NCBI GenBank assembly: GCA_019322535.1 | Contig: JAHWIM010000006.1 | Span: 1-47,863, forward strand | Direction: 5' to 3' | Length of the DNA: 47,863 nucleotides | Source of the DNA: Candidatus Woesearchaeota archaeon | GTDB taxonomy: Archaea > Nanobdellota > Nanobdellia > Woesearchaeales > WJKL01 | Part shown: one piece after another, positions 1-47,863 of the stretch | How positions within the stretch are numbered: the first letter of the stretch is position 1 | Layout: the number at the start of each line of letters is the position of its first letter | Translations under genes and position numbers: made by a program | Notes under the pieces: generated by a model | Told to the model about the DNA's origin: nothing | Databases searched by the model: none | Seen by the model: the letters and a program-made list of their open reading frames with translations, nothing else

Positions 1-136
1 AGTTGTTCTTTATGTTTCAAGTTTCCCTTATATTATGTGTTCAAAAGTAACAATAAAATTAGGAAAAAACATTTGTGAAGTAAAAGGAGAAATTGTACGT
101 TAGATAATTTTTACCTCTTCTTTAAGTAGAAAAAGA

Positions 137-745
137 TTAAAAGACCAATCTAGAAGAAATAAATAATATAATTGCAGTGTACATTATGCCTAAAACAAAA
201 GGAATATAAGCAGCAACTAATGCTCTTGCTTTTGTAAAATTATAATTTTCCTTAATAGCATAATGTGCATAATAAGACAATACTGCTGATAGAAGTACGC
301 CTAAAATACCAAAAGTAATATAGACTGGATTAGACAAATCCATCATTTTTCTTGTTTCAGCTATAGCTGCAAATTCAGTACGCAAAAAAATTACCTGAAT
401 CAATCCTAAAATGCTTCCAAAGACTCCAATAATATAAACAAATGAAAGAACAGAACACAATCTTCTGAATTTTCCTTTGCCTCCTAATATAATTGAGGAT
501 ATATGAAATAAAAAGAATGATACAAACAAAACTACAATTGAACTTGGTATTCCCATAATAAGATTAAGAATCATAACAGGAATTGAACCAAATATTATAT
601 ATGAGTTGATTAATGAAAAAATTAGATTAAAACCAACCAAGATTAAAATTATAATAAATATCTTACCCCATGACAAATCTTTTTTCAATATCTTTGTAGT
701 TGTCTCTTTTGGTTTTATTATTATGTCAACAAAGTTTTCTATCAT
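137..745 (-). CDS. Multi-pass membrane protein, Yip1-domain-like
   Basis: 202-aa ORF with a short polar N-terminus followed by about five hydrophobic helices (FIIILILVGFNLIF, VVLFVSFFLF, FVYIIGVFGSILGL, ITFGILGVLLSAVL, IPFVLGIMYTAIILF). The layout resembles Yip1-type proteins; the family call is by eye only. Confidence 0.45.
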   Translation of the reverse strand: MIENFVDIIIKPKETTTKILKKDLSWGKIFIIILILVGFNLIFSLINSYIIFGSIPVMILNLIMGIPSSIVVLFVSFFLFHISSIILGGKGKFRRLCSVLSFVYIIGVFGSILGLIQVIFLRTEFAAIAETRKMMDLSNPVYITFGILGVLLSAVLSYYAHYAIKENYNFTKARALVAAYIPFVLGIMYTAIILFISSRLVF

Positions 746-778
746 TTTATTAAGTTAAATAACTATATTATAAAAAAT

Positions 779-1840
779 TTACTTCTTCTTCAAGTGAACA
801 TCCATCTGAGGGAATGGAATTGAAATCTTGTTCCTATTCAAAGCTTTGTAGATTAATGTATTTGCATCATCCTCTGCTTTCCATCTTTTCATGTAATCTT
901 TCATCCAGAAAAAGGCTTTAAACTTCAATGAGGAATCTGCCATTTCTATAAATCTTACAAAAGGTTTTTTGTCTTTATCTCTTTTGATAGTGCCTTCGAT
1001 TTTATCTATTTCTTTTAAAACAATTTTTTTAACTTTGTCAACATCAGATCCATAAGCAACATTAAATGGAAGAACTACTCTTGCAGAAGGATCTGGAGGA
1101 GCATAATTGTCAACTTTGGAACTTGCTAACTCTCCATTTGGTATTATGACTGTTTCATTATTAAAAGTCCTAATTTTTGTACTTCTCAAACCAATATCCA
1201 TAACTGTTCCCATTGTTTTGTCATCTATTTGGATAACATCTCCAACTCTAACAGTTTTATCCAGAATCATGCTGATTCCACCAAAGATATTTCCTAAGGT
1301 ATTCTGCAAAGCAAATGCAACTGCAATACCTGCTATACCTAATGAAGCTAATAAGGGTCCTATTTTAATACCCCATAAATCTAAGACAAACAAAAATGCC
1401 AGAATTGCAAAAATTATTTTTGAAAATCTGTGAATTAATACTATTAACTGGTCATCTATTCTGCTTTTTGTTTTTTCTGCCCATCCTTTTCCCCAAGCAT
1501 CAATAAGAATATCAAAGACTCGTATTGTCATGTGAGCTACTATAATAACAATAAATGAAGAAAGTGTACTTCTTATTACAGATAATATTTTCTCTTGTAC
1601 ACCTAAAGGAATTATTGCTAAATGAGCACCTATAAATATTAATAACAAAGATATTGGTTTGTTTGTTGCATGTACAATCAAATCATCTACTTTTGTTTTT
1701 GTTTGCTTGGTTATTTTTAGAAATATATTTTTAGAGACAAAGACAAACAGCTTTGAAAGGATAATAAAACCTATAAAAATTACAGCTGCCTGCAGATAAG
1801 GATTTGAATACACTGCATTATAGATTTCTTGCCAATTCAT
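779..1840 (-). CDS. mscS: Small-conductance mechanosensitive channel (MscS family)
   Basis: 353 aa with N-terminal TM helices, then the classic MscS pore-helix and beta-domain signature LGIAGIAVAFALQNTLGNIFGGISMILDKTVRVGDVIQIDD..GTVMDIGLRSTKIRTFNNETVIIPNG. Confidence 0.85.
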   Translation of the reverse strand: MNWQEIYNAVYSNPYLQAAVIFIGFIILSKLFVFVSKNIFLKITKQTKTKVDDLIVHATNKPISLLLIFIGAHLAIIPLGVQEKILSVIRSTLSSFIVIIVAHMTIRVFDILIDAWGKGWAEKTKSRIDDQLIVLIHRFSKIIFAILAFLFVLDLWGIKIGPLLASLGIAGIAVAFALQNTLGNIFGGISMILDKTVRVGDVIQIDDKTMGTVMDIGLRSTKIRTFNNETVIIPNGELASSKVDNYAPPDPSARVVLPFNVAYGSDVDKVKKIVLKEIDKIEGTIKRDKDKKPFVRFIEMADSSLKFKAFFWMKDYMKRWKAEDDANTLIYKALNRNKISIPFPQMDVHLKKK

Positions 1841-1903
1841 AATGGCTTCTTTGCAGAATTAGTATATAAGCTTTTTGCTCTATTATAAAGTTAGAAAAAT
1901 TAT

Positions 1904-2320
1904 TTACCAGTCAAATGTCCACTTCATGTCTTTTTTGGTGTGTTCCATCCATTTCTTAGGAACTTTTGCATTTTTTGCTTTTCTTCTTATTGACTGGGCA
2001 ATTTTTTTAACTCTTTCTCCGCCAACATCTGCATCTAACTGCAGGAATTCATAAGCTTTTAGAATTTCATCATACTTCATTATTTGTTTTTTAATGTTTT
2101 CAACCAGTTTTTTCTTAGAAGCTTTTAATTTTTTGATAACTTTTTCTTCACTTCTTAATTCCATGTATTCATTAACTAATTTTACAATCTTTTTTTTATC
2201 TGCTTTAACTCCTTTTAAGAAATCTATAACAGCCTGAACGTCTGCTTCAACATCAACATGAGGTTTTGGTCTTTTAACTATTCCTAGTTTTTGCCAAATC
2301 TTCCATTCATTTATTGCCAT
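1904..2320 (-). CDS. Hypothetical lysine-rich, probably coiled-coil protein
   Basis: 138-aa ORF with no competing ORF and K/E-rich helical composition. I recognise no family. Confidence 0.4.
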   Translation of the reverse strand: MAINEWKIWQKLGIVKRPKPHVDVEADVQAVIDFLKGVKADKKKIVKLVNEYMELRSEEKVIKKLKASKKKLVENIKKQIMKYDEILKAYEFLQLDADVGGERVKKIAQSIRRKAKNAKVPKKWMEHTKKDMKWTFDW

Positions 2321-2419
2321 ATGAGAATTTTGTATTTTCAGATATATAAATTTACCGATTATTGATAAAATTTGTATACCACTGGTAACATCATAAAATT
2401 TAAATAGATATTAACTCTA

Positions 2420-3508
2420 ATGATAAATGGGATGCATAGTAAAGATGATTTGCAGTGGTTAGAGAAAAATAACTTGTTAGAGCCTGCTAAAGAGAATTCT
2501 TTTCATTTCAAACATGTTATTAGGAATTGTTTAGGTATAAAAGGAGATGAACAGCTATTAATAATAGGAGATAGAGGATATGAAGAAGGAAGATTATCTC
2601 CAATAATTGCTTTGAGTTATTATCTTGCTGCAAAAGAACTGAATGTTCCTGCTAAATTAATACTGCAGGAAGATCCTAAATACAAAGGAGACAGAGCAGA
2701 CCAAGAAGTTGTTGATGCTTTGTATGATTTTAGGCCAGGAAATTGTCTTGCCTTGACATTAAGCGCAAGATTAGGAAGTATTAAAGAAATCAGCCACAGT
2801 TTTAGAGGTTTTATCAGAGAAAACAGACACAGATTTGTTTCAACAACAAGCTTAGGACAGTTAACTACAGACAAACTGCCTCTCTTGATAAACGCAATGG
2901 ATGTTGATTATGAAAAAATCAGGAAAAAAGGAAGAGAACTTAAACAAATACTAGACAATGGGCATCTTATTCATGTTGAAACAAAAGCAGGAACTGATTT
3001 TTACATGAACAAAAAAGGGAAAAAAGCTGTTGCAAGCATAGGAAATTTTACAGAACAAGGAGAAGGAGGAAACATTCCTATTGGAGAGGTATTTACACCA
3101 CCTAAATGGAAGCATGCAGAAGGAACTATTGTAATTGACGGCAGCAGTTCTTACAGAGAAGGAACTCAATTAATCAAAACACCAATAACATTAACTGTTG
3201 AAAAAGATGAGATTGTTGACATCAAAGGAGGGATAGAAGCTCAAAAACTAGAAGGAAGCTTGGTTTGGGCTTATAGAAAAGCAAAACATCCATGGGGTAT
3301 TAAAAGAATTGGTGAATTTGGAATTGGAATTAATCCTAAAGCAAGAATTGTAGGAGCAACTATAATTGATGAAAAAGCATTAGGAACTGCACATTTTGGA
3401 ATTGGAAGTAATTATTGGTTTGGCGGAACAATCTATGCAATTGTACATTATGATCAAATTGTTAAAAATCCTTCTATCACAATTGATGATAAACCATTAG
3501 ATATTTAA
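2420..3508 (+). CDS. Aminopeptidase, M29 (AmpS/PepS, aminopeptidase T-like) family
   Basis: 362 aa with motifs GTDFYMNKKG, GNIPIGEVFTPP, EGTIVIDGS, IGEFGIGINP and LGTAHFGIGSN, typical of thermophilic metalloaminopeptidases. Confidence 0.7.
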   Translation: MINGMHSKDDLQWLEKNNLLEPAKENSFHFKHVIRNCLGIKGDEQLLIIGDRGYEEGRLSPIIALSYYLAAKELNVPAKLILQEDPKYKGDRADQEVVDALYDFRPGNCLALTLSARLGSIKEISHSFRGFIRENRHRFVSTTSLGQLTTDKLPLLINAMDVDYEKIRKKGRELKQILDNGHLIHVETKAGTDFYMNKKGKKAVASIGNFTEQGEGGNIPIGEVFTPPKWKHAEGTIVIDGSSSYREGTQLIKTPITLTVEKDEIVDIKGGIEAQKLEGSLVWAYRKAKHPWGIKRIGEFGIGINPKARIVGATIIDEKALGTAHFGIGSNYWFGGTIYAIVHYDQIVKNPSITIDDKPLDI

Positions 3509-3543
3509 TAACGTTTAAAAACAACCTTAACTTCTAATATTAT

Positions 3544-4488
3544 ATGGAAAAAGCAGCTGAAACTATTGTAAAAGATTGTATGAGAATAAATGAGAATGAA
3601 AGTGTTTTAGTTATTACTGATTCTGAAAAGAGATTGATTGGTGATGCTATTTTCGAAGCTGCAAAGAAAATCACTTCTAAAGCAAGTTATACAGAGATTC
3701 CTGTTGGAAAATACAATGGAGAAGAACCTCCTGAAAATGTTGCAGCTGATATGTGTAATTTTGATGTTGTTTTAATGGCAACTGCAAAATCTTTAAGCCA
3801 TACAAAAGCAAGAAAAAATGCTTGTGAAAAAGGCGCAAGGATTGCTTCTATGCCAAACATCACAGAAGATATGATGAAGAGAACCTTGAGTGCTGATTAT
3901 TTTAACATTACTGAAGTTACTGAAAAAATTAATTCACAATTAGAAGGAAATAAAATAAGAATTGTTACAGAAGCAGGAACAGATATTACAATGGAAATGG
4001 ACAAAAGGCATAAATTTACTGACCAAGGATTATATCATGAAAAAGGAGATTGGGGAAACCTGCCTGCAGGAGAAGCTGGAATGGCTCCTGTTGAAGGAAA
4101 AACAGAGGGTGTTTTTGTTGTTGATGCAAGCATGGCAGGCATTGGCAAATTAAAAGAACCAATCAAAGTAATTGTTAAACAAGGATTTGTTGTTGATATC
4201 CAAGGCGGAGAAGAAGCTTTGGAATTAAAAAAAATGCTTGAGAATTTTAATGATTCAAAAGTTTTCAATATTGCTGAGTTAGGCATTGGAACTAATGACA
4301 AAGCCCAAATAACTGGAAATGTTTTAGAAGATGAAAAAGTTTTAGGAACTGCTCACATTGCATTTGGAAATAATACTGCTTATGGCGGCAGATGTGATGC
4401 TCCATGTCATCTAGATGGTGTTTTTAAGAATCCAACAATCTATGTTGATGATAAGAAAATAATGGAGAATGGGAAGTTATTGATCTGA
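3544..4488 (+). CDS. Aminopeptidase, M29 family, tandem paralog
   Basis: 314 aa, colinear with the upstream ORF: GTDITMEMDKR, GNLPAGEAGMAPVEG, EGVFVVDAS, IAELGIGTN, LGTAHIAFGNN. Confidence 0.7.
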   Translation: MEKAAETIVKDCMRINENESVLVITDSEKRLIGDAIFEAAKKITSKASYTEIPVGKYNGEEPPENVAADMCNFDVVLMATAKSLSHTKARKNACEKGARIASMPNITEDMMKRTLSADYFNITEVTEKINSQLEGNKIRIVTEAGTDITMEMDKRHKFTDQGLYHEKGDWGNLPAGEAGMAPVEGKTEGVFVVDASMAGIGKLKEPIKVIVKQGFVVDIQGGEEALELKKMLENFNDSKVFNIAELGIGTNDKAQITGNVLEDEKVLGTAHIAFGNNTAYGGRCDAPCHLDGVFKNPTIYVDDKKIMENGKLLI

Positions 4489-4663
4489 AGGATCATAATT
4501 TGCTACAAAGTTAAGCAGATATTGTTTTAGCTGGTTCTTTAAGAGATAAATTTTTATATTGTTTAAGTGTGTTGATTGTTATGACAAATAAATTCAGCAA
4601 GGTTATCAAGTATAAGGGTGTTAAGGAAGACAGCAAGAGTGGACATAAGATTTCTTATAGAAA

Positions 4664-5596
4664 ATGAAAAAAGATAATAAAAAAGAAACACCATTGTGGA
4701 AATCAATTTTATTTGAAAAAAGACTGCCTTGGAGGTATGTTTGGAGTGGTGGATTTTTAAATACTTCTATATTAAAAAAGTTAAGGTTATTTTATTTACC
4801 TTCATTTTTGAAATTGTATAATTTAAGGAAAAAAGAAGACATTGCTATAATTATAGGGGTAAAAAATAGATTTGATTACAGAATAATAAATGCTTTAAAA
4901 AGCATAAGAAACCAAAATTACAATCAAGATTTGATTAAAATAATATTAGTTGATTATGATAGCAAGAAAGAATTAATTTCAAAATATAAGGGATTATGTG
5001 AGAAATATAATGCTATTTATATAAGGGTAAATAATAAATCCCTGTGGAATAGATCTCATTGTTTAAATATTGGTATTAAAAGAGCTAAAACTAAATATAT
5101 TTTAACTTCTGATGTAGATATGATCTTTGAAAGAAATTATATTAAAGAATCTATTAAAGAACTTAAGAAAGATCTTCACCAAATTATATTATCTAATCAC
5201 TTTGATTCTCAAAAGAATAATATTAATCAAAAGACAGATATAATAAGAGATTATAATAAAATTAAGTCTAAATGCAAATTAAGACCCACTGGTCTTGAAT
5301 GTATTAGTTTAAGTATAAATTTAACATTAACTTATTTCTATCACAAGATACGAGGATATGATGAATGGTATAAACTTTGGGGGGCCGAGGATACTGACTT
5401 AATAAAAAGATTTAAATTATTTGGATTGAAAATAAAAGATATAAGTTACAAAACTAGTTTCCTCCATCAGTGGCATCCGGAATTTGAAGGGGTAAAAAAT
5501 AGAAATTTAAAAAGACAAATTGAAAAAAATAGGGAATATTTAAGAAATAATAATTTGATAGTACGTAATAAGGAAGGGTGGGGAAAAATAAATTAG
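4664..5596 (+). CDS. Glycosyltransferase, GT-A fold (family 2-like)
   Basis: 310 aa. IAIIIGVKNR..NQNY..IILVDYDS plus a DxD-like SDVDMIF, and a C-terminal WGAEDTDLIKR resembling the galactosyltransferase C-terminal motif. Confidence 0.65.
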   Translation: MKKDNKKETPLWKSILFEKRLPWRYVWSGGFLNTSILKKLRLFYLPSFLKLYNLRKKEDIAIIIGVKNRFDYRIINALKSIRNQNYNQDLIKIILVDYDSKKELISKYKGLCEKYNAIYIRVNNKSLWNRSHCLNIGIKRAKTKYILTSDVDMIFERNYIKESIKELKKDLHQIILSNHFDSQKNNINQKTDIIRDYNKIKSKCKLRPTGLECISLSINLTLTYFYHKIRGYDEWYKLWGAEDTDLIKRFKLFGLKIKDISYKTSFLHQWHPEFEGVKNRNLKRQIEKNREYLRNNNLIVRNKEGWGKIN

Positions 5597-5626
5597 TTTT
5601 ATTATAAAATAAATTTAAAATAAAAA

Positions 5627-6535
5627 ATGGAGAATTGTCAAGATTTTAAAAAAGAAATAGAGAATAAGCTTGGGGGGTTGATTAATTCAAATTATTGTTT
5701 GTTAGATGTTCCAGATCATGATAATTTAGGAGATCACATTATCACTCAAGGAGAATTTGATTTTTTGAAGAATAATAAATTTAATATGAAATACTGTTGT
5801 CCATATAACTCTTTTGACGAAAAAATGGTTGATAAACAAGATTTAATATTATTGCAGGGAGGAGGTAATTTTGGAGATTTATGGTTTGTTCATCAGATTT
5901 TTCGAGAAAAAATAATTCAAACATTCAAAAATAATAAAATAATTATATTACCTCAAAGCGTTTATTTTAAGAATAAAGAAAATTTAGAAAAATCAATAAA
6001 AATTTTTTCAGAGCATAAAAATTTAACAATTTGTGCAAGAGATATAAAAAGTTTTGAATTCTTAAAAAAATATTTTGTGGACAATAAAATTTTATTAGTG
6101 CCTGATATGGCTTTTTATTTAGATGTTCCACAGATTCAACCAAAAAAAGAAATTAAGAGAATTTTGTTTATAAATAGAACAGACAAAGAATTAAAAGAAA
6201 ATATAAATCTTGATTTTATAAACAATGTTGAGATACATGACTGGCCAACAATAGAATCTCCTCCAAAATTTACTCATAAATTTGAAAATAGAGATTTTTA
6301 TGTCAAAGAAGGTGTGTCATTTTTATCAAACTATGATTTGATTATAAGTAACAGATTGCATGGCAGTATTCTTGCAACAATATTAGGCATCCCTAATATA
6401 TTATTAGACAATAGTTATAATAAAAGTAAAAATTTTTATAATACTTGGATGGAAGATATCTCCCATTGTAATTTTGCAGAAAACCTTGAAGAATTAAAAA
6501 CTATTTTAAGGGAAAAATATAGGATAGGTTATTAA
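5627..6535 (+). CDS. Polysaccharide pyruvyl transferase family protein
   Basis: 302 aa with NLGDHIITQGE, LLQGGGNFGDLW, ILPQS and SNRLHGSILATILGIPNILLDNSYNKSKNFY, typical of CsaB/WcaK-type pyruvyl transferases. Confidence 0.7.
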   Translation: MENCQDFKKEIENKLGGLINSNYCLLDVPDHDNLGDHIITQGEFDFLKNNKFNMKYCCPYNSFDEKMVDKQDLILLQGGGNFGDLWFVHQIFREKIIQTFKNNKIIILPQSVYFKNKENLEKSIKIFSEHKNLTICARDIKSFEFLKKYFVDNKILLVPDMAFYLDVPQIQPKKEIKRILFINRTDKELKENINLDFINNVEIHDWPTIESPPKFTHKFENRDFYVKEGVSFLSNYDLIISNRLHGSILATILGIPNILLDNSYNKSKNFYNTWMEDISHCNFAENLEELKTILREKYRIGY

Positions 6536-6542
6536 AATAAAA

Positions 6543-7640
6543 ATGATAATTCACAAACCTAAGATTAAAAAAGAAGATGGAAGAATTTGTGTTTCGTCTT
6601 TTATTGAAGTTGAGAGTGATGAATCTCTGTCTGATACTTTATGGTTTAAATTTCCAGAAGATCATGAAAAATTTGTATCAGATAACTCAAATGGATTTGT
6701 TGTTGCTATGCTTCCTTTAGCAATGTCCTTAGGAGAAGATATTAAAGTAAAAGGGAGAATGTCTTCTAAATTAGCATATGGATTAAAGCAATACCAGGGC
6801 TATTTTAATTTTTGGTTTCCAGATAATCTTAAAATAGTAAATATTATCTGTGATGATTTTGAAAGTGAAAATAAAATTGATGTTAAAGGTGTTGTGTGTT
6901 CTTTTTCAGGAGGTGTTGATTCATTTTATACTTTATATTCTCATTTGCCTGAGAATGAAAAGGATATAAGACATCAAATTTCTCATTGCTTATTTGTTCA
7001 TGGTTTTGATATTCCTTTAAATGATAAAAAATCTTATGATCTGGCTAAAAATAGTTATGAAAAATTAGCCAACAAGCTTAAGATAAAACTCATTTCAACA
7101 AGCACTAACATTAGAGATCTCTTAGACAAAAAAATCTCCTGGGAGATAACTCATGGGGCTGCATTAGCAAGCGTAGCTTTAACTTTGAGCAATTTAATCT
7201 CTCGTTTTTATATAGCTTCAAGCCGATCAATTATCGCTTGGGGGTCAAACCCAATTACTGATTCATTATTATCTACAGAAAAATTAGAATTCTTGAATTA
7301 CAGATCCTATGAGACAAGAATTAATAAAACTAGAATGATTGCACATTACCCTGAAACATATGATAATTTAAGGGTTTGCTGGGAGAGACCAGACGGTTTA
7401 AAGAATTGTTGTAGATGTGAAAAATGTATAAGAACAATGGTAACATTAGAATTAATGGGTGTTCTTTCTAAATATAAAACATTCCCAAAACCACTCACCA
7501 GAGAAAAAGTAAAGAACTGGCCGCTTAAAAAAGAAAACGAAATAAGATTCGCAAAAGAAATACAAGAATATGCCCTCAGAAAAGGAAGAAAAGATCTCGA
7601 GAAAGATATTTTGATTGCAATAAAAAACTATAAATGCTAA
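6543..7640 (+). CDS. PP-loop (adenine nucleotide alpha-hydrolase) superfamily protein, subfamily unknown
   Basis: 365 aa with an SGGxDS PP-loop (CSFSGGVDSFY) near residue 120 and a C-terminal Cys cluster (VCWERPDGLKNCCRCEKCIRT). Confidence 0.5.
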   Translation: MIIHKPKIKKEDGRICVSSFIEVESDESLSDTLWFKFPEDHEKFVSDNSNGFVVAMLPLAMSLGEDIKVKGRMSSKLAYGLKQYQGYFNFWFPDNLKIVNIICDDFESENKIDVKGVVCSFSGGVDSFYTLYSHLPENEKDIRHQISHCLFVHGFDIPLNDKKSYDLAKNSYEKLANKLKIKLISTSTNIRDLLDKKISWEITHGAALASVALTLSNLISRFYIASSRSIIAWGSNPITDSLLSTEKLEFLNYRSYETRINKTRMIAHYPETYDNLRVCWERPDGLKNCCRCEKCIRTMVTLELMGVLSKYKTFPKPLTREKVKNWPLKKENEIRFAKEIQEYALRKGRKDLEKDILIAIKNYKC

Positions 7641-7683
7641 AGAAGATATATGGATATTCATTGTCTCACTTGTCAAATGTTAA

Positions 7684-8355
7684 ATGGAGCAAGAAGAAAT
7701 GGAACAAATAATACATTTATTATGGACTGGAGGATGGGACTCAACATTCAGACTACTATACTTACTCCTAATTGAAAGAAGAGAAGTACAACTGTACTAC
7801 TTAATACAAAGTGAGAGGCCACAATTAGTTATTGAAATCAGAGCAATGGAAAAAATAAAAGAGATCATAACAATGAGATATCCGAGCACAAAAAAACTAA
7901 TAAAACCAACAATAATAAGAAATATGAAAGATTTCACTGAGTATGAAGAGATAGATGAAATGTTTAATAACCTATTATGTTTAACGCATATAGGGTGGCA
8001 GTATGTAGGATTATCAAAATTCGCAAAACACTACAACTTAAATGAACTAGAAATATGTGATGTGAAAAACGACTGCAAAAATGCAATAGCAGGATTAATA
8101 GCATCAAATTGTGAAGGCAAAGGACATGAATGTAAAATAAAAAATAGACCGGATAACAAAAATCTAGAAATGTTCAAACCATTCAGATTCCCATTAATAT
8201 ATCTCAGTAAACTTGAAATGAAATATATAGCAAAAGAAGAAGGTTTCTATGATATAATGAAACACACATGGTACTGTGGATCACCTAAGAAGGGGAATCC
8301 ATGTGGAAAATGCAGACCATGTACAATAAGAAAAGCAAGTGGGCTGGAATTATAA
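7684..8355 (+). CDS. QueC/ExsB-like PP-loop ATPase
   Basis: 223 aa with an N-terminal variant PP-loop LLWTGGWDSTF and a C-terminal Zn-type cluster YCGSPKKGNPCGKCRPCTIRK, as in QueC-like enzymes. Divergent; the function is not assignable. Confidence 0.5.
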   Translation: MEQEEMEQIIHLLWTGGWDSTFRLLYLLLIERREVQLYYLIQSERPQLVIEIRAMEKIKEIITMRYPSTKKLIKPTIIRNMKDFTEYEEIDEMFNNLLCLTHIGWQYVGLSKFAKHYNLNELEICDVKNDCKNAIAGLIASNCEGKGHECKIKNRPDNKNLEMFKPFRFPLIYLSKLEMKYIAKEEGFYDIMKHTWYCGSPKKGNPCGKCRPCTIRKASGLEL

Positions 8356-8445
8356 AAAAAATTCAAGGAAATTATTCAAAAAAATGATTCTGATTAGGTA
8401 GGTAAGATACTTTGGAAAAATATTTGGATAAATATTTTATGGGGT

Positions 8446-9315
8446 TTAAGCAGCTTTTATTTTTTCTTTTATCCATCTTTTAGCTCTTCCTGGACCATAC
8501 CAACCAAAAGCAGCTAAAGCGTGTCTAAATGCGCCAGCCCAATTATCAGTCATCTTTCCTTCTAACTTTCCACCTTCTTTAATTTCATTTCTTAAGATTG
8601 GAATAACTTCATCACCTTCAGGATGTACTGGCATTGTCACAGTAATATATCCTTTTCCAACACCTCTTAATGAATGATTGTCTGAACCTTTTACAGCACC
8701 AATCTTAAGTCCTCTTGGTCTGATTTTTCTATCATAATATAAATCTGCTTTAAAGTTAGCATTTCTCTCTATTAAATAAGGAACAGAAAAAATACCATTT
8801 GCATCAAAAACTTCAAAACCATCTACTAACTCTTCTAATTTTTCATTTGGAAATTCTTTCATTAATTCATCAAACTCTTTTATTGCTCCATCTCTCCAAA
8901 AAGGATGAGGTATAATTGTAATTGTTCTTTCAATTCCATCATATTTTGCCATATGTAATGCATACTTGAAAGTCCTGTCTTCTTTGATATGTTCTCCATA
9001 ATCCATTCCTACAACTAAAATTTCTCCTGCTAAAGTGTTAACTTCCTGCGCTTTTACAATCCAAATATCTTTTTCAGGAAAATAAAGCAAATTTTCATAA
9101 TTGACCCAAAAATAATTTTCACCTAATTTCAGATTGTCAACAAATCGTTCATATCTATTATCTCTAGTATTTGTTATGCTTAAAATTCCGCCAGGACCTA
9201 ATTTTTCTCTAGTAGTATCAACTATTCTATTAGCGCCTAATCTCTGTAATTCACCGCAAGTCATCAAATGACTATGTGGATCGACATTTACTTTTCTGTA
9301 ATGTTGAACATCCAT
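8446..9315 (-). CDS. Putative PHP-like metal-dependent phosphoesterase
   Basis: 289 aa with N-terminal VDPHSH (HxH), an internal IIPHPFW His and GSDNHS (DxH), a pattern reminiscent of the PHP fold. Weak call by eye. Confidence 0.4.
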   Translation of the reverse strand: MDVQHYRKVNVDPHSHLMTCGELQRLGANRIVDTTREKLGPGGILSITNTRDNRYERFVDNLKLGENYFWVNYENLLYFPEKDIWIVKAQEVNTLAGEILVVGMDYGEHIKEDRTFKYALHMAKYDGIERTITIIPHPFWRDGAIKEFDELMKEFPNEKLEELVDGFEVFDANGIFSVPYLIERNANFKADLYYDRKIRPRGLKIGAVKGSDNHSLRGVGKGYITVTMPVHPEGDEVIPILRNEIKEGGKLEGKMTDNWAGAFRHALAAFGWYGPGRAKRWIKEKIKAA

Positions 9316-9340
9316 AATAAAACAAAATCAAAGCAAGTTG

Positions 9341-9348
9341 TTTATAAA
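9341..9348 (-). promoter_or_regulatory. TATA box (TTTATAAA) for the 8446..9315 gene; leaderless geometry
   Basis: Self-complementary TTTATAAA lies 25 nt upstream of the ATG at 9315. The same spacing recurs at several other genes in the window. Confidence 0.5.
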
Positions 9349-9363
9349 TTTTTCAGAAAAAAA

Positions 9364-9513
9364 TGGGCTCAACGGGATTCGAACCCGCGACCTATGGCTG
9401 TCTTTGCGTAAGCAAAAACCCAGTGGATCTTTGATCTTAACGCGTAAGAGGCCATCGCTCTAGTTGCCCACAAGCTTAAGGAATAAACTCGTACCAGGCT
9501 GAGCTATGAGCCC
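9364..9513 (-). tRNA. tRNA-Lys(CUU) candidate with two introns (150-nt gene)
   Basis: The reverse complement reads GGGCTCA-TA-GCTC-AGCCTGGTA-[31 nt]-GAGC-G-ATGGC-CTCTTA-[45 nt]-A-GCCAT-AGGTC-GCGGG-TTCGAAT-CCCGT-TGAGCCC-A. It has a 7-bp acceptor stem, a GTTCGAATC T-arm, a D-stem GCTC/GAGC and an anticodon stem ATGGC/GCCAT. Removing both inserts gives a 74-nt cloverleaf with anticodon CTT. A TATA box lies 25 nt upstream. Confidence 0.8.
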
Positions 9514-9538
9514 ATAAAAGAAAAAAGAAGTAAATTGT

Positions 9539-9546
9539 TTTATAAA
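9539..9546 (-). promoter_or_regulatory. TATA box for the tRNA gene
   Basis: TTTATAAA lies 25 nt upstream of the tRNA 5' end at 9513. Confidence 0.5.
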
Positions 9547-9579
9547 TTTTATTAAAAAGAAAAAAAGAAAATTTATTCT

Positions 9580-11214
9580 TTAAACTCTTCTAGCAAATTT
9601 TCTCCTAAAGCTTCTTAATATCTCTGTATTTACTGGTTTTTCAACTCTTTTAAATCCTCTTGTTAACATTTGTTTCTGATCCATTACATTTATTTCTCTC
9701 TTTCCCATATCAATCTCTATCTTATCTCCTTCTTCAACAAAAGCTAAAGGACCTCCATTATATGCTTCTGGTTCAATATGACCTATACAAATACCAGCAG
9801 TTCCTCCTGAAAATCTGCCGTCTGTCAATAGTGCAACTTCTTTGTCCATCTCTAATCCTTTGATTGCTGATGTTGGGTACAACATTTCTCTCATTCCAGG
9901 GCCACCAGCAGGTCCTTCATTCCTTATAATCAATACATCTCCTGGTTTTACTTTCTTTGCTTTAATATATGCTGTACAATCTTCTTCACAATCAAATATT
10001 CTTGCAGTGCCTTCAAATAATTTTGGAACAGAAGGATCTACTCCACTTTCTTTAATAACAGAACCTTCTGGAGCTAGATTTCCTCTATAAACAGCAATTC
10101 CTCCTGTACTTGAATAAGAATCTTTAACACTCTTAATGACTTCTGTAGATCCTGAGTCTCTCACTGCATTTAGCCTGTCTTCTAAACTTCCTGTAACTGT
10201 TTTTACTTTTGTATCTAATAATTCCCTTAATCTACTCATAACTACAGGAATTCCTCCTTGCCTATCAAAGTCAATCATCCTATGTTCACTCGCTGGAGAA
10301 AGTCTTAGAAGATTAGGTGTTTTTGCACTTATTTCATTTATTGCATCTAAATCAAATTCATATCCTGCTTCTGCTGCGATTGCTGGAACATGCAATACTG
10401 TATTTGTTGATGCACCAATAGCCATATCAACTGTCAATGCATTATAAAAAGCTTCTTCTGTTAAAATGTCCCCAATAGTAACTCCTTCTTCAATCATTAT
10501 CATTATATGTCTTCCTGTTTTTGTTGCTAACCTATATTTTCTATTATCAACAGCATGTGCAGTTGCCATTCCAGGCAAAGTTAATCCTAATGCTTCTGTT
10601 ACACAAGCCATTGAATTTGCTGTAAATAATCCTGCGCAGCTGCCAGGTCCTGGGCAACTCTCTTCCATAATATCATCATATTGTGCTTGATCCATTTCAC
10701 CTAAAGAGTATTGAGCGTCTGCTGTAAAAGAAGTAACAACATCTGCTCCTTTTCCATCAACACATCCTGGAAGCATAGGCCCAGGTGTTACAAACATTCC
10801 TGGCAGATGTTTTAAAGATGCTGCAGCCATTAAATAGCCTGGAAGATTTTTGTCACAAGCACCCATATAAACAACGCCATCAAAAATATCATGAGCTAAG
10901 ACCATATCCACAACACAGTCTCTGTTTAATTCTCTAGAAGGTAAGCTGTACTTCATTCCATCATGACCCATTGCAATACCATCACAAACACCTACGCCAG
11001 CATTAATTCTATATGCATGTCCACCTGCTTCTGCAACTCCTATTTGAACATATCTTGCAAGTTCATCTAGAAGCAAATGCCCTGGACATACTTCATTATG
11101 TGAATAAACAATAGCAACTGCTGGTTTGTCTATTTGATGTCTATCTCTCCTTGTACCATACAAACATGATCTTGCAGCTGGTTTTCCTTTTACTATATCA
11201 GCATTTTTGTGCAT
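9580..11214 (-). CDS. ilvD: Dihydroxy-acid dehydratase (IlvD/Edd family)
   Basis: Full-length match by eye to IlvD (CDKNLPG, GPGSCAG, TDGRFSGGT, and other motifs). The ORF track starts at the GTG at 11229. I prefer the ATG at 11214 (MHKNADIV), which has GGAGGG 7 nt upstream. Confidence 0.9.
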   Translation of the reverse strand: MHKNADIVKGKPAARSCLYGTRRDRHQIDKPAVAIVYSHNEVCPGHLLLDELARYVQIGVAEAGGHAYRINAGVGVCDGIAMGHDGMKYSLPSRELNRDCVVDMVLAHDIFDGVVYMGACDKNLPGYLMAAASLKHLPGMFVTPGPMLPGCVDGKGADVVTSFTADAQYSLGEMDQAQYDDIMEESCPGPGSCAGLFTANSMACVTEALGLTLPGMATAHAVDNRKYRLATKTGRHIMIMIEEGVTIGDILTEEAFYNALTVDMAIGASTNTVLHVPAIAAEAGYEFDLDAINEISAKTPNLLRLSPASEHRMIDFDRQGGIPVVMSRLRELLDTKVKTVTGSLEDRLNAVRDSGSTEVIKSVKDSYSSTGGIAVYRGNLAPEGSVIKESGVDPSVPKLFEGTARIFDCEEDCTAYIKAKKVKPGDVLIIRNEGPAGGPGMREMLYPTSAIKGLEMDKEVALLTDGRFSGGTAGICIGHIEPEAYNGGPLAFVEEGDKIEIDMGKREINVMDQKQMLTRGFKRVEKPVNTEILRSFRRKFARRV

Positions 11215-11304
11215 ATTTAATCCCTCCACAAAAACCTCAAGAATTAACTGAGGCTAATTCACCCCTTTAATAAAAAAATGAAATTAATCACAAGTTTATA
11301 AATT

Positions 11305-11790
11305 TTATCTCTTTTGTGCTTTTTGCATCTTTTTTTCATAAAATCTAGCTAAGTCATCTAGGTTTCTGCAGTCTTCAGGCAGCATGTCTCCTATTTCTCT
11401 TTGTGCAGCTTCTCTATCAATAGAAACACCAGGAGGTAGTTGATACAATCTGTCTTTTCCCATGTTATCTCTAGTATATTGCATCAAACGCCTTGTAACT
11501 TCTTTAAGAGGAGCTGTTCCATAACTATAACTCATATCTACTTCTAGCCAAGCATCTAAACGCTGGGCTGTCAAGGATTTATTAAAATTAGTTGCTGTAA
11601 CTACAAAAACCTGCTCTAGATTTGGTAAAGGCTCAGATTTTTCTGTTAATTCTCCTTCAGCATCTTTTTCATAAACAGAAATCTGTGGTTTCATTCCAAA
11701 TAATTTAATTGCAACTTTAGGAAGAACTTTAGCCCAACCACTTTCTTTTACTTTAAGTTCGTCTCTCTTCTGAATTATTTTATAAGCCAT
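11305..11790 (-). CDS. Hypothetical protein
   Basis: 161-aa ORF with AGGTGG 3-8 nt upstream of the ATG and a TATATA about 35 nt upstream. No family recognised. Confidence 0.5.
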   Translation of the reverse strand: MAYKIIQKRDELKVKESGWAKVLPKVAIKLFGMKPQISVYEKDAEGELTEKSEPLPNLEQVFVVTATNFNKSLTAQRLDAWLEVDMSYSYGTAPLKEVTRRLMQYTRDNMGKDRLYQLPPGVSIDREAAQREIGDMLPEDCRNLDDLARFYEKKMQKAQKR

Positions 11791-11850
11791 TGAACCACCT
11801 AAAGAATAAATTCTTTTTTGATAAGTATATAGAGGAATATTAATAAAAGT

Positions 11851-11900
11851 TTTGGAAATTTTTGATTTCCAAATACCCTAAAAAATCTTTAGATTTTTTA
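11851..11900 (-). terminator. Two tandem A-arm/T-arm hairpins downstream of the surface-protein gene
   Basis: TTTGGAAAT-ttttg-ATTTCCAAA (11851..11873) and TAAAAAATCT-tt-AGATTTTTTA (11879..11900) are 5 nt apart. They lie between the stop of 11939..14167 and the promoter of 11305..11790. Confidence 0.55.
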
Positions 11901-11938
11901 TTGGTTTTGGAAAATTAAAAGAAAAAAAAAGAAAAAGA

Positions 11939-14167
11939 TTATTTCCTATTTCTATAATAGGAAACTATTATCAGAATACTTATCAATGCTACTCCTGCTA
12001 AAGATACTAATAATATATAATTCACTTTCTTTTCTTCAGGTGTTATAACTTGAACCATCTCTTGTTTTTCTTCTGCAACTTCTGGTTGTACTTCTTCTGC
12101 TGGAACTTCTGCTGGTGCTTCTAGTATTGCAGGAGTTATTGCTTCTGATAATGATTGGAATGTAATATCTGCGCTTTTTCCTCCATTTATTTTATTTAAT
12201 GTGGCTGCTAAATCATATATACTATCTTTATCTACATCTATTTTAGTTGTTTGATTTAAATCAACTCTAACCTTTTCTACTGTTGAAGCTACACTCAATA
12301 TCACATAACTGTCTCCAAAACTGTAAATTTGTGCTGTGTGTTGTGCACCATCTACTAAAAAAGTAATTTTATCTCCTGCATAAAGAATCACTTTGAAAGG
12401 TTCTTGCCCTATAGTGTATCTTTTTCCTGTAAATCCTAATGTTGGTGCTCTTCCTCCACCACTTCTGCTAGGTGGTTGGTATGGTGCAGAAGTTGTGAAG
12501 GTATATCCTCCATCTGTCTGGCAGTTTCCTGCTTGGTCACAGCTTGTGACATTATAATAATATAGTGTTGATGCTGATAAGCTGCTTAAGCTAATGCTGT
12601 GGCTTGTTGTATAAGCAGCATTTGAACTTGTAGAACCAAGAGATGTGTTTTTTCCATAATCAACTCTTGAATTAGCATTTTCATCTGTTGTCCAAGTTAT
12701 TGTTGCTCCTGAAGATGTAATTGAGCCTGCTGCTGTGGCACTTATTGTAGGAGCAGTTGTATCATAATTGATTGTTCTAGTCGCAGACAATCCAACATTG
12801 CCTGAGCCATCAGTGCAGTTTATATACCAATCAAAACTGCCGTCAGTAAGTGTAAGCGCTTGCGAATTCAAGACACCATTGTTTGCTGATGCTGCACCTG
12901 TGCTTATATCAGAAGCATTTGACGTGTTTATAGCATACCATGCGCAAGTATTAAGATTTACATCACTTGGAGTATATGTAACTGTATTGTTATTGGTATA
13001 TTCGTTATCTGTTGGACTTGATGGTGTTACAGTTGGAGCTGCCTCATCAACTTTCAAAGTCCATATCTGGCTTTGTACTGTGCTGTCAAAATCTGTGCAG
13101 TTGATATACCAAACATAAGAACCGTCAGCCAAAGCAGTGCTTGCAGTGATTGTTGTTGCTGTTCCATTAGCTGATGTAGTATTTGTTCCACGACTAGTAT
13201 CATTAATGAATAACTCACAGGAAAGTGTTGTATTTATTTGACTTGTTGGAGTGAATACAAAATCAGGCTGGTCACTTGTTGCCCATGTATCATTACCTGG
13301 TGATGTAAGTGAAACTTGAGGACTACAGTCAGCTGGAGACTCACTATCCCATCCATCAAGCAATTTGTAAGGATAACTATCAATAACATTTACTGCATTA
13401 GAATCGGTTCCTGCAATAAAAACAGGACAAGAAGTTCTTCCCCAATAGTTTCCTTCGTTGCTGTAAGAAAGGTTTATCGCTGCATCTGAATAAACTTCAT
13501 TTGTATTACTATCATAAATATTATTGTGGTAGATTGTATTTACATTAGAACTAGCAGTCATATAAATCCCATAGGTATTGTTATATAGGTTATTTTCTCT
13601 TAAAAGATTGTTATTAGAACCTCCACCAAGGTGTATTCCATAAAGATAGTTATATATGGTGTTATTAATCAGACTGTTATTATTTGCGCCGTTGTTCAAA
13701 TAGATTCCTCTAACTGTACTGAGTACATCATTATATATGTAATTGTTTGTGAAATTGTTCCCTGAATGGATTGTCGCTGCACCTATATAGTTATTGATGA
13801 AGTTGTTATTATCCAGTGTATTATTATCTCCATCAACTAATACAGCCCATCCAGCAAAATCAGATATATTGCAATTTTTTACAGTCACATTATTTGCAGA
13901 TGATATACCTACACCCCAATCAAAACCTGAATCATCCCCACTTATTATATTATTATCACAATCAAACACTAAATCATCTGTACTTATAGTCAAACCATTT
14001 CCAGAACATCCTGTTAAATTATCAGAAGCATTTAAAGTTCTTGATTCATTTAAAGTATCTCCGCAATTACAAACATTTGTTCCGCCGCAGTTTGCAGCAC
14101 TTGCCCACACAGCAAATATTGACATTATTGCGACTATTAATAGAATTAAAACAAATTGTTTTTTCAT
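11939..14167 (-). CDS. Secreted, C-terminally membrane-anchored surface protein with right-handed beta-helix (PbH1/NosD-like) repeats and Ig/Fn3-like modules
   Basis: 742 aa. It has an N-terminal signal peptide (LILLIVAIMSIFAVWASA), Asn-rich about 22-aa repeats (NNNFINNYIG, NNSLINNTIYN, NNLLRENNLYNNTYGIYM) and S/T-rich modules with the repeated WYINCTD motif. The C-terminal TM helix ends in the basic tail YYRNRK. Confidence 0.7.
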   Translation of the reverse strand: MKKQFVLILLIVAIMSIFAVWASAANCGGTNVCNCGDTLNESRTLNASDNLTGCSGNGLTISTDDLVFDCDNNIISGDDSGFDWGVGISSANNVTVKNCNISDFAGWAVLVDGDNNTLDNNNFINNYIGAATIHSGNNFTNNYIYNDVLSTVRGIYLNNGANNNSLINNTIYNYLYGIHLGGGSNNNLLRENNLYNNTYGIYMTASSNVNTIYHNNIYDSNTNEVYSDAAINLSYSNEGNYWGRTSCPVFIAGTDSNAVNVIDSYPYKLLDGWDSESPADCSPQVSLTSPGNDTWATSDQPDFVFTPTSQINTTLSCELFINDTSRGTNTTSANGTATTITASTALADGSYVWYINCTDFDSTVQSQIWTLKVDEAAPTVTPSSPTDNEYTNNNTVTYTPSDVNLNTCAWYAINTSNASDISTGAASANNGVLNSQALTLTDGSFDWYINCTDGSGNVGLSATRTINYDTTAPTISATAAGSITSSGATITWTTDENANSRVDYGKNTSLGSTSSNAAYTTSHSISLSSLSASTLYYYNVTSCDQAGNCQTDGGYTFTTSAPYQPPSRSGGGRAPTLGFTGKRYTIGQEPFKVILYAGDKITFLVDGAQHTAQIYSFGDSYVILSVASTVEKVRVDLNQTTKIDVDKDSIYDLAATLNKINGGKSADITFQSLSEAITPAILEAPAEVPAEEVQPEVAEEKQEMVQVITPEEKKVNYILLVSLAGVALISILIIVSYYRNRK

Positions 14168-14261
14168 TAAAGCATCACCTTCTTTTTTTAGTAAAAATAA
14201 TCACTGTCTAAGAACTCACTATGGTTTTTTACCAAAAAATAATCTTATATAAATATTTCTA

Positions 14262-14600
14262 TTAAACCATTTTCAATTTTCCAGTAATAGAATCAATTTT
14301 TTCTTCAGAATCAGGTCCAATGCCAACAGTTGTTTTTGTGCCAGGAGCAATTACTGTTTTTCCTGCATCTGTAATCAAAGCAGTTTTCAAATCAGCATCT
14401 TTTGCCATTTGTAAATACTTTAACAATTCTTTTTCATTCTCCACTTTTAGAACAACTTTTTTTTGACCTTCTGATCTCCATTCAGAAACTTTTTTCTTAT
14501 CAGAATTAAATGCAGCTTCAACAGAAGCATGAGCTACTTGTGCTGCCATTTTTCCTTTTGGTAATTTCAAATCAGCTCTTACTAATATTACTTGTTTCAT
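14262..14600 (-). CDS. pth2: Peptidyl-tRNA hydrolase, archaeal type (Pth2)
   Basis: 112 aa with GKMAAQVAHASV and DAGKTVIAPGTKTTVGIGP, ending LKMV; canonical PTH2 signatures. Confidence 0.9.
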   Translation of the reverse strand: MKQVILVRADLKLPKGKMAAQVAHASVEAAFNSDKKKVSEWRSEGQKKVVLKVENEKELLKYLQMAKDADLKTALITDAGKTVIAPGTKTTVGIGPDSEEKIDSITGKLKMV

Positions 14601-14635
14601 TTTTATTAAAATAGTTCTTTATTTTATTAATCTTT

Positions 14636-15247
14636 CTAAGCTGCTTGCTTATGTTGTTTTTGATAGTTAGGTGCTTCTTTTTCTACTACACCATTTATTG
14701 TGTTAGCAACTGTTTCTTTATGCATTTGGTTTTGCCTTAATTTATGAGGCAGTTCAACTTGAACTCCTTTATTTTCAAACTTATTAACTACATTATACTG
14801 GCTTTTTCCCTGCAGATGTTTTGGAATATGCTTTAAATCTGTTTCAACATGGTAAAATTTGCCTATATCTTCTCTTAATTGACCAGCAACTTTATTAGCT
14901 AAATCTTTGTTTCCCCCTGTAACGTAGATTGTTCTTGTTCTATCATATGATTTACCTTGTTTAGCATATGTTCCTTGCCTAGCATGTCCATGAATAGAAA
15001 TAGCTGTTTTGGCATAATCTCTAACTCCTGACAAATGTTTTGAATGTGTTGGGGTTACTCTTGTAGAAGCAACTCTTTTTTTTAGATTATGCGCAATATA
15101 CTTTGATGCTTCTTTGACTTTTCTTGCTATTTCTCCTGTTCCTTCTTCTGTTCCAGAATGATATGCAAGAACAGCAATTGGGCTTTTTCTAGCACTTTGC
15201 TCTTTTGTTCCAGGATGATTAACAAAATCCTTGTATTTATAGCTCAT
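14636..15247 (-). CDS. Poly-gamma-glutamate hydrolase-like protein (PghP/DUF867 family)
   Basis: 203 aa. LAYHSGTEEGTGEIA corresponds to the family's HGGxIExGT motif. AISIHGH, IYVTGGNKDLANKVAGQL and NVVNKFENKGVQVELPHKLR correspond to the N..N...GVQLE motif. Confidence 0.6.
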   Translation of the reverse strand: MSYKYKDFVNHPGTKEQSARKSPIAVLAYHSGTEEGTGEIARKVKEASKYIAHNLKKRVASTRVTPTHSKHLSGVRDYAKTAISIHGHARQGTYAKQGKSYDRTRTIYVTGGNKDLANKVAGQLREDIGKFYHVETDLKHIPKHLQGKSQYNVVNKFENKGVQVELPHKLRQNQMHKETVANTINGVVEKEAPNYQKQHKQAA

Positions 15248-15280
15248 GATATAATTTTATTTAGAACAAGTATAAAAAGT

Positions 15281-16156
15281 TTATCTAGCTGCTTTATCTA
15301 TTGCTTGAACAACCTGCTCTGTTGCTAATTTAATTCTTTTTTCTAAGTGTTTTGGTGTTTTAACTGTTCTGCCTTCTTTCCATAAATGCATTGGTCTTTT
15401 TGGCGAGACAAAAACCATGCTTCCAACATATTTACCGTTAACAGCCATGCTTCTTATTTCAAAGAATTCGTTTTTGAACAAAGGAGAACAATCTATTAAT
15501 TGCTCTAAAATCATTGATCTTTTTATTTGTAGATTTTTTGGTAATTTATTTATGTAAACTGTTTTGGTTTTTTGTCCTGTTCTTGGCTTGAAAACAAAAC
15601 CTTTTGGAAAATATTTCAACTTTTTCTTAAGTTGTGTTTTGTTTTCAATAACAAAATATTTTGGAACATGTATTTTAGTATATTTTTTAACTGCTTTTTT
15701 TGCTTTTACTTTATCTCTTGTTATCCTCAAAACAGATGAAGGATTTATTACCCTGATTCCTGCTGCTTCTTGTGCTCTAGTTACACCAGCTGCTACTCTT
15801 AGAACAACATCTGGCATTATTTTTTTGCCATCTTTATCAATCAAATGGCCGTCTCCTTCAGAAAGAAGATTTTTATTCCTTTTATAACTGCATCTGTAGA
15901 TTTTTCCTTTGAATAATTTTCTAAAATGGCCAGAAATAATAGATTCTTCCCATTTTCTCTTTGATATTACTGCAAGTTTTTTGTATTTGTTTTTATTCAA
16001 GAAACTGCAAAGTTCTTTTACTGGCTTGACATGCTTGTAAATTTTCAAATATTCTTTTAATGCACCAGGAGAAGAATTTGCTTCAATAAAATAAAGTTTG
16101 TTATCTTTTCCTAGAATAAAGTCAAGTCCAGCAAATAAGTAATTTTTAACTATCAT
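15281..16156 (-). CDS. ATP-grasp ligase (RimK/YheCD/TTL-like), apparently circularly permuted
   Basis: 291 aa. The C-terminal ATP-grasp signature is at the N-terminus (LFAGLDFILGKDNKLYFIEANSSPGA), followed by the N-terminal and central domains (PDVVLRV, GIRVINP, RDKVKAKK, FVFKPRTGQ, FEIRSMAVNGK). The start overlaps the upstream stop (ATGA). Confidence 0.6.
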   Translation of the reverse strand: MIVKNYLFAGLDFILGKDNKLYFIEANSSPGALKEYLKIYKHVKPVKELCSFLNKNKYKKLAVISKRKWEESIISGHFRKLFKGKIYRCSYKRNKNLLSEGDGHLIDKDGKKIMPDVVLRVAAGVTRAQEAAGIRVINPSSVLRITRDKVKAKKAVKKYTKIHVPKYFVIENKTQLKKKLKYFPKGFVFKPRTGQKTKTVYINKLPKNLQIKRSMILEQLIDCSPLFKNEFFEIRSMAVNGKYVGSMVFVSPKRPMHLWKEGRTVKTPKHLEKRIKLATEQVVQAIDKAAR

Positions 16157-17151
16157 GCTGTTTTAACAATTTTTAGTTTAATGCCTGATTTAATTGCTTC
16201 AAGAACATGATCATAGTAACTTATTCTTCTGTATCTGCCGTATGCATATCTATGCATTGTTGGACTGCCGTTGCATTCTATTACATAAGGCCTTTGATTT
16301 TTGTCAAATACAAAATCTACTGAGAACAGTCTTGGAGAATATCTTCCTAAAATTCTGTCTATTCTCTTAACTACAGCAACTGCTTTTAGAGGGATTTTTG
16401 ATTTTGGAACAAAAATCTTGTTTCCACCTAAAGCCATGTTTGCTGTTAATAATCCTTTTTTTGGAGTCCTGACATGGCAGTGGTCTATTTCTCCATTAAT
16501 AACAATAACCCTCATATCATGCAAACCTTTAACCAGTCCTTTTATTCCTTCAGAGCCATCTATAAATTCTTGCACAACTGTATTTTTATTGATTTTTTTT
16601 GGAAGCTTGTCTTTTGTAGTTACAGTAACATGCTCTCCTAGTGTACCATATCTTGGTTTTAAAACAATTTTTTCAGATTTAATTTCAGGAAGAACAATTT
16701 TTAATCCTCTAACTGTATTAACTAAGAATGTTTTAGGAGCAATAGTTGGGAAAAGCTCTGAAACCATGCATTTGTCCCAGCAGAATTCTTCAAGTTCTGG
16801 ACTGTTGAACAATCCAACTTGCTCTTCCATTTTGTATTTTAAGTTTTCTATTCTTTTGTTCTTAGTAAAGCCATCATATATTGCTTTGTTAAATCTGCTG
16901 TAGATAATATCTAATTTAACATTGTCTATTTTTTTCCATTTTTTATCAAAAACCCATGCATGTTTTAGAATTCCATTTTGATATAATTTATAATTAGCAC
17001 AACATAGAACAAGACCTTTTTTCTTAGCTTTTCTAGCAAGGATTGCATAAGATCTGTTCATTGCAAATGTTCTGAATGGTTTTTTAGTATTAGAATTAGC
17101 GAAATGAGTAAATAAAACTCCTATTTTTCCGTTTTGATAGTTTTCTATCAT
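16153..17151 (-). CDS. ATP-grasp ligase, YheC/YheD-like
   Basis: 332 aa with KIGVLF..., LDIIYSRF, WDKCMVSELF, IVLKPRYGTLGEHV, VVQEFID, HDMRVIVINGE, TANMALGG and LFSVDFVFDKNQRPYVIECNGSPTM, in normal ATP-grasp order. Confidence 0.7.
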   Translation of the reverse strand: MIENYQNGKIGVLFTHFANSNTKKPFRTFAMNRSYAILARKAKKKGLVLCCANYKLYQNGILKHAWVFDKKWKKIDNVKLDIIYSRFNKAIYDGFTKNKRIENLKYKMEEQVGLFNSPELEEFCWDKCMVSELFPTIAPKTFLVNTVRGLKIVLPEIKSEKIVLKPRYGTLGEHVTVTTKDKLPKKINKNTVVQEFIDGSEGIKGLVKGLHDMRVIVINGEIDHCHVRTPKKGLLTANMALGGNKIFVPKSKIPLKAVAVVKRIDRILGRYSPRLFSVDFVFDKNQRPYVIECNGSPTMHRYAYGRYRRISYYDHVLEAIKSGIKLKIVKTA

Positions 17152-17249
17152 TTTTTAGTGTGTGAATTATCACAGAAGTGAAGAAGTCCCCCATTATTTA
17201 ATCTGTTGGCAGGATTGTATTTAAATGTTGTGGTTTTAAGTAGTGAATA

Positions 17250-17603
17250 TCAAATAATTTTATACTTAGTCAATAATAAAACAACAAAACCCAAAAGAAC
17301 CAGAACTCCGAGAAGGATCGTTACTATTATTGAAATCAACCTCTCATCTTTGTCCATATCTTTCCATCTTCTTTTGTTCTTCTTCCAGTCTTTTTTATTG
17401 ACTAAACCAGCTATCATAAAAACAAAACCCATTGACCAAAGAACATGGTTCTTAAGAGGAATCCCTATTACAACCCACATCATCCCTATTATAAACAAAT
17501 TATAATAATCAGGAGGAGTCTTATGTTTCTTTCTTATTAATATTGCAACAACTGCAAACAAGAGAAGAAGTACAGCAATTGATATTAAAATCCAAGGTAT
17601 CAT
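17250..17603 (-). CDS. Small membrane protein (3 TM helices)
   Basis: 117 aa with three clear hydrophobic helices separated by basic loops. The + strand ORF 17206..17505 is its shadow. Confidence 0.5.
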   Translation of the reverse strand: MIPWILISIAVLLLLFAVVAILIRKKHKTPPDYYNLFIIGMMWVVIGIPLKNHVLWSMGFVFMIAGLVNKKDWKKNKRRWKDMDKDERLISIIVTILLGVLVLLGFVVLLLTKYKII

Positions 17604-17635
17604 AATCCTATTTAGAAATTGATAGTATAAAAAGT

Positions 17636-18250
17636 TTACTTTATAGCAACTGCTTCAATGAAAGAAGATTTATAATCGCGATGGACAGAAGCAGTTTTTT
17701 TAATACTAAGAATTTTAAATTTATTTAGCTTTTCTCTCATATATTCTTTGTCAAAAAAGTGTCTCAAATGTCTATAGTATATAAATAAATTATCTCCTAC
17801 TTTTTCACCTTTGCCATATACTCTATCATCAGTTGATTTGCATTTGACAAAAAATAATCCTTTTTTCTTTAGTATTTTATACAAATCGTTGAAGATTTTT
17901 GTTGTAGTTTTATCGTCAAAGTAATGCAGGCTTAGGTGAGCATATATCACATCAAAAGAATTGTTTGGAAAATTTAATTTTCTCAAATCTTGGCAAACTG
18001 TTTTGATATTTTTGATATTTTTTCTATCAATTTCTTTTTGAATGCTTTCTAATCCGCTGCGTGAGATATCTAATGCAGTCACAATTAAACTATTTTGTGC
18101 AAAGAAGATAGAATCTCTGCTCCTGCCACTTCCTAAATCTAATATTGTTTTAAGTTTCTTCTTTTTGATTAATTTTAAACTTCTTCTTGCAAAATTACTA
18201 GGTTGTTTCTTTACTGGTCCTCTTGGTCTTGATTTCCAAAATTCTGTCAT
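17636..18250 (-). CDS. Class I SAM-dependent methyltransferase
   Basis: 204 aa with motif I ILDLGSGRSRDS, an acidic post-I ALDIS and FDVIYAHLSLHYF. Confidence 0.75.
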   Translation of the reverse strand: MTEFWKSRPRGPVKKQPSNFARRSLKLIKKKKLKTILDLGSGRSRDSIFFAQNSLIVTALDISRSGLESIQKEIDRKNIKNIKTVCQDLRKLNFPNNSFDVIYAHLSLHYFDDKTTTKIFNDLYKILKKKGLFFVKCKSTDDRVYGKGEKVGDNLFIYYRHLRHFFDKEYMREKLNKFKILSIKKTASVHRDYKSSFIEAVAIK

Positions 18251-18305
18251 AATTTGTTTTAAAAGTTAATAGTATTAAATTCTTTTGGTGCGCTTATCAG
18301 TAATA

Positions 18306-18313
18306 TTTATATA
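18306..18313 (+). promoter_or_regulatory. TATA box for lysK; leaderless geometry
   Basis: TTTATATA lies 23 nt upstream of the ATG at 18337. Confidence 0.5.
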
Positions 18314-18336
18314 CAATCAAAATAAATTTTTAGAAT

Positions 18337-19911
18337 ATGGCAAAGAAAGAAACTAAAGCAATGCACTGGGCTGATCAGGCAGCAGAACAGATTATCAAGA
18401 AAAAAGATAAAAAAGAATATGTTGTAGCTACTGGTGTAACTCCTTCTGGAACTTTGCACATTGGTAATTTTAGAGAATTGATTACAGGAGATATTATTAA
18501 AAGAGCATTAATTGATGCAGGCAAAAAAGCAGTTCATTATCATTACTGGGATGATTATGATGTTTTTAGAAAAGTTCCTGCAAATATGCCAAAACCAGAG
18601 ATTCTAAAAAAGTATCTAAGACAGGCTCTGATTTATGTTCCTGATGTTATTGATAATAAACATAAAAATTATGCATATCATAATGAAAAAGAAATTGAAG
18701 AACTACTTCCTATTGTAGATGTCAAACCAACAATATTAAGGCATGCTGAAAGATACATGAATTGTGAATATGCAAAAGAAATGAAAATTGCATTAGAGAA
18801 CACTGATAAAATTAAAGAAATTTTTAACAAATATAGAAAAGAAGAATTAGAAGAAAGCTGGCTTCCAATTTCTGTTTATTGTGAAAAATGCCATTTAGAA
18901 GCTGAAAAAATAAAGTATGAAGGAATGTGTGATGTTTCTTATGAATGCAGCTGCGGAGACAATCAAACATTTGATATTAGTAAAAAAGGATTGGCAAAAT
19001 TAAAATGGAGGGTTCAATGGCCTGCATGGTGGAATAATAAAGATGTTGATTTTGAATCAGCAGGAAAAGATCATTTTGCTGCTGGCAGCGGCATTGATAC
19101 AGGAAGAGAAGTGCAGAGAAAGATTTACAAAACAGAGCCGCCAATTGGTTTTGGTTTTGGATGGATCGGTGTAAAAGGAGGAAAACAATTTTCAAGCTCT
19201 GCTGGTGTTATTTTTACATTAAAAGATGTTTTAGACGTTTATGAGCCAGCAATTGTTAGATATATATTTGCCAGCTCAAGACCTTCATATGAATTTGCAA
19301 TTTCGTTTGACTTAGATGTTTTAAAAGTGTATGAGGATTTTGATAAATGTGAAAGGATTTATCATATGCAGGAAGAAGTAGATGAAAAAGAATTTGAAAA
19401 ACAGAAAAGGATTTATGAATTATCATATATTGGTAAACCTCCTAAAGATATTCCTTTTCAACCAGTATTTAGGCATTTAACAAACGTGCTGCAGACATTT
19501 GAAAAGGATTTAAATAAAACAACTGAATTTTTTAAGAATGAATTAAAAACTTCTGATGATAAGAAAAGATTTGAAACAAGATTGAAATGTGTTTTGAACT
19601 GGCTTGAGCATTATGCTCCTGATGATTTTAAGTTTACTGTGCAAAAACAAGTTCATTCTGGTATTGAATTAAGTGATGAACAAAAACAGGCCTTGCATAA
19701 AGTTGCTGAATTATTGAAAAAAGATTTTAAAAATGATACAGAACTGCATGAAGCAATGTATAAGATAAGCCAGGATGTTGGCTTAAACGCAAAAGATTTC
19801 TTTAAAGGAGCTTATCTTGTTCTTGTTAACAAAGAAAAAGGCCCAAGATTAGCTAGTTTTATCCTAACAATAGGTAAGGATAAAGTTAGTAAATTATTTG
19901 CAAATGTTTAG
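18337..19911 (+). CDS. lysK: Lysyl-tRNA synthetase, class I
   Basis: 524 aa with HWADQ, PSGTLHIGNFRE (HIGH) and a KMSKS-like GGKQFSSSAG. The length and order are typical of archaeal class I LysRS. Confidence 0.9.
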   Translation: MAKKETKAMHWADQAAEQIIKKKDKKEYVVATGVTPSGTLHIGNFRELITGDIIKRALIDAGKKAVHYHYWDDYDVFRKVPANMPKPEILKKYLRQALIYVPDVIDNKHKNYAYHNEKEIEELLPIVDVKPTILRHAERYMNCEYAKEMKIALENTDKIKEIFNKYRKEELEESWLPISVYCEKCHLEAEKIKYEGMCDVSYECSCGDNQTFDISKKGLAKLKWRVQWPAWWNNKDVDFESAGKDHFAAGSGIDTGREVQRKIYKTEPPIGFGFGWIGVKGGKQFSSSAGVIFTLKDVLDVYEPAIVRYIFASSRPSYEFAISFDLDVLKVYEDFDKCERIYHMQEEVDEKEFEKQKRIYELSYIGKPPKDIPFQPVFRHLTNVLQTFEKDLNKTTEFFKNELKTSDDKKRFETRLKCVLNWLEHYAPDDFKFTVQKQVHSGIELSDEQKQALHKVAELLKKDFKNDTELHEAMYKISQDVGLNAKDFFKGAYLVLVNKEKGPRLASFILTIGKDKVSKLFANV

Positions 19912-19975
19912 AAATCCAGCTTCTCAGGCTTTAAAACGTTAGAATTTAAGATTTTTAAACCATTTTCGCAAGCAA

Positions 19976-20022
19976 TGAAAAACAAGTTTTTCAAGGTCTC
20001 GAAAACGTAAAAAACGTTTTCG
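19976..20022 (+). terminator. Two tandem hairpins downstream of lysK
   Basis: TGAAAAAC-aa-GTTTTTCA (19976..19993) is followed by aggtct, then CGAAAACG-taaaaaa-CGTTTTCG (20000..20022). The next promoter follows directly. Confidence 0.5.
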
Positions 20023-20027
20023 CAACC

Positions 20028-20035
20028 TTTATATA
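20028..20035 (+). promoter_or_regulatory. TATA box for the protease-rimK operon
   Basis: TTTATATA lies 24 nt upstream of the ATG at 20060. Confidence 0.5.
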
Positions 20036-20059
20036 TCTTCATTTGTTAGGATTTTTCTT

Positions 20060-20407
20060 ATGGTAAAGGGAAAGATAGTTGTAGGGTTAACTGAAAACGT
20101 AACAATTATAGGACCTAAAGGAAAGAGAAAAAGAATTACATCTAGAATAGACACTGGTGCAACTAAAAGCAGTGTTGATGCTAAACTAGCTGCTGAATTA
20201 TCATTAGGACCAATCATAAAAACAAAGCTAATCAAGTCTGCTTCAGGAAACAAGATGAGGCCTGTATTAAAAGCAGAGATTAAGATTGCTAAAAAAGATC
20301 TAAAAGAGGAATTTACTGTTGCTGACAGAAGCCATTTAAGATACAAAGTTTTGGTTGGACAAAACATACTCAAAAAAGGATTCCTTATAGACCCGAGTAA
20401 AAAATGA
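20060..20407 (+). CDS. Retropepsin-like aspartic protease, RimK-associated (the family historically named putative ATP-dependent zinc protease)
   Basis: 115 aa with RIDTGATKSSVD (DTGA active site) and DRSHLRYKVLVGQNIL. It overlaps rimK by ATGA. Confidence 0.75.
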   Translation: MVKGKIVVGLTENVTIIGPKGKRKRITSRIDTGATKSSVDAKLAAELSLGPIIKTKLIKSASGNKMRPVLKAEIKIAKKDLKEEFTVADRSHLRYKVLVGQNILKKGFLIDPSKK

Positions 20408-21492
20408 CAATAAAAGCTGCTGTTATAAGTTTAGGAAGTACGAGCTCAAAATGGACAATCAGAGCTCTAAAAAAGTACATCAGAATAGTTGATGATATAA
20501 ATATTAAAGATGTTGAAGTTAATTTGAGTTCTCAAAAACTAGAAGTATTGTATAAAGGAAAACCATTGGAGGATTATGATTGTGTTTTTGCAAAAGGAAG
20601 TTTTAGATATGCTACTTTATTAAGGGCTATTAGTTTGATTGCATCCCAAAAATCTTATGTTCCTGTTAAACCTTCTGCTTTTACTGTTGCTCATGATAAA
20701 TTACTAACACAATTTAGACTGCAACAGCACGGAATTCCTATGCCTGTTACATACTTATCAGCAACTCCAGAAGCAGCTAAGAAAATTCTTGAAAGAGTGC
20801 ATTATCCAATAATCATGAAATTTCCTAAAGGAACTCAAGGAAAAGGGGTTATGTTTGCAGACAGTTTTGCTTCTGCAAATAGCATGTTAGATGCTTTAAC
20901 TGCCTTAAAGCAGCCTTTTTTGATTCAAGAATATGTTGAAACAGGCGGCACTGACATAAGAGCAATAGTTGTTGGAGATAAAGTTGTCGCTGCTATGAGA
21001 AGATCAGCTGAAATAGGTGAGAAAAGGGCAAATATTCATGCAGGCGGCAAAGGAGAAGCAATAAGTCTTGATGTGAAAACTAGAAGACTTGCTGTTATGG
21101 CTGCTGAAGCAATTGGTGCAGATATCTGCGCTGTTGATATTTTAGAAAGTGCTAAAGGTCCTGTTGTTATAGAAGTTAATATTTCTCCTGGTTTGCAAGG
21201 CATTACAGCAACAACAAAGATAGATGTTGCTGACAAGATTGCCAGGTTCTTGTATAAAAAGACAAAAGAGATTGCTGAATCAAAGAAAAAATTAACTACA
21301 ACAGAAATAATGAAAGAGGTTACTCCTGGCAAAGATATTTTAACTCATTTGGACTTAAGAGGAGAACGAATTCTCTTGCCTGATTATGTGACAAAAGAAA
21401 CTAAGTTTTCTGAAAAAGATGAAGTTTTACTCAAAGTTAAAGAAGGCAAGCTTGTTATTGAAAAATTTGAAGTTGGCAAAGAAAAGAAGTGA
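20404..21492 (+). CDS. rimK: RimK-type ATP-grasp alpha-L-glutamate ligase with a C-terminal extension
   Basis: 362 aa with DKLLTQFRL, IIMKFPKGTQGKGV, LIQEYVE, DIRAIVVGDKV, ANIHAGG and AVDILESAKGPVVIEVNISPGLQGI. The last roughly 65 aa (ILLPDYVTKETKFSEKDEVLLKVKEGKLVIEK) look AbrB/SpoVT-like. Confidence 0.85.
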   Translation: MTIKAAVISLGSTSSKWTIRALKKYIRIVDDINIKDVEVNLSSQKLEVLYKGKPLEDYDCVFAKGSFRYATLLRAISLIASQKSYVPVKPSAFTVAHDKLLTQFRLQQHGIPMPVTYLSATPEAAKKILERVHYPIIMKFPKGTQGKGVMFADSFASANSMLDALTALKQPFLIQEYVETGGTDIRAIVVGDKVVAAMRRSAEIGEKRANIHAGGKGEAISLDVKTRRLAVMAAEAIGADICAVDILESAKGPVVIEVNISPGLQGITATTKIDVADKIARFLYKKTKEIAESKKKLTTTEIMKEVTPGKDILTHLDLRGERILLPDYVTKETKFSEKDEVLLKVKEGKLVIEKFEVGKEKK

Positions 21493-21633
21493 TTTTTTTA
21501 TTAATAACTATTAGTTACTCCATAGTAATACAAAAAGCGATAGCTTTATAAATGATTGAATTTTTTTTTGACATAGGTTAGGCCTAAAATATTTTCGGAA
21601 AATTAATTCAACTAGATGTCGTAATCTAATAAA

Positions 21634-24600
21634 ATGGCAGATGATAAAAGATTAGAAGAGATAGCAGATTCTAATAATCCAATACCTAAAAGAATTCTTA
21701 TTGCAGATGATGACAACAGTATGTTGAGACTTATGGTAGATATTTTCCAGGATGAAGATTATATAATACAGACAGCAAAGAAAGGTGAAGGGGTTTTGAA
21801 GGCGCTTGAAGAAGAAGAGTTTGATTTTGTTGTAACTGACCTTATAATGCCTGACAAGAGCGGAGAACAGTTAATAAGGGCTATAAAAAAAACAGGAAGT
21901 CCGCGGCCTGTGGTTGTTGTATCTGGACATGGAACTATTCAAGAAATTGAAAGAATAAAAAGAATTGGTGTTTATGATTTTCTTCCTAAACCATTTAACG
22001 TGGAAAATTTAAGGGAAATTGTAAGAAGAGGTGTTACAGAGATTGATGAGATTGCTTCAAGGTTAGCATGGTATAGTAATTTAGATAAGCCAGAAGGATA
22101 TACACCAGAATTAAATGAAGAATTAGAATACAGAAGAAACGCCAGAGGCATAGTTGCAAAAGGCGAGAAAGTTTTATTGGTTGCAAATACTGAACAAGAA
22201 AGAGATAATTTAGACAATCTGCTTTTAGATCTAGGGTATTGTGTTGATAGAACACTTGACTGTGGAAAAGCTTTGACTATGATCGAACAAACTCAGTTTG
22301 ATGTTGTTCTGACAGACATGACTTTAAGCGGAGGACATGGTATATCAGTCGTTGACCGGGCTGGAACTACCAGCAGGGCTAGAAAAAAGAGAACTAAAGT
22401 AGTTGTGTTGAGTGAGTATTCTGACAGAGAAAACCAGTTAAAAACATTAAAATCTGTTCTTTTGGGTGCAAGTGATGTTATTACAAAACCCAGGGATATT
22501 GCTGACTTAGATCAAAGAGTAATCAAATCTTCTGTCTGGAGAGCATTAAGATTGGCTAAAGGCTCTAAATCATTAAGAAAGAATAAGGTGCTTGTTGTTG
22601 GTTCAGATTATGAAGATTTAGTTAAAAGTTTAGAAAAACAAAAATATAAAGTTGATGTGGTTTCTGGCGAAGAAGATGTTGATGAAGTAAAAAAGTTGGA
22701 CGGCTATCATGTGGTTCTTTTGAATGAGAGATTTGGTTTAGATATGTTAGGTAAAATAAAACAAACTGATCCAAAAATAAAAGCATTAGTGCTTGCGTCA
22801 AAGCATTTAACTCCTGAAGAAGCTGTTTCGTCTATGGTTTATGGTATTGATGATGTAGTCTATCAATCTGATGTAGAAACTATGGCTGCTGCTGTTGAAA
22901 ATAGCGTTATGACAAGCCCTCTACAAAAAAAAGCATATGACTCTATAAATGCATTTGTAAAAAAACATTTAGAACTTGCAGAAAACCCATTAGAGCGTTT
23001 TGCTGAATTGTGCAGTACTGGAAGCTTAGAAGATAGGGCACTAGCTTGTTGCGCTAGAAGTTTACTTCATTTTAGGCTTGGTGACTTAGAGAGTATTAGA
23101 GAGGCTATCAATTGTCTACATAATGCTAAAAAATTAAATCCTGAATCAAACATGCCTTTTGTTTTATATACAAATTTTGTATCCAAATTACCTGCTGAGA
23201 CAGTAAGTATGTTGACAAAGAATTTAGACGATTCTTTAAGACAGCTTGAAATTAAGCCTTATTATTTCATGCGGATGAGGGATTCTCTGTTAGATGAACA
23301 AAAAAGACGTGCTGAAGAAGAAGGCTATGTTACACCAACTCAGCCTACAAGAAGCAAGATAATGAAATTTCATTCACATGATTATTGGTTCTATATGAAG
23401 TCTGCACCACTTGAATCTATGATATCATATAGGAATAACATAAATTTTTTCCAAAGGATTAATAGAAGGTATGAGGATTGGCGTTCACTTTTTGGATTTG
23501 TTTCAAGCAAAAACTATAAAACCCCTGTAGCAGGATTCAAAGCAGTTATAACAGATGCTAAAGAACCTTTTATTCTTGAAGCAGAGGATGGAAATGCTCC
23601 TGTAGAACCAGAGGTTTTTAATCAGCTTGAACAAAGCAAAAAAGATAGAGCAAGATTAAGTGCTTTGCTTTCTGCGTGTGTCCGCCATGCAGCATATACC
23701 TGCGCTAATGGGCCTATAGCTCTTGCAAAAAATCATGTTGATAACCTAGAAGAATTTTGGGAAGAGAGACTAGGAACAAGAGTTGTAGAGCCGATAAAGG
23801 CTTTATTGAAAAGAAAAGAAATTTCATTAGATGAGAAATTAAAAGAAGAGGGCAGAAGCCTGGATCAAGAACTTGAAGAAATAGAAAAGGCCTTTCATGA
23901 ATCAACCCATAGATTAAGAAAAGCACTTGCAGCTCAAGAGCCAAAAGGTTATTATTCTGATTGGTGGACTTCAAATGCAGCTGTAAATAGTGCTGGTGAT
24001 GTTTATAAATATGGCTTTCTCAGAACAAGATCAGGTCTGCCTATTGTAGTTGATCTTGCAACTGTATTCCATTTTAGAGATTTTTTATCTTTCTTATCTG
24101 AAAATGAAGAAGAAAAAGTAGAAAGAGAAAAAGGTTATGTTAAACAATTCTTTAATGATTATTCTGAAGCTGTTAGTAGAGGAATTAACAAAATAGTGCA
24201 AGAATATGAAGCAAGCCCTAAGAAATTTATTATTCAAGAATTTGAAAAAGACGCAAGCGAAATTAGAAAAACTGTTTTAGAATCTGAACAAACCCAAGAA
24301 AAAGAACCAGGAGAAGAAGAGATTTTTTTCAAAGGCGAACATCTAGTTGGCCTAAGATATGTTAGTTATTATCCTTCTGTAGATAAAATAGATGCTCTTA
24401 AAAAATATTTTGTGACAGAGGTAGCTGATAAATTACCTGTTGGCGAATATTTTACTGCACTGAAAGAATACGCCAAAGACAAAGGAGATGATGTCGTGGA
24501 GTATGTTTGTGAGGTTGAAAGGTTTGCAACAAATCTAAAACCAAAAAAACCTCTCAAGGTAACAGATGAAATATTAAGTCATAAATTAATACCTGCTTAT

Positions 24601-24903
24601 TATAATGCATTATGCAATAGGGGAATGTTAATGGGAGGCACTCTTTCTCAGTTTACATCAGAGAAATTAGACAAAGGTGATTTGAATGGTGCTGGAATTG
24701 GTGGTAAATTAAATGATATAAGTCTTTCTTTCCAAAACGCTCTTAGAGGTATTAGAACTTATCATAAATTACTGTCTGAAAATCCAGAGTATATCCCAGA
24801 AGAAGGTGAATTTGAAAACTATCAAAGATTAGAAGGGGCATTAGATAAATTATGCGGGTTATTTAAAACAGCTAAAGAGAAGGGGCAAAATGAAAAAAGC
24901 TGA
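21634..24903 (+). CDS. Triple receiver-domain protein with a large uncharacterised C-terminal region
   Basis: 1089 aa. REC1 is intact (ILIADDDNS, VVTDLIMPD, VVSGHG, LPKPF). REC2 is partly degenerate (LLVANTEQE, VLTDM, ITKP). REC3 is a pseudo-receiver (VVLLNERF, no Lys). About 650 aa follow with no family I recognise. Confidence 0.7.
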   Translation: MADDKRLEEIADSNNPIPKRILIADDDNSMLRLMVDIFQDEDYIIQTAKKGEGVLKALEEEEFDFVVTDLIMPDKSGEQLIRAIKKTGSPRPVVVVSGHGTIQEIERIKRIGVYDFLPKPFNVENLREIVRRGVTEIDEIASRLAWYSNLDKPEGYTPELNEELEYRRNARGIVAKGEKVLLVANTEQERDNLDNLLLDLGYCVDRTLDCGKALTMIEQTQFDVVLTDMTLSGGHGISVVDRAGTTSRARKKRTKVVVLSEYSDRENQLKTLKSVLLGASDVITKPRDIADLDQRVIKSSVWRALRLAKGSKSLRKNKVLVVGSDYEDLVKSLEKQKYKVDVVSGEEDVDEVKKLDGYHVVLLNERFGLDMLGKIKQTDPKIKALVLASKHLTPEEAVSSMVYGIDDVVYQSDVETMAAAVENSVMTSPLQKKAYDSINAFVKKHLELAENPLERFAELCSTGSLEDRALACCARSLLHFRLGDLESIREAINCLHNAKKLNPESNMPFVLYTNFVSKLPAETVSMLTKNLDDSLRQLEIKPYYFMRMRDSLLDEQKRRAEEEGYVTPTQPTRSKIMKFHSHDYWFYMKSAPLESMISYRNNINFFQRINRRYEDWRSLFGFVSSKNYKTPVAGFKAVITDAKEPFILEAEDGNAPVEPEVFNQLEQSKKDRARLSALLSACVRHAAYTCANGPIALAKNHVDNLEEFWEERLGTRVVEPIKALLKRKEISLDEKLKEEGRSLDQELEEIEKAFHESTHRLRKALAAQEPKGYYSDWWTSNAAVNSAGDVYKYGFLRTRSGLPIVVDLATVFHFRDFLSFLSENEEEKVEREKGYVKQFFNDYSEAVSRGINKIVQEYEASPKKFIIQEFEKDASEIRKTVLESEQTQEKEPGEEEIFFKGEHLVGLRYVSYYPSVDKIDALKKYFVTEVADKLPVGEYFTALKEYAKDKGDDVVEYVCEVERFATNLKPKKPLKVTDEILSHKLIPAYYNALCNRGMLMGGTLSQFTSEKLDKGDLNGAGIGGKLNDISLSFQNALRGIRTYHKLLSENPEYIPEEGEFENYQRLEGALDKLCGLFKTAKEKGQNEKS

Positions 24904-26110
24904 TCTTCACGTCCATGGGTTTGTATGCGATGGAAGCTCTACACCAGATGAAATCGCCAAGATTGTTGTGCAAGACAGTAGTTTAAAACATATTGCTCCT
25001 ACTGGCCATAACACACATGCGTTAGCTATTCTTGTTGAAAAAGAATTAGATAAACTAGGGTGGGATGGAAATATCTACGTAGCTGCTGAACTAAACTGTG
25101 ACTTTAATTATTCTGTAGAAACGCCTGATATGAAGAAAAGAGCCTCTTTTTCTTCTCACTGGAATGTTTTCTTTTTGCCAAGAGAAGGGGAGTCAATTGA
25201 AGAGGTATACAGAAGAATAGCAGTTGATGTAAACCCTTTAGAAGGAGAATTAAACAAAACAGTTTTTGATAAATATACTTCTGAAGAACAAATAAAGCTG
25301 ATAAATGATAATTTTCCAGGCAGACCTAAAGATAGCTATGTAACAAGAAAAGATGTTGAAGAAATAAGCAGAAAAAAGAGAGATTTTATTTTAAGTTTTT
25401 TAGAAGGAATTAATTTAGATGCTGCCAGCTTGATTCCTCCTTTCACATTAACTGCATTTCCTGACACATGGATTAGAGTAATTTTAAACAAAGCCTGGAC
25501 AAGTGATCCAGAATTTGCAAAACAGCAGTTTAAAAGAGGAAGTGATGATGGAAGAGGAAGAGGAAGTTGTTATTCTGACAGCGCTGCTGCATATAAACCT
25601 GCTGAAGAAGTGCTTTCTTATCTTAAAGAACATAATGAACGCTTAGATCCTTATGTTGTTTCATGGGAGCATCCTGCTGTTTCAGCTTTGCTAATGATAG
25701 GAGATCATCTAAGAGGAATAAAAGAACCAGAAAACAGGGGAAGTGTATCTTTTCCTGAAGCTGAAGCTATAATGGATAAAATATTAAGATTTAAAGAACA
25801 AGGCATGATGAATGGATTAGGTGTTTTTTATTCAACTCACACTCCTGAAGTTATTTCAGGGCTAATGGAGCTTGTTTACTTGCTTAATGATAATGATCCT
25901 CAACATCCTCTTTATATGCTTGGCGGGTCAGACAACCATCATGGAACAGATGATAAAAAAAGATCTATTGGTATGGTCTGCACAGATTCTAGAATTGTTA
26001 TGCCATCTGACCTTGTTGTTGCTATGGAAAGAAAAGCGCCTTGGGTGCCTGGCAAAGGCTATGATATTGGAACAAAAATAGTTTCACCAAAAGAGCTAGT
26101 TGAGTTTTAA
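24890..26110 (+). CDS. PHP-domain metal-dependent phosphoesterase with large insertions
   Basis: 406 aa with ADLHVHGFVCDGSSTPDEIAK, IAPTGHNTH, AAELNC, WEHPA and GGSDNHHGTDD. The start overlaps the upstream gene by 14 nt and has GGGG 5 nt upstream. Confidence 0.65.
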   Translation: MKKADLHVHGFVCDGSSTPDEIAKIVVQDSSLKHIAPTGHNTHALAILVEKELDKLGWDGNIYVAAELNCDFNYSVETPDMKKRASFSSHWNVFFLPREGESIEEVYRRIAVDVNPLEGELNKTVFDKYTSEEQIKLINDNFPGRPKDSYVTRKDVEEISRKKRDFILSFLEGINLDAASLIPPFTLTAFPDTWIRVILNKAWTSDPEFAKQQFKRGSDDGRGRGSCYSDSAAAYKPAEEVLSYLKEHNERLDPYVVSWEHPAVSALLMIGDHLRGIKEPENRGSVSFPEAEAIMDKILRFKEQGMMNGLGVFYSTHTPEVISGLMELVYLLNDNDPQHPLYMLGGSDNHHGTDDKKRSIGMVCTDSRIVMPSDLVVAMERKAPWVPGKGYDIGTKIVSPKELVEF

Positions 26111-27042
26111 ACAACCATTCCAAGATAACATCCCAGCATGTTGAATACCATCTGCTGAATATTAATCAAATGGTGTATTAATCTAACTTCAAAACGATTT
26201 TCTGTTTTTCTTTCAAATAATACATTTGCTTCATGTATTATGCTTTTCCTTGCTTCTGCTAATTTTCTAATTTTGCCTTTGTCATACTTATAAAATAATT
26301 CATAAAATCTAACTATTGACTCTGTTACCTGTCTGAATAAATCTAATGCTTCTTTGCTGATCTTAACTTTTTTCACTTTTGCTTCATATAGGTATGTGCA
26401 CATATATTTTAGTTGATCTGCAACTTTTTCTAATTCCCATACTATATTATAAACAAAGGTTGTTTTTTTGTAGTTTTTGTATCCCTTTTTATTCAATATT
26501 CTCTCACAAAAATTACATAACCTGTTGTTTGTCTGCTCTAATGATAGAACGTCTGGTAAATTTTCTTTTTTGCCTTCCTTAAGAGTTTCTAATGTGGTTT
26601 TTGCCATAGAAACAGTTACTATAAATAATCTCCTAAGAACATTATTAAATTCTGTTCCAAGCTGGTGGCCTAAATCCTTAATAACACAGCGTTTTCCGCT
26701 TTGTTCCAGCAGCTCATAGCCAGGCAATAAATCAGTCATTTGTTTAGGAATATCTCTGATTAAATCTGGTGAATCAAATTTTAATTCAACTTCATCGTAT
26801 CCTGATTTATATACTGCAGCTAATGAACGGAAAAGGAATGGGTCTAATTCAGTAACATCTAATTCTGTTTTTTCTATGTTTTGTCCAAAATTAGTAGTTT
26901 TAGGAGAAAGCAGCAAATTTCCTTCTTTTTCTTCTAACCCTATTAAATCACCTTTTTGAAGCTTATTTTTTACAATCCAAGTTTTTGGAATTGACATTAC
27001 AAAAGAAGTTTTTCCAAATGAGATTAGTTTTCTGAATTCCAT
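26107..27042 (-). CDS. AbrB/SpoVT-domain plus PhoU-domain regulator (archaeal PhoU-like)
   Basis: 311 aa. The N-terminal swapped-hairpin motif is FGKTSFVMSIPKTWIVKNKLQKGDLIGLEEKEGNLLLSP, followed by helical PhoU-like repeats. GGGGTGG lies 5 nt upstream of the ATG. The 3' end overlaps the convergent PHP gene by 4 nt. Confidence 0.65.
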   Translation of the reverse strand: MEFRKLISFGKTSFVMSIPKTWIVKNKLQKGDLIGLEEKEGNLLLSPKTTNFGQNIEKTELDVTELDPFLFRSLAAVYKSGYDEVELKFDSPDLIRDIPKQMTDLLPGYELLEQSGKRCVIKDLGHQLGTEFNNVLRRLFIVTVSMAKTTLETLKEGKKENLPDVLSLEQTNNRLCNFCERILNKKGYKNYKKTTFVYNIVWELEKVADQLKYMCTYLYEAKVKKVKISKEALDLFRQVTESIVRFYELFYKYDKGKIRKLAEARKSIIHEANVLFERKTENRFEVRLIHHLINIQQMVFNMLGCYLGMVV

Positions 27043-27169
27043 TTTTCCACCCCATAAATTAATATATGTTAATGTAAGGATATATATGCTATATGGAAAA
27101 GGTATATATATTTAAATGTTTCTATAATTGTTACATATAGCTGGAGTTCCTTAAAAGGGGAGGTGGGGT

Positions 27170-27292
27170 ATGAAAAACATATTCTTAAACAGGAAAGAGG
27201 ATCCTGAAGACATATATGCTGAATTGCTTGACGCAGACGAAGTCGCTGACTGGGAAGAAGCTTTTATGAGAGGATATGAAGAAGCTGGTTAG
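27170..27292 (+). CDS. Micro-ORF (40 aa, acidic)
   Basis: Read by hand as MKNIFLNRKEDPEDIYAELLDADEVADWEEAFMRGYEEAG. GGGGAGGTGGGG ends 2 nt before the ATG. Below the ORF-track cutoff. Confidence 0.35.
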   Translation: MKNIFLNRKEDPEDIYAELLDADEVADWEEAFMRGYEEAG

Positions 27293-27300
27293 GTGGTAAT

Positions 27301-27393
27301 ATGAAATTAACAGAAAAGGAGATCAAAGAAATACTTAGTAAAAAGGATTTAACAGACTTGGAACTTGATTTAATTATGAATGACGAGGCTTGA
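27301..27393 (+). CDS. Micro-ORF (30 aa)
   Basis: MKLTEKEIKEILSKKDLTDLELDLIMNDEA. AGGTGG 5 nt upstream overlaps the previous stop, and the next ATG lies 2 nt after its stop. Confidence 0.3.
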   Translation: MKLTEKEIKEILSKKDLTDLELDLIMNDEA

Positions 27394-27395
27394 AA

Positions 27396-27584
27396 ATGTC
27401 AATAAAAAACATATTGGGCTTAACTGAAACTGGCTTAACAGATTATGAAATAATGGCCAAGATAAGGGAAGCCCGAAGAAAGAATTTGAATGAAGTAGAT
27501 TTCATTAGTGTAGACGGCAGTGTTATTAAATTATTTATTCCTTTAATTCCAAACTTTGATATTTATATGGATATAGGGAGTTGA
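27396..27584 (+). CDS. Small conserved hypothetical protein (62 aa), paralog of 39100..39285
   Basis: MSIKNILGL..IMAKIREARRKN..VDFISVDGSVIKL aligns with MSIKKLLGL..IIAKIKEAKKKG..VEFLKKDGSKVQIKL at roughly 40 percent identity by eye. Start taken at the ATG at 27396 rather than the TTG at 27390. Confidence 0.5.
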   Translation: MSIKNILGLTETGLTDYEIMAKIREARRKNLNEVDFISVDGSVIKLFIPLIPNFDIYMDIGS

Positions 27585-27648
27585 TTTTCTAAATCTTATA
27601 GGTTATGGTGCTGTCTAGTTAGAGCTATCTCTGAAAAATTGCAAAGTA

Positions 27649-27676
27649 CTGAAATGCTTAAATTCTTAGGTTTCAG
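27649..27676 (+). terminator. Possible imperfect hairpin of the TGAAA...TTTCAGG type
   Basis: CTGAAA-tgCTTAAattcTTAGG-TTTCAG is followed by GG, downstream of the micro-ORF operon. The stem is imperfect. Confidence 0.3.
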
Positions 27677-27790
27677 GGCCTGTACTGCCATTTTAGAAAC
27701 GAAAGGTTTATAAACAACCTGTGTTTATTTTATATGTAAAAAGAGCTAAAAATTTCTTTAAATTTTAGCTTAGAATTGATTGAGATTTAG

Positions 27791-29710
<1,920 letters not shown>

Positions 29711-29720
29711 AGTCAAACAA

Positions 29721-29743
29721 CAAAATTATCGAAGATAATTTTG
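29721..29743 (+). terminator. Hairpin downstream of gyrB
   Basis: CAAAATTATC-gaa-GATAATTTTG, a 10-bp stem 10 nt after the stop, followed by AGG. Confidence 0.5.
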
Positions 29744-29771
29744 AGGTTAGATAACTTCGTATTTAGAAACC

Positions 29772-29779
29772 TTTATAAA
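29772..29779 (+). promoter_or_regulatory. TATA box for rps3ae
   Basis: TTTATAAA lies 26 nt upstream of the ATG at 29806. Confidence 0.5.
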
Positions 29780-29805
29780 TAAATATCGAATTCTTGAGAA
29801 TGAAT

Positions 29806-30681
29806 ATGGTTGTTGCTAAGAAAGCTGGAAAAAAAGTAAGAAAAAAGCAATGGTTTCAAATAGTTGCACCAAAGCTGTTCAATAATCAACCAATTGGAGA
29901 GGTTTTTCTTTATGATGCAGCTGATGCTGTTGGAAGATATGTTAATGTTAATTTAATGAATTTGACAAGGGATGTGAGAAGACAAAATATTAAGATAAAA
30001 TTTGTGATTAATAGAGTTTCTGATAACATAGCTCATACAGACATTGCGGGTTATGAAATGATTCCTGCCTCTATAAAAAGAATGGTAAGAAGAGGCAAAA
30101 GTAAAATAGAAATATCTTTAGTTGTAGAAACTGCTGATAGAAAAAAAGTTAGAATTAAACCAATATTAATAACCAGATTTCTTGTAAAATCTTCTGTTTC
30201 TATAGGTTTGAGAAAAAAAGCTGAGGAAATTATTGACAAAAATTTTAGAAAAACACCTTATGCTGCTCTGGTTCAAGAGATTGTAGCTCATAAATTCCAG
30301 AGTAATTTAAAGAGATCTTTGAGTAAGATCTATCCTTTAAGAGTATGTGAAATAAAAAATATGTCTATTGAAAAAGAAGCTAAAGCAAAAGGTCTTTCAG
30401 CAGAGATTATAAAGAAAGAAATTGAAGCAAAAGAAGTTAAAGAAAAAGCTGAGGAAAAAGAAAAAATCAAGAAAGAAGAAAAAACTGAAGAGAAAAAACC
30501 TAAGAAAGAAGTAAAAGCTGAGGAAGAAAAGAAAGAAGAGGCTAAAGAGAAGAAACCAGAAGAGACTCTGCCTGCATCTAAAAAAGTAGAAGAGAAAGGC
30601 GGTAAAGAAGAAAAAGAGAAACAAGAAAAAAAGGAAGAGCCTAAACCTGAAGAAAAGAAAGTTGAAGAGAAAGAAGAATAA
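29806..30681 (+). CDS. rps3ae: 30S ribosomal protein S3Ae with a roughly 95-aa K/E-rich C-terminal extension
   Basis: KKQWFQIVAPKLF..IGEV..AVGRYVNVNLMNLTRD is typical of S3Ae. The start is chosen by TATA spacing; the ATG at 29800 and the TTG at 29794 are alternatives. The tail is EKAEEKEKIKKEEKTEEKKPKKE.... Confidence 0.85.
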   Translation: MVVAKKAGKKVRKKQWFQIVAPKLFNNQPIGEVFLYDAADAVGRYVNVNLMNLTRDVRRQNIKIKFVINRVSDNIAHTDIAGYEMIPASIKRMVRRGKSKIEISLVVETADRKKVRIKPILITRFLVKSSVSIGLRKKAEEIIDKNFRKTPYAALVQEIVAHKFQSNLKRSLSKIYPLRVCEIKNMSIEKEAKAKGLSAEIIKKEIEAKEVKEKAEEKEKIKKEEKTEEKKPKKEVKAEEEKKEEAKEKKPEETLPASKKVEEKGGKEEKEKQEKKEEPKPEEKKVEEKEE

Positions 30682-30695
30682 TTCTTAAAAAACAA

Positions 30696-30791
30696 TGAAA
30701 ATCTCAAATTTTCAGGGACATGAAAACTTTAAGTTTTCAGGTTGCCGGAAATTAAAAATTTCCGAGCATGCCAAAAAACCGGAGGTTTTTT
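30696..30791 (+). repeat. Array of four tandem hairpins with about 25-nt period
   Basis: The four units are TGAAAAT-ctcaa-ATTTTCA (30696..30714), TGAAAAC-tttaa-GTTTTCA (30721..30739), CGGAAATT-aaa-AATTTCCG (30746..30764) and AAAAAACC-gga-GGTTTTTT (30773..30791). Spacers are 6, 6 and 8 nt. Confidence 0.7.
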
Positions 30792-30795
30792 GAGC

Positions 30796-30978
30796 ATGTC
30801 AAAACCAGTTATTGATGAAAAGAAATGCACTAAATGCAAAACTTGCATTGATATTTGCCCAATGGGTGTTTTTTCTAATGAAGAAGATAAAGTTATTGTT
30901 AAAAAACCAAAAGAATGTATTGGCTGCAAAGCATGCGAAGTTCAGTGCCCAGCAGAAGCAATAAAAGTTGAAGATTAA
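30796..30978 (+). CDS. 2x[4Fe-4S] ferredoxin
   Basis: 60 aa with CTKCKTCIDICP and CIGCKACEVQCP. Start taken at the ATG at 30796, because the longer ORF-track version would translate through the hairpin array. Confidence 0.8.
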   Translation: MSKPVIDEKKCTKCKTCIDICPMGVFSNEEDKVIVKKPKECIGCKACEVQCPAEAIKVED

Positions 30979-31012
30979 CAAAATATAAAAACATTAACTT
31001 ATTTCTAAATTT

Positions 31013-31606
31013 GTGCTGAAGAAGAAACATAAATTAGGAAGAACAATTGGCGAGGGTATTATATTTCTACTGCCTATATTGATATTAGTAGTTATATACA
31101 AATGGCTTTATGGTTTTCTTTTATCATTTATTGCTCCATTAAGTTTTTTATTCTTTATGAACACAGGATTTGGTTATATTGCGCTTACACTTTTGATATT
31201 CTTAGCAATATGCTATGTTATTGGAATTGTTATTAAAACAAAACACGGCAGAAAATTGCTGGGTTATGCTAATAGGATATTTACTATGCTTCCTGGTTAT
31301 GCTTTTTTGCTTGGGCTTGTAATTAGAATATTCAGAAGCAATGCTTCTAGATTTTCATCAGTTGTTTTAGTGGATTTGTTTGGCAAAGGCACATTAGTTA
31401 CTGGATTTATTACTGATGACTGTGGAAAAGGAAGAAAAACAGTATTTGTTCCAACAGGACCAAATCCTACTTCTGGAATGATTTATCATGTTAAGGATGA
31501 AAGAATACACCATGTTAATGTATCAGTAGAAGATACTATGAGAACTATAATCAGCTGCGGTCATGGAAGTAAAAAATTAGTTCAACAATTGAGGAAGAAG
31601 TTTTAA
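31013..31606 (+). CDS. DUF502-family membrane protein
   Basis: 197 aa with two or three N-terminal TM helices and the family hallmark VFVPTGPNPTSGMIYHV. GTG start. Confidence 0.6.
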   Translation: MLKKKHKLGRTIGEGIIFLLPILILVVIYKWLYGFLLSFIAPLSFLFFMNTGFGYIALTLLIFLAICYVIGIVIKTKHGRKLLGYANRIFTMLPGYAFLLGLVIRIFRSNASRFSSVVLVDLFGKGTLVTGFITDDCGKGRKTVFVPTGPNPTSGMIYHVKDERIHHVNVSVEDTMRTIISCGHGSKKLVQQLRKKF

Positions 31607-31914
31607 ATTCTCATCAAATATTCTCTGACAGAAGGATTTGCTTTTTTGCAAGGGATTTCATGTTTGTATCCAGGATATTTTCTGCAGACTTTAGGCCTAT
31701 GCTCATAGATTTTACAGTTTGTTTTATTGCCATGCCTTTCTAGAAATATGCAATCTCCATCTGATTTTCTTTTCAAGCAATTATGCTTTGTATGGTCTTT
31801 TTGAATAACTTCAAGAAGATTATAGCCTTGTTTCTTCAATCTTAGCATATCAATCAAAGAAACTCTTGCAATAATTGTGCAGCAATAGCCGCATCTTTGG
31901 CATTTAAAGGACAT
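31603..31914 (-). CDS. YkgJ-family (CxxCxxCC) cysteine-cluster protein
   Basis: 103 aa with FKCQRCGYCCT at the N-terminus and a later C..C..RP..CR.YP pattern. Confidence 0.6.
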   Translation of the reverse strand: MSFKCQRCGYCCTIIARVSLIDMLRLKKQGYNLLEVIQKDHTKHNCLKRKSDGDCIFLERHGNKTNCKIYEHRPKVCRKYPGYKHEIPCKKANPSVREYLMRI

Positions 31915-31915
31915 T

Positions 31916-32740
31916 TTAGAATGTAACAGCTTTTATTAACAATTTTAATAGATCTCTTTTTGCAACAATACCAACTGGTTTTTTATCTTCTACAAGAACT
32001 ATGCTTGAGATATTAAATTCTTTCATTAAATCAATAATTCTTGAAACAGTGCTATCAGGAGTAGCATTAACCCTTCTTATTGAAGCAATTGCTTTTATTG
32101 GAAAAGCATTAAAATCAATCCTTTGGCCAAACCCTTTAGATTTTACTTTTCTTCTTCCAATACCAGTTTCTGCCCTTCCCTGCTGGTGCAAAAGATAGTT
32201 AAACATAAAATCAGCAACACTTACAATGTTTACAAGCTCTCTTTTTTCATCTACAACTGGTATTCTGTTAACTTTTGCTTCTTTCATTATTTCAATTGCT
32301 TTTCCTAACCTATCTGTTTCTTTTACTGTAATTAGCTTTTTAGTTCCCATTACTTGGCTTGCTTTTATTCTTGAAAGTTTTTTGTTTTCTTTTATTAAAT
32401 CAAGCAAATCAATTAATTTAACTACTCCCTCAACCATTCCTTTTTCAACAATTGGGAGTATATGAGTATCTGCAGTATACATTAATTTTGCAATTTTAGG
32501 AACATCTTCATCTCCTTTTAGAACAGGGACTTTTTCTATGATTTTCTTGACCTTCATTTTAGAAGGGTCAAGTTTTGTTTTAATCAGCAGACGTTTGTTT
32601 ATTACACCAATATATTTTTTTTTATCTAAGATAACTGCTGATTTTTCGTTTTTCCTTTTTAATGCTCCAATAAGCTTAGAAATAGTATCATTTTGGTCCA
32701 CTTCAACATAATCTTTAGATATCAGCTCTTTTGCAATCAT
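31916..32740 (-). CDS. CBS-domain protein (four CBS motifs)
   Basis: 274 aa with repeated ..P(I/V)V(D/E)..G.(L/V)VGI(V/I)..RDL(L/I).. modules. Confidence 0.8.
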   Translation of the reverse strand: MIAKELISKDYVEVDQNDTISKLIGALKRKNEKSAVILDKKKYIGVINKRLLIKTKLDPSKMKVKKIIEKVPVLKGDEDVPKIAKLMYTADTHILPIVEKGMVEGVVKLIDLLDLIKENKKLSRIKASQVMGTKKLITVKETDRLGKAIEIMKEAKVNRIPVVDEKRELVNIVSVADFMFNYLLHQQGRAETGIGRRKVKSKGFGQRIDFNAFPIKAIASIRRVNATPDSTVSRIIDLMKEFNISSIVLVEDKKPVGIVAKRDLLKLLIKAVTF

Positions 32741-32742
32741 GG

Positions 32743-32770
32743 TTTAAATTAGATATATCTAGTATTTAAA
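32743..32770. promoter_or_regulatory. Near-perfect 28-nt palindrome overlapping the CBS gene promoter
   Basis: TTTAAAT-TAGATATATCTA-gt-ATTTAAA. The right arm lies 23 nt upstream of the ATG at 32740, so it doubles as that gene's TATA box. Confidence 0.4.
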
Positions 32771-32817
32771 TTTAACTTTTCTAAAATTTTTTATACTAAG
32801 AAAAAATTAAACACCTT

Positions 32818-33420
32818 ATGAAATGCAACCACTGTGGTTTGTGCTGTCGTGATCCTCTTACACAAATAAATGTAACTGTTGGAGATATTTGGAGGATTGT
32901 TGATTTTCTTAAGGTTGATATTGATTCATTGTTTGATAAGATTGGATTGAATCCTTTCAGAGAACCTGAAGATGAAGATGTTTATGAAATTGATTTGGGT
33001 TTAAATCTGCCATGTAAATTTAGAGTTGATGAAAGGTGCAGCATTTATCCTGTTCGGCCTTTGAACTGCAGACTGTTTCCTCAATGGGTTTTGACTAAAG
33101 CTACTAATCCAAAAGAAGTATTAACAGACCATAAATGTGATTATGATTCAAGCAAAAGAGAAGATTATAAGAAATATGTAGATGAAATCGGCAAAATGTT
33201 AATTCAAGAATCTCAGTTTTATGAATTATTTAAAAAAATAAATGTAAAAGGTTTGATTAAAGACAAAGGAAAAGATTTACGTGAGAAAGAATACAACAGA
33301 GTTCAGAAATTAAGAGAAATTTTTAAAGAACAGCTGGAGATTGATGAGATAAAGAAAAGAATTAAAGATAATTTAGAAAGAATAAAAGAGAATAAAAAGA
33401 AATTAGATGAATTAGGATGA
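32818..33420 (+). CDS. YkgJ-family (CxxCxxCC) cysteine-cluster protein with a K/E-rich tail
   Basis: 200 aa with MKCNHCGLCCRDP and CSIYPVRPLNCRLFP. Paralog of 31603..31914. Confidence 0.6.
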   Translation: MKCNHCGLCCRDPLTQINVTVGDIWRIVDFLKVDIDSLFDKIGLNPFREPEDEDVYEIDLGLNLPCKFRVDERCSIYPVRPLNCRLFPQWVLTKATNPKEVLTDHKCDYDSSKREDYKKYVDEIGKMLIQESQFYELFKKINVKGLIKDKGKDLREKEYNRVQKLREIFKEQLEIDEIKKRIKDNLERIKENKKKLDELG

Positions 33421-33797
33421 AGAAAATAATGGTATTCGGAACATTTGATGTTTTACATAAAGGTCATTTGAATTTTTTTTCTCAAGCCAAGAAACATGGT
33501 GATTATTTGATTGCAGTTGTTGCAAGAGATAAAACTGTCAAAGAAGTTAAAGGAATATTTCCTAGACATAATGAGAAAAAAAGATTGGTTGAAGTAAAAA
33601 AACATGTGGATAAAGCAGTTTTAGGTTATATAAGAGATAAATACAAAGTTATTTCTAAGTTTAAACCAGATATTATATGCTTAGGTTATGATCAAAGAAG
33701 TTTTATTAATGGTTTAAAGAGATTTAAGATTCCAATTAAGAGATTAAAAGCATATATGACACATAAGTATAAAAGCAGTAAGATTAAGAAACAATAA
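33417..33797 (+). CDS. Cytidylyltransferase-family nucleotidyltransferase (RibL/TagD-like)
   Basis: 126 aa with FGTFDVLHKGHLNFF (HxGH motif). ATGA overlap with the upstream gene. Confidence 0.65.
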   Translation: MKKIMVFGTFDVLHKGHLNFFSQAKKHGDYLIAVVARDKTVKEVKGIFPRHNEKKRLVEVKKHVDKAVLGYIRDKYKVISKFKPDIICLGYDQRSFINGLKRFKIPIKRLKAYMTHKYKSSKIKKQ

Positions 33798-34365
33798 TTT
33801 TTGCTTTCATATCTTGATGGATATGGCAGTGATATTTGTATTCTCCTGGTTCATTAAAAGTAAAGCTGTGTTCCATACCTTGTTCTAATCTTTGACTGTC
33901 AAACAGATCACCCATTGCATAATCTCCAACTGGATCATTCATAACTTGATGAGGTTCATCTTCAAGGTTTTTCCAAATTACTCTTGTTCCTGCCTTAATA
34001 TGAAGTTCTTCTGGAGTAAATCTAAGCTGGTCCATTTTGATTGTTATCATACCAGGAACACATTCTCTGTTAAAAAACATCCATTCTTCACATTCTGTTC
34101 TATCTGGAAATTTACATAAAGAATATGCACCATATTTCCCTGTTCTTCCTTCTGTTGTAAAGTTATTCTCTAAGCAATATTCAGAAGCTGGATTTCCCAT
34201 TGGTCTTGTTCTGCAGATTCCTTCTACGCAAAGATATTTAACTCCAATTAATGGCTCTTCTGGTATACAATCTTCATCTGTAATGCAGACTTTTTCTTGT
34301 TCTTCGCAGCCTGCTATGAATAGAACTAATGATAATAATGCTATAACAAATATTATTCCTTTCAT
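33784..34365 (-). CDS. Lipoprotein: DUF333-like module fused to an amicyanin-like type-1 copper (cupredoxin) domain
   Basis: Start taken at MKGIIFVIALLSLVLFIAGC (lipobox), with a TATA 22 nt upstream. It has NPASEYCLENN..C.FPDRTECEEW (DUF333-like). The C-terminal cupredoxin carries ligands PHQV and YHCHIHQDM (C-x2-H-x2-M). Confidence 0.55.
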   Translation of the reverse strand: MKGIIFVIALLSLVLFIAGCEEQEKVCITDEDCIPEEPLIGVKYLCVEGICRTRPMGNPASEYCLENNFTTEGRTGKYGAYSLCKFPDRTECEEWMFFNRECVPGMITIKMDQLRFTPEELHIKAGTRVIWKNLEDEPHQVMNDPVGDYAMGDLFDSQRLEQGMEHSFTFNEPGEYKYHCHIHQDMKAKIIVS

Positions 34366-34447
34366 AAAGCTATAAATCAAAGAAATAGTATAAATATTTA
34401 TTGATTTATTACTAATCTTCACTTTCTAGTAGTAACAAATAGAAACA

Positions 34448-34455
34448 TTTATAAA
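34448..34455 (+). promoter_or_regulatory. TATA box for the 34481 operon; leaderless geometry
   Basis: TTTATAAA lies 25 nt upstream of the ATG at 34481. Confidence 0.5.
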
Positions 34456-34480
34456 TGAGTAATATTTTCTATTATTTAAT

Positions 34481-34984
34481 ATGAGCAAAGATAGTCTACA
34501 ATTAGTAAAAGAACTTGAAGTTGATTATGCTAAACCCTTTTTTGCAACTGTTTCTACAATAATGGGTTATGGTATTTTTGTTTTTGATCAAGTTGCTCAA
34601 GTTATTGATAAGATAAAAAATTATGTTCCTGATCCTGATGGTCCAATGCAATTATCTCCAGGAGAGTTTACATCATTAGCTGCAGGGCTTTCTTTGGCAG
34701 GAATTGTTGGAGGAGCAACATATCTTTGCAGCAAAAATTCTAGATTTAAAAGACAAGCTAAAACATGGTATGAAGATTTGAAAAGCTTAGAAGATAATCA
34801 ATTTGATATTCCTCATAGTGAATTTGAAGGAAAAATGGTCGATCTTAGACAAAGAGTTGAAAAAATGAAAGAAAAATACAGCGGTAATTCTGATAGAGAA
34901 TCTCTTATGATTTTAATGGAAACTGATAGAAAAATACTTTATCAAAAAGTTTGGATAGAGCCAAGCAAAAGAGTTCCACGATGA
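34481..34984 (+). CDS. Hypothetical membrane protein (2 TM)
   Basis: 167 aa with hydrophobic segments FFATVSTIMGYGIFVF and LAAGLSLAGIVGGATYL and a helical charged C-terminus. Confidence 0.45.
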   Translation: MSKDSLQLVKELEVDYAKPFFATVSTIMGYGIFVFDQVAQVIDKIKNYVPDPDGPMQLSPGEFTSLAAGLSLAGIVGGATYLCSKNSRFKRQAKTWYEDLKSLEDNQFDIPHSEFEGKMVDLRQRVEKMKEKYSGNSDRESLMILMETDRKILYQKVWIEPSKRVPR

Positions 34985-35121
34985 AGCACAGGATAAGCAT
35001 TACTTTGGATGAAGAAACTGTCTTGAAATTAAAAAAAGCTGTTAGAATTAATTCTGATTTTAGAAATCAATCTCATTTTGTTGAAATAGCTATAAAGGAG
35101 AAACTGGAAAATGATGGCTAA
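34981..35121 (+). CDS. Ribbon-helix-helix (CopG/Arc-like) DNA-binding protein
   Basis: Read by hand, 46 aa: MKHRISITLDEETVLKLKKAVRINSDFRNQSHFVEIAIKEKLENDG. It shows a beta-strand then helix-turn-helix RHH pattern. ATGA overlap upstream and an 11-nt overlap with the next gene. Confidence 0.55.
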   Translation: MKHRISITLDEETVLKLKKAVRINSDFRNQSHFVEIAIKEKLENDG

Positions 35122-36541
35122 TCGTTATGCAGAACAAACCCAAGAACAAAGAGCTGAAGAAATTAGAAATAAGATTAGTGTAATTAATGGATATGGTAAT
35201 CTTCTTGAAAATGCTCTTTCTGCTGTTTTTACAGAACAAGGCAGAGCTAATTTTGATAGAGCTACAAGAGATGCAGGTGATGTTCTAGAATATGATGAAT
35301 GTAAAAATGGATTTGATGTTCTTTTAGCAAGTGTTTCATCTTATTTGATACAAGATGCAGTAGGTATTGACAGAAAATTAAAACAAGGACAAAAACCTAT
35401 TCCAGAACTTGAAAGACTTGTTTTTGCAGGTGTTTTAGGTAAAGAAGGTATAAGAAAAGCAGTTGAAAAATATTATTATCATGTTGAATCTGAAAGTCAT
35501 CTTTCATTACCTCATACATATGATAGTTTAGAACATGATATAGAAAATGCAAAAAAAGAATTTGAAGAAAGGTATAAAATTCTTTTAGAACAAAAACATG
35601 ATAGTAGTAATCTTATCAGATATCTTGCACAAAGAGAAGCTGAAAAATTATATGAATCTAAATGTGGAGATAAACAAGAAAGTGAAGAAGAAAGAAAAGA
35701 GAAAATAAAAAAGCTTTATGATCGTGTTATAGAAGGAGTAAGGTCAATAAAAGATAAAACTTCTGATGAAGATTTAATAAGAAGATATAAAGGTATGAGT
35801 GAGGCAGAAATAGATTCAATTTTATCAGGAAGAGATTTAGTACAACTGCCAAAAGATATTCTAGAAAAATTAATTAGAAAAAACATGAGCCAAGGAGAGA
35901 GATTTGCACTTGATTATTGTCTTCTAAAAAGAAAACATAAAAATCAAAATGGTAGATTTAATGAAAAGCTTGGCAGTGTTTTAAATGTATGGGTTAATGA
36001 AGGTTTTGGAGCAGAATGTAAAAATTATGTTGCAGGTGTTCTTAGACATCTTGAAATTGCAAAAAGAAAGTATATAGGAAGACTTGAAGAAGTATTAAAC
36101 CCAAAGCCAGAAGAAAAAAGTATATCACCTTCAGCAAAAGCTTTAGCAATGGTTGGTATAGGTTCAGTTCTTGCTTTAGCTATAATTGCATATTCACAAT
36201 TTCCTTCATGGGTAAAAGGAAATCCAGTTGTTGGTGGGCGAAGAAATTTATCACCAAATACTTTTGAAGTTGTGAACTTTTATGATGTTGATAAAGACGG
36301 AGATCTTGATATGGTAGATGTACGCCAATTTAGAATAAAAGGAGAAGAAGCTGAAAGAAAAGGTTTCAAAACATGGCTAACTCCAGAATTTGCAGAAGAA
36401 CGTTATATTTTTTCTTGGTTTTATGGAGAAGTCATGACTCCAGAAGAATTAGAAGAAGCTAAAAAAAATTTTAAACGTCTGTCAGCAGAAAAAAAAGCTG
36501 AAGAAGCTAAAAGAAAAGCAAATTCTAAGAAAGCTAAATAA
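35111..36541 (+). CDS. Hypothetical protein with one TM helix and an EF-hand/dockerin-like Ca-binding loop
   Basis: 476 aa. About 340 aa are soluble and helical, followed by the TM helix ALAMVGIGSVLALAIIAY, then DVDKDGDLDMVD (DxDxDG loop) and a K/E-rich tail. Confidence 0.5.
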   Translation: MMANRYAEQTQEQRAEEIRNKISVINGYGNLLENALSAVFTEQGRANFDRATRDAGDVLEYDECKNGFDVLLASVSSYLIQDAVGIDRKLKQGQKPIPELERLVFAGVLGKEGIRKAVEKYYYHVESESHLSLPHTYDSLEHDIENAKKEFEERYKILLEQKHDSSNLIRYLAQREAEKLYESKCGDKQESEEERKEKIKKLYDRVIEGVRSIKDKTSDEDLIRRYKGMSEAEIDSILSGRDLVQLPKDILEKLIRKNMSQGERFALDYCLLKRKHKNQNGRFNEKLGSVLNVWVNEGFGAECKNYVAGVLRHLEIAKRKYIGRLEEVLNPKPEEKSISPSAKALAMVGIGSVLALAIIAYSQFPSWVKGNPVVGGRRNLSPNTFEVVNFYDVDKDGDLDMVDVRQFRIKGEEAERKGFKTWLTPEFAEERYIFSWFYGEVMTPEELEEAKKNFKRLSAEKKAEEAKRKANSKKAK

Positions 36542-36614
36542 TTTCTATAATTTTATCAGCAATTATTTTTAGATTAACTTTCATATTTTAATAGAATGTG
36601 GCAGATGTCCAGTG

Positions 36615-37112
36615 CTAAAATACTAGAAACAATATAACTAAAATCAGAATTGCCCAATAAGTTAAAAATATGCCCCAATCTTGCCTCCAAGATCTTCCTT
36701 CAATCTGGAACTTAGAAAAAGGATAAAATAATTCTAGTGTAAATTGCTTATCATGAGTAGAAATATCTATTATTATATGTAATAAATATGCCAAAGATGC
36801 TATAATAAAAAGATTTCTAAAAAATATAAAGATTATGCTACTAAATATCAACCAGCTAGTGAAACTATGCATGAATTTGTATAAAAACCTATCAGTTTTT
36901 CCAAAAAAAGACATTTGCCTTGTATATTTCATATAATTTGTAAAAAAATTTTTAAAGGATTTTTTTAAAGAGTGAGTTATTTTTAACACTTCATTACAGC
37001 TTGTTCCTATTAAGTCAGGCAATATAGATGCTATTATTATGACTAATGAATAATTTTGGAATATTTGTTTAGATATTATCATTCCTAAAATCATATGAAA
37101 TAAAACGTCCAT
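36615..37112 (-). CDS. Membrane-bound metal-dependent hydrolase-like protein (YdjM/DUF457-like)
   Basis: 165 aa with an N-terminal DVLFHMILG, LPDLIG and LHIIIDISTHD, and multiple TM helices. Confidence 0.5.
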   Translation of the reverse strand: MDVLFHMILGMIISKQIFQNYSLVIIIASILPDLIGTSCNEVLKITHSLKKSFKNFFTNYMKYTRQMSFFGKTDRFLYKFMHSFTSWLIFSSIIFIFFRNLFIIASLAYLLHIIIDISTHDKQFTLELFYPFSKFQIEGRSWRQDWGIFLTYWAILILVILFLVF

Positions 37113-37190
37113 AAAACAAGAAAGTGTTTGTTAGATTTAATAAATCTTTTCATACAAAAGTTATTTAAACACCTCAAAACGCAGAATATT

Positions 37191-37328
37191 ATGGTTACAG
37201 AGCCTAAGAAGAGATGTCCTATCTGCAACAGTGAAATTAAAGGCAATGCTGAAATTCTATATTACTGCAAAAGATGCAACCTGTTTTTTACAGAGAAAAA
37301 CCTTTATAAATTATTTAAAAAAGAATAG
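37191..37328 (+). CDS. Small zinc-ribbon protein
   Basis: 45 aa, MVTEPKKRCPICNSE...YYCKRCNLFF (CPxC...CxxC). TATTTAAA lies 21 nt upstream of this ATG. Confidence 0.45.
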   Translation: MVTEPKKRCPICNSEIKGNAEILYYCKRCNLFFTEKNLYKLFKKE

Positions 37329-37378
37329 GCTTTAATCTGCTTATTTTGTTACTTATAAGTGATTACAAAACCGAAAGA

Positions 37379-37386
37379 TTTATATA
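37379..37386 (+). promoter_or_regulatory. Candidate TATA box for tfb
   Basis: CGAAAG followed by TTTATATA, which would give a leader of about 65 nt. A second TATA-like CTATATAT at about 37404 is an alternative. Confidence 0.4.
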
Positions 37387-37476
37387 CTAGTAGATACTCT
37401 AAATCTATATATTATAGGGTGGGTTCTCGGGGTTTTAAGAAAAAGTCAGAATTAACCCTATAGGAGTTTGTCAAAA

Positions 37477-38391
37477 ATGGAAGAAAAAAGAAAATGTCCA
37501 GATTGTGGTGATAATCACTTTTTCATAAACAGGGAAAAAGGAGAAATTATTTGTAAAAGCTGTAGCTGCGTTGTAGAGGATTCTATGGTTGATTTTGGCA
37601 GAGAAAGAATTATAGATACTGAAGATTTTGAAAAGAAATCTAGAACAGGAGCTCCTTTTGATCCTAGAGTTGCTAATAATTTGATTACTGAAGTTGGTGC
37701 GCCTTCTGATATTAGAAAATTACCTAAAAGCACACAGATGTTAATGAACAGAATTAGAAAAAAGAACAAATGGACATCTAGTTCTTTAGAACAAAATTTA
37801 GGAGCTGGATTAACACATTTGAAAATGATTTGCGAGCATTTGAAAATGCCTGAAGTAGTTGGCAAAGAAGCAGCTAGAATATTTAGAATGAGCGCTGAAA
37901 AAGGCTTGACAAGAGCTAGAAGCAGAGAAAATATTGTTGCTGCATGTATTTATATTGCTTCTAAATTAAATGCAATGCCTAAAACTTTGAATGAGGTTTG
38001 CGAAGCAGCTAGAATAGATAAGAAAGCTTTAGCAAAAACATATAAGTTGTTAGTTAGAAGTCTTGAAATAAAGATTTTACCAACTACACCTGTTGATTTA
38101 TTAGGAAGATTTGCTTCTGAATTAAAGCTTGATCCTAAAGTACAAACAGACTCTGCAAAGATAATTAAGCAAATAGAAAAAGTTGGTGCTAACAGCGGTA
38201 AAAACCCAACAAGTTTAGCAGCTACTGCTTTATATTTAGCTACATTAAAGAATAAAACAAGAGTTACACAAAAACAAATTTCTGATGTAAGCGGAATTAC
38301 AGAAACAACTTTAAGAAACAGATGCAAAGAAATGATGAAGAAATTAGGCTTAAGCAAAAAAGAATTCAAAAGAGTTAAAGTTACTAGGTGA
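37477..38391 (+). CDS. tfb: Transcription initiation factor IIB (TFB)
   Basis: N-terminal Zn ribbon CPDCGDNHFF..GEIICKSCSCV, B-linker and two cyclin-fold repeats (IVAACIYIASKLNAMPKTLNEV, SLAATALYLATL). TAGGAG lies 10 nt upstream of the ATG at 37477. Confidence 0.9.
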   Translation: MEEKRKCPDCGDNHFFINREKGEIICKSCSCVVEDSMVDFGRERIIDTEDFEKKSRTGAPFDPRVANNLITEVGAPSDIRKLPKSTQMLMNRIRKKNKWTSSSLEQNLGAGLTHLKMICEHLKMPEVVGKEAARIFRMSAEKGLTRARSRENIVAACIYIASKLNAMPKTLNEVCEAARIDKKALAKTYKLLVRSLEIKILPTTPVDLLGRFASELKLDPKVQTDSAKIIKQIEKVGANSGKNPTSLAATALYLATLKNKTRVTQKQISDVSGITETTLRNRCKEMMKKLGLSKKEFKRVKVTR

Positions 38392-38708
38392 TAAAAGTGT
38401 ATTTTCCACAAACTCAAACTCCATTAAGAGCAGAAATGCAAGCAGCTGGTGTTTTTCATTCTTTAGCTAGACTCGGAGGAGGAACATCTTGGGAAAGAGA
38501 AATTGGTCCAACATTAACAAGTGTAAGAACAAACATTCCAGGAACAATAGAATATAAAGCAGTAGCAATGGTAGATGAGATGCTTGATAAGTTAGGTATT
38601 AGACGATCTCATTTTTCAACAAATCATTATACATTTGCAAGAAAACAGAGAAGATTGGATTATGCATCTGCAAGAACACACTCTATGGAGAATAAAAAAA
38701 GGAAGTGA
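38388..38708 (+). CDS. Hypothetical protein
   Basis: About 103-106 aa. It overlaps the tfb stop. The likely start is the GTG at 38397, which has AGGTGA 5 nt upstream. No family recognised. Confidence 0.4.
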   Translation: MIKVYFPQTQTPLRAEMQAAGVFHSLARLGGGTSWEREIGPTLTSVRTNIPGTIEYKAVAMVDEMLDKLGIRRSHFSTNHYTFARKQRRLDYASARTHSMENKKRK

Positions 38709-39046
38709 ACAATAAAATGCCAGAAGAAAGACCAATATTATTAACAGAATTGTTAACTCAGGAACAACCTGATGCAGAAAAGGTTTTTGTAGAACTTATA
38801 GACCATGTAGTAAAAGGTTATTTTATATACAGCGGTGTTGTTACTGCAAATTTTGGTAAGATTCCTTTTTCAGATGATCAACTTGAAAAATTATCTCTTG
38901 CGTTATCTGCTGGTATTGAAAAATACAAAAGAATACAAAAATTAGTAACGGAATATGAAGCAGTTCGTAGTTGTATTACAGCAGAGAGAACCAGGAGAAA
39001 CAATCCAAACAGCACAAATGCTATGGGATATAACCATAAATCTTAA
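38705..39046 (+). CDS. Hypothetical protein
   Basis: 109-113 aa. The start is either the GTG at 38705, overlapping the previous stop, or the ATG at 38717. No family recognised. Confidence 0.4.
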   Translation: MNNKMPEERPILLTELLTQEQPDAEKVFVELIDHVVKGYFIYSGVVTANFGKIPFSDDQLEKLSLALSAGIEKYKRIQKLVTEYEAVRSCITAERTRRNNPNSTNAMGYNHKS

Positions 39047-39084
39047 TTTTTTTAGAATTATAATTTGTTTGTCTATGATTTTCA

Positions 39085-39285
39085 ATGGAAACCGTTAAGA
39101 TGTCAATTAAAAAACTATTGGGCTTGGAAGGAGAAGAGATATTTGATAGAGATATAATTGCAAAGATTAAAGAAGCAAAGAAAAAGGGTGAAGAGTTTGT
39201 TGAATTTTTAAAAAAAGATGGCTCAAAAGTACAAATTAAACTTACAAGCATACTTTTTGATCATGTAACTAGATTAGGTGAATAA
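39085..39285 (+). CDS. Small conserved hypothetical protein, paralog of 27396..27584
   Basis: The start is the ATG at 39085 or the ATG at 39100 (MSIKKLLGL...). The paralog alignment favours 39100. Confidence 0.5.
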   Translation: METVKMSIKKLLGLEGEEIFDRDIIAKIKEAKKKGEEFVEFLKKDGSKVQIKLTSILFDHVTRLGE

Positions 39286-39287
39286 AA

Positions 39288-39668
39288 ATGTATCATCAAA
39301 CAAGAATTAAAACAGCAGTAAGATTTGAAGAAGAACCTGATTATTCAGATGCTACAAGACAAAGGTTTGTTGATAATTTTTCTAAGCAAATAGAATTAAG
39401 ATTAAGACTTGATCCAGAAGCAAAGCCAGTTCCTTACAAATGTCCTGATGCAGAATCTACAACTGAATGGTATGATAGAAGAGCTGAAAATATAAGACAT
39501 TTAGAAGGTTTATTTTCAAGAGATCTTGCTGAAATGAGCAGAAGAGAAGTTATTGATGATGAAACACGTGTAAGTGCAAAAGTTGCCTTAGGAAAAGCAG
39601 TTAAAAGCGCAAGAGAACAAGCTAGTTTAGATTATCAGTTAAGAAATATAGAGATATTATCAAATTAA
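39288..39668 (+). CDS. Hypothetical protein
   Basis: 126 aa, with its ATG 2 nt after the previous stop. Charged and helical; no family recognised. Confidence 0.45.
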   Translation: MYHQTRIKTAVRFEEEPDYSDATRQRFVDNFSKQIELRLRLDPEAKPVPYKCPDAESTTEWYDRRAENIRHLEGLFSRDLAEMSRREVIDDETRVSAKVALGKAVKSAREQASLDYQLRNIEILSN

Positions 39669-40528
39669 ATAATTGATTTCAAATAATCTTTCTTATACTT
39701 AAAACCTTTTTTTCTAGCTAATCTGTAAATAGCCTTATCAAATTTAGAACCATATTGGGCTGCTTTTTTCTTTCTCCATGCAATTTGTTTTGGCAAGCCA
39801 AGCTCTTCAGAAATTTTTCTTAGAATAACTTTTTTGTATTGTTTGTTTAGTTTTTGTTTTCCAGAAATTTTCATTGCTGTTTTAATCAAATCAGAATCTA
39901 AAAAAGGCGTTAATATCCCTATTTTTAACTTAGTAGCAATAGGAATGTCTCTTAGCAAATCTCTTTTATACATTGATTTAAGTCCTTTCCAGCATTCTTT
40001 GTTTACATCTTTTGCAGAAATATGTCTTTCATATCCTGCAAACAATTCTTCTGAGCCTAAGCCAGAAAATAAAACATTAATTTTATCTTTTTTAGCTAAT
40101 TGTGCAGCAGCGTAAACAACAGAACCAACTCCAACTTTCATAACGAGCGAAGAGTCAGACTTCGTCTGAGTACCAGCTCCAACTATCTTTGTTACTGCTT
40201 TTATGATTTTTTCTGCTTCTGATAATGAAAAAACTTTATACTTTAATTTAATTTTCAATAATTTTGCTGCTTTTTTTGCTGCTTCAATATCAGCAGCATT
40301 TTCTATACCAACTGCATAACAGATAAAATTTGCTTTTGCTTTTTTGCAGATAAAAGCTATTAAAGAAGAATCTATGCCTCCTGAAAACATTATACCAAAC
40401 TTCTTTTTTTGTATTCTTTTTTTAATTGAAGTTATTAATTGTTTTTTTAATTCTGCTTTAGTTGCTTTTGCTTTAGTCTTTAAACTATCAATATGTTTTA
40501 TCCATTCTTTTTCTGAGATTAATTTCAT
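39665..40528 (-). CDS. Asparagine synthetase C-terminal-domain-like PP-loop protein (no glutaminase domain)
   Basis: 287 aa with FGIMFSGGIDSSLIAF (PP-loop) and LFSGLGSEELFAGYERH, typical of the AsnB synthetase domain. Confidence 0.65.
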   Translation of the reverse strand: MKLISEKEWIKHIDSLKTKAKATKAELKKQLITSIKKRIQKKKFGIMFSGGIDSSLIAFICKKAKANFICYAVGIENAADIEAAKKAAKLLKIKLKYKVFSLSEAEKIIKAVTKIVGAGTQTKSDSSLVMKVGVGSVVYAAAQLAKKDKINVLFSGLGSEELFAGYERHISAKDVNKECWKGLKSMYKRDLLRDIPIATKLKIGILTPFLDSDLIKTAMKISGKQKLNKQYKKVILRKISEELGLPKQIAWRKKKAAQYGSKFDKAIYRLARKKGFKYKKDYLKSII

Positions 40529-40614
40529 TTTTTAATGTGTTGTGGAATGCAATAAACTATTTAAATATATGTTGTTTTATTCATTAAAAAGAGGAATTCT
40601 TACGGTTGTTAAGA

Positions 40615-41202
40615 ATGGGAGATGAAGATACTCAAGAAGAAAAAGATGAAAGAACGATTATTATAATTAAACCAGAAGGACTTTCAAAAGACTGGAAGGT
40701 TTTAGGCAGAGATGTTTTTACATATGCGTTGGGTAGACTTGATGCAATTGATGACATTGAAGTAACTCATGCAAGAACTCTTATTGCTGACAGAGATAGA
40801 ATTGCTAATACTTATATTCAACATAAAGAAAAGCCTTTTTACGAGCTATTTTTTCCTTATTTTGTAGGTAATCAGATACATGTAGCTATTTATGAAGGCA
40901 AAGGAGTTATTAAAAAAGTTATGGCAGAATGTGGAAATAAAGATCCTGCTTTAGCAAGACGAGAGTGGCTTGGAGTGCTAAGACCAGAATATGGAGAAAT
41001 AGATGCTGAAAAAGCACTGACTGATCCAGAATTAATGCAAAGATTTCCTCCTCCTTTAAGAGCATTAAGTAATGATAGCTTAGAGGCTGCAATAAAAGAA
41101 GAAAGAATGGTCAGAAACCTTATCCATAGAGCTGATAGTGAAGGAGCTGCTGAAAGAACAATAGGTATTTGGTATCCTGAATTAGCTAGATTTTTTCAAT
41201 AA
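40615..41202 (+). CDS. Divergent nucleoside-diphosphate-kinase-like protein
   Basis: ERTIIIIKPEG, HKEKPFYELFFPYFVG and NLIHRADSEGAAERTIGIWYP correspond to NDK signatures including the catalytic His, but there is an extra segment before the His. Confidence 0.55.
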   Translation: MGDEDTQEEKDERTIIIIKPEGLSKDWKVLGRDVFTYALGRLDAIDDIEVTHARTLIADRDRIANTYIQHKEKPFYELFFPYFVGNQIHVAIYEGKGVIKKVMAECGNKDPALARREWLGVLRPEYGEIDAEKALTDPELMQRFPPPLRALSNDSLEAAIKEERMVRNLIHRADSEGAAERTIGIWYPELARFFQ

Positions 41203-41862
41203 CTGAATTTCTTTAAAAATTAATTTTCCTGTATTTTCAGATTCCATTACAATATCAGAATCCCAGATTTCTAATCTTTTCTTAAACAAAGGGCAGTCTA
41301 GGACAAAGCTTTCGTATTCTCCTCCTTCTCCTGCTATATGGATATTTGTTTTTTTTAAATCTTCAATTAAATTTCTATCAATTTTTCTTCCTAAAAATGA
41401 TTCATTTAAACCTTCTGCTGCAACACCAACAATAATTGCTTCAAATTTATCAAGAATTAGTGCTCTCATATATTGTTCTGGATCCATATGCCACATTGGA
41501 GCAACTGTTTTTAATTCTAATTCTGTGCAGATATTTTCAACTCTTTGTTTTTGATATTGAGAAGCTAAAGCACCTGCGCAAACACCTTGAATTTTATATT
41601 TGTCTTTTGCTAATTTAATTGCTTGTTTTAAATCTTTAAGTTCTTCTTCTTTTATTCCTGAAGTTGGAAGCATTACTAATGGCAAATCTGCTGCTTCTGC
41701 TTGTTTTGGAACAAATTCAATGTTTGGAACATGAAACATCCAAGAATCTTCTCTTTCTGGATTTAAAGTTATTAAACAAACTATTTCATGAGCTAGTTTT
41801 TTTGCCTGATAAGCTGCATACCAGCTGTCTTTTCCACCTGAGATTAATGCTGCTAATTTCAT
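41182..41862 (-). CDS. Diphthine-ammonia ligase-like ATP-binding protein (Dph6/MJ0570 family)
   Basis: 226 aa with MKLAALISGGKDSWYA (PP-loop), CAGALASQYQ and AGEGGEYESFVLDCPLF. Confidence 0.75.
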   Translation of the reverse strand: MKLAALISGGKDSWYAAYQAKKLAHEIVCLITLNPEREDSWMFHVPNIEFVPKQAEAADLPLVMLPTSGIKEEELKDLKQAIKLAKDKYKIQGVCAGALASQYQKQRVENICTELELKTVAPMWHMDPEQYMRALILDKFEAIIVGVAAEGLNESFLGRKIDRNLIEDLKKTNIHIAGEGGEYESFVLDCPLFKKRLEIWDSDIVMESENTGKLIFKEIQLLKKSS

Positions 41863-41918
41863 AAGTAACAGAATTAGATTAATGTTTAAAAACCTATTGA
41901 AAAATGAATATTAGGGAT

Positions 41919-42059
41919 TTATTTTTTTGGTTGTTCTGGTGGAACTGGTTTTTCTGGTTCTGGTGGCTGCGGCTGTGGTGGTGTTTTCTTTTTTCTGAAT
42001 ACCATAAAGATGATTGCAGCTATTACAAGAACTCCAACAACTACTTCTGCTGATACCAT
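41919..42059 (-). CDS. Possible small TM protein with a Pro-rich tail (46 aa)
   Basis: Read by hand as MVSAEVVVGVLVIAAIIFMVFRKKKTPPQPQPPEPEKPVPPEQPKK. It has one clean TM helix plus a positive-inside stop-transfer sequence. Below the ORF-track cutoff. Confidence 0.3.
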   Translation of the reverse strand: MVSAEVVVGVLVIAAIIFMVFRKKKTPPQPQPPEPEKPVPPEQPKK

Positions 42060-42149
42060 TTAATCACCCTGTTTTTTTGAATTTCTTTGATTATATAAAT
42101 ATATATGTTATAGAAAAGTTTTTAAGAACTAAGAATTATTTTTCTCAAT

Positions 42150-42635
42150 ATGAAAGTTGGACTTTATATTGGAAGATTTCAGCCGTTTCATCTTGGGCAT
42201 TTGTCTGTTATTAAGGATGCTTTGAAACAAGTAGATAGGATAATGATAGGTCTTGGGAGTTCTCAAGAAGGAAGAACTAAGAAAAATCCTTTCACAGCAA
42301 AAGAAAGAAGCAAGATGATTAAAGCAGCTTTAAAAGAAGCTAAGATTAGCCCTAGGAAATATAAATTAGTTCTATTAAAAGATATTTTAGAATGTGATGA
42401 AGTTTGGGTTAAATATGTTTTGAAGAAAATTGGAAGGTTTCAGATTCTTTGGACAGGGAATCCTTGGATGAAAAGATGTTTTAAGGATGTTAAGAGTGTT
42501 AAACTAAAGAATGTTAAAAAAGAAGTTGATGTTTCTAGCACAAAGATTAGAAGATTATTAAAAGGAAAAGGATGGGAGAGATTAGTGCCAAAGTCTGTTT
42601 CTAAAGAGATTAAAAGAATGAAAAGGTTTATATAG
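42150..42635 (+). CDS. nadM: Nicotinamide-nucleotide adenylyltransferase, archaeal type
   Basis: 161 aa with IGRFQPFHLGHL (HxGH) and VSSTKIRR (ISSTxxR). Confidence 0.8.
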   Translation: MKVGLYIGRFQPFHLGHLSVIKDALKQVDRIMIGLGSSQEGRTKKNPFTAKERSKMIKAALKEAKISPRKYKLVLLKDILECDEVWVKYVLKKIGRFQILWTGNPWMKRCFKDVKSVKLKNVKKEVDVSSTKIRRLLKGKGWERLVPKSVSKEIKRMKRFI

Positions 42636-42671
42636 GTTAAATTCAATTTATTATAAACCGGGGTGGTTTTA

Positions 42672-43367
42672 ATGAAAAAAATATTATTTGCAATATTAGT
42701 TTTAAGTATTCTTATTGTTAGTGGCTGTAAAGCTCCAGAAGAAGCAGGAGTTACAGTAGCACCAACAACTGGAACACCTACTGTAAGAGAGGTTAGTACA
42801 GGGCAAGAAGCTGTTATTAAAGGTCCTGCATTAACTCAGGAATTAAAGACACTGCTTGCAAAAGCTAATACTGTAGATTCTATAGAATATTTCTACAAAG
42901 AAGCTGAAAAAGGCGGACAGTATTATGTTATGGGAAATAATATGAAGATAGTATTCCCAATGAAAAGGCAAGTTGAAAGAACAAATATGCATTATGACAG
43001 TGTTTATGTGGACCTTGTTAAAAAAACTGCTGTGGGATATTGTGAAGTAGATGGGGATTGCCCGATATTGGAGGAAGATCAGCCTAGAGAGGTAGATTTC
43101 AATGACTTTTATACAGAAACTCCTTTTGATATATTAGATGCTATTACTTCTGGTGAGAAAGAAAGTGAAGAAACTATTGAAGGCAAAAAAGCTATAATCA
43201 TTAAAGTTCCTTTAAGCAGTGTAAGAATTCAGAGAGTATGGGTATGGGATTATAAAGGAATTCCATTAAGATACACTATTGAAGATGAAGAAGGAAACTT
43301 AATTAAAAAAGTTGATTACACTGGCTTGTCAGCAAACACTGTTAAGATGAGTGATGTAACTAAATAA
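42672..43367 (+). CDS. Hypothetical lipoprotein
   Basis: MKKILFAILVLSILIVSGC is a signal peptide with lipobox. GGGGTGG lies 6 nt upstream of the ATG at 42672. The ORF-track GTG at 42663 is less likely. Confidence 0.55.
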   Translation: MKKILFAILVLSILIVSGCKAPEEAGVTVAPTTGTPTVREVSTGQEAVIKGPALTQELKTLLAKANTVDSIEYFYKEAEKGGQYYVMGNNMKIVFPMKRQVERTNMHYDSVYVDLVKKTAVGYCEVDGDCPILEEDQPREVDFNDFYTETPFDILDAITSGEKESEETIEGKKAIIIKVPLSSVRIQRVWVWDYKGIPLRYTIEDEEGNLIKKVDYTGLSANTVKMSDVTK

Positions 43368-43369
43368 AA

Positions 43370-43428
43370 TATTTTCATGAAAATACCTAAGGGTATTTTC
43401 AGGACACAGAAAATCCTGCGGATTTTCT
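43370..43428. terminator. Hairpin pair between the convergent lipoprotein and dnaJ genes
   Basis: A 16-nt palindrome TATTTTCATGAAAATA overlaps TGAAAATACC-taag-GGTATTTTCA (43378..43401). After ggacac comes AGAAAATCC-tgc-GGATTTTCT (43408..43428), then a T-tract. Confidence 0.55.
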
Positions 43429-43444
43429 CGTGTTTTTCTTTTTT

Positions 43445-44548
43445 TTAAAATAATTTATTAAAGAAAGAGCTTTTATCTGTTTTTCCAAATTCTTTTAGCA
43501 ATTGTTTTTGTTTTTTTGTGAGTTTTTTAGGTGTTACAATCTTTATTTCTACGTTTTGGTTTCCATTGCCATCTCCATGTAGGCTTGGAACTCCTTTTCC
43601 TCTCATTCTGAATGTTGTTCCTGTTTGTGTTCCTGCTGGTATTTTTAATGTTGCTTTTCCTTTCAATGTAGGAACTTCTATTTCACCACCTAATGCTGCT
43701 ATTGTAAAGGGTATTGGAACTTCTATAAACAAATCATTTCCATGTCTTTCAAATAATTTATGGTCTTTTACATGAATGACAATGTATAAGTTACCTGTAG
43801 CTGCTCCTTTTTGGCCTGCTTCTCCTTCTCCTACTACTCTAAGATTTGTTCCTGTTTCTGCTCCTGCTGGAATTTTTACTTCTAATTTTCTTGTTTTTTC
43901 AACTCTGCCTTCTCCATGGCATTTTGAGCATTGTTTTTTTACTATATTTCCTTCTCCATGGCAGTTTCTGCATGTTGATTGTGTTGCAAATATTCCAAAA
44001 GGTGTTCTTTGTGTTCTTCTTGAAACTCCTGTTCCATTGCAGTCAGGACAATTTTGAATTCCTGAACCTCCTTTACCATCACATTCAGAACATTTTTCTA
44101 ATCTTGGAATTGTTATTGTTTTTGTTGTTCCTTCTGCTGCCTCTTCTAAAGTAATTTCTAAATCATATCTTAAATCATGGCCTCTTGCTCTGCCTTTTCT
44201 TCTTCTGCCAAAGATATCAGAGCCCCCAAAGAATGATTCAAAAATATTATCAAAATCAAATCCTGCACCAAAGATATTATCCATCACATCAGAGAAATCA
44301 AATCCTCCAAAACCCTGCCTTCCAAAGTCTTCTGCTGTTGTTCCAAATTGATCATATTGATTTCTTTTTTCATCATCTGCTAAAACAGCAGCTGCTTCAT
44401 TTATTTCTTTGAATTTGTCAGCAGCATCAGGCTTATCTTTATTCAAATCAGGATGATATTTCTTTGCTAATTTTTTATAAGCTCTTTTAATCTCTTCTTT
44501 TGTAGCAGTTTTCTCTACTCCTAGAATTTTGTAATAGTCCTTAGCCAT
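43445..44548 (-). CDS. dnaJ: Chaperone DnaJ
   Basis: [11 protein letters not shown]...[10 protein letters not shown] is the J domain, followed by a G/F-rich linker and four CxxCxGxG repeats. Start taken at the ATG at 44548, 1 nt after the upstream stop. The ORF-track start at 44599 is an overextension. Confidence 0.9.
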
Positions 44549-44549
44549 T

Positions 44550-45227
44550 TTATTGTTCTTCAGGAATATTTTGTGTTTGAATTTCTTCTTTACCGGCAAC
44601 TTCCTCTTCCTTTTCAGATGCAGCCGGAGCCTCTTCTTTAACTTCTTGTTTTTGTTTTCTCTTTAATGCTTTTAGTTTTCTTTGTTTTTCTTTTTCTTCT
44701 TCAATTGTTTGTGCTAATTTATGAGGTTTTAGATTTATTTTTGTGAAAATTTCTTTTTCTATTTTTGAAGCTTCTTTTTCTGCTTCATCTCTTCTTCCAC
44801 CTGTTTCATCAGGATATCTTCTTTTTGCATCTTCATGCCTTTCTTCTCTTGTTACAAGTTCATTATGCAAAACTCTCATGTCTGCATAATTCAATAGTTT
44901 TTCTTCCCATGTTTTTAATTGATTGTCAAGTAAATAAGGAAAACAGTGTTTTGGAATAAGTTCTGCAACTTCAGGATGATCTCCTCTTAACAATTCAAAA
45001 GCTAATTTGCCGTGATTTTCTGGCTCTTGATTTGTTTTTAGTTTATCAAGATCATGAAGCAAGGCAGCTGCTTCTAAAAGAGGAATATTAATTTTTTCTC
45101 CTGTTTTTTTCAATTCTTTTGCAAGAAAAACAGCTACTTTTGAAACTATTTGAGAATGCTCTATTATATGCGCAACAACATCATGCTCTTCTAGTATTTT
45201 CATGCATTGTTTTGGGTCTGGTATCAT
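44550..45227 (-). CDS. HD-domain phosphohydrolase with a K/E-rich C-terminal tail
   Basis: 225 aa with [13 protein letters not shown] and AALLHDLDK (H...HD). The tail is [24 protein letters not shown].... Confidence 0.7.
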
Positions 45228-45270
45228 TTTAAATTTCTCTGAAATTTAAAGCTTGAAAATCTTATGATTT

Positions 45271-45885
45271 TCATTGTTTTAACATTTGTTTTGGCTTTTC
45301 AACAAGAAAATCAGGGTTTGCTTTTAAAAGTTTATCTTTTTTATGAAATCCCCATGTGACAGCCATTGTTTTTAGCTTTACTTTTTTTGCTTCTTTTATA
45401 TCTCCTACTGTGTCTGTGACAAAAACAGCTTGGCTTGGTTTAATTTTTAATTTTTTTAAGCATAATCTTATTTTCTTTGTTTTATGTTCTTCATGCTCTG
45501 CTCCAATTATTAGTTTAAAGTTTTTTAGAATTCCTGCTTTTTTAAGATCATTTTTCATTACATCAGCGTAATTTGATGAAACAACTGCTAATTTGTATTT
45601 TTTTGAGAGTTTTTTTATTGTTTCAGGAATGTTTTTGAAAGATTTTGGATGTTTTGTTTTAAGTATTTTAATTGAATCTTTTTTTAGTTTTTCCATATCT
45701 GCATCTGTAACTCCTCTCTGCTCCATAGCAGTGTAGAAGTTTGTTTTATAGATTTCAAGGAATTCTTTTTTTGTTTTTATTTTTCTTTTGCAGTATTTAT
45801 CGCAAACAGTTTTTACTACATTCCAAGCTATGTTTATTGTATCAAAGATTACTCCGTCATAATCAAATATTAGTGCTTTAATCAT
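45271..45885 (-). CDS. HAD-superfamily hydrolase (phosphatase-like)
   Basis: 204 aa with LIFDYDGVIFDT (DxD), VVSSN and VTDTVGDIKEAK. Confidence 0.8.
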   Translation of the reverse strand: MIKALIFDYDGVIFDTINIAWNVVKTVCDKYCKRKIKTKKEFLEIYKTNFYTAMEQRGVTDADMEKLKKDSIKILKTKHPKSFKNIPETIKKLSKKYKLAVVSSNYADVMKNDLKKAGILKNFKLIIGAEHEEHKTKKIRLCLKKLKIKPSQAVFVTDTVGDIKEAKKVKLKTMAVTWGFHKKDKLLKANPDFLVEKPKQMLKQ

Positions 45886-46901
45886 TTAATCTTCCTCACA
45901 ATGCCTTTATCAGCATCAACTTCAACGTAATCTCCATCTTTTAGAACTTTTGTTGCTATTTTTGTTCCAATAACACAGGGAATTCCCATTTCTCTAGAAA
46001 CTATTGCAGCATGGCTCATTATTCCGCCTTCATCAGTTACTACTGCTGCACTTTTATTAAAAAGTGGAACAAGATTTGGATTTGTGCTTGGCGAAACTAA
46101 TATGTCTCCTTTATCAAAAGGAATATTTGGAGTAGAATATAAAACTAATCTAACTCTTCCTTTAACTTTTCCAGGATAAGCAGATGTACCTTTTATAACA
46201 TCTGTTAATTTAATATTTTCAATTTTAGTGATAATTTTCATAGAATCATCAATAAACTCTACAGTTTCTTTTCCATCAAGTATTTGATAAACAAGATATT
46301 GTTTTCTTAGCTTTTGTTTTTTCCTATCCTTGATAACAGATTTGTTTCCATCAAGAACTTCAGAGACAGTCATAAGATTAATGTCGTCAGTTACTCCTAA
46401 ATTTTTTTGTGCTAAAGGAAGAATTATGTTATTTAGAAATTGAGGATAAAAAGAAACAGAGCGTAATTTTGCTGTTAATGCAAAAAGTTCTTTATCTTTG
46501 ATTTTCTCTTCATACAATATTTTATAAGCAAAAAAAGGAAAGAGTGTTGTTTTAAGCTGCATCTCAATAAAAAAATCAACTGCTTTTTCAAGAGTAAACT
46601 TTTTCTTCAAAGTAGAATTCATATTTTTATTAATCTCTATTCCTTCCTCAAGAATTTGTTTACATTTTTTAGGGTTTTTAATAACAATATTTTTTAAGTG
46701 ATTATTAAATCTCTTAAGTTGAGATTTAATTGAATACCTTCTCATAATATTAGGAAGCTCTTCGATAAATAACGCGTCTGGCAGATTTTCTCCTAAAATT
46801 TCCTTAGTTTTGTCAGAATTATACCATCTATACCATATAGAAGCACCTAATAAAGTAAATGGTCTTGTTAGATAATATGTCCAATCTTTATTTAATTTCA
46901 T
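45882..46901 (-). CDS. PEP-utilising-enzyme mobile (phosphohistidine swivel) domain protein with an unknown N-terminal domain
   Basis: 339 aa. The C-terminus reads GKVKGRVRLV..DILVSPSTNP.....AAVVTDEGGIMSHAAIVSREMGIPCVIG. The first roughly 230 aa are unrecognised. It overlaps both neighbours by 4 nt. Confidence 0.65.
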   Translation of the reverse strand: MKLNKDWTYYLTRPFTLLGASIWYRWYNSDKTKEILGENLPDALFIEELPNIMRRYSIKSQLKRFNNHLKNIVIKNPKKCKQILEEGIEINKNMNSTLKKKFTLEKAVDFFIEMQLKTTLFPFFAYKILYEEKIKDKELFALTAKLRSVSFYPQFLNNIILPLAQKNLGVTDDINLMTVSEVLDGNKSVIKDRKKQKLRKQYLVYQILDGKETVEFIDDSMKIITKIENIKLTDVIKGTSAYPGKVKGRVRLVLYSTPNIPFDKGDILVSPSTNPNLVPLFNKSAAVVTDEGGIMSHAAIVSREMGIPCVIGTKIATKVLKDGDYVEVDADKGIVRKIK

Positions 46902-47308
46902 AACTTCTTCAACTCCTTATATGCTTGTCTGAATTCTTTTTTTGTATATCTTAAATCTTTTAAAGCTTGCTCATAACTGCACCATTTGTAATCTGAATGT
47001 TCTTTAGATATGGTTATTTTGTCTTTTTTGTTTGCTTTTACTAAGAAGAAATTCTGGAATTTATGAATTTTTTCTCCTTCCCAAACAAACCAGTAATCTG
47101 ATTTGATATCTAATTTTTTAACAACTTCTACATCTTTTAAACCAGTCTCTTCTTTGACTTCTCTTTTAACAGCAGTTTCCCAGTCTTCTCCTTTTTCTTT
47201 TCCGCCTTGAACAAACTGCCATCCAACCCATGTTCCTTTTTTCTTAAGAATTAGAAATTTATCTTTATCAAACGTAATTGCAACAATATTTTGGATGACT
47301 TTTACCAT
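46898..47308 (-). CDS. Nudix hydrolase
   Basis: 136 aa with the Nudix box GGKEKGEDWETAVKREVKEETGL. Confidence 0.8.
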   Translation of the reverse strand: MVKVIQNIVAITFDKDKFLILKKKGTWVGWQFVQGGKEKGEDWETAVKREVKEETGLKDVEVVKKLDIKSDYWFVWEGEKIHKFQNFFLVKANKKDKITISKEHSDYKWCSYEQALKDLRYTKKEFRQAYKELKKL

Positions 47309-47340
47309 AAAATACCCCTTTTTAAAAATAAAAGAAGAAA

Positions 47341-47863
47341 TTATTTCTTCTTTTTGTCATCTTTTACTTCATAATCTGCGTCTACAACATTGTCATCTTT
47401 TTTTTCTTGTTTTTTCTCTTCTGTTTTTGCTCCTGGCTGAGGTCCTGCTTTGCCAGCTGCTTGTTGTTTCTTAGCCTGCTCTGCTGCAGCTTTCTGATAC
47501 ATTTCTGTTGCTGCTTCTTGAGCAAATTTCTCAATTTCTTCTACTTTTGCTTTAATCTTTGCAATGTCTTTTTTCTCTGGTTTCATTAATTCTTTTAATT
47601 CATCAACATGCTTCTTGACTGGCTCTAATTTTGCTTTATCTACTTTTCCTTCCATGTCTTTCATTGTTTTTTCTGTTGTATAAATCATTGTATCTGCTTT
47701 GTTAATGATTTCAACTTCTTCTTTTTTCTTTTTGTCTTCTTCTGCATGTGACTCTGCTTCTTTTTTCATTTTTTGAACGTCTTCTTCTGATAATTTAGTA
47801 CTTCCAGTTACCGTAATTTGCTGTTGTTTTCCTGTTCCTAAATCTTTAGCAGAGACATTTACA
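47341..47863 (-). CDS. dnaK: Chaperone DnaK, C-terminal part (5' end beyond the window)
   Basis: The frame is open to the window edge. VNVSAKDLGTGKQQQITVTGSTKLSEEDVQKMKKEAESHAEEDKKKKE matches the DnaK substrate-binding and lid region. K/E-rich tail. Confidence 0.85.
   Translation of the reverse strand, partial: VNVSAKDLGTGKQQQITVTGSTKLSEEDVQKMKKEAESHAEEDKKKKEEVEIINKADTMIYTTEKTMKDMEGKVDKAKLEPVKKHVDELKELMKPEKKDIAKIKAKVEEIEKFAQEAATEMYQKAAAEQAKKQQAAGKAGPQPGAKTEEKKQEKKDDNVVDADYEVKDDKKKK

What the first reader, a model, noticed from the sequence alone, without database searches (positions are those of the whole stretch)
14636..17151. Two tandem ATP-grasp ligases plus a PghP-like gamma-glutamyl hydrolase: candidate peptide-tag or polymer write/erase module
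Three co-directional, tightly packed minus-strand genes form the module. The first is a YheC/YheD-like ATP-grasp (16153..17151). The second is another ATP-grasp coupled to it by an ATGA overlap (15281..16156). The third, 33 nt further on, is a DUF867/PghP-like protein (14636..15247; HSGTEEGTGEIA, SIHGH, GVQVELP). Pth2 follows after 35 nt. RimK/YheCD/TTL-type ATP-grasp enzymes ligate amino acids (typically Glu) onto carboxylates, and PghP-type enzymes cleave gamma-glutamyl peptide bonds. A ligase pair with a matching hydrolase in a reduced archaeal genome looks like a dedicated system that builds and trims an oligo-amino-acid tag or polymer. I know of no described archaeal system with this composition, and the substrate is unknown. 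Neighbouring translation genes (pth2, lysK) and a small membrane protein offer competing hypotheses: a translation-factor or ribosomal target versus an envelope polymer.
Basis: partly seen in the sequence, partly recalled or inferred. Interest (0 to 1): 0.7.

Follow-up and report, generated by a model that had tools for sequence, protein, structure and literature searches.

The report
Archaeal two-ligase plus hydrolase cassette
A small archaeon (Woesearchaeota type) carries a conserved, uncharacterised gene cassette: two ATP-dependent amino-acid ligases, one with its sequence order circularly rearranged, plus a zinc hydrolase of the poly-gamma-glutamate-cleaving family; they probably add and remove a glutamate-containing tag or peptide whose target is unknown.

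Summary
Three co-directional minus-strand genes sit at the stated coordinates, with the stated ATGA overlap and the 33-nt and 35-nt spacers. G1 (16153..17151) is a canonical ATP-grasp ligase of the GshB/LysX/RimK type. G3 (14636..15247) belongs to PF05908 (PghP/PghL) and keeps the zinc ligands and the catalytic-Glu motif.

Its Mg-binding D..E.N hairpin is at the N-terminus. About 70 clusters at 50% identity share this layout, and no Pfam permuted-ATP-grasp model matches the family.

The functional link is well supported. G2 and G3 are adjacent in 3 further loci. In one of these (L019) they are a single 499-aa fusion protein. A distant locus (L024) carries a rearranged version with a permuted G2-type ligase, two G1-type ligases, an FGase-family hydrolase and a PF05908 hydrolase.

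G3 is nevertheless an accessory, because most G1-G2 loci lack it. The more widely conserved unit is G1-(G2)-(G3)-Pth2, with a lysyl-tRNA synthetase of either class within about 4 kb. A separate RimB-like/RimK pair lies 3 kb away.

The chemistry and the target are untested. I classify this as a new variant of a known kind (amidoligase plus hydrolase modules).

The parts
16153..17151 (-). G1: canonical ATP-grasp amidoligase, 332 aa (pre-ATP-grasp, central and C-terminal domains). Catalytic set present: K165 (KPRYG), Q194/E195, D212/R214, N238, G242/G243, D279/E292/N294.
   Evidence: Pfam RimK 3.2e-10, ATP-grasp_3 and GSH-S_ATP. TIGR00768 is the best NCBIfam hit but scores far below its cut-off. 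AF2 pLDDT 91.6. Foldseek top hits are 1gsa GshB, 5k2m/3vpb LysX/ArgX and 4iwx/5zct RimK. Conserved residues come from the 35-sequence alignment A3 and the alignment to RimK 7qys.
15281..16156 (-). G2: circularly permuted ATP-grasp amidoligase, 291 aa. Its start overlaps the G1 stop (ATGA). Invariant residues: D12/E25/N27 (Mg triad), K190 (KP motif), E233/R235.
   Evidence: G1 139-266 aligns to G2 165-288, and G1 275-316 aligns to G2 7-43. Reciprocal HMM hits are in permuted order. In the PDB profile search, G2 122-217 matches 1ulz 88-181 and G2 9-28 matches 1ulz 271-290. The layout is identical in 24 of 24 aligned homologues and in about 70 clusters at 50% identity. AF2 pLDDT 90.9, pTM 0.89.
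16022..16156 (-). Codons 1-45 of G2. This is the beta-hairpin carrying the Mg/ATP-site D..E.N motif (LFAGLDFILGKDNKLYFIEANSSPG), which is C-terminal in every canonical ATP-grasp.
   Evidence: Matches positions 146-171/188 of Pfam RimK, 207-229/255 of YheCD, and the C-terminus of Ddl models. In the AF2 model it forms strands E8-16 and E21-27.
14636..15247 (-). G3: PF05908 (PghP/PghL-type) zinc amidohydrolase, 203 aa, with no signal peptide. Inferred Zn ligands H30, E34 and H86; inferred catalytic E165 (GVQVELP).
   Evidence: Pfam 1.6e-13, PHROG 4175 and PDB 5onl YndL. The residues are invariant in the family and in a Staphylococcus phage PghP-like protein. Residue roles are taken from PMC6506827. 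G3 is fused to a G2-type ligase in P0089.
14262..14600 (-). Pth2 peptidyl-tRNA hydrolase, the last gene of the co-directional block. It is the most persistent neighbour of G1.
   Evidence: PF01981 2.2e-39; NF003314 scores 151 bits against a cut-off of 126. It follows the ligase cassette in the window, L011, L013, L012, L006, L019, L022 and L023.
18337..19911 (+). Class I lysyl-tRNA synthetase (LysK). This is neighbourhood only; whether it belongs to the system is unproven.
   Evidence: TIGR00467 scores 544 bits. A LysRS lies within about 4 kb of G1 in six loci: class I in the window and L023, class II in L006, L015, L012 and L022.
20060..21492 (+). Second, separate ligase/peptidase pair: a RimB-like retropepsin (20060..20407) overlapping a RimK-family alpha-L-glutamate ligase (20404..21492). 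This is neighbourhood only.
   Evidence: PF05618 2.8e-14 and NF052261 RimB 1.2e-9. PF08443 1.1e-48, and TIGR00768 scores 202 bits against a cut-off of 143. The same pair lies next to G1-G2-Pth2-LysS in L006.

Best explanation
G1, G2 and G3 form one functional cassette that makes and unmakes an amide (isopeptide) bond involving glutamate on an intracellular acceptor.

Proposed mechanism. G1 is a canonical ATP-grasp ligase and G2 is circularly permuted. Both keep a full catalytic set, and G2 is translationally coupled to G1. Each would activate a carboxylate as an acyl-phosphate and attach an amino acid. I propose they act in succession on the same acceptor. One would start the chain and the other extend it, as TTLL initiases and elongases do. 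Alternatively they would catalyse two consecutive steps, as GshA and GshB do. The product would be a short oligo-glutamate-type chain that is at least partly gamma-linked. G3, a cytoplasmic zinc amidohydrolase of the PghP/PghL family, would hydrolyse that linkage to trim, reset or recycle the product. The most likely acceptor is a protein or peptide of the translation apparatus, or another polyanion-associated component.

Shown:
- the folds
- the intact active-site motifs
- the permutation in G2
- gene coupling, and conservation of the module by adjacency, by fusion and by a rearranged cluster

Inferred:
- Glu as the residue added
- the division of labour between G1 and G2
- G3 acting on the product of G1 and G2
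- the nature of the acceptor
For: 1. Both ligases look catalytically competent. G1 keeps K165, Q194/E195, D212/R214, and D279/E292/N294. G2 keeps D12/E25/N27, K190, E233/R235, all invariant across the family.
2. G1 and G2 are adjacent in 9 loci, with overlapping or abutting reading frames.
3. G2 and G3 are adjacent in the window, L011 and L017, and are fused into one 499-aa protein in L019/P0089.
4. L024 is a distant lineage (G1 39-40%, G2 26%, G3 27% identity). It carries a rearranged cluster: permuted G2-type ligase, two G1-type ligases, an FGase (PF05013), and a PF05908 hydrolase on the opposite strand.
5. Characterised members of both hydrolase families act on glutamate amides: gamma-PGA for PF05908 (PMC6506827, PMC4497714), and N-formyl-Glu for the FGase family (family name and my own knowledge). 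The nearest relatives of G1 (GshB, LysX/ArgX, RimK, MptN, CofF) all make Glu-containing amides.
6. G3 keeps the Zn ligands and the catalytic-Glu motif and has no signal peptide.
7. G1, G2 and G3 are unusually basic (pI 9.9-10.2; net charge +33, +44 and +18). LysK in the same window has pI 7.9. This fits an acidic substrate.
8. Pth2, LysRS and (in two loci) RimB/RimK are persistent neighbours.
Against: - No substrate, product or activity has been observed, so everything chemical is inference.
- G3 is absent from most G1-G2 loci (L006, L012, L013, L008). G2 occurs alone in five loci and G1 occurs without G2 in two. The three genes are therefore not an obligate unit.
- G3 differs from PghP/PghL at positions where mutation kills gamma-PGA hydrolysis. 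By MAFFT, His77 becomes Arg58 and Thr79 becomes Ala60. The HMMER alignment gives a different register. The scissile bond may therefore not be gamma-Glu-Glu.
- The closest structural matches of G2 are small-molecule ligases (GspS, YgiC, trypanothione synthetase), and the top match of G1 is GshB. This favours a small-molecule product as much as a protein tag.
- In a small genome dominated by translation genes, neighbours such as Pth2 and LysRS carry limited weight. Most of the loci come from one related clade, so shared ancestry inflates the synteny counts.
- The P0089 fusion rests on one contig and could be a lost stop codon or a sequencing error.
Confidence: 0.5

Rival explanations
1. Small-molecule pathway. 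G1 and G2 carry out two consecutive ligations that assemble a defined low-molecular-weight gamma-glutamyl-type peptide or conjugate, such as a thiol, polyamine conjugate or osmolyte. This would be analogous to GshA/GshB or to glutathionylspermidine and trypanothione synthesis. G3 would be the matching amidase that turns the product over, as the amidase domain of GspS does.
For: - The top Foldseek hits of G2 are 3k1t ('putative gamma-glutamylcysteine synthetase'), YgiC/YjfC, GspS and trypanothione synthetase. The top hit of G1 is E. coli GshB.
- GspS is itself a ligase-plus-amidase fusion, which resembles P0089 (GspS architecture from the PDB titles).
- L024 has three different ligases in a row plus an FGase-family small-molecule amidohydrolase.
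- M29 aminopeptidases sit directly upstream of G1 in L019 and L023.
Against: - Foldseek favours the permuted families partly because it aligns sequentially and they share the permuted order. By sequence, G2 is unrelated to YgiC (hhalign probability 2.9%) and matches no GSP_synth model.
- These archaea are thought to have little biosynthetic metabolism (my knowledge).
- PghP-type enzymes are known as polymer endo-hydrolases.
- The neighbours are translation genes, not metabolic ones.
Confidence: 0.3
2. Envelope or extracellular polymer. The ligases build a peptide polymer or cell-wall peptide, such as a poly-gamma-glutamate-like or pseudomurein-like stem, and G3 remodels it.
For: - PF05908 enzymes degrade capsular gamma-PGA.
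- Pfam describes the YheCD and ATPgrasp_ST families as surface or spore-coat associated (my recollection).
- G1 has a very weak hit to the archaeal pseudomurein Ddl-like model (E 0.0019).
- A small membrane protein and a 742-aa surface protein flank the block in the window.
Against: - G1, G2 and G3 have no signal peptide or membrane segment.
- The membrane protein is missing in the closest relative, L015.
- The surface protein looks like an insertion relative to L011 and L012.
- No PgsB/C, Mur-ligase or export genes lie next to any of the loci.
- Known gamma-PGA synthesis uses PgsBCA, not ATP-grasp enzymes (my knowledge).
Confidence: 0.08
3. No common function. G3 is a virus-derived PghP-like gene that landed between G2 and Pth2 in one clade, and G1 and G2 are unrelated paralogous ligases that happen to be neighbours.
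For: - PF05908 is a phage-associated family.
- G3 is present in only a subset of G1-G2 loci.
- More distant G3 homologues are found with NYN/Lit genes and no ligase.
Against: - The G2::G3 fusion in L019.
- An independent, rearranged co-occurrence of all three families in L024 at 26-40% identity.
- Base composition across the block is uniform.
- G3 is only 29% identical to its best phage hit.
- The ATGA overlap points to co-translation of G1 and G2.
Confidence: 0.07

Closest known systems
RimK / RimB (RimABK) poly-alpha-glutamate modification of ribosomal protein S6 in bacteria
   Same: An ATP-grasp ligase of the same broad clade is paired in an operon with a peptidase that removes what the ligase adds, and the system is linked to translation. 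A genuine RimB-like/RimK pair lies 3 kb away in this window (PMC7343187, PMC11957791).
   Different: - G1 and G2 score far below the RimK-family cut-off (43 and 37 bits against 143), and the G1 and G2 profiles do not detect the window's own RimK.
- There are two ligases, one of them permuted.
- The hydrolase is a zinc, carboxypeptidase-like PF05908 enzyme, not a retropepsin.
- Archaea lack bS6 (my knowledge).
Glutathionylspermidine synthetase/amidase (GspS) and its relatives YgiC/YjfC and trypanothione synthetase
   Same: The ATP-grasp ligase is permuted, with the Mg triad ahead of the central domain. In YgiC the triad is D102/E115/N117 and the KP motif is at 302. These are the top Foldseek matches of G2. 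A ligase and its antagonist hydrolase share one polypeptide, as in the G2::G3 fusion P0089.
   Different: - There is no detectable sequence relationship (hhalign probability 2.9%).
- None of 24 family members matches GSP_synth.
- The permutation breakpoint appears to differ by one helix.
- The GspS hydrolase is a CHAP cysteine amidase (my knowledge), not a PF05908 zinc enzyme.
Eukaryotic TTLL polyglutamylases plus CCP deglutamylases
   Same: Several ATP-grasp ligases divide the work of starting a gamma-linked branch and extending it, and zinc hydrolases with a carboxypeptidase-A-like fold remove the glutamates. PghL shares that fold (PMC6506827).
   Different: The resemblance is only an analogy. 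The TTL Pfam model matches just the short E.N motif. PF05908 is not the M14 CCP family. No tubulin-like target has been identified.
PghP / PghL poly-gamma-glutamate hydrolases of Bacillus phages and prophages
   Same: Same Pfam family, with the Zn ligands (His, Glu, His) and the catalytic-Glu motif conserved.
   Different: - Only about 29% identity to the best phage hit.
- Substitutions at positions equivalent to PghL His77 and Thr79.
- G3 is cytoplasmic and embedded in, or fused to, a ligase operon, with no gamma-PGA synthase (PgsBCA) context.
Pfam CP_ATPgrasp_1/2 (circularly permuted ATP-grasp, Iyer et al. 2009) and B. subtilis YheC/YheD tandem ATP-grasps
   Same: Circularly permuted ATP-grasp families have already been described. 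YheC and YheD are two tandem ATP-grasp genes of unknown substrate, and all 24 G2-family members hit the YheCD model.
   Different: No G2-family member matches CP_ATPgrasp_1/2 even at E<=10. The YheCD hits fall in permuted order and for G1 and G2 are below the cut-off. The association with a PF05908 hydrolase was not found in the searchable literature.

Membership tests
ATP-grasp superfamily (G1) | Three-domain ATP-grasp fold with a P-loop-like Lys, hinge Q/E, catalytic Arg and C-terminal D/E..E.N Mg triad, in canonical order | tested here: met
   Pfam RimK, ATP-grasp_3 and GSH-S_ATP all score above their cut-offs. AF2 plus Foldseek give GshB, LysX and RimK at E 1e-14 to 1e-12. The motifs are conserved in A3.
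RimK family alpha-L-glutamate ligase (TIGR00768) - G1 and G2 | Score at or above the curated family cut-off (143.4 bits) | tested here: not met
   G1 scores 43.0 bits and G2 scores 36.8 bits. The neighbouring gene 20404..21492 scores 202 bits and is the real RimK-family member.
YheC/YheD ATP-grasp (PF14398) - G1 | Pfam gathering score of 26.8 bits | tested here: not met
   G1 scores 22.9 bits and G2 scores 16.8 bits. The G1 orthologue in L008 reaches 45.5 bits, so the family is borderline YheCD-like.
ATP-grasp superfamily, circularly permuted topology (G2) | The Mg-triad hairpin precedes the pre-ATP-grasp and central domains in the sequence, yet the protein folds as one closed ATP-grasp | tested here: met
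   Permuted-order alignments to G1, to Pfam and NCBIfam models, and to PDB 1ulz. A confident single-domain-assembly model (pLDDT 90.9, pTM 0.89). The layout is conserved in all homologues.
Pfam CP_ATPgrasp_1/2, GSP_synth (known permuted ATP-grasp families) - G2 | Sequence match to the family model | tested here: not met
   None of the 24 family members appears under these models at E<=10. hhalign against E. coli YgiC gives probability 2.9%. Only some 380-400-aa distant relatives give sub-threshold GSP_synth hits (7e-5, 22.5 bits against a cut-off of 29.3).
Pfam CP_ATPgrasp / GspS-type permutation - G2 | Same permutation breakpoint (shared origin of the permutation) | tested here: inconclusive
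   G2 keeps the helix that precedes the triad at its C-terminus (residues 269-290, matching G1 255-268). In YgiC that segment is N-terminal (G1 profile positions 246-296 match YgiC 72-120). The alignments are weak (i-E about 1e-3). No structure superposition was possible.
Poly-gamma-glutamate hydrolase family PF05908 (PghP/PghL) - G3 | Pfam gathering score, plus the Zn ligands His-Glu-His and the catalytic Glu | tested here: met
   G3 scores 51 bits against a cut-off of 22, covering profile positions 20-173 of 191. H30, E34 and H86 align to PghL His41, Glu46 and His102. E165 in GVQVELP aligns to GVQLEL of a phage homologue and is invariant. I infer that it corresponds to PghL Glu165.
Poly-gamma-glutamate hydrolase family PF05908 (PghP/PghL) - G3 | Substrate-site residues shown to be needed for gamma-PGA hydrolysis (PghP His78 and Thr80, equivalent to PghL His77 and Thr79) | tested here: not met
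   MAFFT places Arg58 and Ala60 at these positions, while Ser61 and Thr62 are conserved. HMMER gives another register, Arg63/Thr65. In both registers the His is replaced by Arg.
Poly-gamma-glutamate hydrolase family PF05908 (PghP/PghL) - G3 | Hydrolysis of gamma-glutamyl bonds | not testable with these tools
   This needs an enzyme assay.
Graspetide / microviridin-type RiPP clusters (two ATP-grasp macrocyclases) | A precursor peptide gene next to MdnB/MdnC-type ligases | tested here: not met
   No conserved small ORF accompanies G1-G2 across the loci. G1 and G2 do not hit the MvdC/MvdD models. MdnC and PsnB appear only as mid-rank structural neighbours of G1.
Anti-phage defence systems (PADLOC) | Match to a defence-system protein model | tested here: not met
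   G1 and G3 have no hit, and G2 has only a 0.0073 hit.

The most novel reading that the evidence does not exclude
G1-(G2)-(G3)-Pth2 would be a previously unrecognised archaeal post-translational modification system for the translation machinery. G1 and the permuted G2 would start and extend an oligo-glutamate (gamma-linked) side chain or tail on a ribosomal protein, a translation factor, or even a tRNA-linked substrate. G3 would erase the mark. The system would be functionally tied to peptidyl-tRNA hydrolase and lysyl-tRNA synthetase, which would explain why LysRS stays next to it even where class I has been swapped for class II. G2 would have arisen by an independent circular permutation of a G1-like ligase.
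Probability: 0.2. Interest if true: 0.85.

Novelty: new variant of a known kind. Interest (0 to 1): 0.6.

Why it matters
- **Function in reduced genomes.** These small archaea keep few enzymes. A conserved set of two or three amidoligases with a dedicated hydrolase, attached to Pth2 and LysRS, points to an unknown modification or metabolite that matters to their biology, possibly to translation.
- **Reversible polyglutamylation.** If the target is a protein, this would be an archaeal counterpart of reversible polyglutamylation, known from bacteria (RimK/RimB) and eukaryotes (TTLL/CCP). The cassette gives a defined set of genes to test.
- **Protein evolution.** G2 is a compact, well-populated family of circularly permuted ATP-grasp enzymes that current domain models recognise only piecemeal. 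It lies next to its closest canonical relative, which makes it a useful case for studying how permutation arises.
- **Annotation.** G2 homologues are currently labelled 'hypothetical', 'D-Ala-D-Ala ligase-like' or 'NCAIR synthetase'.

Tried and rejected
- **Iyer et al. 2009 (PMC3268129).** This is the key survey of ATP-grasp amidoligase neighbourhoods, but it is not held in the library. I could not check whether it already describes an ATP-grasp/DUF867 link. Full-text searches for ATP-grasp with DUF867, with PF05908 and with Woesearchaeota found nothing.
- **PDB search with the C-terminal half of G3.** I hoped to align the catalytic Glu directly. It returned only spurious coiled-coil hits. I used a phage homologue alignment instead.
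- **Viral structure library for G2.** Nothing significant.
- **Phage DNA and protein collection for G3.** One weak hit at 29% identity.
- **PADLOC.** No defence-system match.
- **Metagenome and genome pattern scans anchored on G2.** They gave only 4 and 5 loci. Most of the context came from exact-protein look-ups.
- **Candidate substrate genes, considered and dropped:**
  - The 117-aa membrane protein is absent in L015.
  - The treble-clef zinc-finger/RGG protein upstream of stand-alone G2 appears only in L001/L002 and L014 and has no acidic tail.
  - FtsZ genes lie a few kb away in L003 and L005 but are not adjacent.
  - The small protein after Pth2 (c9) is not conserved in L019 or L006.
- **Cofactor glutamylation (MptN/CofF-type).** Rejected, because the scores are 33-39 bits against cut-offs of 300-350.
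- **Internal promoter.** The G2-G3 spacer contains TTTTTATA about 27 nt upstream of the G3 start. I did not pursue it, because such strings are common at 30% GC.

Full report
**1. Observation**

The three minus-strand ORFs are at the stated coordinates:
- G1: 16153..17151, 332 aa
- G2: 15281..16156, 291 aa
- G3: 14636..15247, 203 aa
- Pth2: 14262..14600, 112 aa

The G1 stop and the G2 start overlap as ATGA. The G2-G3 spacer is 33 nt and the G3-Pth2 spacer is 35 nt. Base composition is uniform across the block at about 30% GC. All three genes have real homologues: 51, 28 and 7 at E<=1e-3. All of these come from Woesearchaeota/Nanoarchaeota-type MAGs and metagenomes, so the window is from a DPANN-type archaeon.

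**2. What each protein is**

*G1* is a canonical ATP-grasp amidoligase.
- It passes the Pfam cut-offs for RimK (3.2e-10), ATP-grasp_3 and GSH-S_ATP. It falls below the cut-off for YheCD.
- It scores far below every NCBIfam equivalog cut-off.
- Its AF2 model (pLDDT 91.6) matches E. coli GshB, LysX/ArgX and RimK best.
- The ATP and Mg-site residues are conserved in a 35-sequence alignment.

*G3* is a PF05908 (PghP/PghL) family protein.
- It scores 51 bits against a cut-off of 22, and also matches PHROG 4175 and PDB YndL.
- By alignment, H30, E34 and H86 correspond to the PghL zinc ligands His41, Glu46 and His102 (roles from PMC6506827).
- E165 in GVQVELP is invariant and aligns with GVQLEL of a phage homologue. 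I infer that it corresponds to the catalytic Glu165.
- The positions equivalent to PghL His77 and Thr79 are not conserved. Mutating the matching residues in PghP is deleterious to gamma-PGA hydrolysis. By MAFFT they are Arg58 and Ala60. The HMMER register differs, but the His is still replaced by Arg.
- G3 has no signal peptide. It is therefore probably an active cytoplasmic zinc amidohydrolase whose substrate need not be gamma-PGA.

*G2* is the main new point: it is a circularly permuted ATP-grasp.
- Residues 8-34 (LFAGLDFILGKDNKLYFIEANSSPG) match the C-terminal Mg-triad region of the RimK, YheCD, TTL and Ddl models. Residues ~90-250 match the N-terminal and central parts.
- BLASTP against G1 gives G1 139-266 = G2 165-288 and G1 275-316 = G2 7-43. 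Reciprocal profile searches give the same order.
- A PDB profile search aligns G2 122-217 to 1ulz 88-181 and G2 9-28 to 1ulz 271-290.
- The model is confident (pLDDT 90.9, pTM 0.89).
- All 24 full-length homologues share the layout, with D12, E25, N27, K190, E233 and R235 invariant.
- An exhaustive profile search finds about 70 clusters at 50% identity with full-length, single-stretch matches. Larger 380-407-aa relatives are also permuted.

*How G2 relates to known permuted ATP-grasps.* The best Foldseek hits of G2 are 3k1t, YgiC/YjfC, GspS and trypanothione synthetase. I confirmed the permuted order in YgiC; for the others it rests on my recollection. By sequence the picture is different:
- G2 is related to the canonical G1 family (hhalign probability 96%, E 1.5e-9).
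- It is not detectably related to YgiC (probability 2.9%).
- No member matches Pfam CP_ATPgrasp_1/2 or GSP_synth, even at E<=10.
- The breakpoints also seem to differ by one helix, though this evidence is weak.

I therefore regard G2 as a distinct permuted family. It probably arose independently from a G1/YheCD/RimK-like ancestor, but this is not proven.

**3. Is the trio a unit?**

| Arrangement | Loci |
|---|---|
| G1-G2-G3-Pth2 | window, L011 |
| G1-[G2::G3 fusion, 499 aa]-Pth2 | L019 (P0089: ligase 1-289, PF05908 314-466) |
| G2-G3 (contig cut) | L017 |
| G1-G2-Pth2, no G3 | L006, L012, L013 |
| G1-G2-RsmB/F-like methyltransferase | L008 |
| G1-G2 (contig cut) | L009, L015 |
| G1-Pth2, no G2 | L022, L023 |
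| G2 alone | L001/L002, L005/L007, L010, L014, L025 |
| G3 homologues (~50% id) with NYN, Lit and a small zinc-ribbon gene, no ligase | L003/L004, L018 |

L024 is the most informative locus. It comes from a distant lineage (G1 39-40%, G2 26%, G3 27% identity). It carries, in order: a permuted G2-type ligase, two G1-type ligases, an FGase-family (PF05013) amidohydrolase, and a PF05908 hydrolase on the opposite strand.

Three kinds of evidence therefore link the two ligase types to the PF05908 hydrolase: adjacency, a fusion, and a rearranged cluster in a distant lineage. G3 is still optional, because most G1-G2 loci lack it.

The most persistent partner of G1 is Pth2, found in eight loci whose flanks otherwise differ. 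A lysyl-tRNA synthetase lies within about 4 kb in six loci:
- Class I: window and L023.
- Class II: L006, L015, L012 and L022.

**4. Surroundings**

About 3 kb away on the other strand, directly after lysK, lies a second ligase/peptidase pair. It consists of a RimB-like retropepsin (20060..20407) overlapping a true RimK-family ligase (20404..21492; TIGR00768 scores 202 bits against a cut-off of 143). A 1089-aa double-receiver protein and a PHP-like protein follow.

The block LysRS-RimB-RimK-REC-PHP recurs in L006 right after G1-G2-Pth2, but there the LysRS is class II. RimB is a retropepsin that cuts runs of five to six or more alpha-linked Glu (PMC11957791). The window therefore encodes three ATP-grasp ligases and two different peptidases within 7 kb.

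**5. Mechanism**

*Shown:*
- There are two distinct and apparently active ATP-grasp ligases, and G2 is translationally coupled to G1.
- There is an apparently active zinc amidohydrolase.
- All three are cytoplasmic and strongly basic (pI about 10).
- Their genes are linked across lineages.

*Inferred:*
- The ligases act in succession to put a glutamate-containing (iso)peptide on an intracellular carboxylate acceptor, and G3 removes it.
- Glutamate is inferred because the nearest characterised ligases (GshB, LysX/ArgX, RimK, MptN, CofF) and both hydrolase families (PF05908, and FGase in L024) all handle glutamate amides.

*Rivals.* I cannot decide between a protein or peptide tag and a small-molecule product.
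- The tag reading is favoured by the Pth2, LysRS and RimBK neighbourhood, by the basic charge of the enzymes, and by the polymer-type hydrolase.
- The small-molecule reading is favoured by the GshB/GspS-like structural neighbours, by three different ligases in L024, by the FGase, and by M29 peptidases upstream of G1 in L019 and L023.
- An envelope polymer is unlikely: there are no signal peptides, the membrane protein is not conserved, and no export or PgsBCA genes are nearby.
- Chance adjacency is disfavoured by the fusion and by L024.

**6. Comparison and novelty**

Ligase-plus-hydrolase modules are a known kind: RimK/RimB, TTLL/CCP, and GspS synthetase/amidase. Permuted ATP-grasps are also known. 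What appears new here is:
- a distinct permuted family (G2) that existing models do not capture
- its pairing with a canonical sister ligase
- the recurrent recruitment of a PF05908 hydrolase, including a fusion
- the persistent link to Pth2 and LysRS in DPANN archaea

I found no description of this in the searchable literature. The most relevant survey, Iyer et al. 2009, could not be read.

**Verdict:** a real and conserved cassette. It is a new variant of a known kind, and its function is untested.

Noticed in passing
window 20060..21492 (+): A RimB-like retropepsin (PF05618 2.8e-14; RimB model 1.2e-9) overlaps a genuine RimK-family alpha-L-glutamate ligase (TIGR00768 scores 202 bits against a cut-off of 143) that has a C-terminal extension of about 70 aa. 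This is a bacterial-type poly-Glu write/erase pair in an archaeon, which has no ribosomal protein bS6, so its target is unknown. The same pair is present in L006 (3197..4662).
   Followed up: partly
window 18337..19911 (+); L006 1662..3122; L015 599..2056; L012 3..797; L022 9060..10514; L023 9578..11014: A lysyl-tRNA synthetase sits close to the G1 cassette in six loci, but its class differs: class I (LysK) in the window and L023, class II (LysS) in L006, L015, L012 and L022. L015 is the window's closest relative (G1 83% identical) yet has class II at the equivalent divergent position. This looks like in-place non-orthologous displacement. The window contains no class II LysRS.
   Followed up: partly
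window 21634..26110 (+) and 26107..27042 (-): A 1089-aa protein with two receiver (REC) domains, a 406-aa PHP/CehA-like protein, and a 311-aa protein follow RimK. The 311-aa protein's homologue in L006 has MazE and PhoU hits. Homologous or analogous genes follow RimK in L006 (an 808-aa REC protein, a 306-aa PHP protein and a 308-aa protein).
   Followed up: partly
window 17636..18250 (-) and 17250..17603 (-): The SAM methyltransferase upstream of G1 (NCBIfam MduS-like 7e-30; PADLOC mad2 5e-22) is also next to G1 in L015. The 117-aa membrane protein between them is not present there, so the membrane protein is probably not part of the cassette.
   Followed up: partly
window 11939..14167 (-) and 11305..11790 (-): The 742-aa beta-helix/NosD/Ig-like surface protein lies between Pth2 and a 161-aa gene. 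Homologues of that 161-aa gene follow Pth2 directly in L011 and L012, so the surface-protein gene looks like an insertion or relocation in this genome. L012 has a homologue of the surface protein 4.5 kb further on.
   Followed up: partly
window 2420..3508 and 3544..4488 (+); L019 274..1335; L023 1179..2249 and 4009..4956: The window has a pair of M29 (aminopeptidase T-like) peptidase genes about 12 kb from the cassette. In L019 and L023 their orthologues sit directly upstream of G1. In L023 a creatininase-family amidohydrolase and a DegT aminotransferase lie between the two M29 genes.
   Followed up: no
L024 7594..8235 (-): Just downstream of the PF05908 hydrolase in the distant cluster is a 213-aa protein with a hydrophobic N-terminal segment, a hydrophobic segment near the C-terminus, and an extremely Glu-rich tract (EEEQEETEEIVEEEEETEEEQEEIEEE). 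It could be a substrate or primer, or simply a coincidence.
   Followed up: no
L003 7303..9236; L004; L018: G3 homologues at about 50% identity are not next to ligases. They sit in a conserved small block with a 68-aa zinc-ribbon protein, an NYN-domain nuclease and a Lit-family protein. The MAG that carries L003 (GCA_019322435.1) has G1-Pth2 on another contig (L023).
   Followed up: partly
L008 2513..4849 (-) and 6778..7647 (+); L017 864..1817 (-): In L008 the G1-G2 pair is followed, with overlapping start and stop, by an RsmB/F-type rRNA methyltransferase in place of Pth2. It is preceded, in divergent orientation, by a 779-aa protein homologous to the protein kinase that lies next to G3 in L017.
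   Followed up: no
window 15248..15280 (-): The 33-nt G2-G3 spacer contains TTTTTATA about 27 nt upstream of the G3 start codon. The position is typical of an archaeal TATA box for a leaderless transcript, so G3 might also be expressed separately. Such strings are common at 30% GC.
   Followed up: no

What the first reader, a model, noticed from the sequence alone, without database searches (positions are those of the whole stretch)
21634..26110. Orphan triple-receiver protein with a roughly 650-aa unknown output region, translationally coupled to a PHP phosphoesterase
The 1089-aa ORF begins with one intact receiver (DDD, TDL, SG, PKP), then a partly degenerate receiver (NTE in place of the acidic pair), then a pseudo-receiver (Asn replaces the phospho-acceptor Asp and the Lys is missing). 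About 650 aa follow that match nothing I recognise apart from a TPR-like stretch. The gene overlaps by 14 nt a PHP-fold phosphoesterase that carries large insertions. No histidine kinase is present in the window. A REC-REC-pseudoREC array fused to a novel domain and paired with a PHP enzyme is not a described two-component architecture. It is surprising in a reduced genome. A convergent AbrB-PhoU regulator abuts the pair.
Basis: partly seen in the sequence, partly recalled or inferred. Interest (0 to 1): 0.65.

Follow-up and report, generated by a model that had tools for sequence, protein, structure and literature searches.

The report
Receiver-gated kinase-like protein with AbrB-PhoU partner
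The "unknown" 650-residue tail of this archaeal triple-receiver protein is a divergent kinase-like domain, and the gene belongs to an apparently undescribed module of tiny DPANN archaea. In that module a kinase-like sensor protein always faces an AbrB-PhoU DNA-binding regulator, and a PHP phosphoesterase sometimes joins them.

Summary
The window has a 1089-aa ORF with three receiver (REC) domains, a 406-aa ORF overlapping it by 14 nt that keeps all PHP metal-ligand motifs, a convergent AbrB-PhoU gene, and no recognisable histidine kinase.

The interpretation needs revising.

1. Residues 440-1089 are not fold-less. An AlphaFold model (pLDDT 79) gives a helical TPR-like linker, an APH/choline-kinase-type kinase fold and a helical bundle. 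K588, E595, D776 and N781 are kept, but the Mg-binding DFG aspartate is Gly793.

2. About 20 distant relatives exist (24-33% identity). Those with genomic context lie in archaeal or Woesearchaeota/Nanoarchaeota-labelled contigs. Most of the short ones start with one degenerate receiver-like domain.

3. The conserved partner is the AbrB-PhoU gene, not the PHP. It lies convergent and abutting in 8 of 8 relatives looked up. In the 10 most similar AbrB-PhoU loci the convergent gene is a family member. 46 of 64 paralogous loci with room carry a kinase-like gene there.

4. None of the orthologous loci examined has a PHP gene. The kinase→PHP→←AbrB-PhoU layout does recur in three paralogous modules, and PHP genes adjoin four others.

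Best reading: a lineage-specific phospho-signalling module, here placed under receiver control. Whether the kinase domain is catalytic, and what it acts on, are inferred only.

The parts
21634..24903 (+). 1089-aa gene: three receiver domains + helical linker + kinase-like domain + helical bundle
   Evidence: ORF; Pfam Response_reg x3; family of about 20 distant relatives; AF2 model
21688..22038 (+). REC1 (aa 19-135), canonical: D25/D26, D69, S97, K119
   Evidence: Pfam 21-130, E 5.4e-42; CheY alignment
22165..22533 (+). REC2 (aa 178-300): acidic pair replaced by A-N; Asp, Ser and Lys kept
22585..22917 (+). REC3 (aa 318-428): pseudo-receiver, with no acceptor Asp and no Lys
22951..23328 (+). 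Helical-hairpin (TPR-like) linker, aa 440-565
   Evidence: AF2 helices H2-H124; Pfam TPR at the equivalent place in paralogues L029 and L053
23341..24123 (+). APH/choline-kinase-like kinase fold, aa about 570-830: K588, E595, YSD776WWTSN781, G793 in place of the DFG Asp, LPIVVD806LAT
   Evidence: Foldseek top hits APH(3')-Ia, YtaA, FN3K, PRPK and choline kinase; motif alignment; Pfam APH/Pkinase in paralogues
24124..24900 (+). C-terminal helical bundle, aa 831-1089, conserved in the family (N852, D873, Y957, R996)
24890..24903 (+). 14-nt overlap of the kinase-like gene's end with the PHP start
   Evidence: the junction is equally tight in L022 (4-nt overlap), L029 (8-nt overlap) and L062 (1-nt gap)
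24890..26110 (+). 406-aa divergent PHP phosphoesterase (COG0613/TrpH-like) with a large insertion between H90 and H261
26107..27042 (-). 311-aa AbrB(SpoVT/MazE-fold)-PhoU regulator, the conserved convergent partner
   Evidence: 39-51% identical to the partners of the relatives
27170..27292 (+). 40-aa acidic small ORF ending ...EEAFMRGYEEAG, divergent from AbrB-PhoU; possible fourth component
   Evidence: The same motif and the same relative position occur in L006/L007, L008, L011, L013 and L091

Best explanation
The locus is one copy of a lineage-specific (Woesearchaeota/Nanoarchaeota, DPANN) signalling module. Its core is an atypical kinase-fold protein with a variable N-terminal input domain, plus a convergently transcribed AbrB-PhoU DNA-binding regulator. 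A COG0613-type PHP phosphoesterase joins in a minority of modules. In this window the input is a receiver array. Proposed mechanism, all inferred: phosphorylation of REC1 at D69, by a histidine kinase encoded elsewhere or by a small phosphodonor, is passed through the two degenerate receivers and the helical linker to the kinase-like domain. That domain then phosphorylates, or merely binds, the AbrB-PhoU protein or a small ligand that the PhoU part senses, and so changes transcription. The co-translated PHP enzyme removes the phosphate or degrades the phosphorylated or nucleotide product, which resets the switch. Shown here: the domain anatomy, the fold, the residue inventory and the gene-neighbourhood conservation. 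Inferred: catalysis, substrate and the direction of information flow.
For: Fold: the AF2 model built on an 18-sequence alignment has pLDDT 79 and pTM 0.78. Nearly all of its leading Foldseek hits are APH/ChoK-type kinases (APH(3')-Ia probability 1.0, target-normalised TM about 0.5; also YtaA, FN3K, PRPK/Bud32 and choline kinase). Motifs: D776 is invariant and N781 nearly invariant across the family. The consensus of 50 paralogous partners reads YxDxxxxN...DFE...P..D. Pfam APH matches 9 and Pkinase 3 of 50 genes at the same genomic position. Partner: a convergent AbrB-PhoU gene abuts or overlaps the 3' end in 8 of 8 relatives looked up and is 39-51% identical to the window's. Starting from AbrB-PhoU, the independent A2 profile finds a family member as the convergent gene in the 10 most similar loci, L008-L017. 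Of these, L010, L015 and L017 are the contigs already seen as L004, L002 and L001. The profile also finds weaker relatives in 7 more loci, all in the same position. 46 of 64 loci with room have a kinase-like gene there, and none lies elsewhere in 878 kb. PHP: the same three-gene layout occurs in L022, L029 and L062, and PHP is adjacent in L042, L053, L054 and L078. Other partners at the same position are also phosphotransferases: REC-REC-P-loop kinase in L084 and a PEP-utilising enzyme in L083. Input domains vary (REC, GAF, TPR, PD40), as in sensor proteins.
Against: The window protein lacks the Mg-binding DFG aspartate (Gly793), as do P0003-P0006 and P0009. Several short members have Arg at the beta3 Lys position. 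Catalysis is therefore doubtful, and the domain may be a pseudokinase. The Foldseek E-values are marginal (5e-3 and above), and Pfam APH does not hit the window protein itself. APH/ChoK enzymes usually phosphorylate small molecules rather than proteins. The PHP relatives are closest to nucleotide phosphatases and exoribonucleases (2yb1, 7ug9), not to protein phosphatases. None of the orthologous loci examined has a PHP gene. No histidine kinase is in the window, and REC1 may never be phosphorylated. The core HMM used for the 46-of-64 count was built from those same neighbours, so it is circular; only the A2 and Pfam results are independent.
Confidence: 0.5

Rival explanations
1. Pseudokinase scaffold. 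The kinase-fold domain has lost catalysis and acts only as a receiver-controlled binding partner that sequesters or releases the AbrB-PhoU regulator. This would resemble bacterial PhoU binding PhoR and PstB.
For: The DFG Asp is replaced by Gly in the window protein and its long-form relatives. Lys and Arg alternate at beta3 across the family. The large conserved helical bundle after the kinase core suits protein-protein contacts.
Against: The catalytic-loop Asp is invariant and the Asn nearly so, which is unusual for a purely structural domain. An acidic residue 5 positions before the Gly is present in 5 of 6 Gly-type members, where Asp-type members have Lys or Arg. That could compensate for the lost Asp. 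CASK-type kinases with GFG work without Mg (my own recollection, not checked here).
Confidence: 0.25
2. Metabolite kinase/phosphatase pair. The APH-like domain phosphorylates a small molecule, the PHP enzyme hydrolyses it or a nucleotide such as pAp, and AbrB-PhoU regulates the pair or senses the product.
For: The closest structures are small-molecule kinases: APH(3'), choline kinase, FN3K and N-acetylhexosamine kinase. The PHP neighbours match pAp phosphatase Cv1693 and RNase AM at E about 1e-43.
Against: Bona fide Hanks-type Pkinase domains occupy the same position in 3 of 50 modules. Sensor-type input domains and one dedicated DNA-binding partner per copy look like signalling rather than metabolism. 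Several paralogous modules occur per small genome.
Confidence: 0.15
3. Toxin-antitoxin or anti-virus defence module, with an AbrB/MazE-fold antitoxin and a kinase-fold toxin, as in HipA.
For: The N-terminal domain of the partner is MazE/AbrB-fold. The modules are multicopy and diverge fast.
Against: The genes are convergent, not co-transcribed. The partner is a 300-aa AbrB-PhoU protein more conserved than the kinase (39-51% against 25-28% identity). PADLOC gives only receiver-region matches. The flanks are housekeeping genes.
Confidence: 0.05

Closest known systems
Response regulators with enzymatic output domains (for example RssB, PleD, CheB; Pfam PF00072 family)
   Same: There is an N-terminal canonical receiver with all five signature residues, followed by degenerate receivers as adaptor domains (PleD also has a REC-pseudoREC pair), and then an effector domain.
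   Different: The effector is an APH/ChoK-type kinase fold with long helical flanks. That output is not listed among archaeal response-regulator outputs in the 2018 census (PMC5847659). No partner histidine kinase is nearby.
Aminoglycoside phosphotransferase / choline kinase / FN3K / Bud32 (protein-kinase-like superfamily, Pfam APH PF01636)
   Same: The two-lobe kinase fold, the beta3 Lys, the alphaC Glu, the catalytic-loop D....N and the downstream DLA-type helix.
   Different: Tyr replaces the His of the HxD motif and Gly replaces the Mg-binding Asp. About 130 aa of helical repeats precede the domain and about 260 aa of helical bundle follow it. It is fused to receivers. Sequence identity to the solved structures is only 9-13%.
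COG0613 PHP phosphoesterases (Cv1693 3',5'-nucleoside bisphosphate phosphatase, PDB 2yb1; E. coli TrpH/RNase AM, PDB 7ug9)
   Same: All PHP metal-ligand motifs are present in the usual order, with an insertion domain between the fourth and fifth motifs.
   Different: The protein is very divergent: no Pfam hit and 15-23% identity to the PHP genes of related modules. The insertion is longer (about 170 aa) and a C-terminal extension of about 50 aa is added.
Bacterial PhoU-PhoR/PstB phosphate signalling
   Same: A PhoU-domain protein is genetically tied to a kinase. PhoU modulating a sensor kinase is established knowledge and was not tested here.
   Different: Here the PhoU domain is fused to an AbrB DNA-binding domain. 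The kinase is not a histidine kinase, the genes are convergent, and no pst transporter genes are adjacent.

Membership tests
Response regulator receiver (PF00072) | Profile match above the curated threshold | tested here: met
   142.9 bits against a cut-off of 30.2, with three stretches
Response regulator receiver (PF00072) | Acidic pair, phospho-acceptor Asp, Thr/Ser and Lys | tested here: met
   REC1 has D25/D26, D69, S97 and K119. REC2 lacks the acidic pair. REC3 lacks the Asp and the Lys.
Response regulator receiver (PF00072) | Cognate histidine kinase in the genome | not testable with these tools
   None found among the window ORFs scanned. The rest of the genome is not available, and the contig is not in the look-up collection.
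APH/ChoK protein-kinase-like superfamily | Bilobal kinase fold | tested here: met
   AF2 pLDDT 79. Nearly all of the leading Foldseek hits are APH/ChoK/FN3K/PRPK kinases, with probability up to 1.0, but E is 5e-3 or weaker and the target-normalised TM is about 0.5.
APH/ChoK protein-kinase-like superfamily | Catalytic loop (H)xDxxxxN | tested here: met
   YSD776WWTSN781. The Asp is invariant and the Asn at least 90% conserved in the family.
APH/ChoK protein-kinase-like superfamily | Mg-binding Asp of the DFG/DxE motif | tested here: not met
   Gly793 (KYGF). The Asp is present in 13 of 20 family members and nearly invariant in the 50 paralogues.
APH/ChoK protein-kinase-like superfamily | Match to the Pfam APH or Pkinase profile | tested here: not met
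   No hit for the window protein. APH hits 1 of 20 relatives and 9 of 50 paralogues, and Pkinase 3 of 50.
PHP phosphoesterase (PF02811, COG0613 type) | His/Asp/Glu metal ligands in the canonical order | tested here: met
   H7, H9, D14, H40, E67, H90, H261, D348 and H350
PHP phosphoesterase (PF02811, COG0613 type) | Profile or fold match | tested here: inconclusive
   No Pfam hit. NCBIfam gives weak N-terminal hits only. hhalign to 7 PHP neighbours gives probability 52% and E 1.4e-4 over the full length. The single-sequence AF2 model failed, with pLDDT 35.
AbrB-PhoU regulator | SpoVT/AbrB (MazE-fold) N-terminal domain plus PhoU helical domain | tested here: met
   The window protein scores 20.9 and 21.0 bits, just under the cut-offs. 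Orthologues reach 3e-9 and 6e-7, and identity among them is 39-51%.
Known anti-phage defence / toxin-antitoxin systems | Match to PADLOC models beyond generic domains | tested here: not met
   Only receiver-region matches for the first protein, and none for the PHP or AbrB-PhoU proteins

The most novel reading that the evidence does not exclude
DPANN archaea of the Woesearchaeota/Nanoarchaeota group use a signalling system of their own. Sensor-domain-fused APH-fold (or other) kinases are each paired with a dedicated AbrB-PhoU transcription factor, which they phosphorylate or bind, and a PHP phosphoesterase acts as the reset enzyme. The window's copy links this system to His-Asp phosphorelay through a receiver array. 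That would be a new kind of two-partner signal transduction, expanded in genomes otherwise almost devoid of classical two-component systems.
Probability: 0.3. Interest if true: 0.85.

Novelty: new variant of a known kind. Interest (0 to 1): 0.66.

Why it matters
DPANN archaea have tiny genomes, and the 2018 census of archaeal two-component systems found very few such systems in them (PMC5847659). How they sense and regulate is therefore largely unknown. This locus points to a recurrent, multicopy pairing of kinase-fold sensor proteins with AbrB-PhoU regulators that I could not find described. It also assigns a fold, and so testable residues, to a 650-aa region that standard annotation leaves blank. 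It gives archaeal AbrB-PhoU proteins, which are widespread but functionally obscure, a candidate upstream partner.

Tried and rejected
- Three word-indexed homologue searches, with the C-terminal region, the PHP protein and the family profile, returned only the query itself.
- PDB sequence searches with the C-terminal region, with its profile and with the AbrB-PhoU profile gave nothing useful.
- The single-sequence AlphaFold model of the PHP protein was unusable (pLDDT 35), so no fold search was run on it.
- The metagenome scan for PHP relatives found only a generic high-GC bacterial PHP N-terminus (L088).
- The window protein is not in the contig look-up collection, so the source sample and the rest of the genome could not be reached.
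- The N-terminal 340 aa of the long-form relatives could not be shown to be receiver-like (hhalign probability below 1%).
- A defence or toxin-antitoxin reading was considered and set aside (convergent orientation).
- tRNA and Rfam scans of the window found nothing.
Full report
**1. Checking the observation**

The ORF list confirms a 1089-aa ORF at 21634..24903 (+) and a 406-aa ORF at 24890..26110 (+), overlapping by 14 nt. A 311-aa ORF at 26107..27042 (-) has a stop that overlaps the second gene by 4 nt.

Pfam finds three Response_reg stretches in residues 1-430 (E 5.4e-42). Nothing credible matches beyond that.

I aligned the three stretches to CheY, whose sequence I supplied from memory:

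| Domain | Acidic pair | Acceptor Asp | Ser/Thr | Lys |
|---|---|---|---|---|
| REC1 | D25/D26 | D69 | S97 | K119 |
| REC2 | lost (A-N) | kept | kept | kept |
| REC3 | lost | lost (Asn or gap) | kept | lost (Gln) |

The second protein has no Pfam match. NCBIfam gives only weak N-terminal hits to PHP-type hydrolases.

The third protein scores just under the Pfam cut-offs for MazE/AbrB and PhoU. Its orthologues pass clearly, at 3e-9 and 6e-7.

Ribosomal protein S3Ae, TFIIB and a class I lysyl-tRNA synthetase show that the window is archaeal. GC content is about 31%. GyrB is 64% identical to that of a Woesearchaeota MAG.

None of the window ORFs of at least 120 aa that were scanned, which is nearly all of them, is a recognisable histidine kinase.

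**2. The 650-residue C-terminal region**

Word-indexed searches found only the query itself. An exhaustive HMMER scan of 1.84 billion cluster representatives found 19 distant relatives. They are 24-33% identical and 470-1065 aa long, and the match sits in their C-terminal halves.

Their alignment shows several conserved features:
- a Lys/Arg in a beta strand (FYMK588S in the window protein);
- a following helix with a Glu and the motif RINRR;
- a hinge-like (Y)RE(Y)V.G;
- an A...A.GP helix;
- an invariant Asp and a nearly invariant Asn in YSD776WWTSN781;
- a downstream (Y)DF in 13 of 20 members;
- the motif LP.VIDLAT.

This is the pattern of the aminoglycoside-phosphotransferase/choline-kinase branch of the protein-kinase-like superfamily.

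An AlphaFold2 model of residues 440-1089, built on an 18-sequence alignment, reached pLDDT 79 and pTM 0.78. Nearly all of its leading Foldseek PDB matches are kinases of that branch: APH(3')-Ia, YtaA, FN3K, APH(2''), PRPK/Bud32 and choline kinase. Probabilities reach 1.0, but E-values are only 5e-3 or weaker and target-normalised TM is about 0.5.

The model places:
- a helical-hairpin (TPR-like) region at aa 440-565;
- the kinase core at about aa 570-830;
- a large helical bundle from aa 831 to the end.

The window protein keeps K588, E595, D776 and N781. It has Gly793 where the Mg-binding Asp of the DFG motif should be, as do P0003-P0006 and P0009. An acidic residue five positions upstream is present in 5 of these 6 Gly-type members, where Asp-type members have Lys or Arg. 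Whether that compensates is speculation.

**3. Architecture of the family**

The N-termini of the short relatives (750-850 aa) align to REC1 of the window protein (hhalign probability 83%, E 9e-6). The N-termini of the long relatives do not detectably do so.

Pfam recognises a receiver in only 2 of 20 members. A receiver-like N-terminus joined to a kinase-like domain is thus shared with the short relatives, but the receiver is usually degenerate. The window protein is unusual in having a fully canonical REC1 and three copies.

**4. The conserved partner**

I looked up the contigs of eight relatives: P0003, P0004, P0005, P0007, P0008, P0014, P0015 and P0021. In all eight, the gene is followed by a convergent gene of 259-313 aa whose 3' end abuts or overlaps it. 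None has a PHP gene in between. For the five partner proteins compared directly, identity to the window's AbrB-PhoU protein is 39-51%. The kinase-like proteins themselves share only 25-29% identity.

I then searched one genome per species with the AbrB-PhoU alignment. This returned 80 loci, nearly all labelled Woesearchaeota or Nanoarchaeota. Some TPA records are labelled 'uncultured Methanosarcinales', which I could not verify. Results:

- **Independent family profile (A2).** In the ten loci whose AbrB-PhoU is most similar to the window's (L008-L017), the profile finds a family member as the immediately convergent gene. Three of these (L010, L015, L017) are the same contigs as L004, L002 and L001. 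In seven more distant loci it finds weaker relatives in the same position.
- **Alignment of 50 convergent neighbours.** The motif Y.D....N...DFE is nearly invariant.
- **Pfam on those 50.** APH matches 9, Pkinase 3, guanylate kinase 2 and receiver 2.
- **Core profile built from those neighbours.** It marks 46 of the 64 loci that have at least 1.5 kb of downstream sequence. It marks no gene anywhere else in 878 kb. This count is circular for membership, but the positional exclusivity is still informative.

Input domains vary and include GAF, TPR and PD40. One partner (L084) is REC-REC fused to a P-loop kinase. Another (L083) is a PEP-utilising enzyme. Four assemblies contribute two modules each among the 80 loci.

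**5. The PHP gene**

The window's PHP protein has no close relative in any search. Canonical PHP genes do sit next to AbrB-PhoU paralogues in seven loci; the L054 one scores Pfam PHP 7e-15:

| Locus | Arrangement |
|---|---|
| L022, L029, L062 | kinase-like → PHP → ← AbrB-PhoU, as in the window; junctions are a 4-nt overlap, an 8-nt overlap and a 1-nt gap |
| L053 | PHP → kinase-like → ← AbrB-PhoU |
| L042, L054 | PHP divergent from AbrB-PhoU, kinase-like convergent with it |
| L078 | PHP convergent with AbrB-PhoU; the contig then ends |

The window protein aligns to these seven over its full length, with every metal-ligand motif in register (hhalign E 1.4e-4, probability 52%). As a group they match the COG0613 structures 3e0f, 2yb1 (a 3',5'-nucleoside bisphosphate phosphatase) and 7ug9 (the 5'-3' exoribonuclease TrpH/RNase AM) at about 1e-43 to 1e-46.

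The PHP gene is therefore a recurrent accessory of the module, not its core. The window's copy is a highly diverged member with a 170-aa insertion.

**6. How it most likely works**

*Shown.* The locus has a canonical receiver followed by two degenerate ones, a helical linker, a kinase fold that retains four of its five key residues, a tightly coupled PHP hydrolase with a complete metal site, and a dedicated AbrB-PhoU DNA-binding partner that is conserved across the lineage.

*Inferred.* REC1 phosphorylation controls the kinase-like domain. That domain acts on, or binds, the AbrB-PhoU regulator or a ligand it senses. The PHP enzyme resets the state.

Three observations favour signalling over metabolism:
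- true Hanks-type kinases and other phosphotransferases occupy the same position;
- the N-termini are sensor-type domains;
- each copy has its own regulator.

The missing DFG Asp keeps a pseudokinase/scaffold reading alive. The small-molecule specificity of the closest structures, and the nucleotide-phosphatase affinity of the PHP group, keep a metabolite-based reading alive. A toxin-antitoxin or defence reading has little support: the genes are convergent, the flanks are housekeeping genes, and PADLOC gives no matches beyond the receiver region.

**7. Comparison with known systems, and novelty**

The protein is a member of the response-regulator receiver family by every sequence criterion tested. 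Its output belongs by fold to the APH/ChoK kinase superfamily, but it fails the Mg-binding Asp test and the Pfam profile test. I describe it as kinase-like, not as an APH.

The 2018 census of archaeal two-component systems lists no such output and reports very few such systems in DPANN (PMC5847659). Full-text searches for AbrB-PhoU together with kinases, or for signalling in Woesearchaeota, found nothing relevant. The only mention of an archaeal AbrB-PhoU protein was as a chromatin-associated protein in Thermococcus (PMC7325993).

All the parts are known folds. The combination, and the conserved convergent pairing, appear to be undescribed. I rate it a new variant of a known kind, with a moderate chance that it represents a distinct signalling scheme.

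**8. Caveats**

- Relatives are few and distant.
- The structural match is significant by probability but marginal by E-value.
- No activity or interaction has been tested.

Noticed in passing
window 27170-27292 (+); also L006:12181-12333, L008:1188-1346, L011:69-230, L013:387-557, L091:8286-8441: A 40-56-aa acidic ORF ending in the motif (E)AF(M/L)(R/K)G(F/W/Y) lies divergently upstream of the AbrB-PhoU gene in the window and in five other distinct modules of the same subfamily (L006 and L007 carry the same sequence). Looser variants occur in L001 and L089. It may be a fourth component. Two or three further small ORFs follow it (window 27301-27584).
   Followed up: partly
window 20060-21492 (+): A RimB-like Zn/aspartyl protease (115 aa) overlaps a RimK ATP-grasp ligase (362 aa) by 4 nt, directly upstream of the receiver gene. 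The same pair lies within a few kb of the module in L016, L022, L052, L053, L079, L083 and L089, so the wider neighbourhood is loosely syntenic.
   Followed up: partly
window 14636-17151 (-): A second ATP-grasp cluster: two RimK/ATP-grasp-like genes (291 and 332 aa) followed by a poly-gamma-glutamate hydrolase-like gene (203 aa). It suggests peptide or polyglutamate tailing and trimming.
   Followed up: no
L024, L028, L037, L046 and many other loci, immediately upstream of AbrB-PhoU on the opposite strand: In the more distant paralogous modules, a gene of about 155 aa lies divergently upstream of AbrB-PhoU. The four copies scanned are Lrp/AsnC-type regulators. It takes the place of the small acidic ORF.
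   Followed up: partly
L084:8933-10339 (-) and L083:7484-10615 (-): Some AbrB-PhoU paralogues have non-APH phosphotransferases as their convergent partner: a REC-REC-P-loop (guanylate-kinase-like) protein in L084 and a 1043-aa protein with a PEP-utilising domain in L083.
   Followed up: partly
window 45882-46901 (-): A 339-aa protein carries only the PEP-utilisers mobile (phosphohistidine) domain at its C-terminus. It lies next to NUDIX, HAD and HD hydrolase genes (44550-47308). It might be another phosphotransfer element in this small genome.
   Followed up: no
window 2420-4488 (+): Two tandem, divergent M29-type aminopeptidase-like genes (362 and 314 aa).
   Followed up: no
L015-L017, L019, L022 and other records: Many TPA MAG records that carry this Woesearchaeota-type module are titled 'uncultured Methanosarcinales archaeon'. 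One (L035) is titled as a WOR-1 bacterium. These are probably labelling or binning errors.
   Followed up: no
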